From positions 1 through 35,480 of the forward strand of contig JBHLNT010000016.1 in the NCBI GenBank assembly GCA_048941265.1: a DNA stretch of 35,480 bases. Reading direction: 5' to 3'. How positions within the stretch are numbered: the first letter of the stretch is position 1; each line of letters begins with the position of its first letter. The stretch comes from Promethearchaeota archaeon. GTDB lineage: Archaea > Asgardarchaeota > Lokiarchaeia > Sigyniarchaeales > SOKP01. Positions 1 to 35,480 of the stretch are shown here, in pieces. A program made the position numbers and the translations under genes. The notes under the pieces were generated by a model, which saw only the letters and a list, made by a program, of their open reading frames with translations, was not told the DNA's origin and ran no database searches.

Positions 1-1245
1 GTTAGAAAGAAAGCTAGATATGTTACTAATGATTGCAATGGATGTGGAGCTTGCACTGAAGTATGTCCTGCATATGGGTATGATGAATTTAATGAAGGAT
101 TGAATTCGAGAAGGGCGATATATATATCATTTGCTCAAGCTGTTCCCTCGACAGCCCAGATAGATATGACCAAATGCATAAAATGTGGATTATGTAAGAC
201 GACTTGCGAATTAAATGCTATAGATTTTGACCAGAAAGATGAGATCATTGATATTAAGGTTGGATCAATTATCGTAGCTACAGGGTGGGATGAATATGAA
301 CCTGAAACAGGATATTTAGGTTATAACATTTATCCAAATGTAATTACTCAAATGAAACTCGAAAGGATATTAGCTCCCAATGGACCCTCAATAGGACACC
401 TTGCCCGACCTTCTGATGGTAAATTACCTAAGAGAATATTATTCATACAATGTGTTGGTTCAAGAGATCTGAATATGAATATGTATTGTAGTTCTGGTGT
501 ATGTTGTATGATTGCTATTAAAAACTCAAAGTTAATTAAGCAACATTATCCTGATTCAGATATATCAGTCGCTTACATGGACATAAGAGCTGCAGGTAAA
601 GATTATGAAGAATATTTCACTGCATCTAGAAAAGAAGGAATTAGATATATTAGAACTAACGTTTCTAGGATAAAAGAAGACCCCGAAACTCACAACTTAA
701 AGATTTTAATGCAAAATACATTGAGCTCAAGTGAATTAAGAGAGCTTGAATTTGATTTAGTAGTTTTATCTGCTGCTATGGTCCCTGCTAAAGGGGTCGA
801 TAAACTTCAAAAAATATTAAAACTTGAGACGAGTCAAGACGGTTTTTTCAAAGAATTTCATTCAAGATTAAATCCTATTGATACAAAAATACCGGGAATC
901 GTTCTTGCTGGTGTATCTCAAGGACCAAAATCTATCGCAGAGTCTATAGCTCAAGGAAGAGCCGCAGCGTCATCATTATCAAGAATGATGAGTAAAGATA
1001 AATACAGAATCCTTTTAATACGTGCTAATGTTAATAAAGAAGAGTGTGCAAAATGCGGTTTATGTGAATTAAATTGTCCTTATGATGCAATTAGTTTAAA
1101 ATCCGATGGCGCTGAAGTGGATGAGATTTTATGCAGAGGCTGTGGGACATGTCTAGCCAATTGTCCCTCTGAAGCTATAACATTACGTTATTATCGTGAA
1201 CCACAATATGAAAGACAAATAGATGCAATTTTAGAGGAAATATAA
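1..1245 (+). CDS. hdrA: Heterodisulfide reductase subunit A (FAD/4Fe-4S), 5'-truncated by the window edge
   Basis: Frame is open from base 1 (VRKKARYVTNDCNGCGACTEVCP...), so the true start lies upstream of the window. Ferredoxin CxxCxxCxxxC motifs and HdrA signatures GSIIVATG, FIQCVGSRD, YCSSGVCCM, YMDIRAAGK, QGPKSIAESIAQG. Followed by mvhD. Confidence 0.93.
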   Translation, partial: VRKKARYVTNDCNGCGACTEVCPAYGYDEFNEGLNSRRAIYISFAQAVPSTAQIDMTKCIKCGLCKTTCELNAIDFDQKDEIIDIKVGSIIVATGWDEYEPETGYLGYNIYPNVITQMKLERILAPNGPSIGHLARPSDGKLPKRILFIQCVGSRDLNMNMYCSSGVCCMIAIKNSKLIKQHYPDSDISVAYMDIRAAGKDYEEYFTASRKEGIRYIRTNVSRIKEDPETHNLKILMQNTLSSSELRELEFDLVVLSAAMVPAKGVDKLQKILKLETSQDGFFKEFHSRLNPIDTKIPGIVLAGVSQGPKSIAESIAQGRAAASSLSRMMSKDKYRILLIRANVNKEECAKCGLCELNCPYDAISLKSDGAEVDEILCRGCGTCLANCPSEAITLRYYREPQYERQIDAILEEI

Positions 1246-1246
1246 A

Positions 1247-1253
1247 GAGGTGA
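1247..1253 (+). promoter_or_regulatory. Shine-Dalgarno site (GAGGTGA) for mvhD
   Basis: GAGGTGA lies 5 nt upstream of the TTG at 1259 and matches the archaeal anti-SD. Confidence 0.7.
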
Positions 1254-1258
1254 ACGAT

Positions 1259-1732
1259 TTGTCATTAGAAAACAATATTAAAATTATCGCATTTTTATGT
1301 TGGAAATGAGGATACGGGGCAGGGGATATGGCTGGAACAATTCGAGCACAATATCCTGCGACAATTAGACCAATTAGAATTAATTGTACGGGGAGAGTTA
1401 CTCCAAGCTTAATGATGCGAGCGATAGGCAAAGGGGCTGATGGTGTCATTGTGTCAGGTTGATACCCCGGAGAATGTGATTATGAAACTGGAAATCTTGT
1501 AGCTGAAAAAAATGTTCAATATGTAAAAGAAATTTTAAATTCAACCGGGATATCTCCTAATAGAATTCAAATGTTTCACTGTAGTGCTGCGGAAGGACAA
1601 AGATTTCAGGAAGAAATTACACGTATTTCCAGTATTATTGAGAGTCTTGGAAAAAATCCGCTAAAGGAAAGTGATGTTTTAAATAAAAAGGATAAAAAAA
1701 CTATTAATAATGAAAAAACAAAAACCGAATAG
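1259..1732 (+). CDS. mvhD: MvhD/VhuD hydrogenase delta subunit (2Fe-2S), predicted selenoprotein with 2 Sec (UGA at 1307-1309 and 1460-1462), 157 aa
   Basis: Manual translation from TTG 1259: MSLENNIKIIAFLCWK*GYGAGDMAGTIRAQYPATIRPIRINCTGRVTPSLMMRAIGKGADGVIVSG*YPGECDYETGN...MFHCSAAEGQRF...TAG(1730-1732). Matches the MvhD motifs FxCxxC-YxxAD, RxxCxGRV, GADGVxxxGC--GxC and SAAEG, with both TGAs at conserved Cys positions. Absent from the ORF track. Confidence 0.92.
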
Positions 1733-1733
1733 A

Positions 1734-1769
1734 ATGACTCTTGGGAAAAAAATTTAGTCCTAAGAAGAC
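1734..1769 (+). ncRNA. SECIS element, eukaryote/Lokiarchaeota type (AUGA-N...N-GA core, 8-bp helix, A-rich loop)
   Basis: ATGAC at 1734-1738; helix TCTTGGGA (1739-1746) pairs with TCCTAAGA (1758-1765) with one G-U; loop AAAAAATTTAG; AGAC (1766-1769) supplies the tandem G.A/A.G pairs. Starts 2 nt after the stop of a gene with two in-frame UGAs. Confidence 0.8.
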
Positions 1770-1892
1770 TAACCTCGCAAAGGTATCGGAATTAATATTT
1801 TAAATTAGTTTAAAAATTTTATATAATTCTTTTAATTTTCTATGTTAAGATTTTTTTATTTTAAGAATTATAAGTTAAATGTGTAGTTCAAA

Positions 1893-3203
1893 ATGGGAAA
1901 AGATCCTCATCTAAATGCGAAAAAAGAATTAAATAAAGCTGAGCTTTATTTTGATAATGAGCAATATAAAAAAGCAGGAAAATCTTTTAAAACTGCCGGA
2001 GATTTATATTTCAAATTAAAAGAATTCAAAATTGCAAGAGAATGTTATTCATATGCCGCAAAATCTTTTGATTTTGAGAATAGAGCAGATATAACTATTG
2101 AGGCTCTAAGAAACGCAGGTGATTCTTCGCTGTTTGTTGATGATTTTACTACCTCTAATAAATTTTTTAAAAATACCATTCATTATATTCCTAATCTACG
2201 AAAACTTGAAAATCGTAATTTATACTTCTTATTTTTTTCTACACTTTCATATTTATGCTTATTTTTGGAAGGGAAACAAGATCAAGGACTGGATTTTATC
2301 AAAGAGATAAGAAAGGAAGTGGACAAGGATTATTTCAAAGATTCTATTTATATAACACTAATAAAAAATTTGACCATTGCCATCCGAGATAAAAATGAGA
2401 GTTATTTAAATAAAATCGAACAAGACTTCAACCAATATGATTTTAGTTACCCGGAACAAAAACTTTTAAAATTAGTCTTAGCACTTGCTAATGCTCATAT
2501 CTCAATAAAAACAAATATGAGTCTCGATAAAGACCAGTACACAACAAGAGATATGATTACTCTAACGTTAACTCTTGATACAGCACCCATTATTCAAGTC
2601 TCAAAACATTCTTTTTATGATTATAACTTCAAGAAAATAAAAATAACAAACATAACAACGTCCCTCTCTGAGAACATTATCGTGCAAACAAAACCCCCAC
2701 TGCCCATTGATTTAAATCCTGGTGAAAATTTTGATTTTATATTTGCTTTAAAACCACACTTTCAAGTTGATAAACCCTTTATTGGACCATTCTTAATGAC
2801 ATGCGAGTTCGATGATAAATTCATAATACATCGTCAAGATTCGGAAAAAATTGAACCAAATATCATATCTCCTCCTCCATCTTTAGAAATTTCAATGAAA
2901 AATCTTAGACCACCCCTTATTGGTCAATCATTTCCAATGGAGTTCCTAATTGAAAATAAAAGTGAAGGTGATGCTCTAGAACTCAATATTGAAATTGAAT
3001 TTCCTGAACAATTAAAATTAATGAGAGGCACTACTAAAAAGCAGATTTACTCTCTTAGTTCTAATGAGAATATCAATTGGGAACTTTCTCTTAAACCTAT
3101 AGAAGCAGGTGATTATATTATCAAAATGGACATAAAATATAAAGATCCCGACCAAAATCTAATTGAAGAGACCAAATCATTTCCTTTTGCTATTAAAATG
3201 TAA
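1893..3203 (+). CDS. TPR/alpha-SNAP-like helical repeat protein with two C-terminal Ig-like (CARDB/TRAPP-type) beta-sandwich domains
   Basis: N-terminal A-x-x-x-Y/F-x-x-A helical repeats (AGKSFKTAGDLYFKLKEFKIARECYSYAAKSF). C-terminal beta-rich segments (LNPGENFDFIFALKP; FPMEFLIENKSEGDALELNIEIEFPEQL; WELSLKPIEAGDYIIKMDIKYKD). Confidence 0.6.
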   Translation: MGKDPHLNAKKELNKAELYFDNEQYKKAGKSFKTAGDLYFKLKEFKIARECYSYAAKSFDFENRADITIEALRNAGDSSLFVDDFTTSNKFFKNTIHYIPNLRKLENRNLYFLFFSTLSYLCLFLEGKQDQGLDFIKEIRKEVDKDYFKDSIYITLIKNLTIAIRDKNESYLNKIEQDFNQYDFSYPEQKLLKLVLALANAHISIKTNMSLDKDQYTTRDMITLTLTLDTAPIIQVSKHSFYDYNFKKIKITNITTSLSENIIVQTKPPLPIDLNPGENFDFIFALKPHFQVDKPFIGPFLMTCEFDDKFIIHRQDSEKIEPNIISPPPSLEISMKNLRPPLIGQSFPMEFLIENKSEGDALELNIEIEFPEQLKLMRGTTKKQIYSLSSNENINWELSLKPIEAGDYIIKMDIKYKDPDQNLIEETKSFPFAIKM

Positions 3204-3457
3204 GGGCACAATAGTCTTCACCTTAATGATAGAAAAAATTTCCATATTACATGCATGTTTATTTTATAGTTCTCTTATTTCTCTTATCAGCTCTGAAGCT
3301 TCATTAATCTTAGTTTCAATTAAGAACTATATTTCGGAGGGAACATTAGCTATGCAATTTGAATTTTTACCTTATAATTGATAATTAATCATCTATTTTT
3401 ATTTAAAAGTTTCAAGAAAATTAGAAAAAAAAATTTTAAAAAAATGTATTAAATATT

Positions 3458-4549
3458 TCAGCTTTTTATGATTGGAACTAATTTTTCAATAACATCAATA
3501 ATTGCGATCTCTGCATTGTTTTGGTCACCTTTAGATTCGAGCAGAGAGATTGTCCGACCTTGTGCTTCAAGAAGGAGCTTAGGAATTGGAGTTGTCGAAA
3601 TATTTCCCTGATAATCCGGAGCATAGCGAACAAGCAGAGAGACGGGACAAGAAGTTGTGGTCTCTCTCAATATATCCCGAATATTCTTAATAATGACCTC
3701 ATCGGGGCTGGGGATGTCAATACTTAGAAAAATTCCGTCAAAATCATCAGGATAGCCTTTCCACCACGTATTAACATTCAGTAATTTCGGTTTCTTCAGG
3801 TTTAAAATTTCACTGGCTTCTAGTTTTCCTCCTTCTATAATAAGATGGGGAAAACGGTATGAGAAGTAGTCCTTTTCAACAGTACAATTGGACGCACATA
3901 ACAGATCGAAATTTTGCTTCACGGCATAACGAAGAGTCGGAAGCACATCCCAAGTTGATCCAAAAATGCCCAAGCGGATGGTCCGCCCTAATGAGCTCCC
4001 TATCGTTTCGAGAAAATAGATATTTTTACTTAACGCAGTGTATGGAGTCGTGTCTCCTGATTTTAATTCTTTTATTCTGTAGCGTTCCTCATTAACGAGT
4101 TCCATTAAATTCGTATTTAATTCGTCTAAACCTTGTTTAGTAATATCATTTACATCCTCTTTATTCTCGAACCAATTATCCAATGCGATTTGAATATTTT
4201 TGCGGCATCGCGAAAACAAGTGGTCGTGGCAAACTGGAAAAAAAACCATGAGAAATGTTGGTGTTAAATTTCCTTCACGTGCTACTCTGGGATCTTTAAT
4301 TGTCTCATCCTTGGCTAGAGTGCAGTAAATAAAGGAGAGCTGATCATAGTGATATGCGACGGGCAATGGACCGAAAAGGAGCCCTTTTTTATCTCGTACT
4401 GTGCTAAAAATTACCGAATAATAGTTTCCAATTGTCATAAGTTCCACTTCTTTCAAAAAGGGAACGTTTTGGGAAATCATTAACTCGATACCATTATCGG
4501 TGAGTTCGAAACAACTTATAAAAATATCCGTCGGATTCACTTTTTGCAC
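3458..4549 (-). CDS. Longin/uDENN-like N-terminal domain fused to a degenerate small-GTPase-like domain
   Basis: N-terminus resembles Asgard longin-like proteins (FISCFELTDNGIEL...GLLFGPLPV...DPR...MVFFP). The C-terminal ~175 aa keep the GTPase strand order (IRLGIFG, FDGIFLSID, PVSLLV, ISLLES..NNAEIAI) without GKT/DxxG/NKxD. The start may be the GTG at 4540, since GAGGTG precedes it. Confidence 0.55.
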   Translation of the reverse strand: MQKVNPTDIFISCFELTDNGIELMISQNVPFLKEVELMTIGNYYSVIFSTVRDKKGLLFGPLPVAYHYDQLSFIYCTLAKDETIKDPRVAREGNLTPTFLMVFFPVCHDHLFSRCRKNIQIALDNWFENKEDVNDITKQGLDELNTNLMELVNEERYRIKELKSGDTTPYTALSKNIYFLETIGSSLGRTIRLGIFGSTWDVLPTLRYAVKQNFDLLCASNCTVEKDYFSYRFPHLIIEGGKLEASEILNLKKPKLLNVNTWWKGYPDDFDGIFLSIDIPSPDEVIIKNIRDILRETTTSCPVSLLVRYAPDYQGNISTTPIPKLLLEAQGRTISLLESKGDQNNAEIAIIDVIEKLVPIIKS

Positions 4550-4564
4550 CTCTTCTCTTGTGAT

Positions 4565-5419
4565 TTATGTCATCACTGTGATTTGTTGCTGGAAAACACG
4601 AGGGCTGTACAACCCATATCTTTTTCTTAACCAATTAGGGATAAAAAACGCCCAGTAAAACCCGAGACTACTGATTACTAAGAAAGAAACGGTTAAAATA
4701 CCAAGCCCGACAGCCAACGCATAGTTCCACCCATTTGTAAAGAAGATTTGTTCGGTGAAGATTAGAGCGAAACCCATAAATAAAAACCCTAAAATGCCGA
4801 TCAACCCTACGATATACATTTCCATTCGAATTTGCATCAATTTAGAGGCATTGTCGTGTTTTTCCCTAGTCATTTGGATAAGCATATAAAGTAGAATAGG
4901 TAGTACGAGAAAATTAACAATGATATTAGGAATATTTGTTTCTGAACGCATAATAACGAAAAAGGGAATCGATCCGATTGCTAGAACTATTGCTGCTTTA
5001 TTTGCCAGAATAAGATTATTTAACCGTTTCATTCGACTTCCCGGTACGCGAATACTCCTCTGGGAGAGAACAAGCGCATAATAAAATACTAAGGCGAAAG
5101 CGGGCACCGTTCCGATACTCCTAGTAATTCCATACGTCTGATCGGTCATAAATCGGACGCTATAATCGAGACAAGTCAGGGCAGACCGCAGAGACAAGCC
5201 AAAAACTATCATCATTGCTGGAAAAAGTGTGTTGCTGATCTCTTTTTGCCGATGCCAGAATTTATATAACCGAAATCCGATAAATGCCATTATAAGCGCA
5301 CCAGATAACTCTATTAAGATAAATTCTATTGATCCCTTCGCATTGCTCCCAAAGCCGAGAATGGGGTTCTCAATCCGAAAGAGGAAAAAATCTCTTATTA
5401 CATCTAAAATTGTCGTCAT
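4565..5419 (-). CDS. Seven-transmembrane membrane protein (putative receptor/sensor)
   Basis: Seven hydrophobic segments counted by eye, basic loops (HRQK, RMKR, REKH) and a C-terminal YWAFFIPNWLRKR motif. GGTGA SD overlaps the upstream stop codon. Confidence 0.7.
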   Translation of the reverse strand: MTTILDVIRDFFLFRIENPILGFGSNAKGSIEFILIELSGALIMAFIGFRLYKFWHRQKEISNTLFPAMMIVFGLSLRSALTCLDYSVRFMTDQTYGITRSIGTVPAFALVFYYALVLSQRSIRVPGSRMKRLNNLILANKAAIVLAIGSIPFFVIMRSETNIPNIIVNFLVLPILLYMLIQMTREKHDNASKLMQIRMEMYIVGLIGILGFLFMGFALIFTEQIFFTNGWNYALAVGLGILTVSFLVISSLGFYWAFFIPNWLRKRYGLYSPRVFQQQITVMT

Positions 5420-5426
5420 TTGTAGC

Positions 5427-6368
5427 TCACCTTATCCTCCTTTCTTTAATTACGGGTTTTGTCAGCATTCTGTTTCCGAGTAGTATATAAAATTCGGCAT
5501 CTGCGTTAGAACAGTGAAATATATCAGCAGCTTCTGGTACAATGGCATTATCTTGAATAATACCTTTTTCTTTATAGTTCTTAACGATCTCTTTAACACG
5601 CCATGCCTGTTCATAGATTTCAGAGAGAACTTGGATTATTTTAGCTGTATCGTTGGATTGAATGGCTGTAGCAAGTAGATCTGTGACATGAGATTCATAC
5701 AAAGAGAAAACTTCTTGGTTCTCAAAATCTACAATAGTAAGTTTGTCCATGTGCTGTTCGACTATTATCTCCGTTTCTTGGTTAGTAGGCATTCCGATCA
5801 ATTTGAAATCGTCCGAAAAGCTCTCGGTATATGTAGCCATTAAAGTATTTTTGGCTAATTCAGAAGGTAGAAGTGAAAGGAGGGCTAAAAATAGTTTTTT
5901 GGTCCTCTGTTCTTCATTACTTAACGCTATTATCGGACTACCTGTTAGAGTCGCAAATAAGAGCCCGTTTAATCCTTTCAGTTCCGCTAGATCTGATACT
6001 GAATAATCCGTATTGATGTTAACATTTGGTAATTTACTATGAGTATTTAGATACTCATTTAATGTTTTGGTATCGGGATAAAGTGCCAAATTATCCGTGA
6101 GGTTGTCGGTAGAGGCTAGAAGAATCCCTATCAGAGCATGTTCTGGATTCCCAACATATTGTAGATAGAATGCTGTACCATTTCTAGTGATAATGTTTGA
6201 GAATGTTTCATTTGGATCGCTCACATTAATTAAAGTAAGTATCATCTGTTCCTCATCCTTAGACAAAGTACTTTCGATAAATTCAACGCCGGTATATTCG
6301 CGTGTAACTTTAATAATCCCGTATTTGAGGGTTTTATCTTGTAAAGACAATGAATTTTCTTTAACCAT
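5427..6368 (-). CDS. DENN-like protein (putative GTPase regulator/GEF)
   Basis: LLFATLTGSPIIALSNEEQRTKKLFLALLSLLP...DFKLIGMP...LTIVDFENQEV follows the cDENN pattern (LLxALL-xxxIIxxS...ALLSLLxP; FLIG; VIVDLD), preceded by a longin-like alpha/beta N-terminus and followed by a helical C-terminus. Lies 24 nt downstream of a GTPase gene. Confidence 0.6.
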   Translation of the reverse strand: MVKENSLSLQDKTLKYGIIKVTREYTGVEFIESTLSKDEEQMILTLINVSDPNETFSNIITRNGTAFYLQYVGNPEHALIGILLASTDNLTDNLALYPDTKTLNEYLNTHSKLPNVNINTDYSVSDLAELKGLNGLLFATLTGSPIIALSNEEQRTKKLFLALLSLLPSELAKNTLMATYTESFSDDFKLIGMPTNQETEIIVEQHMDKLTIVDFENQEVFSLYESHVTDLLATAIQSNDTAKIIQVLSEIYEQAWRVKEIVKNYKEKGIIQDNAIVPEAADIFHCSNADAEFYILLGNRMLTKPVIKERRIR

Positions 6369-6392
6369 GTTTTTTTCAACTCTATGTTATTT

Positions 6393-6968
6393 TTAAAATA
6401 CATTACTGCGTTCCATTGCACTTACAAACCACAGCATAGCATCTTCAACACCATTCCCAAACTTAGCGGAAGATGGTAAAAACGCCACTGTCCGTGCCTT
6501 TAATTTATCGAGAGGGTAAATTTTTCCAAATTCCTTCGGATTAATTGGATTTTCGTCTACTAAATCTTGTTTGTTCAGCAAGATCAGGATTACTGCGTCT
6601 TCGGGAATAAGATCCATGGCATAGATATACTGTTGTTTTTGAAACTCGAAAATCTCAGGCCGATTTTCCGGTCTCACCGTCGCATCAATTAGATAGATAA
6701 AGGAATTCGCTTGTTCCACAGCAAGTTCCCAGAATACTTCCTGGTACACTTGTTGGCCACCCACATCAATCAGCTGAAACCGCCAATTAGCAATTTCAAC
6801 ACCTCTTTGCCGGATTTCAATCCCTAGCGTAGACAAAGGAACTTCTAATTGGGGCATCCCTGTTTCTAGAAATTTAACCAATGTAGTCTTTCCAGATTGG
6901 GACGGACCAAGAATACTGATGTTTGCTCGTTTTTCTAATTTTCTACTTTTTAAAAGACTTTTAAGCAT
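6393..6968 (-). CDS. Arf/Sar-family-like small GTPase
   Basis: G1 GPSQSGKTT, G2 STLG, G3 DVGGQ, switch II Trp (FWE), G4 NKQD, G5 SAK, C-terminal AMLWF and N-terminal amphipathic MLKSLLKSRK. No Gly2 for myristoylation. Confidence 0.85.
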   Translation of the reverse strand: MLKSLLKSRKLEKRANISILGPSQSGKTTLVKFLETGMPQLEVPLSTLGIEIRQRGVEIANWRFQLIDVGGQQVYQEVFWELAVEQANSFIYLIDATVRPENRPEIFEFQKQQYIYAMDLIPEDAVILILLNKQDLVDENPINPKEFGKIYPLDKLKARTVAFLPSSAKFGNGVEDAMLWFVSAMERSNVF

Positions 6969-7442
6969 TGTTTTATCATTCCGTATTTTTTTTAATTCTT
7001 ATATTGATTATTTTTACAATTTGTTTACTAAATTTACAATTAACATAATCATGAACTAATAACTTAAAAGTTCACGCAGTAAAAATTTTAGGTGTATCAT
7101 AGAGACGAAAAAATGTTAAAGTCTCAATATTTAATAATAAAAAACAGGATCATATGACGCGAGATTATTTCTAATATCTCTTTAATTGACAGATCTTCAT
7201 TAAAACTCGAATTGAATTGAATTTTAAAAAAATTAAAATTAATTATAGGTCCTACTAAAAATATAGATAATCCCTTAGTTCTAATGAAAATATAAACTGG
7301 AAACATGAAGTATTTTTCTGCAATATGTTTAGAAATACAATAAATAGTACAAATTTATATATTTCATATTAAATTTTATACATTGTGGTTTTTTAACTTA
7401 CAACTAAATACAGTATCAAAATAAAAAATCAAAAAAATTGAA

Positions 7443-8192
7443 GTGGTAATAATACCAACAGAAGAAGAAAAATTAGAATTAACAAAAAAACAGATAAAAA
7501 TAGAACGTGTTAAGAATGTTATTCTTGATGGAGCGATAAATTTATTGTCAAACCACCCTTATGAAGATATCTCAATGAATGATATTGCTGATGAGGTTGC
7601 ATTGAGTAGAGCGACAATCTATAACTATTTTAATAAAAAAGAGGATGTCTATTTTGGAATTTTCAATAAAGAATTAGATGAAATTTGCACTAAATATTTG
7701 TCAAGATCCGCCAATCCTAAATCAGAATATGATGAAACTCTATTGATGGCAAAGCTCTTATTCAAAAAACTACATAAAAATCCTTTAATTTTTAGGATTT
7801 ACACCTATTTTTTAGCTAAATTACAAGAATTAAATTTATCAGGCGAAGAATTAATTAGCAACAATGGATTTAATATTGATTATATCAAATCACAAATTCC
7901 CTCTGATTCTGATCATACCAGCTTTATTAAACTGATTGAAACCTTTAATAAGTATGTGAGATTAGCATTTATGGATATAATAAAAAACTCCAATCCGAAA
8001 ATAGTCCAATCTCCATTAAAATTAGTGCAGCTTTACTATATGTTAAGTATTATAATAAATGGATATGGAATAACCTCAAGTTTTCCATTACAACCTAAAA
8101 GTCAGATAAAAAGTACGAATGATAAAGTCGTAAAAGTGCTATTAGAACTGATAGAGAAAATTGCTAAAGGAGATATTTCAATCGATTTTTAA
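7443..8192 (+). CDS. TetR/AcrR family transcriptional regulator
   Basis: ILDGAINLLSNHPYEDISMNDIADEVALSRATIYNYFNKKEDVY is a canonical TetR HTH. Divergent from the GTPase operon; exact start uncertain. Confidence 0.88.
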   Translation: MVIIPTEEEKLELTKKQIKIERVKNVILDGAINLLSNHPYEDISMNDIADEVALSRATIYNYFNKKEDVYFGIFNKELDEICTKYLSRSANPKSEYDETLLMAKLLFKKLHKNPLIFRIYTYFLAKLQELNLSGEELISNNGFNIDYIKSQIPSDSDHTSFIKLIETFNKYVRLAFMDIIKNSNPKIVQSPLKLVQLYYMLSIIINGYGITSSFPLQPKSQIKSTNDKVVKVLLELIEKIAKGDISIDF

Positions 8193-8218
8193 TAGAATTC
8201 GAAATTCGTAATGTCCCT

Positions 8219-8761
8219 CTATTTAGGACGGGTTATAATTAGATTGGTAAGTCTTTCAAAAAGTAAAGACACATTTTCACCCGTTTTAGCGGAACATTCA
8301 AGATAATCATAAACTCCATTAAAGGACTCGGCAATTTCCTGTGCATCCTCAAAGCTAACAGCTCTTTTATATTCCAAATCTTTTTTGCTTCCAACCATTA
8401 ATAGAGGAATTTTTGATCCATTTTTCTTACCACCCTCTTCAAAAATTTCCATCCAACTGTTAAAATTTCTAAAACTGGAAAACCTCGTGATATCATACAA
8501 GAAAATTGCGCCAGCTGTCCCTAATAAATAGTTAGGAAGAATGAATCTGAAACGGTCTTCCCCAGCAAAATCCCATATTTGTAAAGTAACCGCCCGTCCA
8601 TTAAATTCTAAATTTTTTATGTAAAAATTAACACCAATTGTTATTTTTAGGTTATCTTTAAAAACATCCGTCAGATAACGGTTAATCAGAGTTGTTTTAC
8701 CAACCCCCCCATCCCCAAGAATGCAGATCTTGTATATCATTTGAGACATTAACTGAGACAT
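8219..8761 (-). CDS. Rab-like small GTPase
   Basis: GDGGVGKTT, TIGVNF, LQIWDFAGEDRF, GSKKDL, ECSAKTGENV. No C-terminal prenylation Cys. The catalytic Gln is replaced by Glu (DFAGE). Confidence 0.9.
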   Translation of the reverse strand: MSQLMSQMIYKICILGDGGVGKTTLINRYLTDVFKDNLKITIGVNFYIKNLEFNGRAVTLQIWDFAGEDRFRFILPNYLLGTAGAIFLYDITRFSSFRNFNSWMEIFEEGGKKNGSKIPLLMVGSKKDLEYKRAVSFEDAQEIAESFNGVYDYLECSAKTGENVSLLFERLTNLIITRPK

Positions 8762-8999
8762 TCTAATTTAATCTCCAAAATTATTCTAATTTTAAACCTG
8801 TTATTTTTTGTTGATCAATACGATTTATTGACCCTTGACTGTATTAAGATAATAAAATTATTAGTATAAAAAGTTTATGGATAGCCAAAATTTTTAACAG
8901 TATGTCAGAATATTTCAAATTATTTTAATACCAATAAAATTTTAAATCTGTTTTTTCATATATCAATAATCTGAAATCAAACTAAAAATAAGGAAAAAA

Positions 9000-10529
9000 A
9001 TGAAGCTAAAAGTAAAAAAAATCAATTTTGAGACAGGAAATACCAAAGATGTAATTATTAATGTTAAAGATGCTGCTGAACTTGGTCAAAAAGCCGGTGA
9101 ACGAATTATTATTAAAAATATTAAATCTAAATCGATAAACAATAAATCTCGGGTTGCGATTATAGAAATTTCTTATTCCGATACCATAGTTGCTCCAGGA
9201 GAGATTGGAATATTTATAGATACTATTAAAGATATAGAAGAAAATACAATTGTCTCAGTAAAACCTATTGATCCTCCTGATTCATTTAAATTTATTCGGA
9301 AAAAAACTCGAGGTGAAAAATTAACTAGTGAAGAAATTAATAGAATCATCTCAGATGCAGTCTCAGGTCATCTTTCCCAAATCGAATTGGCTTCATTTAT
9401 AACTAGCGTGAAAATAAATGATATGGATAACGAAGAGATGACCGCTTTAACCTTAGCTGAAACTAGAAGCGGGGAAATTTTTTACTTTGGCATGGACGTA
9501 TATGATAAACATTCAACTGGTGGTGTTCCAGGCAATAAAGTATCTTTAATAATCGTACCTATTGTGGCAGCTGCTGGATTAATTATTCCAAAAACTAGTA
9601 CACGTGCTATTACATCACCTTCCGGAACCGCAGATAGTATGGAAGTTTTAGCTCCAGTTGCTTTTAATTCTGAAGAAGTGAAAGAAATTATCTCGAAAGA
9701 AAAAGCATGTATCGTATGGGGAGGGGCATTAGATATCTCACCTGCCGATAATATCTTAATTGAGATTGAGCGCCCCTTACGTATGGATCCAGTAGGTTTA
9801 ATGATTCCCTCTATCTTAACAAAAAAACTTTCTATGGGGGTTAAGAAATTAATATTAGATATTCCAGTTGGTGGAGGAACGAAATTTCCAACTATTAATG
9901 ATGGAGAAAGTTTTGCCCATATTTTTAAAGGAATTGCCCGAAATGTAGGAATTGAAGCTGAATGTGCCTTAACATTAGCACATCAACCTATTGGTCATTG
10001 TATTGGTCCTGCGATTGAGGCTCAGGAAGCCTTAACATTATTGAGAGATTATTCCGCAGGACCTAATTCTCTTATTGAAAAATCAACATCTCTTGCAGGA
10101 ATACTTCTTGAAATGGGAGGAAAAGCAGAAAAAGGAAAAGGTCAATATTTAGCAAAAGAAATTTTGAAAACTGGTAAAGCTTATGAAAAAATGAAGCAAA
10201 TCATTGAGATACAGGGCGGAAATCCTAATATTTTACCAGATGATATTGAATTAGGACCACATGAGAAAAAGTTTACGGCAACTAAAGAGGGACACATAAC
10301 TGAAGTGAATAATGCGATTATTAATCAAATTGCAAAAGCAGCAGGCTGTCCAAATTCAAGAACTTCGGGAGTAAAACTTTATAAAAAGCAGGGCGCGCGA
10401 ATTAAAGAAGGCGATTTAATTTTCAAGATCTATTCAGATAGTCCTTCAAAATTGAAGAGGGCAGAAAAAATATATAATTCTACTGGAGGACCTATAATTC
10501 TGGGTGGGATGATGATTGAGAGGATCTAA
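9000..10529 (+). CDS. deoA: AMP phosphorylase (thymidine phosphorylase family, archaeal long form)
   Basis: DKHSTGGVPGNK, IPKTSTRAITSPSGTADSMEVLAPV, WGGALDISPAD, QPIG..IGPAIEA and an N-terminal beta extension; 509 aa. Confidence 0.93.
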   Translation: MKLKVKKINFETGNTKDVIINVKDAAELGQKAGERIIIKNIKSKSINNKSRVAIIEISYSDTIVAPGEIGIFIDTIKDIEENTIVSVKPIDPPDSFKFIRKKTRGEKLTSEEINRIISDAVSGHLSQIELASFITSVKINDMDNEEMTALTLAETRSGEIFYFGMDVYDKHSTGGVPGNKVSLIIVPIVAAAGLIIPKTSTRAITSPSGTADSMEVLAPVAFNSEEVKEIISKEKACIVWGGALDISPADNILIEIERPLRMDPVGLMIPSILTKKLSMGVKKLILDIPVGGGTKFPTINDGESFAHIFKGIARNVGIEAECALTLAHQPIGHCIGPAIEAQEALTLLRDYSAGPNSLIEKSTSLAGILLEMGGKAEKGKGQYLAKEILKTGKAYEKMKQIIEIQGGNPNILPDDIELGPHEKKFTATKEGHITEVNNAIINQIAKAAGCPNSRTSGVKLYKKQGARIKEGDLIFKIYSDSPSKLKRAEKIYNSTGGPIILGGMMIERI

Positions 10530-10764
10530 TTTATGTCATTTTTAAATAACTTTACTTAATTACAGGGGTAATATTAATAAGTAAGTTTCTATTATCGCTT
10601 GAGATGTTCACTTTTTCATTTTTATATACAATTTATTTTATTTTTGAAATTTTTGAAATTATACCATTTTCTTGTCAAATTCTTGTTTTATTAGAATTGA
10701 ATTGAAAGGATTTAATATTTTACAATATTATTAGACTTATTGATTGCGAGAAGAAAAACGAAAT

Positions 10765-12261
10765 ATGGTCCAGTCGCCCATAACAGTATATGAGAATTTA
10801 AAAAAAGGCAAAATAGATAAACTTTCAGCTACAGAAATTCTAATCTCATTAATCGAAAATATAGATGAGGTAGAGGTTAGACTAGAAAGTATCAATACTT
10901 TACAAAAAATTAGATTTAGAAATAATAAGGTTTTTTCAATATTAGAAAACCTTTTACTCGCTGATTCTAATGAGAATATTCGAAATTCAGCAGGTAATGT
11001 CTTAACAGATTTATTTGAAAACAAAGCATTATCTCCACTAAAATGGGCTTTGGAACATGAAAAATCATTAAATTGCTTAACAAATACAATTTCAAATATA
11101 GGAAATATTGATGATAATAAAGCTAAATACGTTATTTTAAACAAAATAAGTGAAATTAACAAAAAAAAATACCGATATAATCTTAAAATAATATTCAAAG
11201 AAAATAATATAAACTCACTTTCTAATAAGGAACTCGCTGAATTGCTCATTGATTATTATATAATCTCTTCATTAAAGATAAAATTTGGATATCTTAAATT
11301 TGAATCAAATAAAAGTGGTTCGGTAATAAATTTAGATTTATCCAATGTTGATGTACAAAGTATTAATAAATTAACGAATTATTTGGAATCTATATTATCT
11401 CTCTCTTTTCTGCGAAATCTTGATTTAAGTAACAATGATTTGATGAGATTACCTTTAAAACCTGATAAAAAACTCTCCCTCGAACAGCTGAATCTAAGTT
11501 ATAATAGGTTAATTAAACTTCCAGAATCAATAAGCACCCTAAAATTACTAAAATCGTTAAATTTGAAATTCAATAAATTGAGAAATCTGCCTGATTCTAT
11601 TGGTACTCTAATAAATCTTGAATATTTAAATATAAGATCAAATCAACTTAAAAATCTGCCTGATTCTATTGGCTCTTTAAAAAAACTCAAAATTTTAGAT
11701 TTACAGGGAAACAAGCTTACACACTTACCTAAAGCATTAGCTGATCTTAAAAGTCTGAAAGAGCTGCAATTAGGTGGAAATAATTTTAATGAAATTCCTG
11801 GAAGTATTAAAGTTCTGAAATCCTTGAAAAATTTAGGATTGGAAAGAAATAATTTTTCCACTATTCCAAAATGGTTTGAAAATCTTAATTCTCTCAAAGA
11901 GTTAGATTTACATGATAACTTTTTAATTGAAATTCCAAATAATAATTCATTACCACCTTCTCTTGAACTCCTAAATTTTAGAAATAATAAACTCTCATCA
12001 ATTCCATTTTCATTAACTCATCTTATTTATCTAAAAAGGTTAAATTTATCATGGAATAACCTAAGAGAGCTTCCAGATTGGATAGGAGCTCTAACTTCTC
12101 TGGAAGAATTAAATTTATGGGGTAATAAATTGAATACTCTTCCAGATTCGATCATAAAACTTAAATTTCTCAAAAATCTTTATTTAAATTTTACAAATAT
12201 AAAAGAACTGCCTGATTCATTAAAGTTATTGGAAAAGAGAGGGGTTAAAATTAGTCTATAG
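10765..12261 (+). CDS. HEAT-repeat + LRR protein (paralogue 1)
   Basis: N-terminal HEAT-like LENLLLADSNENIRNSA...PLKWALEHE, then 23-aa LxxLxLxxNxLxxLPxxI repeats. ATG 10765 aligns with the paralogue starts (ORF track starts at TTG 10744). Confidence 0.88.
   Translation: MVQSPITVYENLKKGKIDKLSATEILISLIENIDEVEVRLESINTLQKIRFRNNKVFSILENLLLADSNENIRNSAGNVLTDLFENKALSPLKWALEHEKSLNCLTNTISNIGNIDDNKAKYVILNKISEINKKKYRYNLKIIFKENNINSLSNKELAELLIDYYIISSLKIKFGYLKFESNKSGSVINLDLSNVDVQSINKLTNYLESILSLSFLRNLDLSNNDLMRLPLKPDKKLSLEQLNLSYNRLIKLPESISTLKLLKSLNLKFNKLRNLPDSIGTLINLEYLNIRSNQLKNLPDSIGSLKKLKILDLQGNKLTHLPKALADLKSLKELQLGGNNFNEIPGSIKVLKSLKNLGLERNNFSTIPKWFENLNSLKELDLHDNFLIEIPNNNSLPPSLELLNFRNNKLSSIPFSLTHLIYLKRLNLSWNNLRELPDWIGALTSLEELNLWGNKLNTLPDSIIKLKFLKNLYLNFTNIKELPDSLKLLEKRGVKISL
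11583..11672 (+). repeat. Exact 21-bp direct repeat (AAATCTGCCTGATTCTATTGG) in adjacent LRR units
   Basis: Copies at 11583-11603 and 11652-11672, 69 bp (one 23-aa LRR) apart. Confidence 0.85.
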
Positions 12262-12354
12262 CTTTCAATTCAATATTTTTGTATAAAAAATCGTGTTGTT
12301 ATAAAATAAAATCAAAACTTTAAAAATAATAAAGCAATTTATTGAACTAGAATA

Positions 12355-13860
12355 ATGGAAATATCTCCAAAACAGATTTACAAAGAGTACACTGATAAAA
12401 ATTTAGCCGCAATGAATGCAGTAGATCAATTAATTTCATTAATTGACAATTCAGATACTGCTGACATTAGAATTGAAAGTATAGAATTCTTAGAAAAAAT
12501 TGGTTCTAAAGATGATAATGTGTTTAACCATTTAGAAAATCTACTAATATCTGATTCAAATGAGAATGTAAGAAATAAAGCTGCACGAGCTATCAAAAAT
12601 CTTTTTATTGATAAAGCCTTTGAACCAATGAAATGGGCTTATCATCATGAAACATCAGTAAATTGCTTAATCATAATTATTTCGACTTTAGGTGAAATTA
12701 GGAGCCAAAAATCTCAACAATTTTTAATTAATATAATGAAAAAAATTGAAAATCATCAATTTAAAAAAAGTATCAATGAATTCTTTAAAAATGAAGAATT
12801 TAATAGACTTTCCAATCAGGTTCTCGCTGATATTGTTAATAATTATATTGTAATTAAGAATTTTGAAGAAAAATTTACGAAAATCAGCTATAAAATTAAT
12901 AATGGATTTGTTGCTGAATTAGATCTATCTTGTATTAGTAGCAATATTTTTGGATGGAATATTTTAAAAAACCTCCCGGATTTTATAAGTGTCTTAAAAT
13001 ACTTAAAAAAACTCGATTTAAAAATTAACAGAATCGCATCATTGCCAACCTCAATCGGCTCTCTTTCATCACTTAAATATCTAGATTTGAGTAATAATGT
13101 CATTAAGCGTTTGCCAGAATCAATTGGTAATTTAAATCTATTAGAATTTCTTTATCTACGATATAATAATTTAAAAAACATTCCAAAATCTATTGGCTTA
13201 TTGAAGAATCTAAAAATATTAGATTTAAGACACAATAAATTATCATCTCTCCCCGAGACAATTCATAACTTATACTCTCTTGAAGTCTTTGATCTTCATG
13301 GAAATCAAATAGATGAACTTCCCGTTTCTCTAAAGCAGATCTCATCTCTTAAGAAATTAGAATTAGGGTTAAATAATCTAAAATTTTTACCAATTTGGAT
13401 GAAAGATCTCAGAGATTTAAAAATTTTGGGATTGGGAGGAAATAAACTATTATTTAAACTTCCTGAATGGATTGGATCATTATCTTCTCTCTTAGAATTA
13501 CATTTATACGATAATAATCTTAGTGAACTCCCAAATTCTATAGGTTTATTAAGTTCTTTGGAAGAATTAACATTGCGAAATAATCAACTTACTACACTAC
13601 CAGAATCATTTAGAAATTTATATTGTCTTAAAAAATTAAATTTAAGTTGGAATAACTTTACAAACCTCCCCGATTGGATTGGTTCTCTGACATCTTTAGA
13701 AGAATTAAATTTATGGGGAAATAAACTCAAAAATCTTCCCGATTCAATTAGGAATCTCACATCTCTAAAGGTTATAAATTTAAATTTTAATAAATATATC
13801 ACTGAACTTCCCGAATCCATTAAATACTTGGAAAAAAAAGGAGTTATTATCTATATATAA
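12355..13860 (+). CDS. HEAT-repeat + LRR protein (paralogue 2)
   Basis: Same N-terminal module (LENLLISDSNENVRNKAA...PMKWAYHHE) and regular LRRs; last repeats nearly identical to paralogue 1. Confidence 0.9.
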   Translation: MEISPKQIYKEYTDKNLAAMNAVDQLISLIDNSDTADIRIESIEFLEKIGSKDDNVFNHLENLLISDSNENVRNKAARAIKNLFIDKAFEPMKWAYHHETSVNCLIIIISTLGEIRSQKSQQFLINIMKKIENHQFKKSINEFFKNEEFNRLSNQVLADIVNNYIVIKNFEEKFTKISYKINNGFVAELDLSCISSNIFGWNILKNLPDFISVLKYLKKLDLKINRIASLPTSIGSLSSLKYLDLSNNVIKRLPESIGNLNLLEFLYLRYNNLKNIPKSIGLLKNLKILDLRHNKLSSLPETIHNLYSLEVFDLHGNQIDELPVSLKQISSLKKLELGLNNLKFLPIWMKDLRDLKILGLGGNKLLFKLPEWIGSLSSLLELHLYDNNLSELPNSIGLLSSLEELTLRNNQLTTLPESFRNLYCLKKLNLSWNNFTNLPDWIGSLTSLEELNLWGNKLKNLPDSIRNLTSLKVINLNFNKYITELPESIKYLEKKGVIIYI

Positions 13861-13887
13861 AAATAATATGCAATGTGAAATAAAAAA

Positions 13888-15246
13888 ATGGAATTAACGC
13901 CCAGTAAAATCTACGAAGAATATTTAAAAAATAATCTAGATAAATTCTCTGCAGTAGATTTATTATTTTCATTAATAGATAATAGTGATAAAGAAAAAAT
14001 AAGAGTTGAGAGTATTAAGGAATTGGAACATATCAGAATAAATGATGTTAAAACATTTAAACATTTAGAACATTTATTAATTTCAGACTCAAGTGAAAAG
14101 GTAAGAAACACAGCGGCTTTAATGCTCAGAAGCCTTTTCTTAGATAAAGCATTAGAGCCAATGAAATGGGCGTTAAAACATGAGGATTCACCTTTATGCT
14201 TAAAAACGATTTATTTAACCCTTTTGGAAATAATTCACAATATTGTTTCACGAGAAGATGAGATATCCAAGCTAGTATTACTTACCGAAGTAGAGAAAAT
14301 TGAAAATAAAGAATTTAAAATTGGATTTGAAACATTACGTGAATTGAATGGAATCGAGAGTTTTACAGTAGCGGAATTAGCTAATATTTTAATTAATTAC
14401 TTAACCCTATTATTCTTAAAAAAAACTTACTGGAGATTAAAATTTAAAATTGAATCCTGTAAAATTGTAGAATTAGACTTTATTTTTAAAGGATTAACAC
14501 ATTTACCAGAAGCCATAAAGAATCTTACTTCTCTTAAAACACTAATTTTTAGATATAATCAAATATTTGAATTACCAGATTGGATTGGATCGCTAACTTT
14601 GCTTGAAAATTTAAATTTTAATGTTAATAATATTAAAAAACTCCCTTATACTATAGGATCACTAACTTCTCTTAAATCTTTGTCACTTTGGAAGAATGAA
14701 ATTAAATCCCTTCCCGATACTTTAGGTTTATTAATTTCCTTAGAAATCCTTAATCTAAGAATTAATGATTTAAAAGAATTGCCAGAAACCATCGGGAATT
14801 TAAATCTTCTTAAGGAATTGAATTTACATGATAATAAGTTGCATATAATACCCCATTCAATAGGGTCTTTATTCTCATTAAAATCTCTTAATTTAAGTTG
14901 GAACAATTTGGGAGTTATTCCTGAAACTATCGGTTCACTTGATTCCCTTGAAATTTTAGATTTGGAGAGAAATGAATTAACCTCTATTCCTGGATCTATT
15001 GGCTTTTTAAAATCCTTAAAAAGTTTAAATTTAAGTGATAATAGATTAGTAGAACTTCCTGAGTCCTTAGGATCTTTGTCACCACTTCAATATCTTAATA
15101 TCTCGAGAAACTATTTGAAAACAATTCCAAAATCTTTAACAAAATTATCAAATTTAAATGAGCTATATTTAAATGATAATAAATTTAATGATATTTCAAA
15201 TATACTAGAAGAGTTAGAAAATAATGGTGTTCAAATTTATTATTAA
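13888..15246 (+). CDS. HEAT-repeat + LRR protein (paralogue 3)
   Basis: LEHLLISDSSEKVRNTAA...PMKWALKHE followed by LRRs of the LPxxIGxLxxL type. Confidence 0.9.
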   Translation: MELTPSKIYEEYLKNNLDKFSAVDLLFSLIDNSDKEKIRVESIKELEHIRINDVKTFKHLEHLLISDSSEKVRNTAALMLRSLFLDKALEPMKWALKHEDSPLCLKTIYLTLLEIIHNIVSREDEISKLVLLTEVEKIENKEFKIGFETLRELNGIESFTVAELANILINYLTLLFLKKTYWRLKFKIESCKIVELDFIFKGLTHLPEAIKNLTSLKTLIFRYNQIFELPDWIGSLTLLENLNFNVNNIKKLPYTIGSLTSLKSLSLWKNEIKSLPDTLGLLISLEILNLRINDLKELPETIGNLNLLKELNLHDNKLHIIPHSIGSLFSLKSLNLSWNNLGVIPETIGSLDSLEILDLERNELTSIPGSIGFLKSLKSLNLSDNRLVELPESLGSLSPLQYLNISRNYLKTIPKSLTKLSNLNELYLNDNKFNDISNILEELENNGVQIYY

Positions 15247-15262
15247 GACTATAATATTGCAA

Positions 15263-17023
15263 CTATTGAGTCTCATATAATTCTTTTATCTCATTAACAG
15301 TTGTTATATCTTTTGGACCTTTTTCAGGACGAAAACGTTGAAAAACTGGAAATCGCATTGAATATCCTAATGAAGAAAATTTATCACTTATTGTAATCTC
15401 ATCCCCAATAATCTCGATCACAATTTCAGGCATTAACCATTGATCAGGCTCATCATCACAAATTACATACTTAGGTTTTCTGTCTATTTCAAATTGCTTC
15501 ATTTCTTTCTTTAAAGTGTCCATTATCTCATCCGTCCATCCTGAAGCGATCCGTGTAAAAGCTTCAAAAGCATCATTATCCGGGTCGTAAACAGCACCTA
15601 TATATGTCCCATACACTCCTTTTCGGCGACCTCTTCCATAAAAAGCTCCAACCAATACAACGTCTACTGAATCTTTTAATTTACCTCCTTCTAAGCCTTT
15701 CATTTTTATCCATAAAAACCCTCTATTTCCAGCTTGATAAAGAGAATCTACTTTAATTGATTTGGCTATGATTCCTTCAGTACCTGCACTTCTAGCTTCA
15801 TTGAAAAAATCTAATAGCTCATCTGTTTTATTAATTAACACAGATTTAACTAATCTTAACTCATCCCTCTCTTTAACTATTTGCTCAAGCTTTTCGCGAC
15901 GTTCTGGAAATGGTTTTTCAATAAAAGACTGATTTTCATATTTTAAAAGATCAAACAGAAATACACATACAGGCACTTCTTTTGAGATATCTGCAACGTC
16001 ATATTTTCTTCTTCGTTTACTTAAAACCTGAAATGGAAGCATTTTTTCATAAAAGGGATCCATTGCCACCACTTCTCCCTCAATAATAATATTATCTGCA
16101 TTTATACTTTCTTTTATGATTTTACATACATCTGGATATTGATCAGAAATTTCTAGTAGCCTTCGAGAGAAAAGTAATACCTCATCACCTTGTTTATGGA
16201 TTTGTAATCTTTCTCCATCTAATTTATATTCAGCAGTAAATGGAGTCCCTAATCTAGTTTTTATCTCTAAATAGGGAACACGTGAGGCAAGCATACTTCT
16301 AACAGGAATTCCGTATGAAATTCCAATTTTTTTAACTTCATTAATCCCTTTTTCTGCCAGAATTTTTGTTACATCTCCTAAATCAGGATGTAAATTAAAG
16401 GCTTTTTCTATTTGGTCCCTATTTTCTTTTGATCCTGTAAATCCAATTGAGAGACCATCAATAATAGTTTGAGTTGATACTCCAACTCTTAAAGTTGATG
16501 TTATTATTCTTAATAGATATTTCGTTTCTAATGGAGAGCATTTTCTCATGAGCCCTCGCAATATCCCTAATTTGATATCATGAGAACCAGCTCCTTCCGT
16601 TTGAGCTATTTTTTTTAATTCGGAATAAAGTTCTGAAATTTCTAGTGAACTCTGACCAGAACTACCATTTTTATCAAAATCTAATAAGGATTTTTGCTTT
16701 TTCTGTTGTTTCGATAAAATTATTTCTGCTGTCGCTCCGATGTCTCCCTTTTTAAGTAAGATCTGTTTTATTTTAGTTTTTTCAATGCCCGAATGGATAG
16801 ATAAAGCTTCGATTAACATTTTTTCAGCAATACCCATTTTTGGAAATTGTTTTATATTTGATACTAATTGACCTTGTAATAAATAAATAATTTGCTCTAA
16901 ATCTTCAATCTCATGGTTTATTTTAATGTTTTTAAAGAAGTTTGATAAGATATCTGTCATTTCGAGCCTTTTTGTAGTAGCTTCTAACTGGGAAAATAAT
17001 TTTGCTAGTTTGTTGAATTTCAT
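15263..17023 (-). CDS. lig: ATP-dependent DNA ligase
   Basis: Motif I EYKLDGERLQIH, IIEGEVV, FLFDLL, EGIIAK, WIKMK, RFPVFQRFR. ATG at 17023 preferred over the TTG at 17029. Confidence 0.96.
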   Translation of the reverse strand: MKFNKLAKLFSQLEATTKRLEMTDILSNFFKNIKINHEIEDLEQIIYLLQGQLVSNIKQFPKMGIAEKMLIEALSIHSGIEKTKIKQILLKKGDIGATAEIILSKQQKKQKSLLDFDKNGSSGQSSLEISELYSELKKIAQTEGAGSHDIKLGILRGLMRKCSPLETKYLLRIITSTLRVGVSTQTIIDGLSIGFTGSKENRDQIEKAFNLHPDLGDVTKILAEKGINEVKKIGISYGIPVRSMLASRVPYLEIKTRLGTPFTAEYKLDGERLQIHKQGDEVLLFSRRLLEISDQYPDVCKIIKESINADNIIIEGEVVAMDPFYEKMLPFQVLSKRRRKYDVADISKEVPVCVFLFDLLKYENQSFIEKPFPERREKLEQIVKERDELRLVKSVLINKTDELLDFFNEARSAGTEGIIAKSIKVDSLYQAGNRGFLWIKMKGLEGGKLKDSVDVVLVGAFYGRGRRKGVYGTYIGAVYDPDNDAFEAFTRIASGWTDEIMDTLKKEMKQFEIDRKPKYVICDDEPDQWLMPEIVIEIIGDEITISDKFSSLGYSMRFPVFQRFRPEKGPKDITTVNEIKELYETQ

Positions 17024-17137
17024 AAACAATCTACATAAGATATTATCAATGAATATTAACTTATTCTATATGAGTAGATAATATCAAAAATCCCTAAAAA
17101 ATGCATGCTCGGACTTCAAAAAAAATTAAGAAAAAAA

Positions 17138-17980
17138 TTATGTTATTAATTTCGAAAGTTCAACAAATTTCTTTTGTATTCCAGTTTTAATATTCGGATT
17201 AATCCCTGAAAATGAATTGGCTGAAAATTTAATAGATCCATCCTTGATCGAAAATTGGCATACTGGACCATCCATCATTTCTACAGCATAGCTTCCATCA
17301 TTTTTTTTACTGACCCATAAATCACTAAAATATTCTATTACTGCCTTGAGAACAAATGCTACTTTTGCCTGTTCTGTAGGTGTTTCTTCAGCTTTTTTCA
17401 ATTTGGGTAATGCAACTTTAACTTCTGCAGCAGGTTTTGATGCGGGTAAGGGTTCATCAGATTCATATTCCGATGCTACAATATTTTTTGAAGTAGTAGG
17501 GGTTGGTGCTGAGACTACAGGCTTCGGCTCCGGTTTAACAGTGGGTTGAGGTTCTGGTTTAGGTGTTGGTTTTGCTACGACTTTAATCTCTGCTGCTTCA
17601 ACTCCAGCAGTTGAAAAAGTTACTACGAAATTATCCAATTCTTTGTATTTCCTATCTAATACTTCTTCAAAAGCTTGATTTACTTTATCGGTCTCAGGAT
17701 CTCTTCCTATTTTTCTTTGATCCACCTCTTTGATGGTCTTAATATCTCGACCTATAATTGATTTTCCTACCGTGTATCCATGACCCTTTAACGATTCAGC
17801 TTGTCTTAATGCTGTTCGACGTGCCACTAATCCTTGTTTTGACCCATGCCATAACCATACTGCTTGATTTGATTCATCCAGCACAATGATTGAACGTTCA
17901 GGTAACAAATTTTCTTTGCTCCATTTTATTGGATCAACCACTCCGCCCTCTAATACATTAAACATCAATGCGAATTCCAT
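17138..17980 (-). CDS. Gelsolin/villin-like domain protein with Pro-rich linker and C-terminal domain
   Basis: LLPERSIIVLDESNQAVWLWHGSKQGLVARRTALRQAESL resembles the gelsolin repeat (L...xxILD...IyxWxGxxS...A..A); linker KPTPKPEPQPTVKPEPKP. Confidence 0.65.
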   Translation of the reverse strand: MEFALMFNVLEGGVVDPIKWSKENLLPERSIIVLDESNQAVWLWHGSKQGLVARRTALRQAESLKGHGYTVGKSIIGRDIKTIKEVDQRKIGRDPETDKVNQAFEEVLDRKYKELDNFVVTFSTAGVEAAEIKVVAKPTPKPEPQPTVKPEPKPVVSAPTPTTSKNIVASEYESDEPLPASKPAAEVKVALPKLKKAEETPTEQAKVAFVLKAVIEYFSDLWVSKKNDGSYAVEMMDGPVCQFSIKDGSIKFSANSFSGINPNIKTGIQKKFVELSKLIT

Positions 17981-18200
17981 AATTAATTCTCAACAACTTT
18001 AATTGTTTTTTCAAGTCAACCTAAATTAATATTATAAAAATAACATAGTGTTTATTTATTTAAAAATTAAGTTTTGAAAAAAATATTTGATAATATCTTA
18101 ACAATGAGTTAACAACAACCAAAAAAGCTATAATCTTTGAATAATTACAATACTAAAAAATAAGATAATAATTTAATATAAATTTGATTGATGAGTTTCT

Positions 18201-19187
18201 ATGAGCAACAATATTCTAAAATTAACAATCCCTAAAGGTAGTTTACAGGATGTGGTTTCCTCCTTTTTTCAAAGAGCTGGTCTTAAACTAAGCTTTGCGT
18301 CTAGTAGGGACTATAGACCTTCTATTAGCGATCCGGAAATATATGTGAAATTATTACGTCCACAAGAAATTCCAAATTATTTAGTAGGTGAAGATGAATT
18401 TGATGTAGGGATTTCAGGAATAGACTGGGTAAAAGAAACTAATGCAGATGTGGAAGTTATTTTGGATTTGGAAATTGGCGGAGTAAAAATAGTTTTCTGT
18501 GTTCCAAGTACATGGGATAAAATAAATTCGGTTAATGAACTTATCAAAAAATTTAATGATGATAAGAAAGTATTACGTATATCAACTGAGTATTTAACCC
18601 TTTCCTTGAATTATTTAAAAAGTAATGAAACATACAAAGAACTTTATGGAAATAAAGCTCCATTAGTAATTACTCCTTGGAAAACCTGGGGAGAAAATGA
18701 TAAGGTTAAGATTTTTCTCTCATTTGGTGCAACCGAGGCAAAACCTCCTGAAGAAGTTGATGCCATAATAGATAATACCCAAACAGGCTCAACTTTAAGA
18801 GCAAATAATCTTAAAATTGTTGATATAATTGATAGTTCTACTGCCGTGCTGATTGCCAATAAATATGCTTTAAAAAACGAATGGAAAAAAGAGAAGATAA
18901 AGGATTTAAAGGTATTATTACTCGGCGTAATAGAAGCCTCAAAAAAGCTTCATATTTTTATGAATGTAAGAGAGGAAAATTTGAATAAAATTTTAAGAAA
19001 ACTACCCGCTCTAAAGAGGCCGACAATTTCAAAACTGGCTGGAGAGGACACGGATGGATGGTTTGCAATAAATACTATTATTAAAAAAGATGAATTTTTA
19101 AGCTTAATACCAATGCTAAGAAAATACGCACAAGGATTAGTTGTACACGAACCTCGACAGATTTTACCCCTAGAGTTAATTAAATAA
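18201..19187 (+). CDS. hisG: ATP phosphoribosyltransferase (long form)
   Basis: IPKGSL, LRPQEIP, DVGISGIDW, GATE, AIIDNTQTGSTLRANNL and a C-terminal regulatory domain (LPALKRPTIS). Confidence 0.95.
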   Translation: MSNNILKLTIPKGSLQDVVSSFFQRAGLKLSFASSRDYRPSISDPEIYVKLLRPQEIPNYLVGEDEFDVGISGIDWVKETNADVEVILDLEIGGVKIVFCVPSTWDKINSVNELIKKFNDDKKVLRISTEYLTLSLNYLKSNETYKELYGNKAPLVITPWKTWGENDKVKIFLSFGATEAKPPEEVDAIIDNTQTGSTLRANNLKIVDIIDSSTAVLIANKYALKNEWKKEKIKDLKVLLLGVIEASKKLHIFMNVREENLNKILRKLPALKRPTISKLAGEDTDGWFAINTIIKKDEFLSLIPMLRKYAQGLVVHEPRQILPLELIK

Positions 19188-19195
19188 AATCAAAG

Positions 19196-20494
19196 ATGGT
19201 TTTTGTGAATTTATTAAAAATAATCAATTCAAATCAAATTTCAGAAGAAACTCTTTCTAATTTTATTCCAAGGACATCTACGCAATTACATGAGATTAAG
19301 GAAGAGGTCCTCTATATTATCAATGAAGTTAAACGAAATGGAGACAAAGCAATCATAAGTTTCACTAAGAAATATGACAAGGTTGAAATAAATCAATCAG
19401 AAATCAGAGTTACTGAAAAAGAAATAACTGATGCCTATGAAAAAATTGATAAAAAATTATTAGAAGCACTCAGATATGCGAAAAAAAATTTAATAAAATT
19501 TCATAAAGCACAATTAAGGGAAGATTGGAAAATTGAAATAGAGAAAGGGATTAATGCGGGTCAAATTTATAGACCTTTAGAATCAATAGGGATTTATATT
19601 CCAGGAGGACGTGCAATATATCCAAGTACCGTTTTAATGGCAGCTACACCTGCTTATGTTGCTGGTGTAAAAACCATAATTTTATGCACCCCTCCGCAAA
19701 AAGATAAAAATGTTGCTCCAGAAATTATTGTGGCAGCTAAAGAATTTGGAATCGACAAAATCTTTAAAGTTGGAGGTGCACAAGCCATAAGTGCTATGGC
19801 CTATGGTACTGAAACAATCCCTAAGGTGCCAAAAGTAATTGGACCGGGGAACAAATGGGTTAATGCTGCTAAACAACTTCTATCAAACGATATTGCCATA
19901 GATAATCCCGCTGGCCCTTCTGAAATATTAATTATAGCTGATGAAAATGCTAATTTTAAATATGTTATCCTTGACCTTCTCTCCCAACTAGAGCATGATC
20001 CCGATAATATTGGTATAATTATCACAAACTCTGAGGAATTGATTAAAAAAATTGAAGATAATTTAGAATATTACTTAAACCAATCAATTAGGAAAGATAT
20101 CATAAAGCATGCATTGAAGAACAATTCATTGGTGATTAAAGCTAAAAATCTTGAGGAATGTTGTAAATTAAGTAACTTAATAGCGCCGGAACACTTAGAA
20201 ATCTTAGTTTATAACCCCAGAAGGCTTTTACCGGATATTAGAAATGCAGGAGCAATTTTTATTGGACCTCATACTCCAGTACCCTTAGGAGATTATTCTG
20301 CTGGCACAAACCATGTATTGCCAACTGGGGGAAAAGCCACACAATATTCAGGTTTGAACGTCTATGATTTTTTAAAAATTATAGAAATTTTGGAATGTGA
20401 TAAAGAGGGACTTAAAAAACTTAGTAATTCAGCATCCACAATAGCAGAATTCGAAGGTTTTTTCGCTCATAAAAAATCAATTGAAGAAAGATAA
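19196..20494 (+). CDS. hisD: Histidinol dehydrogenase
   Basis: GIYIPGGRAIYPSTVLM, GGAQAI, GPGNKWV, PAGPSE, SQLEHD, APEHLE, GDYSAGTNHVLPT. Confidence 0.96.
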   Translation: MVFVNLLKIINSNQISEETLSNFIPRTSTQLHEIKEEVLYIINEVKRNGDKAIISFTKKYDKVEINQSEIRVTEKEITDAYEKIDKKLLEALRYAKKNLIKFHKAQLREDWKIEIEKGINAGQIYRPLESIGIYIPGGRAIYPSTVLMAATPAYVAGVKTIILCTPPQKDKNVAPEIIVAAKEFGIDKIFKVGGAQAISAMAYGTETIPKVPKVIGPGNKWVNAAKQLLSNDIAIDNPAGPSEILIIADENANFKYVILDLLSQLEHDPDNIGIIITNSEELIKKIEDNLEYYLNQSIRKDIIKHALKNNSLVIKAKNLEECCKLSNLIAPEHLEILVYNPRRLLPDIRNAGAIFIGPHTPVPLGDYSAGTNHVLPTGGKATQYSGLNVYDFLKIIEILECDKEGLKKLSNSASTIAEFEGFFAHKKSIEER

Positions 20495-20596
20495 CGTAAT
20501 AAAAATTAAATGTTATTGCTATTTTTCTTATTATATAATATTATTTAGAAATACCGTGTAAATTATTAATTTAAATTAGAGATATAGGTAATATAA

Positions 20597-21691
20597 ATGG
20601 ATTTGAATAATCTACTTAGAGCTTCTCTCAAAAGATATTCTGCATACGAACCTGGCGAGCAACCTACTGATAATGGATGGATCAAATTAAATACCAATGA
20701 GAATCCATATCCTCCAGTTCCCGAAATTTTGGAGGATATTAAAAATGCTATTGATGTACGGATGAACCGGTATCCCGATCCTTTAGCGCTTGAAGTTCGC
20801 AAGGCATTGTTAAATCAATTATTGAGGGATAAAGATACTCTTACGAATAGGAATACAGTTTTTGTAGGAAATGGATGTGATGAAATTTTAGATACGGTGT
20901 TTAAAGTTTTTATAGATCCGGGAGATGAGGTTGTATTTTTTTATCCTTCATATGGATTGTATAAAGTATTGGCATCTTTATATAATGCTAAAATAAATGA
21001 GATAAAGCTAAATGATGATTTTTCATTTCCAGAATCTATTTTTTCAGCGAAAGTTAGCGGAAAATTATTATTCATAAATTCACCAAATAATCCTAACGGA
21101 AAATCATATGGAAATGCTGCTATTTTAAAGATCTGCAGCAATTTTTCAGGAATAGTGGTTGTGGATGAAACTTATGCAGATTTTTCAGATCAAACTAGTT
21201 TACCTCTATTAAAAAAAGTAAAAAATCTGATTGTGGCTCGTACGTTTTCCAAAACCTTCTCATTAGCATCAATGCGTTTTGGATATGCTCTTGCAGATGC
21301 TGATATTATTAAAGAAATGAATAAGGTAAAATTGCCATATAATACTAATTATTTAGCACAAATCGCCGCTCTTTCATGTATTAAATATCGAGACAAATTA
21401 TATGAGCAAAATAAAAAAATCATTGAAGAACGAAATAGATTATCCAAAGAATTAAATAATTATAATGGAATTACGGTATTACCTTCAGATGCTAACTTTT
21501 TATGCATAAAATTCGATGATAAATCTATTGCCTTGAAATTTTTATGGGATCTGAAAGATAAATACAAGATTCTGGTAAGACATTTTAATAAACCAGGATT
21601 ATATCAATACTTAAGAGTTACAATTGGAACATTAGAAGAAAATAATAAATTTTTAGATGCTTTTAGAGATCTTGTAAATACTTATCTATGA
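20597..21691 (+). CDS. hisC: Histidinol-phosphate aminotransferase
   Basis: IKLNTNENPY, NRYPD, GNGCDE, SPNNPNG, VVDETY, RTFSKTFSLASMRFGY (PLP Lys), LRVTIGT. Confidence 0.95.
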   Translation: MDLNNLLRASLKRYSAYEPGEQPTDNGWIKLNTNENPYPPVPEILEDIKNAIDVRMNRYPDPLALEVRKALLNQLLRDKDTLTNRNTVFVGNGCDEILDTVFKVFIDPGDEVVFFYPSYGLYKVLASLYNAKINEIKLNDDFSFPESIFSAKVSGKLLFINSPNNPNGKSYGNAAILKICSNFSGIVVVDETYADFSDQTSLPLLKKVKNLIVARTFSKTFSLASMRFGYALADADIIKEMNKVKLPYNTNYLAQIAALSCIKYRDKLYEQNKKIIEERNRLSKELNNYNGITVLPSDANFLCIKFDDKSIALKFLWDLKDKYKILVRHFNKPGLYQYLRVTIGTLEENNKFLDAFRDLVNTYL

Positions 21692-21745
21692 CCTATAGAA
21701 CTGAATATTAACAAATTTAAAATCTAAATTATCAATTATATTTAA

Positions 21746-23008
21746 TTGGAATTTAATTCGGTAAAATTTTGTCTGAGTTGGTATAAAATAACATTATTTT
21801 TTAAGGATGATGAAAAGACAGCGATAGAATGTCCTCATTGTAATTATAAAATTGTTGCACCATACCCAAAAAATAATCTTTGCCCCAAATGTAATAATAA
21901 TTTTCTTGAGTTAAAACAATCAATTGAAAAGGGAAAGAAAAAAAAGAAAAAAGAAAAAAAAAAGAAAAAGAAAGACAGAAAAGATTTAGAGGAGATTCAA
22001 CCTCAGCCAAAAGAATTTGAAAAAAAATCGGTTACACTCTCCTCTAAACTAGAAGGAAAAGTAAAAGTCAAAACAAGTTCAACTACTCCAGATTTGGTCC
22101 TTGAGGGAGATCAAATAGATTTACAAAAAGGGGAATATATCAAATTACTTGGAATCACATCTGTAGATAGAACTCCTCTATTCTGTAGCAACGAAAAATA
22201 TCTCTATTTATTGGAGTTATCTAATAATTTAGATTTTATTGCTACTGGTTTTTTGGAAGGAGAACTTGATAAAATGCTTCTTATAAAGGAAGATAATGAA
22301 AAAGAGAAGTGTCAATGGTTTGTAAAAGATGAAATCATCTATATTGTCTATGGCTCGTTCCCGGATAAAAAAGGTAAATGGCTTCTTGAACAAATGGCAA
22401 CTAATTTTTCAGAATTAGTCGATGATAAAGATGTCAATAATTTAGACAAGCTAGATAAATATGAAATTGAAATGAAGTTTGGCGCACGAACCAAATTTAT
22501 TCTGCAAGAATATTTAAAAATGCAAGAAATCTTTACTGATCAAGAGATTCCTTATGTTGAGGATAAATTAAGAATTGATTATATAGGATTATCCTCGAAG
22601 TCGATCGGAGTTATATCCTTACTGTTAGGAGATGAATTATATGTCGAATCACCGGGACAATTTGAAGATAAAGATGAGGAATTAGAAATGAAAGAATCTG
22701 TTCTCACTGCTAGAATTGAAGCTCTTGCTGCTAATACTATAGGGAATACAGGTGCTATGCCTAAATGGATTGCTGTCAAATTAAAATATCAGCAATATCG
22801 TTTTTTAACTTTTATGAAATATGAAAATGATTTTTTCATGTATTTATTATCGGAAGGTAATATGGGGAAGTTGCCATACGTAGAAACATTATTAGAACCT
22901 TTAATTCAACAAGTAGTTGATAAACCTTTTTCTGGAAATTTAAAACCTTATAATAAATTAAAGAGGATATTGAAAGAATTCTTTCAAGAGAGAAGGTCAT
23001 TTTCTTAA
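21746..23008 (+). CDS. Zn-ribbon + poly-Lys + putative tandem longin/roadblock-like protein (start uncertain)
   Basis: CPHC...CPKC, KGKKKKKKEKKKKKKDRK, then two alpha/beta segments with longin-like strand/helix alternation. No in-frame ATG before the Zn ribbon. Confidence 0.55.
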   Translation: MEFNSVKFCLSWYKITLFFKDDEKTAIECPHCNYKIVAPYPKNNLCPKCNNNFLELKQSIEKGKKKKKKEKKKKKKDRKDLEEIQPQPKEFEKKSVTLSSKLEGKVKVKTSSTTPDLVLEGDQIDLQKGEYIKLLGITSVDRTPLFCSNEKYLYLLELSNNLDFIATGFLEGELDKMLLIKEDNEKEKCQWFVKDEIIYIVYGSFPDKKGKWLLEQMATNFSELVDDKDVNNLDKLDKYEIEMKFGARTKFILQEYLKMQEIFTDQEIPYVEDKLRIDYIGLSSKSIGVISLLLGDELYVESPGQFEDKDEELEMKESVLTARIEALAANTIGNTGAMPKWIAVKLKYQQYRFLTFMKYENDFFMYLLSEGNMGKLPYVETLLEPLIQQVVDKPFSGNLKPYNKLKRILKEFFQERRSFS

Positions 23009-23095
23009 AAAATTATCCTAATTTTTAATAAAAAATTCCACTTGTTTCACCTATTTTAATAATTGTATATTTTTCATTAAAATGTTGGAACAAAA

Positions 23096-24307
23096 TTATT
23101 GTTTAATAAATTTTATACTGATTAAAAAAGTAATTAAAATCAGTAATGAAACTAAATAAAAAGGCAAAAATATTGAAATTTCACCTAAATAACAAATAAG
23201 AATAGGTCCAAACGCACCAAGGATGAAGCCAAGTGTGTTATTAATCCCGAAAGCACTTCCTTTGAGATCCCGATGATTTTCTTCTATATGTTTTGATAAT
23301 AGGGTATAACCGGAAGTTTGAAACATTCCAAATCCAATCCCTATAAAAGTTGCTGCTATGATAAACATTGAAAGATCTGTTGAAATAAAGAAAAATAGTC
23401 CTGTTATAATTATCAGAATCTGACTATATAGCAATATTTTTTTTGTTCCATATCGATCTGATAAATATCCGCCGGATAAAACCGAGCAAATAAAAATTAA
23501 GGTTAATGCCATCAAGAAATACGTGGCTTCAATTTGATCTAAATCAAAATGAATTTGTAAGAGCCAAATGAAGTAAACATATACCCCTGAAAATATCCCC
23601 CATCTGAGCGTATTTAAAATTACAATGATATTAAAATACCTGTCTCTTATAAGAACTTTTAATTCTAATTTTTTTATTCTCTCGATTACAAACTCATCAT
23701 CTGTATCAATGTTTTTTGTTGAATTAGAATCAGTTTGTTCCTTAACAAAAATTATAATCATAAGTAATGAAAATGTACCCAAGATGGTTGATATTATGAA
23801 TATCATACGGAAACCTAAATAATTTGAGATATAACCTCCTATTATGATTCCACCAAAGAAACCTAGAGTCATCGAAAAGGAAAAAAACGCCATTCCCTTT
23901 CCATGTTTCTTTCTATAATGATCTGCGACTATGGCTTGCAAAATGGAACTATAAGCACCTGCACCCTGAATTGCTCGAAAGATAATAAGCTGGATAACAT
24001 TCTCAGCTAAATAACATAAAAAGGTTCCAATAATATATATTGTTGTTCCAATTATTATCATCACTTTTCTTCCCATTTTGTCTGAAGCTCGAGCCATCGG
24101 AAATTGAAATATGGCCTGTGTTATGGAATATACTCCTATAATTATACCATATGAAGTAAGTGTCCCAGATAGACTTATAACAAAATCAGGCAAACCAATT
24201 TCAATAATACTCAACCCTAAACTACGGATAAAATTAGCAAACATTAAAGCAAATAAAATCACTTTTGCTTTTTTTTCAATTTGAGGGTCTGTTGATTCGT
24301 TGTCCAT
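23096..24307 (-). CDS. MFS transporter
   Basis: About 12 TM segments; motif A ARASDKMGRK and GYLSDRYGTK; FRAIQGAG. Confidence 0.92.
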   Translation of the reverse strand: MDNESTDPQIEKKAKVILFALMFANFIRSLGLSIIEIGLPDFVISLSGTLTSYGIIIGVYSITQAIFQFPMARASDKMGRKVMIIIGTTIYIIGTFLCYLAENVIQLIIFRAIQGAGAYSSILQAIVADHYRKKHGKGMAFFSFSMTLGFFGGIIIGGYISNYLGFRMIFIISTILGTFSLLMIIIFVKEQTDSNSTKNIDTDDEFVIERIKKLELKVLIRDRYFNIIVILNTLRWGIFSGVYVYFIWLLQIHFDLDQIEATYFLMALTLIFICSVLSGGYLSDRYGTKKILLYSQILIIITGLFFFISTDLSMFIIAATFIGIGFGMFQTSGYTLLSKHIEENHRDLKGSAFGINNTLGFILGAFGPILICYLGEISIFLPFYLVSLLILITFLISIKFIKQ

Positions 24308-24413
24308 TTAGTTTTGAAATTAAAGAAAGAATATAAAATTAATTTTAAAAAGAGAGGGAAGATATTCCTTCTACAGTTTTACTTGAAAGACAAAATTTTT
24401 AAATTGCAAGAAA

Positions 24414-24689
24414 TTAGTCTCGAGGTCTTTCCTTTATTTCTTTTAGTTTTGATTTTATTTTATCTTTATATTCAAAGGTTTTTTTTCGAGCAATTGATAA
24501 TAAATCCACTAAAGTTTTTTGTTTTTGTTTGGTCTTAATATGTCGAATATGTTGAAGGTTATAATCTTTCTTATAAATTTCTGCTCCACAAGATTCGCAG
24601 TAAATTGGTTCTTGATCTAGCAAGGTAGTAAATAGCTCATCGGGAATCTGCTCACCACATTCTCTACAAAAAATCTTATCTTCAGCCAT
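24414..24689 (-). CDS. Small zinc-ribbon protein with basic tail
   Basis: FCRECGEQI...YCESCGAEI; SD-like GAGGT upstream of the ATG. Confidence 0.7.
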   Translation of the reverse strand: MAEDKIFCRECGEQIPDELFTTLLDQEPIYCESCGAEIYKKDYNLQHIRHIKTKQKQKTLVDLLSIARKKTFEYKDKIKSKLKEIKERPRD

Positions 24690-24857
24690 CTATTTTGACC
24701 TCATTATGAAAAAAATATTAATTCATGAAAAAAAATATTCATTATTACTAATTATTTAATGGTAAGTAAATATTAAAAAATATTTCATAATATATTGGTT
24801 GGTTACTAAAAATCTAAGATTTATCAAATACATATTTGAATTTTTTTTAAAATCAAT

Positions 24858-25805
24858 ATGAGTTTAACCCCATTAAAAATCTATCAAGATTTAAAGGAAA
24901 ATAAATTAGATAGAAAAAGTGCTGCGGAAATTTTATTAATGTTAATTGAAAACAGCGAAGATGATGATGTGAGAATTGAAAGCATAAAATTATTAGAAAA
25001 GATCGGTTTCAAAAATGACAAGCTTTTCAAAGTCTTAGAAGGTTTGTTAATTTCTGATTTAAATGAGAGAGTTAGATATATCGCGGCGGTATATATTACA
25101 GATTATTTTATAGACAGAGCACTCTCACCTATGAAATGGGCCCTTGAATATGAATCAAATTATGATTGCCTAATTTTAATTATTAAAACACTAGCTAAAA
25201 TCGGCAGCAACGAAGCTAAAGAAACATTATTAGATGACCTAAAGAGGATTAAGAAAAGAAAATACATAGATAAAGATAGGCAATATCATAATAAGTTTAA
25301 AAAGTCTCTTAAAAAATTATTAAAATCCAAGAAGATTAAAAACCTCCATTGTGAAGATTTGGCTGATATAATAATTAATTACAAAACTATTGAAACGCTG
25401 ATTAAAACTTTTTTTACAATATATTATAAAGTCGAAAATGGTTTAGTTACCGAATTAGATTTATCAGATTTGGGATGGAATGTAAATGTATGGAGGCAAA
25501 AATATGCAGAAAAAGTCGAGGAAATATCCGAAATAGTTGGTCTCATGAATTTAAAGAACTTAAAATCACTTGATCTTTCTAATAATAGGATTAGCTTTAT
25601 TAAAGATCTCCTAAACCTTAAGAAATTAACTCACTTATACATTTCCAACAATAAATTGAATTTGGATAATATAGAATTTTTTGAAAAGATGGATAATTTA
25701 AAATTTTTAGATATACATGGAAATGAAATCGCTACTAGCATTAAATTTCTTGAACTTAGAAAAAAATTAGATGTTAAATTAAAGAGTAATCTCCTATTTG
25801 AATGA
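24858..25805 (+). CDS. HEAT-repeat + short SDS22-type LRR protein (paralogue 4)
   Basis: Same N-terminal HEAT module (LEGLLISDLNERVRYIAA...PMKWALEYE) and about 3 LRRs (LKSLDLSNNRI, LTHLYISNNKL, LKFLDIHGNEI). Confidence 0.85.
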   Translation: MSLTPLKIYQDLKENKLDRKSAAEILLMLIENSEDDDVRIESIKLLEKIGFKNDKLFKVLEGLLISDLNERVRYIAAVYITDYFIDRALSPMKWALEYESNYDCLILIIKTLAKIGSNEAKETLLDDLKRIKKRKYIDKDRQYHNKFKKSLKKLLKSKKIKNLHCEDLADIIINYKTIETLIKTFFTIYYKVENGLVTELDLSDLGWNVNVWRQKYAEKVEEISEIVGLMNLKNLKSLDLSNNRISFIKDLLNLKKLTHLYISNNKLNLDNIEFFEKMDNLKFLDIHGNEIATSIKFLELRKKLDVKLKSNLLFE

Positions 25806-25882
25806 AGTATTTAACTATTTAAATTTCAGATTATTCAAATAATTAAAAAGGTAGCTATACATATTTTTTTATCTGAGTGAAG

Positions 25883-26842
25883 ATGGAATTAACACCTGAA
25901 AAGATTTTCGAAGATTTTAATGATAAGAAAATAAATAAAAATACTGCAGTTGAATTATTAATCTCTTTAATCGATAATAACGACTATGAAGATACTCGAA
26001 TTGAATGTATTGAAAAGCTTAAACAAATTAGCGTTAATAATGATAAATTTTTTCATTATATGGAAAATTTATTCATCTCGGATTTAAATGCAAAAGTTAG
26101 ATGTGCTGCAGCTAACTATATTAAAGATTTTTTTCTTGATAAAGCTCTTTCTCTTATTAAATGGGCTGTAGAATATGAAACTGATTACACTTGTCTATGT
26201 ATGATTATCCAAACACTAATAGAATTAAATAATAATGAATCTAAATCAGTTTTAGTTGATATGATTAAAAATATCAGAAAAACCAAATATCTTGACGAAA
26301 AAAACAGGATCGAAAATAAAAAATTCAAGAGGGCTATTAAAAAATTGATAAAAAGAGAAAAGATTAAAAATTCCACCCATAAGGAATTGGCTGAAATCAT
26401 TATAAATTATTTAACAATATCAGCATTGACAAAAAAGTTTTATTCTGTATATTTTGAATTAGAAGATGCTTTAGTTGTTAAATTGGATTTAGCTGATGTG
26501 GAATATGAAGTAAGGGGCTGGAAATCAGATTTTAAAAATAACATAAAGGAATTTAATGAAATCACGGGTATAGAATTTCTAAAAAGTTTAACTCATCTAA
26601 ATTTATCAAATAATCAAATAAGCAATATTGAAGAATTGTTAAAATTAAAAAACCTCACTCATTTATATATATCTAATAATAAAATCAAAAACTTAGAAAA
26701 TTTAGAATATTTTAAAGAATTACCAAATCTTAAATATGTGGATATTTCTGGAAATCCCATTCTCGAACATTTAAACTCTCATAATTTTAAGAATAACAGA
26801 TTTAGTAATATAAAAATCGTATTGAAAAAACATAAATTCTAA
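25883..26842 (+). CDS. HEAT-repeat + short SDS22-type LRR protein (paralogue 5)
   Basis: MELTPEKIF start matches the paralogues (ATG 25883); MENLFISDLNAKVRCAAA...IKWAVEYE; about 3 LRRs. Confidence 0.85.
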   Translation: MELTPEKIFEDFNDKKINKNTAVELLISLIDNNDYEDTRIECIEKLKQISVNNDKFFHYMENLFISDLNAKVRCAAANYIKDFFLDKALSLIKWAVEYETDYTCLCMIIQTLIELNNNESKSVLVDMIKNIRKTKYLDEKNRIENKKFKRAIKKLIKREKIKNSTHKELAEIIINYLTISALTKKFYSVYFELEDALVVKLDLADVEYEVRGWKSDFKNNIKEFNEITGIEFLKSLTHLNLSNNQISNIEELLKLKNLTHLYISNNKIKNLENLEYFKELPNLKYVDISGNPILEHLNSHNFKNNRFSNIKIVLKKHKF

Positions 26843-26955
26843 AAAACAGTCTTATAAAGAATTAAGAAAAGGTATTGAATAAATTCGCAAAAGAATTCTA
26901 AAATTAAGTTCTCTTTTTAAGATTTAATAGAAGAATTCTGCCACACAATAGGATT

Positions 26956-28065
26956 CTATTCTTTCAAAGGTAATTTTATTGTTTTCTGAGTACGTTGAGA
27001 TTCATATGATGCCAACACTATTTCTAAACCTGCCCTCCCGTCATAAATAGTGGGGATCCACTCTTCAGGAAATCCAACATCTTCGTTTGATCTCCCTAAA
27101 ACCTGGTTTATAAAACTTCTTATCTCTCGAGCATATGAAACATTCCAGCGATCTTTTGGAAAATTTATTTTAACTTCTGATGGTTTACCAGTTTCACTTG
27201 TTCTAAAAAATTTTTTAAGAGTCATTGGTTTTAAAAAATACTCAATTGGTACATCAAAATAATAAGTACCTTTAGTTCCATGGATACGCCCTAATTCCTC
27301 TCCATAAAAGCTTCCAAAATATGCTTGAGAACGTTCAAAAATTGCTATTACATCATTATCTTTAAATGATAATTGAATTGTGGAATGATCTTCATTGACC
27401 CTATTTTTTTGTATGCATCTTATTTGTGCACTAACATTATTTACCTCTCCAAACCACCAGCGAAATAAATCAAAATAATGGGGACCATGATCCAAAAGAT
27501 CACCCCCTCCACATCTTTCATCTGTTAACCTCCACAGTCCTGCTTCTTTTATTAATTCATTTGTTGGTTTTATTTCCAAGAATGGCATAGCATGATACCA
27601 AAAAATTGAGATCTGTATGATCTCTCCGATTTCCTTTTCCATTATTTTTTCTTTTAAAGTTTGGAATCCTAAATCGAATCGTTTTTGAGTGGCTGTCTGA
27701 AATATCACTTTGCTGTGTTCTACTGCTTTAATTATTTGATCAACTTCCTCTAAATTTATTCCGATAGGTTTTTCACATAAACAATGTTTTCCATTTTTAA
27801 CAGCTCTAATGGCTTGAACTGCATGTGCCCAATGAGGTGAACATATGCTTATAGCATCAATATCAGGGTCGTCAATTAAATCATTTGGATCACGATAGGC
27901 TTTTGGCACCTTATAGCGCTGCTGAACTTTTTTAAGATGAGAATCAGAGGGATCCGCAACCGCTACTAATTCGGTCAGCGGCGATTTGTGATATACTGGT
28001 AGATGACCAATATTAGCCACCATTCCACATCCTATTACTCCAATTTTGAGCAAATTATTAGACAT
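26956..28065 (-). CDS. Gfo/Idh/MocA family oxidoreductase
   Basis: KIGVIGCGMVA, DPDIDAISICSPHWAH, HCLCEKPI, GGGDLLDHGPHYFDLFRW. Confidence 0.92.
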   Translation of the reverse strand: MSNNLLKIGVIGCGMVANIGHLPVYHKSPLTELVAVADPSDSHLKKVQQRYKVPKAYRDPNDLIDDPDIDAISICSPHWAHAVQAIRAVKNGKHCLCEKPIGINLEEVDQIIKAVEHSKVIFQTATQKRFDLGFQTLKEKIMEKEIGEIIQISIFWYHAMPFLEIKPTNELIKEAGLWRLTDERCGGGDLLDHGPHYFDLFRWWFGEVNNVSAQIRCIQKNRVNEDHSTIQLSFKDNDVIAIFERSQAYFGSFYGEELGRIHGTKGTYYFDVPIEYFLKPMTLKKFFRTSETGKPSEVKINFPKDRWNVSYAREIRSFINQVLGRSNEDVGFPEEWIPTIYDGRAGLEIVLASYESQRTQKTIKLPLKE

Positions 28066-28194
28066 ATATAATACATGTTGTTTTATGGGGATTGTAAGAT
28101 ATTAGTATAAATTAAGTTTTTATTAAATTTGTTACCTTTCACTAAAAAAGATTGCTTTAGTATAACCATTAAAATTAGAAAAATAAAAAAAAAT

Positions 28195-29523
28195 TTATTC
28201 AATTAATTTTGTTTTTCCAGTTCCCCAGAGTCCTAAAGCGCGACCTAATTCTTTATGATCTTTTGCATAATCTTTTACTGGAATCCCCTGCATTACGGCA
28301 TTTATCGCTTGTCTGAAGGCGCGGGCACCATCTATGGGACCATCAGGATGGCTGTGAATCCCACCTCCACTGCCGATCAAAATATCAAGTCCTGCTTCCT
28401 TCATGGTTTTCTCTACCATACCTTGAGTAATCCCTCCTGAGGGCATAGGTAATGTTGGCCTAATATGTTGAAGGGGATATCTGAGAGCTTTCAAATTTTG
28501 CTCGTATTTCTCGTCTAAAATTTCTGCTTTTCCATAAGGAGCAGGAATTACTACGGAATCTGCCCCGCAAATTCTTGGTAATTTCGCTAATGTTAGCATA
28601 CTTGTCATTCCGGTCCATTCTCCGCCAAAATAAGCTCCAGCAAAATCCATATGTCCTAAAATAGGCACTTTAATAGAAGGATCTTCCGCTAATTGTCTCA
28701 TTGCCTCAAAACCTGCGGATAAGTAATTAATCATCAGCGCATTCGCTCCCATTTCGATCATTTTGTCCGCATTTTCAAACATATCTGGAAATTTGCCGGT
28801 TATGTTAATAGTATATAACGTTTTTTCACCTTTCTCCGAATCAGCTCTGTCAAGCGCTTCCATATAGGCAGATAATCTATCTTCCAATGTGTTAAAGGAG
28901 GGATTGGCAATTAATTCATCATCTTTTACTACATCACAACCTCCAACAGCTGCTTGATATAACAAATCAGCTCCTACATCGCAAGTGTGTCCAGTACAAG
29001 GCTTAATCATGTTGTTTAATAGGGGTCTTTCTGGAATTTTCAAAAGTTCTCGAAGACCGTCAATCCCGAATTTAGGACCCTTGAAATCCTCTAACCACGC
29101 TTTTGGAAAAGCTAAATCTACTAATTTTAATCCGTGGGTGATACTAATATTTCCAATAACTGTTGTAAAGAGCATTGGAATTCCATCTCCTTTAATGTTA
29201 ACTATTGGAAAGCCAATCTGCGCAAAATAAAGGCGTTCGTCAGTACCTTTTGGGATTACATACTCCCAACTTGGCAATTCGTACACACCAAGGACCCGTG
29301 CAACGTGATATTTTCTAACTTCATGAGTTTCAGCGGGAACTCTAATCCAAGTTCCGGTCGACTGTTCAATAGCCGCAAAGCGAGCCAGGTAATTTACATT
29401 CATTCCCTTCGGTCGCTTGATGATGTAGCTTGCTATGATATACTTTTCCAAATCGATCCCGTCCAAGCCAATTGCTTCTGGGGTATCGAAATATTTTTCA
29501 CAACTTTCAAACGGAGTTTCCAT
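28195..29523 (-). CDS. RuBisCO-like protein (form IV)
   Basis: EQSTGTW, GPKFGIDG, KDDE, PMPSGG and GGGIHSHPDG are retained, but KPCTG (vs KPKLG), HMD (vs HRA) and VIPAPYGK (vs HxGTxxGK) show loss of carboxylase residues. Confidence 0.88.
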   Translation of the reverse strand: METPFESCEKYFDTPEAIGLDGIDLEKYIIASYIIKRPKGMNVNYLARFAAIEQSTGTWIRVPAETHEVRKYHVARVLGVYELPSWEYVIPKGTDERLYFAQIGFPIVNIKGDGIPMLFTTVIGNISITHGLKLVDLAFPKAWLEDFKGPKFGIDGLRELLKIPERPLLNNMIKPCTGHTCDVGADLLYQAAVGGCDVVKDDELIANPSFNTLEDRLSAYMEALDRADSEKGEKTLYTINITGKFPDMFENADKMIEMGANALMINYLSAGFEAMRQLAEDPSIKVPILGHMDFAGAYFGGEWTGMTSMLTLAKLPRICGADSVVIPAPYGKAEILDEKYEQNLKALRYPLQHIRPTLPMPSGGITQGMVEKTMKEAGLDILIGSGGGIHSHPDGPIDGARAFRQAINAVMQGIPVKDYAKDHKELGRALGLWGTGKTKLIE

Positions 29524-29759
29524 AAATTAATCACATTTTCATAAATTTTTGAATGTAATAGTAATTGAATATTGAAAAATTTTTGGCTATTATATGAGAA
29601 GTTTTGATTTAAAAAAGAAATTCTTTACCATTCTATTTAATAGCTTTTTCAATGTTGACCTAAAAGATAAGCCAAGTTTAAGTTTTTAGATCTAAACCTA
29701 TATATCGCTAAAAAATAATGAAAGATATTCTTATTTTAAATCAAATAATAAAGCTAAGC

Positions 29760-29790
29760 AAAAAAATTAAGAAAATTAAAAAAAAATTGT
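29760..29790 (-). terminator. Oligo-U archaeal-type terminator downstream of the 29793 gene
   Basis: Several T runs on the minus strand right after the stop; similar tracts follow the genes ending at 28195, 17138 and 3458. Confidence 0.45.
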
Positions 29791-29792
29791 TA

Positions 29793-30914
29793 TTATTCAG
29801 CTTCTACTTCTTTCTCAATTGATTTTTTCTTTGATTTTAATTCGTAATACGCATCTTCTAGTACATTTAGGTATTCGACTAATACTTTGTCAGTCTTAGA
29901 TTTTACTCCATACTCCTGTATTACAGTATTTAATAGAAATTTTGGATAAATTAATGATATACAAAAATCAGAAACCATCGCGTAATATTCGATACCCCGC
30001 TTATCTCGAAAAACATTGATTAATTTATGTTCCCATAAATCTTTAAGTACTCCGTCAATATCATCAACACCCTTTTTTCTCAGTTTTTCAAGAACATTTT
30101 TAGTTGCGATGGTTGTTCTAAGTAATCTTATCGTTTCATAGACTTGTGGATTTACGACTAAATCTATTAATATCTGAGCATCTTCTTCTGATGGACGGTA
30201 ATTTTGGAAATATCTTTTAACCGTAACTATGTAATCATTAATTAAGACTTCAGGTAAACCATTTTCTACGGGATTTTTAAGTAATCTAGATGGAGGTATT
30301 CTTAACATTAAGAGATCATTTATTAAAAAAATTAACTCTGAGGGCATATCTTTTACTGATGCCTCTTTAATAATCTCTCTTTTCACTAAGTCAAATAAAA
30401 TAGCATCAATATCAAAAAATCCATACCTATATTTATCCTTAAGCCATATATTTAACTCAGATTTTGTCACAACCCCTTCATCTCTTAATCTGTTAATAAT
30501 CATTCTTTTAACTTCATCCTGATAAGTAATCGCTAACAACTGTTCTTGGTTAAGTGTCGGATAAACTGATAATCGGCGAAATAGTGAGGGAGTCATTGGT
30601 ATGAAAGCATCATCCTCAACATTTTGAAGTATTATTCGGGAAATATCTGATAAACCTCCCTCAAATGAATCTGGATCATCATCTAAAGTTAATAGTAAAA
30701 TGATATAATATCCTTTATCCGGGCCTGTATAATAAGAAGCGATGTTTAATGGTCCAGCCATTAAACTAATCATCCCAGCCTCTCCACTATATTCATGTGT
30801 ACTATATATCTGCATAAGTGTTGCATCTGATAATTTAATTTCTTCTGGATATCGAGTTACGATTTTTGTACCAATCCTAGGATCCCATTTCATAACCACT
30901 AATCCTATAGGAAT
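29793..30914 (-). CDS. Longin/uDENN-like + winged-helix-like protein; probable non-canonical ATT start at 30914 (ORF track uses GTG 30899)
   Basis: (I)PIGLVVMKWDPRIGTKIVTRYP resembles the uDENN first hairpin (F-D-x-x-x-G-P/T...YP); later segments resemble winged helices (VTKSELNIWL...DIDAILFDLVKREII; DIDGVLKDLWEHKLI). GGAGGTGA lies 6 nt before the ATT. Confidence 0.6.
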   Translation of the reverse strand: MPIGLVVMKWDPRIGTKIVTRYPEEIKLSDATLMQIYSTHEYSGEAGMISLMAGPLNIASYYTGPDKGYYIILLLTLDDDPDSFEGGLSDISRIILQNVEDDAFIPMTPSLFRRLSVYPTLNQEQLLAITYQDEVKRMIINRLRDEGVVTKSELNIWLKDKYRYGFFDIDAILFDLVKREIIKEASVKDMPSELIFLINDLLMLRIPPSRLLKNPVENGLPEVLINDYIVTVKRYFQNYRPSEEDAQILIDLVVNPQVYETIRLLRTTIATKNVLEKLRKKGVDDIDGVLKDLWEHKLINVFRDKRGIEYYAMVSDFCISLIYPKFLLNTVIQEYGVKSKTDKVLVEYLNVLEDAYYELKSKKKSIEKEVEAE

Positions 30915-33900
30915 TATTGCTCACCTCCTTGTAGTTTTAATGGTTCTTTTCCTTTTTTTTCTTTAATCCCTAAAGTATCTTCGAGCGATAAATCAAGATC
31001 TTTCCATGCTCCACTGAATTGTTTCATAATCATTTGTTCTTTAGTAGGGATTGATATACTTGGAATAGTATCTCTTGTCTTAATTTTCTTTTTTACCAAT
31101 CGGATTTTTTTTACGTGTTTAGGAATTCTCGCTTGTTGAATGATGCGATATGATGCTAAACTTCCAACCATACCTGCAATAACTGCTATAAGCATTATGA
31201 AATAAAGTGTGGGCATTCCCGGAAATATTTCTTCCATAGTTACAACTATAGTAATATCGATCTCATCTGATGTGAAATTAGCTTTTTCAATGGTTATTTG
31301 ACCGGTTAAGGTCTGGGAAGTAAAGAATGCATCTATCTCTTCTGTGGAAAAAGTGTATGTATAAATACCTGGCTCGTCTTCATCAAACTCATATTCTTTA
31401 TCGCCAATTTCTAGTACTACTTTAGCTCCTCGTAATGGAATATTTCCCTGTGTAGTATCTAATAGTCTAACCTCAAATTTCACTTTCTCGCCCTTAACCA
31501 CAGTTGATTGATCATTTTCTAAGTTAGTCGCATCTAATTCCACATCAAATTCCCTTAACTGTATCTCTAAATTAATAATTGCAGCCCTAAGTTCATAATT
31601 TTGTTTTTGTAAGTTAATATATAGAGAATAAGATCCAACTGGTTTTATTTGAGTATTAAAATCCAATGTATATATCCCGTCATAATTCTGTATTAATGTT
31701 CCACTCCCATCTTTTCCCGCAATGGGATTTCCATTATCGTCTAATCTTTGCCACGTATAAGTCGCTACATCTAAATCTTTAATAATTTTATCTGCTCCGT
31801 ATGTGATGTCTTTGTAGGTAAAATTAAAATAATTAGCATCTTCCACCCAAACTCTCTTAGTCATATAAACTAAATCTACCTTTCCGTTAAGTGATGTTTT
31901 TCTTTCAAGAACGTTTAGATACGAAGTAACAATTTGGATTGAATAGTTTTCAAGCGAAGCTGTAATTGTTATTGGATATATTGAGGTAGCAAAAGCTTCT
32001 GAAGTATTAAACGAGAGATAATAATAATCACTGTCAATTGGATGGATCTGAAAATGTTTTGTTGCACTAAATGTCCATTTAAAAGTAATAGTGGCACTTT
32101 GTAACGGATTATTAGTATCATTATAAAATTTTACTGCTAACTCAACTATTTCTCCGTATTCTTTTTCATACTGAGAAACTATGTTAAATGTATCAGAATC
32201 ATGTAAACTTAATATAGTTTCTTTAGCATAAACAGTAGCATTCTTATAATAAGGCTCCGGTGGTTGATATCCTGATATTTCTCCGTCTATAATGAACCAA
32301 TATTGTTTAAAACTTGTCCCTGCCGATAAGCTGCTTGAATCAATAGTCATGGAATAATTCATTATATTCATTCCTGAGTCATAATTTGGAGTCATATCTT
32401 TTTCTAATACTATTTTTCCGGTCTCCCAATCTTGTATCGAACATATAAATATGCCCACATCAGGTACTAAAGTCCACGCATCCGTTGGTAGGTTTCTATA
32501 TGTTACATTCACTGTTAGATGTAAAACACCCTCACCCCAAGTTGCTAAAGAAATATCATAGATCTCTTCAATTTGAGTTTCTGGAGGTGTTGGAGGTATA
32601 GATTCCTCAAAATCAAGAATAATTATAGAATTTAGGTTTAATGTATAATTATATCTCCAAACATTCCCAATAGGCTCCCATTGTGGAGGATTTGTGCTGT
32701 TCACTTTAAATTCGGCAGGTGATCCAATTCTTCTCAATGATATATTATATGAATAACCTATCAAATAAATAAATGGTTTATATATATCACTTTTATGAGA
32801 TGCCCATCCATTTTCGTATGTTGTTAATGTTGTGATTAAATTTGTACCATTTGTAATCCTAACACTAACATAAGGGACTGGATTATATTCATCGCTATCA
32901 TCAATTACTCTAATATGCATTTTAGAAAGTGCGGTTGTATTATAAATAAGGGCAGCTTCTGTGGTATTTATTTTAATTTTTCCAATTGGACTACCTGTAT
33001 AGGTTCCCTGAACGTCAATAAGAATCCCATAGGCTTCGAAATTTTCATTTTTGAGTTTGTCGTTATCCACAGATCTAAGATCTATTGAAATGAAATCATA
33101 TTGTTCTGTTGTATACGTCAAATTCTGATAGATTAAGTTTCCATCGGTTTTATTATTCCTATCTATGTAGTAAATCGCTACATTATCAAGATCGTTGTCG
33201 GTAATTTCTAATGTCATATTAAAATTAATCAACTTTTTAGTACTAAAATCTGTCAAAGATCCTTTAGTATAAATCCTCTCAGTAACTCTAAAATGATTGC
33301 CTCCGATATCATAGCTAGCAACATCTAATTCATGGTTGTAGTATTTCTCATTCTGTACATAATCTGTACGATAAATATAGCTACTATTTAACAAAATGTT
33401 ATTAGGGGTGTACTTATTATTATCAAAATAAACCTCGTAGTAATATCTCGTGTCATTCCACCAGCGGAATGTTGCCGATCCATTATCTAGAGGTAGCTTT
33501 TTCAACATATTCCCTCCCTTTTGATTGTAAACTTTCACGTAGCCATCATCTAATGGATCACCATCCCAATCAACTATTTCAAAATCAATTGTCCAAATAT
33601 CCAGATTTAAATCAAATGATATATAAAGCTGCTCTACTTTATATATATCCCAATCTGATGTACCATAATTATCTCTTGAACTGTTAAATACCACAGCTTC
33701 ATTTGTTGGGCTAAATGTATAATTAACTGAAAAATTATAGATTCCGAAATTTAAATTTGTGAATATTGTTTTCCCAGTAGAATCGGTTGTCTGAGTTTTT
33801 AGAACATTGCCATCTTGCACTAATGAAACTTCTGCATTAGCTATAATTCGATCGTCAACATCTCTCGTGATGACCGTTATTTCAGTTTTTTGTGTTTGTA

Positions 33901-35320
33901 TTTCATTCAATTCCAATGATAAATCAAGATCATAAGTGAAGTAAATTTCATCAACTTGCCCGAATGCCATATCTTTATTTCCGCGTCCCTCATCTCCAAA
34001 CATTCCGATCTCTATCGAAACATTCATACCCATGAATTCGCTAATATCAAATATAACGGGGTCTTCTAAATCTCCATAATAGGTTGTTAGGGTGTTTCCC
34101 TGCGTTCCTGAGGTATAATTATATACCTGAGATCCTGGATTATTATTTGAAATTCCCGCATAGATCTCGAGATAATCATTAATCATTTGGTGGTCATCTG
34201 GATTGCTGCTTATTCCACCAGAAGCATTTATGATTCGAACGAAATAACCGTCAACATCACCTTGTGATTTCTTGCGATCAAATCCGACAACCCTAATGTT
34301 TCTCCATAAGTTAAGATATAATTTATCAACTGAAGGATTACCGTGCCCTACAATAGGAACAACAAACGGATCGCTATATAAAACGCCCGCATAATCATCA
34401 TCTCCGCGGGAGAAATCAGTAATAGCTTGAGGTATGATAGTCTCATTCGTACCCCATTTATATGTATAGGTTCCTAATTTTTTTTCTTGATTTTCAGGAG
34501 TACCAATTAAACAATTTTGCCAATAACCTTCTCCCAGAGCAATTGGGTCGGTAGGATGATCGCTATTGTCATCTGCGTAAATGTCGCCCCACGGCACAAT
34601 ATCATCTGGGACATTATGAGACCAGTTCCAGCCGACAGGATCATAGGAATAAGGTGAAATTTCCGGATGTCCTGTGGGATCATCTCCTGAAGGGACATAA
34701 TCGAAGTTGCCGTTTTTAACAAATCCAAGGCCTTGTTCAACAGCAGTAGATTCAACATTCATATTACCGAAATATATATATGTATCCGTTTCCGGAGTGA
34801 TACTGGCGGAAGCAGAAATATTTGTGTTAAAATAAATCGTCGCTTTGCTATCATCTCTCGTTCCTTGATGTTCTCCATCACCGGGATCATAGGAATAACT
34901 ATAATTTAGAAGAATATAATATTCCCTTTCATAAGCTTTATTATTAAGATATTCAATTATTCTAATATCCTTTAATGTATCATTTACTTTACCTATAAAT
35001 TCGGGACTTTTATAAGGTAAAACAACCCAAACTCCATAATTTTTCAAATCAACGCCCGCGTCACTTGAGATATTTACCAGAATTCTATAAGGCCAATCGG
35101 GATTCCACCATGGATGTTCCCCTAGTGCACTTGATTTGGGAGTTTCTATAGGATTAAAATCTATATCATCTTCAATATTATTATTATCTTTGATTTTATC
35201 CAGATTAGTTCTATCATTATCAGTGAAAATCAAAAAATTCAAATAAAAGCTCGTAAATAAAATCATCGAAAGAAGCAGCGAGATTTTGAATCGAGTTTTA
35301 AATTCTTGTTTTCTCATCAT
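30914..35320 (-). CDS. Large type I membrane-anchored surface protein (signal peptide, DUF2341-like N-terminus, Ig-like repeats, C-terminal TM, basic cytoplasmic tail)
   Basis: MMRKQEFKTRFK plus a hydrophobic stretch; WWNPDWPYRILVNIS...DIRI; many N-x-S/T sequons; repeated beta-sandwich units (IANAEVSL, PLQSATIT, PLRGAKVVL); TM GMPTLYFIMLIAVIAGMVGSLASY; tail RIPKHVKKIRLVKKKIK. ATG 35320 preferred over 35374. Confidence 0.82.
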   Translation of the reverse strand: MMRKQEFKTRFKISLLLSMILFTSFYLNFLIFTDNDRTNLDKIKDNNNIEDDIDFNPIETPKSSALGEHPWWNPDWPYRILVNISSDAGVDLKNYGVWVVLPYKSPEFIGKVNDTLKDIRIIEYLNNKAYEREYYILLNYSYSYDPGDGEHQGTRDDSKATIYFNTNISASASITPETDTYIYFGNMNVESTAVEQGLGFVKNGNFDYVPSGDDPTGHPEISPYSYDPVGWNWSHNVPDDIVPWGDIYADDNSDHPTDPIALGEGYWQNCLIGTPENQEKKLGTYTYKWGTNETIIPQAITDFSRGDDDYAGVLYSDPFVVPIVGHGNPSVDKLYLNLWRNIRVVGFDRKKSQGDVDGYFVRIINASGGISSNPDDHQMINDYLEIYAGISNNNPGSQVYNYTSGTQGNTLTTYYGDLEDPVIFDISEFMGMNVSIEIGMFGDEGRGNKDMAFGQVDEIYFTYDLDLSLELNEIQTQKTEITVITRDVDDRIIANAEVSLVQDGNVLKTQTTDSTGKTIFTNLNFGIYNFSVNYTFSPTNEAVVFNSSRDNYGTSDWDIYKVEQLYISFDLNLDIWTIDFEIVDWDGDPLDDGYVKVYNQKGGNMLKKLPLDNGSATFRWWNDTRYYYEVYFDNNKYTPNNILLNSSYIYRTDYVQNEKYYNHELDVASYDIGGNHFRVTERIYTKGSLTDFSTKKLINFNMTLEITDNDLDNVAIYYIDRNNKTDGNLIYQNLTYTTEQYDFISIDLRSVDNDKLKNENFEAYGILIDVQGTYTGSPIGKIKINTTEAALIYNTTALSKMHIRVIDDSDEYNPVPYVSVRITNGTNLITTLTTYENGWASHKSDIYKPFIYLIGYSYNISLRRIGSPAEFKVNSTNPPQWEPIGNVWRYNYTLNLNSIIILDFEESIPPTPPETQIEEIYDISLATWGEGVLHLTVNVTYRNLPTDAWTLVPDVGIFICSIQDWETGKIVLEKDMTPNYDSGMNIMNYSMTIDSSSLSAGTSFKQYWFIIDGEISGYQPPEPYYKNATVYAKETILSLHDSDTFNIVSQYEKEYGEIVELAVKFYNDTNNPLQSATITFKWTFSATKHFQIHPIDSDYYYLSFNTSEAFATSIYPITITASLENYSIQIVTSYLNVLERKTSLNGKVDLVYMTKRVWVEDANYFNFTYKDITYGADKIIKDLDVATYTWQRLDDNGNPIAGKDGSGTLIQNYDGIYTLDFNTQIKPVGSYSLYINLQKQNYELRAAIINLEIQLREFDVELDATNLENDQSTVVKGEKVKFEVRLLDTTQGNIPLRGAKVVLEIGDKEYEFDEDEPGIYTYTFSTEEIDAFFTSQTLTGQITIEKANFTSDEIDITIVVTMEEIFPGMPTLYFIMLIAVIAGMVGSLASYRIIQQARIPKHVKKIRLVKKKIKTRDTIPSISIPTKEQMIMKQFSGAWKDLDLSLEDTLGIKEKKGKEPLKLQGGEQ
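30921..30928 (-). promoter_or_regulatory. Perfect Shine-Dalgarno GGAGGTGA inside the 3' end of the surface protein gene
   Basis: TCACCTCC at 30921-30928 on the plus strand. Confidence 0.75.
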
Positions 35321-35480
35321 AAATATGTACCATTCTTTGATGAATAAGTTTTTTGTATGAAAATTAAAGTACATTCAAAATTTTTTTTATGAAAAATTTG
35401 TTAAATTTTATAACAAATCTTATAACATAGATGATCTGTTAATATTTAAATTCTTTTTAAAGCCAAATTTTTTAAACATA

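Follow-up and report, generated by a model that had tools for sequence, protein, structure and literature searches.

Positions 1259-1732 of the forward strand hold an intact, full-length MvhD/VhuD gene, which contains UGA at codons 17 and 68. Coordinates are those of the window, the whole 35,480-nt stretch of DNA that was analyzed. We are confident that the product is an iron-sulfur electron-transfer subunit of the MvhD/VhuD type, that its partner is the HdrA whose gene lies upstream in this Asgard (Promethearchaeia/Lokiarchaeia-type) archaeon, and that both UGA codons are decoded as selenocysteine (Sec). Site-specific Sec recoding had been the central claim of the original prediction, and it is supported by the conservation of the two TGA codons, by Cys codons at the same positions of paralogous genes, by X residues at both positions of the solved chain 9sfi_K and by a covarying SECIS element after the stop codon.

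Results

An intact mvhD/vhuD frame interrupted only by two TGA codons

When TGA is translated as Sec (U), the frame opens with TTG at 1259 and closes with TAG at 1730-1732, which gives a coding sequence of 157 codons plus the stop. The only in-frame stops inside 1259-1732 are the TGA at 1307-1309, which is codon 17 and belongs to the motif CWKU, and the TGA at 1460-1462, which is codon 68 and belongs to the motif SGUYPGEC (GU..GEC). There is no further lesion, and the strand opposite 1259-1732 is closed, with no open frame. The TTG start is preceded, five bases upstream, by GAGGTGA (1247-1253), which resembles a Shine-Dalgarno sequence and may function as one, and the position of the start is matched by database homologues of 153-160 amino acids.

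We found that the 157-residue product matches the Pfam family FlpD (PF02662, methyl-viologen-reducing hydrogenase delta subunit) over the entire profile, with residues 9-131 aligned to profile positions 1-123 of 123 (E 6.4e-43) and a score of 146.1 bits against a curated cut-off of 22.3. The claim of a full-length mvhD frame that is free of lesions apart from TGA at codons 17 and 68 therefore holds, both in translation and in the FlpD match. The NCBIfam model for VhuD (NF045873) gave 149.8 bits, which is below its cut-off of 215, and for this reason we file the protein as an MvhD-family Sec protein ("VhuD-like") and not as the Methanococcales VhuD type of that model. Among homologues in the PDB the best match was chain 9sfi_K, which aligned to residues 9-136 with an E value of 3.5e-36. 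Additionally, the five-position pattern CxxC, C, C....C is present as a combination of Cys and Sec, at C14, U17, C43, U68 and C73, and the three Cys residues C14, C43 and C73 are invariant among the 120 protein homologues listed.

A Lokiarchaeota-type SECIS element directly behind the stop codon

Immediately after the gene, at 1734-1768 of the same strand, lies an element of the Lokiarchaeota type (type I, eukaryote-like) SECIS, as judged from pattern, covariation and RNAalifold. It is composed of AUGA at 1734-1737, a stem formed by 1738-1746 with 1758-1766, an apical loop AAAAAAUUUAG at 1747-1757, and GA at 1767-1768. The nine stem positions comprise eight standard pairs and a C.A at the base, and the loop of 11 bases has an A-rich start and ends in AG. 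The AUGA starts two bases 3′ of the TAG, which places the SECIS 427 and 274 bases downstream of UGA codons 17 and 68, respectively; in relatives, the position of the AUGA ranges from an overlap with the stop codon to 26 bases behind it.

The SECIS pattern was examined in 81 sequences, consisting of the window and 80 related loci. The strict pattern occurred in 67 of the 81 and the relaxed core in 80, the lone miss being a locus that ends too early. The columns of the U, G and A of AUGA and GAC were invariant in 80 sequences. Covariation was assessed on a MAFFT alignment of 80 sequences made from sequence only, in which all nine stem pairs showed compensatory changes and 90.3% of the cells were paired. 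The observed covariation score was reached by none of 500 shuffles, and controls in which the stem was slid along the alignment were 32-50% paired. RNAalifold predicted the same stem.

Within this genome, the pattern was present behind all three mvhD paralogues with two TGA codons and behind none of the six that have Cys codons at both sites. Searched genome-wide, the strict pattern gave 15 matches, compared with 5, 8 and 13 in three shuffled genomes of this AT-rich composition. The strict pattern is thus unspecific in an AT-rich genome, and the case for the SECIS rests on its position and covariation and not on the motif. Further strict matches were located on C159 (minus strand; near 1405, 1767 and 2365), at C334:33517(-), at C349:2040(+) and at C262:15966(-); some of the further genomic matches probably mark real selenoprotein genes. 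An Rfam search of window positions 1-3500 with E values up to 10 returned no SECIS family, and two chance snoRNA-like matches inside hdrA were its only matches. Standard SECIS tools are reported to miss lokiSECIS elements (Mariotti et al., PMC4989117).

A closing helix and a side hairpin flank the SECIS arm

The SECIS is embedded in a larger, three-armed element at 1725-1789 (plus strand), which we delineated by alignment, covariation and shuffling and which adds a closing helix and a side hairpin to the SECIS arm. The closing helix pairs CCGA at 1725-1728 with UCGG at 1786-1789. All of the 80 sequences allow this helix to be drawn. It is near-invariant, with one compensatory case (L072, GCGA/UCGC), and about 35 rows of the MAFFT alignment have it out of register. 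The CCGA is kept whether it falls inside the last codons of the gene or behind the stop.

The side hairpin is situated between the GA of the SECIS and the UCGG of the closing helix, and pairs ACCU at 1772-1775 with AGGU at 1781-1784 around the loop CGCAA. Compensatory changes were found at two of its four pairs, and 89.9% of the cells were paired. Of 80 sequences, 78 had a hairpin of at least four pairs, where 200 shuffles gave 44.3 on average and 58 at most, and 65 had one of at least five pairs, where the shuffles averaged 14.7, both being counts over related sequences that are not independent of each other.

We tentatively raise the idea, which we hold to be possible but rather doubtful, that the SECIS behind hdrA-mvhD is a conserved three-way junction made of the CCGA/UCGG helix, a kink-turn SECIS arm and the 3′ side hairpin. 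The extra arm could then dock an archaeal SECIS-binding factor and could help a single element to recode UGA codons that lie hundreds to thousands of bases 5′ of it, in two cistrons. In the portions of PMC4989117 available to us, no SECIS-binding factor is known from archaea. The portions of PMC4989117 and PMC11227280 that we consulted, supplements aside, contain no description that we could find of a closing helix or side hairpin for hdrA/vhuD.

The genome encodes most of a Sec pathway

We searched for the Sec machinery in the genome assembly, which comprises 5.0 Mb in 361 contigs and is 91% complete. A SelB/EFSec gene is located at C284:20463-21356(-) and scored 246.2 bits against a cut-off of 242.25. 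SelD, at C297:3133-3933, exceeded its cut-off with 185.4 bits, and a single in-frame TGA places U in the motif GUSCK, at the canonical site. The selD frame (locus L012:1468-2510) ends in TGA, and by eye an AUGA-containing stretch behind it is a candidate SECIS with an apical ministem (type II-like). SepSecS is represented by its C-terminal 44% at the edge of contig C196, with a score of 196.5 bits.

The gene for tRNA-Sec was located by BLAST with tRNA-Sec genes of relatives from the same family. It lies at C284:25544-25652(+) (locus L121:6545-6653), about 4.2 kb from SelB and on the opposite strand. Its anticodon, UCA, sits in the loop CUUCAAA, its D-arm is interrupted by an intron of 33 bases, and the gene is truncated within the T-loop by the end of the contig. 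The Rfam score of the partial gene is 24.3 bits (E 0.0084). A complete tRNA-Sec gene was present in seven of nine congeners, where all seven copies end in GCCA and six of the seven have a second intron, in the T-loop.

Standard tools miss this tRNA because of its intron and the cut by the contig end. ARAGORN found no tRNA-Sec in the window or in the whole genome, and its total of only 10-12 tRNAs in 5 Mb suggests that many tRNA genes here bear introns. In each of the ten genomes searched within this genus, tRNA-Sec was missed both by ARAGORN and by Rfam at the gathering score. Several other candidates were set aside. Three sub-threshold Rfam matches to tRNA-Sec occur in the genome, of which two are called tRNA-Arg and an intron-bearing tRNA-Gly by ARAGORN; the third weak match, 102 bases at C307:18832-18933(-), was read as a tRNA-His that has an acceptor stem of eight pairs, a GUG anticodon arm and, ahead of this arm, an intron. 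A structure-pattern search for tRNA-Sec was too permissive, with 807 matches, and a tighter pattern that excluded positions less than 60 bases from contig ends missed the real gene.

Searches of the 91%-complete assembly with TIGR03574, with Pfam KTI12 and by tblastn with a congener PSTK found no PSTK, the only matches being two ORFs resembling APS kinase at about 32 bits. PSTK is present in eight of nine congeners (E 1e-34 to 1e-47), and because of this we attribute its absence here to a gap in the assembly as the likelier explanation. The original prediction had proposed a genome search for tRNA-Sec, SelB/EFSec, SelD, PSTK and SepSecS, with a genome devoid of Sec machinery counting against it. 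That is not the case, since SelB, a Sec-containing SelD, a partial SepSecS and a partial tRNA-Sec were recovered; PSTK was the component that was not.

The missing PSTK would fit read-through of the UGA codons without Sec, whereby a near-cognate tRNA inserts Cys or Trp, or the Sec pathway itself inserts Cys when selenium is scarce. Against this, a SECIS, SelB, tRNA-Sec, SepSecS and a Sec-containing SelD are all present, and VhuD of Methanococcales has Sec at the orthologous positions (PMC4989117, citing Wilting et al. 1997). We consider this reading unlikely, and favor decoding of both UGA codons as Sec.

Both TGA codons are conserved and align with Cys

Related loci were collected by scanning one genome per prokaryote species, and the best 80 of 90 relatives were compared at the DNA level. 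These 80 are Asgard-type bins, except for one labelled Kosmotogaceae. The search had no bias toward TGA, since two of its six patterns encoded Cys at these sites. We found TGA at both codons in every one of the 80 related loci compared (the best 80 of 90 relatives), at 68-87% protein identity. Orthologues in which the TGAs appeared as unconserved nonsense mutations would have counted against the original prediction, and the orthologue comparison gave no such refutation.

The genome contains ten mvhD paralogues. TGA occupies both sites in three of these and the first site alone in a fourth, and the remaining six have a Cys codon (TGT or TGC) at each site. Accordingly, the position of codon 17 is a Cys codon in six of the ten and that of codon 68 in seven of the ten, and the six Cys/Cys paralogues bear out the assignment of both TGAs to Cys positions of MvhD. 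The other two paralogues with two TGA codons, at C350:3979-4404(-) and C301:42470-42871(+), each have a SECIS behind them. The paralogue with a single TGA, at C251:9490-9870(-), has no SECIS by the strict pattern, and could have a variant signal or be a decaying copy. In the solved chain 9sfi_K, X stands at exactly the two positions aligned with 17 and 68.

With ten mvhD paralogues in one genome, this copy could be a pseudogene in decay and its TGAs nonsense mutations, the more so as six Cys/Cys paralogues could cover the function and PSTK is lacking from the assembly. A decaying copy, however, is hard to reconcile with two TGAs that are kept in every one of the best 80 relatives at 68-87% identity, with a frame free of other lesions, with a covarying SECIS behind the stop, or with the placement of both codons at the exact Sec sites of known VhuD (9sfi_K; PMC4989117), and we give the pseudogene reading hardly any credence. 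The functional, Sec-containing gene is the reading that we retain.

Protein databases present a different picture of the two residues. In a very large protein collection, a word-indexed search listed at least 120 homologues at 70-87% identity, and among those listed, W stands at position 17 in 119 of 120 and at position 68 in 120 of 120. The W-bearing homologues come from short contigs, the longest being about 0.6-5 kb. Taken at face value, these residues would suit a genetic code in which every TGA specifies an amino acid, Trp or Gly. Of the 25 large ORFs examined in this window, however, 4 have TGA as their stop, namely 3458-4549(-), 5427-6368(-), 20597-21691 and 24858-25805. One of them is a hisC-type aminotransferase (20597-21691, stop TGA at 21689-21691) whose Pfam match spans residues 28-355 of 364. 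TGA had already been noted as an ordinary stop elsewhere in the window, at "hisC, 25805", which is true, with the clarification that two different ORFs are meant, each ended by TGA. The use of TGA as a stop in these ORFs indicates that the recoding is site-specific. Furthermore, the two sites align with Cys and not with Trp in the paralogues and in solved MvhD. The W residues are most simply explained by a gene caller that reads TGA under a Trp code on short contigs, and their occurrence at both sites across at least 120 protein clusters is apparently a systematic annotation artefact, which fits the expectation that such genes are usually misannotated. We judge an altered code to be as improbable as a pseudogene, and Sec at both positions is again preferred.

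Lastly, sequencing or assembly errors in a single metagenome bin, fragmented though it is into 361 contigs, can be dismissed as the source of the TGAs, which recur in the 80 other genomes (best 80 of 90 relatives) and over which contigs from public runs of two other studies have the same letters among the best-supported differences listed, with none differing (X3 record 24, 1158-1498; X4 record 32, 1421-1689).

Genomic context of mvhD

Upstream of mvhD, on the same strand, positions 1-1245 hold the 3′ part of an hdrA gene (heterodisulfide reductase subunit A-like) that ends with TAA at 1243-1245. This ORF matched the NCBIfam model HdrA2 (NF040770) with 478.7 bits over profile positions 230-643 of 777 and contains Fer4 domains. 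It corresponds to the C-terminal two thirds of HdrA, as the contig (C138, 1-35480) starts here and cuts the gene. The part of hdrA that is present is free of in-frame TGA, and the gap between hdrA and mvhD is 13 bases. Hydrogenase genes (vhuAGU) were not found inside the 35,480-nt window, and the region 5′ of hdrA falls beyond the contig start.

The remainder of the window has several features of separate interest. Eukaryote-like genes of a kind that typifies Asgard archaea lie at 6393-6968(-), 8219-8761(-), 10744-15246(+) and 24858-26842(+). They encode an Arf-family and a Ras-family small GTPase and five leucine-rich-repeat proteins, three of these five in tandem and with HEAT-like N-termini. 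A nucleoside/AMP-phosphorylase-like gene with Glycos_transf_3 domains and a homologue of the RuBisCO large subunit are located at 9000-10529(+) and 28195-29523(-), and a histidine-biosynthesis cluster with hisG, hisD and hisC-type genes occupies 18201-21691.

Discussion

Relation to known hdrA-vhuD systems

The arrangement of a two-Sec mvhD behind hdrA is already known from a publication of 2016 and a catalogue of 2024. Mariotti et al. (2016, PMC4989117) described tandem selenoprotein genes for HdrA and VhuD in Lokiarchaeota that have one lokiSECIS in common, and Huang et al. (2024, PMC11227280) catalogued pairs of hdrA and frhD, together with type I eSECIS-like structures, from across the Asgard archaea. 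According to the parts of the latter article available to us, 57.3% of the Asgard archaea that use Sec have selenoproteins of the FrhD/MvhD/VhuD group, whose genes are always neighbors of hdrA. A VhuD with two Sec residues is given in PMC4989117 and also in PMC13188914, a 2026 review with the table row "CxxU, 2". The description of VhuD as a selenoprotein of Lokiarchaeota and Methanococcales, and of the whole as a known phenomenon, was thus correct in the light of PMC4989117 and PMC11227280, as far as those sources were available.

Compared with the Lokiarchaeota HdrA-VhuD pair as it appears in the consulted parts of PMC4989117, nothing essential differs. The gene described here shares with it a VhuD of about 150 amino acids, two Sec positions and a single SECIS beside the vhuD stop. 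The lokiSECIS traits set out in section 11 of that article are an AUGA, a stem of nine pairs, an 11-base loop that is A-rich and then ends in G, mostly as AG, and a GA; the element at 1734-1768 agrees with them feature by feature. The SECIS is therefore of the eukaryote-like Loki type, in contrast to the GAA_A type of euryarchaea. In Lokiarchaeum, EFSec and tRNA-Sec are linked on opposite strands and the tRNA-Sec has one intron, of 31 bases, in the T-loop (PMC4989117). The genome analyzed here likewise has both genes on one contig and on opposite strands, with an intron in tRNA-Sec; unlike the single T-loop intron of Lokiarchaeum, the intron here is in the D-arm, and most congeners have a second one in the T-loop. 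Another difference from the Lokiarchaeota pair is that hdrA is cut by the contig start, which puts any Sec codons of its own out of view.

Among proteins of solved structure, the VhuD chain 9sfi_K belongs to the same fold family, and both of our Sec positions correspond to its two X residues; by analogy, the protein would be expected to form part of a [2Fe-2S] relay to HdrA. It differs from VhuD in the narrow sense in its NF045873 score (149.8 against 215 bits), in a host that is not a methanogen and in having no vhuAGU adjoining in the window. The Cys-type MvhD proteins (PDB 5odc chain D, 7bkb chain F and 9sw2 chain D) share the same full-length domain, and their five Cys residues correspond to C14, U17, C43, U68 and C73. 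In contrast to these proteins, Sec replaces Cys at two of the five positions.

A model for Sec insertion and electron transfer

From the 13-base gap and the Shine-Dalgarno-like motif that mvhD has of its own, we infer that hdrA and mvhD would be transcribed together into one mRNA with one SECIS. The SECIS, two bases after the mvhD stop, would recruit SelB/EFSec with Sec-tRNA-Sec, which would then read the UGA codons, and a SECIS-binding factor may take part. Sec-tRNA-Sec would be made by the PSTK/SepSecS route, with selenophosphate supplied by SelD, itself a predicted selenoprotein. By what is established for the Sec pathway, selenium would be inserted at UGA 17 and UGA 68.

As in MvhD/VhuD complexes of solved structure, the finished protein may pass electrons one at a time, by way of a [2Fe-2S] cluster, to the bifurcating FAD in HdrA (PMC6019823 and PMC13518236, in the parts available to us). 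The original prediction placed both Sec residues at Cys positions of the 2Fe-2S motifs, but they need not both be cluster ligands. In the MvhD homologue BamF, Sec19 is reported, in the consulted part of a 2026 preprint (10.64898/2026.04.10.717634), to lie near the cluster without being a ligand and possibly to form a selenenylsulfide. If Sec19 of BamF corresponds to U17 here, then by analogy Sec68 would be one of four cluster ligands.

Significance

The gene adds one more case to the published hdrA-vhuD arrangement of Asgard archaea and brings no new principle. Standard ORF calling splits or drops mvhD at its two TGA codons, and reconstructions of the electron-bifurcating HdrA/MvhD module in this organism should restore the 157-residue selenoprotein.

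Follow-up and report, generated by a model that had tools for sequence, protein, structure and literature searches.

Gene content of the cassette

The window analyzed (35,480 nt of contig JBHLNT010000016.1, from a Promethearchaeota archaeon) carries four co-oriented genes, all on the minus strand and separated by gaps of 24, 7 and 15 nt. This layout had been proposed in a previous reading of the DNA made from the sequence alone, and the ORF coordinates were confirmed. The genes are:

Gene A, 6393..6968, minus strand: Arf-related small GTPase (ArfR-like), 191 aa, with intact G1-G5 motifs and without Gly2.
Gene B, 5427..6368, minus strand: longin (uDENN)-cDENN-dDENN protein, 313 aa, with a conserved Arg23; TTG 6350 is a possible alternative start.
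Gene C, 4565..5419, minus strand: seven-transmembrane (7TM) protein, 284 aa, N-out/C-in, with rhodopsin/GPCR topology.
Gene D, 3458..4549, minus strand: FLCN/SMCR8/NPRL2-like longin (residues 7-157) plus a pseudo-Arf domain lacking the P-loop (170-363), 363 aa.

Motifs, Pfam, models and structure comparison agreed with all four protein assignments of the sequence-only reading (Arf-like GTPase, DENN-like protein, 7TM protein and longin/pseudo-GTPase), and linkage in other genomes, the DENN and longin folds and a count of seven helices were all found when checked. Its claim of Shine-Dalgarno motifs held in part, since these are clear ahead of C and D but not ahead of A or B. GTG 4549 falls within a GAGGTG motif and relatives of D start near residue 4, so that D probably starts at GTG 4540, which would give a protein of 360 aa and a C-D gap of 24 nt. 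Scans of the locus for promoters and terminators, using bacterial-type patterns, gave chance-level results only. The assembly is supported by contigs of other runs that span each junction of the cassette: the one between the host gene and D is bridged in run X2 (from the same study as X1, the possible source), as is B-A, while D-C and C-B are bridged in run X3, from a different study.

Properties of the four proteins and the predicted B-C complex

The product of gene A displays the motifs GPSQSGKTT, DVGGQ, NKQD and SAK, with an Arf-type DxGGQ, and matches Pfam Arf at 9.7e-21, in agreement with the intact Arf-type GTPase seen before. Its best PDB sequence match is HodArfR1 (8oul, 1.8e-14); among 60 listed of 95 PDB matches, each is either a chain of the Arf/Arl family or one of the Asgard entries 8ouk-8oun, the nearest solved relatives among the matches listed being ArfR/Arf and not Rab or Rag. 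The score against Pfam G-alpha was 20.7 bits, below the cut-off of 48.8, and the G-alpha helical domain is absent from its 191 aa. The amphipathic N-terminal helix proposed for A was recovered over 7 residues (moment 0.72) but was weak over 9-11 (0.30-0.34); in 6/7 relatives the moment is 0.50-0.66 over 11 residues. In trees containing no reference ArfR and no eukaryotic rows, the cassette GTPases formed a single clade (22/106 rows), into which A alone fell among the 80 GTPase domains that this genome encodes (SH-aLRT 98, quick tree). We also considered a donor lineage for A, which joins family f14 (88/97); since an alternative placement survives the AU test (p = 0.12), no donor is claimed.

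For protein B, in which cDENN-like motifs had been pointed out, structure comparison revealed a longin + cDENN + dDENN fold: against a DENND10 cluster the Atlas TM score was 0.58 (238 residues, both structures being predicted models), and the same score was reached with bacterial GAP1-N2 (TM 0.58, Atlas). Feature matches were Njmu-R1 (0.92), UDENN (0.89) and C9orf72 (0.87), with folliculin also among them. At the sequence level, none of 71 family members reached the cut-off of a Pfam DENN-clan family (SPA matched one member at E 0.089 and GAP1-M two at E 0.0011), the B profile had no match among PDB sequences, and neither Pfam nor NCBIfam placed B, C or D in a family. A leave-out profile ranked B first among 4469 ORFs (1.6e-30), and the family occurs in 30/400 genomes (alignment A3). 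Arg23 is conserved (57/59), and some relatives of B have a GP motif where GAP longins carry theirs; elsewhere B is interrupted, by an in-frame stop in G149 and by a split in contig L007.

Protein C showed seven hydrophobic peaks and, in its model (pLDDT 80.8), seven helices, as anticipated. All 50 listed VIA-align rows were rhodopsins, GPCRs or designed GPCR folds (Z 12.3-15.7), values to be read knowing that chance alone gives helical bundles high scores and that rhodopsins and GPCRs were tied; Foldseek with the same model returned nothing at E<=0.001. The retinal-binding Lys of helix 7 is absent (no Lys in 233-258). Conserved residues cluster on the cytoplasmic face, including a basic motif where TM6 begins. 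None of 22 family members had a convincing Pfam/NCBIfam match, and a single-sequence search with C detected itself and one weak match, in 2/61 genomes. A 7TM gene that separates A from B in G064 (L071) did not pass a leave-out test of C-family membership (6 bits) and was left uncounted.

Both halves of D, described previously as longin-like with a GTPase-shaped C-terminus, were recovered by structure comparison of its model (pLDDT 80.5). The longin domain matched 8yqg (Z 14.3) and all three eukaryotic GAP longins, of the FLCN/SMCR8/NPRL2 type: 7o2w (Z 11.6, rmsd 3.1, 138 aligned), 6nzd (Z 11.1, rmsd 3.0, 133 aligned) and 8fw5 (Z 9.2, rmsd 3.6, 133 aligned). The C-terminal domain resembles HodArfR1-GDP (Z 13.8), and none of the 37 family rows aligned there has a P-loop GKT. 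No sequence homology was detectable between this domain and A, or between the longins of D and B, their putative kinship being one of predicted folds. R88 and G20 are invariant (39/39 family rows). In the model R88 sits in the loop that connects strands 70-80 and 95-105, which we take to correspond to the arginine-finger loop of eukaryotic GAP longins (FLCN R164, SMCR8 R147); invariance and position make it a candidate arginine finger. Of the GP motif expected before strand 2 the G is kept and the P is not, the next residue being I21 here, M/I/L/V in the 37 aligned rows and M in 28/39. At least 20 D paralogues, in family f13, retain the arginine, and those viewed have no GTPase gene within ~6 kb. 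This, together with the absence of D from the stretches covered of some A-B-C loci, leads us to consider that the arginine may have another role.

Among the protein pairs suggested for modelling by the sequence-only reading, B and C were modelled together and binding was predicted. The complex scored 0.70 and the best control 0.00, against a mark attained by 116/157 solved pairs and 2/215 mismatched pairs; runs agreed in >=89% of contacts, with partner pLDDT >=75. The predicted interface joins the conserved cytoplasmic ASKL motif of C to the DENN/dDENN C-terminal lobe of B, leaving the longin of B free. On C it coincides with residues listed beforehand as conserved, an enrichment (p=2e-5) that is not independent of the alignment fed to the predictor; on B, conservation at the interface barely exceeds that of the remainder (p=0.054). 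We know of no solved complex of the 7TM-DENN kind. The model makes it likely that B binds C.

Distribution, linkage and mobility

The linkage across genomes expected of a module was found: A, B, C and D occur together in 5/399 other Asgard genomes, mainly in the class nearest to eukaryotes, although the genomes compared are kin and the counts overstate independence. Gene orders differ, being B-C-A-D in G074 and C-B-A-D in G146-G149, with complete sets also in contigs L006 and L007. Three-gene sets were seen in G102-G104 (A-B-C) and G109 (B-C-A), with no D in the stretches covered of those loci; the steadier core elsewhere is A+B+C, and D is replaceable. C directly adjoins B at 12/17 strong B loci (E<1e-40), as compared with a background of 150/3711 ORFs (4.0%) of like size and hydrophobicity in this genome, and no C lies beside B at 3/17. 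Across the 12 pairs measured the B-C gap runs from -4 to +7 nt, stop and start codons overlapping in some. A neighbors C in G074 and G109, and one natural A-B fusion (P0036) was found. Adjacency persists through at least four rearrangements over five families, and each of the four families is also found alone. A further gene, X (~250 aa, CxxC N-terminus), lies 3' of C in 6 loci; a D-like pseudo-GTPase at its end was unproven by hhalign (P=0.26, later P=0.021 with a probability of 2%; reversed control P=0.32).

Features around the cassette are as follows:

Left repeat copy, 2977..3084, plus strand: 3' portion of the host gene (1893-3203) next to the cassette.
Right repeat copy, 7201..7304, plus strand: decayed, non-coding, upstream of A; blastn E 2.3e-12 against the genome.
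Absent interval, 3204..8999, no strand: 5.8 kb, including the cassette, missing at the orthologous site in congeners.
TetR gene, 7443-8192: within the 5.8-kb interval.
Rab-like gene, 8219-8761: within the 5.8-kb interval.

The site is empty in 3/5 congeners (in G005, G006 and G009 some 60 nt separate the flanking genes), and GC3 is high, thus the cassette is a recent insertion here. It was acquired horizontally in this genome, a point absent from the sequence-only reading, and the module moves between Asgard lineages. The direct repeat copies share 78% identity over 108 columns, and the decayed one is possibly a scar of insertion. A joint of 7300 to 3091 in run X2 could represent a circle, but the repeat is its more probable cause and it was not used.

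A proposed GTPase switch and its relation to known systems

We are confident that the four genes constitute one functional module. Their products would form a single membrane-tethered GTPase switch, in which C, in the membrane, would hold B by its DENN/dDENN lobe via the ASKL motif, as modelled; the free longin of B may pair with that of D, like FNIP with folliculin or C9orf72 with SMCR8, and Arg88 of D, given its invariance and loop position, could act as an arginine finger that speeds up GTP hydrolysis on A. As in its family, GTP-loaded A would attach to the membrane by the N-terminal helix. An outside cue at the variable outer face of C might alter how the B-D pair is recruited or posed, and hence the local A-GTP level, and the pseudo-Arf domain of D, Arf-GDP-shaped in its model, may be a non-catalytic docking or auto-inhibitory module. 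We consider this whole arrangement, with C anchoring a B-D longin pair that acts as a folliculin/C9orf72-SMCR8-like GAP on A, an evenly balanced proposition; D is marginally favored as a GAP subunit for A, while a role of C as a true sensor falls slightly short of even. The putative membrane sensor, regulator and switch proposed earlier gains partial support from the protein assignments, the linkage across genomes and the predicted 7TM-DENN contact. Of the two analogies offered with it, GPCR or Rag/folliculin, the former fits less well and folliculin/C9orf72-SMCR8 fits better, because C is predicted to bind the regulator and A is a plain Arf relative, not a G-alpha.

The main rival has the opposite sign and is in our view unlikely: B would be a DENN-type GEF, recruited or activated by C, that switches A on, with D or gene X acting separately, either to switch A off or as an effector. 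The classical role of DENN modules is that of Rab GEFs (PMC3521125), the structures nearest to B are DENND10-like clusters, B has its own conserved Arg23 (57/59), and both the loci with A+B+C without D and the fusion P0036 fit such a role, which is moreover compatible with D as GAP. Against it, the feature matches of B include the GAP-type C9orf72 and folliculin, and some of its relatives carry the GP motif of GAP longins.

Patchy distribution and recent insertion would also suit a mobile switch used in conflict or defence, comparable to the bacterial DO-GTPase-GAP1 systems, in which the GTPase-DENN core would gate an effector; B resembles GAP1-N2 (TM 0.58) and GAP1 systems are membrane-linked (PMC7159879). 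This seems improbable, as no enzymatic effector, FNIII or GASH gene appeared among the loci viewed, PADLOC gave no meaningful match (2 near E 0.007), phage records and viral contigs yielded no D, and A is related to Arf and is no DO-GTPase.

GPCRs act as exchange factors for G-alpha, and the cytoplasmic cavity of C could likewise bind A, or the pseudo-Arf of D, directly and promote exchange. We hold this to be very improbable: in the model B occupies the conserved motif of C, the constant neighbor of C is B and not A, and A lacks the helical domain, in spite of the GPCR/rhodopsin topology of C, its basic motif at the start of TM6, the two loci where C adjoins A (G074 and G109) and the GTPase clade shared by Arf and G-alpha (PMC3521125). 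That eukaryote-like genes were co-transferred with no common function is hardly credible, for although every family also occurs alone and gene order varies, adjacency is kept through the rearrangements, stop and start codons overlap, and both P0036 and the B-C model point to joint function.

Returning to the GAP-type switch, its components are known Asgard protein types and the combined system was not found in the literature searched; the sequence-only reading had likewise not recognized it as a described system. Regulators of Asgard Arf GTPases are still to be identified, according to a 2025 paper (PMC11914678); in MK-D1, GTPase genes lie generally outside operons with longin genes, which makes them hard to match to GAPs or GEFs (PMC10933270); and arginine-finger longins are reported in Asgards, with ArfR posed as a possible client (PMC12290439). 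The cassette, in an archaeon of the group closest to eukaryotes, puts names to the players: the cognate GTPase, a pair of longin proteins, an arginine that is a candidate for catalysis, and a membrane anchor whose interface is predicted. It thereby makes these three questions testable with four small proteins, offers the first concrete candidates for native control of Asgard Arf-type switches, and bears on when 7TM proteins first became tied to GTPase switches. More tentatively, it may be a prokaryotic receptor-to-small-GTPase pathway, in which a 7TM protein of GPCR topology would sense a ligand and govern an Arf-family GTPase by way of a DENN/longin complex, GAP or GEF, bound to it directly. 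In that case it would offer a present-day model for the ancestral form of the lysosomal longin GAPs (folliculin, GATOR1, C9orf72-SMCR8), and the wiring of 7TM proteins to GTPases of the Arf/G-alpha clade would predate heterotrimeric G proteins.

Among Asgard systems, a preprint (bioRxiv 10.1101/2020.10.19.343400) describes an operon of a LAMTOR1-like roadblock, a Rab-like GTPase and a DENN protein, a proposed FLCN-like regulator present in most Asgards. Both gene sets pair a small GTPase with a DENN protein; ours is patchy, has an Arf-related GTPase and no roadblock gene, and adds the 7TM and longin-pseudo-Arf proteins. The portions consulted of two studies of Asgard ArfR/AArf GTPases (bioRxiv 10.1101/2024.02.28.582541; PMC11914678), to which A is related through HodArfR1, its nearest among the matches listed, contained no native ArfR regulators or gene neighborhoods; the latter mentions longin-AArf fusions, from which D differs in the missing P-loop of its Arf domain.

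Bacterial DO-GTPase-GAP1 (PMC7159879) and MglAB operons are likewise mobile and join a GTPase to a DENN-like or roadblock regulator, often membrane-linked, whereas the cassette has a different GTPase class, no variable effectors and a 7TM component. With GPCR-heterotrimeric G protein signalling it shares the 7TM fold, N-out, with a conserved cytoplasmic face and an Arf/G-alpha-clade GTPase nearby; it differs in having no G-alpha helical domain, no beta/gamma genes, no sequence family match for C, and a DENN protein as the predicted partner of C.

A close parallel is with the eukaryotic longin GAPs, namely FLCN-FNIP, GATOR1 and C9orf72-SMCR8-WDR41, the last an Arf GAP that the transporter PQLC2 recruits (PMC12290439). 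Like these, the cassette has a pair of longin proteins of which one carries a conserved arginine, and, as in C9orf72-SMCR8-WDR41, a putative Arf-family client and, by prediction, a polytopic membrane protein as recruiter. However, D bears a pseudo-Arf where the eukaryotic subunits bear DENN and lacks the Pro of GP; no WDR41-like adaptor is encoded, the 7TM protein being predicted to contact the DENN lobe directly; and the membrane partner has rhodopsin/GPCR topology, all within a prokaryotic gene cluster.

Layout of the cassette and its insertion

The genome under study (5.0 Mb, 30.5% GC) carries four co-oriented genes, spaced as the sequence-only reading had them at 24 (A/B), 7 (B/C) and 15 nt (C/D), all on the minus strand:

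6968-6393, minus strand: A, Arf-related GTPase, first gene of the cassette
6368-5427, minus strand: B, longin-DENN protein, second gene
5419-4565, minus strand: C, 7TM protein, third gene
4549-3458, minus strand: D, longin-pseudo-Arf protein, fourth gene

The Shine-Dalgarno motifs proposed ahead of these genes are clear for C and D, not for A and B; the start of D is probably 4540. By tblastn, B, C and D occur once each in the genome. Every cassette junction, including that between D and the host gene (the flanking gene at 1893-3203), was spanned by contigs of sequencing runs X2 and X3; X1, a possible source run, was excluded from the bridging contigs.

The genes flanking 3204-8999 lie ~60 nt apart in three of the five congeners tested; of the other two, one carries them on different contigs and in the other neither was matched. 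No full-length B turned up in 134 same-family genomes or elsewhere in the class (161 genomes). Among 3711 ORFs, the GC3 percentiles of A, B, C and D are 98.9, 96.8, 99.7 and 99.3, those of the two flanking genes and TetR being 24-45, and 7201-7304 is a decayed copy (78%) of host-gene bases 2977-3084. The simplest reading is that the cassette was horizontally acquired; no donor lineage was established (AU p=0.12).

The same insertion holds a Rab-like GTPase gene (8219-8761), outside the cassette clade; contig C250 has a paralogue of it within a GTPase cluster, 79% identical in DNA. The host gene is conserved, its weak Pfam matches (SNAP/TPR and C-terminal TRAPPC13) falling below cut-off. The window also contains five HEAT plus leucine-rich-repeat paralogues in two tandem groups (10744-15246, 24858-26842), together with a nucleoside/AMP phosphorylase-type gene (9000-10529) and a RuBisCO large subunit gene (28195-29523), a combination known from AMP salvage in archaea. 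In two tandem pairs, one in the window (29793-35374) and one further along its contig C138 (35597-41506), the gene for a probable large surface protein (1486 and 1601 aa) precedes one for a protein of 367-368 aa that looks longin-like by eye.

Conservation among Asgard genomes

The grouping proposed from this one genome recurs: in 5 of 399 other Asgard genomes all four genes lie side by side, ordered B-C-A-D in G074 and C-B-A-D in G146-G149, as well as on metagenome contigs L006 and L007; B is interrupted by a stop in G149 and split in L007. Other orders are A-B-C-X in G102 and G103, A-B-C in G104 and B-C-A in G109, while G064 has A-7TM-B, its 7TM protein being unrelated to C. A search of 400 Asgard genomes, ours included, gave profile matches to D in 86 genomes (mostly longin paralogues), to B in 30 and to C in 15. 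With a deeper B profile, matches came from 65 of the 83 genomes in the class of G147, and 17 loci, in 15 genomes, scored E<1e-40; C immediately adjoins B at 12 of these, contig ends truncate two more, and at the remaining three no C adjoins B, the background rate for proteins with C's size and hydrophobicity being 4.0% (150/3711). Related genomes do not count as independent, but adjacency persists through five families and several gene orders. Because the profiles were partly built from cassette neighbours, leave-out tests were run: B, C and D of the window each ranked first among 4469 ORFs, and 21 of 22 members of the C family passed, scoring 50-139 bits where background reached no more than 31.

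Where D is absent, C is followed by gene X (~250 aa, CxxC at the N-terminus, without a Pfam family; L062, L065, L068, L069, L082, L085), the C-terminal half of which may represent a further degenerate GTPase or DENN-like fold. At family f18 loci (L039, L040, L080), ahead of the cassette lie a second GTPase copy and a gene for a winged-helix regulator; second GTPase copies also lie close to f14 loci L066, L068 and L069. Another co-oriented cluster of similar make-up but other subfamilies (L097:6587-9862, G145) encodes a D-like protein of 338 aa with the arginine kept, a probable longin protein of 218 aa, a 177-aa Arf-family GTPase and a 326-aa 7TM protein. At L098:3523-6692 (G139), a folliculin-like protein (GP and ARG motifs; Pfam Folliculin E 3.8e-4) is divergent from an Arf-family GTPase and is followed by a D-like gene.

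The four proteins

The assignments made from the sequence are supported, for B, C and D by the folds of predicted models. A matches Pfam Arf (9.7e-21), and its nearest solved structure is HodArfR1 (1.8e-14). In a quick tree the cassette GTPases form a clade of 22 of the 106 rows (SH-aLRT 98), which takes in A alone of the 80 GTPase domains in the genome. P0036 (497 aa, labelled Heimdallarchaeota) is a natural A-B fusion, its first 190 residues 44% identical to A and residues 200-488 of the B family; since it is a single protein, on two contigs, it is possibly a read-through artefact.

No Pfam family was found for B. Its Atlas model, consistent with a DENN-like protein, aligned equally (TM 0.58, 238 residues) to a DENND10 cluster and to bacterial GAP1-N2; feature matches were to clusters of Njmu-R1, UDENN, C9orf72 and folliculin, only four of the ten best sharing a family or clan, and the exact family is therefore not fixed. 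Stand-alone B relatives occur at L061, L063, L067, L072, L073, L074 and L077, several of them surrounded by genes for translation and SRP-like functions; in three, the strand at the predicted C-binding site is altered.

C is predicted to have seven helices and a short eighth (pLDDT 80.8). All 50 VIA-align matches listed were microbial rhodopsins, GPCRs or designed GPCR folds, the best among them KR2 (Z 15.7, rmsd 4.7, 238 aligned), values that helical bundles easily reach; as Foldseek gave no match at E<=0.001, the likeness of the model speaks to topology rather than descent. Lysine is missing from TM7, basic residues point to an N-out/C-in orientation, and conserved residues lie on the inside (loop conservation 0.40 inside versus 0.28 outside, p=0.0008).

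The model of D (pLDDT 80.5, built from 6 sequences) places a longin at residues 7-157, resembling an Asgard longin (Z 14.3), C9orf72-SMCR8 (11.6), folliculin (11.1) and Lst4 (10.9). The predicted GTPase-shaped C-terminus, without a P-loop, matches HodArfR1-GDP, N-terminal helix included (Z 13.8, rmsd 4.0, 170 aligned). Arg88 and Gly20 are kept in 39/39 D-like proteins (320-420 aa, from the collected loci). Family f13 D paralogues (L046, L047, L050-L052, L054-L056) sit beside four membrane-protein genes and near genes we take to be DegV-like and hydrolase-like, with no GTPase gene among the stretches viewed.

Predicted interface and possible mode of action

Complex prediction for B (10-306) with C (24-284) gave 0.70 against 0.00 for the best control; the score mark, attained by 116 of 157 solved pairs and by 2 of 215 mismatched ones, applies roughly, since the analysis used its own alignments. 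Contacts agreed by at least 89% between runs, with partner pLDDT at least 75, and the model supports B-C binding. The predicted C interface (124-130, 186-194, 269-274) is all cytoplasmic and takes in P126, E186, A191-L194 and G269, previously listed as conserved; its high conservation (0.55 versus 0.33, p=2e-5) is not independent of the alignment. The predicted B interface (132-138, 200-226, 272-293) leaves the longin of B free and is marginally conserved (p=0.054).

We propose that C anchors B, that B and D would pair through their longins, and that R88 of D may be an arginine finger acting on A, a role suggested by analogy to SMCR8 R147 and to the two-longin pocket that PMC12290439 describes; the pseudo-Arf domain might dock or auto-inhibit, and C might sense an outside cue. 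Against this stand the GP motif of D, which lacks the Pro, several A-B-C loci without D in the stretches examined, and arginine-retaining D paralogues located away from GTPase genes. The main rival, B as a GEF, could coexist with the proposed longin-pair mechanism.

No description of an Arf-DENN-7TM cluster was found in the literature searched, which covers few subscription journals, nor in text passages of 10.1101/2024.02.28.582541, PMC12290439, PMC11914678, PMC10933270, PMC7159879, PMC13466386 and PMC3521125; figures and supplements of these papers may list the proteins. 10.1101/2020.10.19.343400 describes a different Asgard operon (roadblock, Rab-like and DENN) and 10.64898/2026.10.28.762692 already counts 7TM proteins among Asgard signature families.

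That the module is a true receptor-to-GTPase pathway seems to us somewhat less likely than not. By the tests made, the cassette is a member of neither the FLCN/CSW, the GPCR nor the rhodopsin family; it is a real, conserved and mobile Asgard module, whose most probable mode of action is that of a longin GAP recruited to the membrane and acting on an Arf relative.
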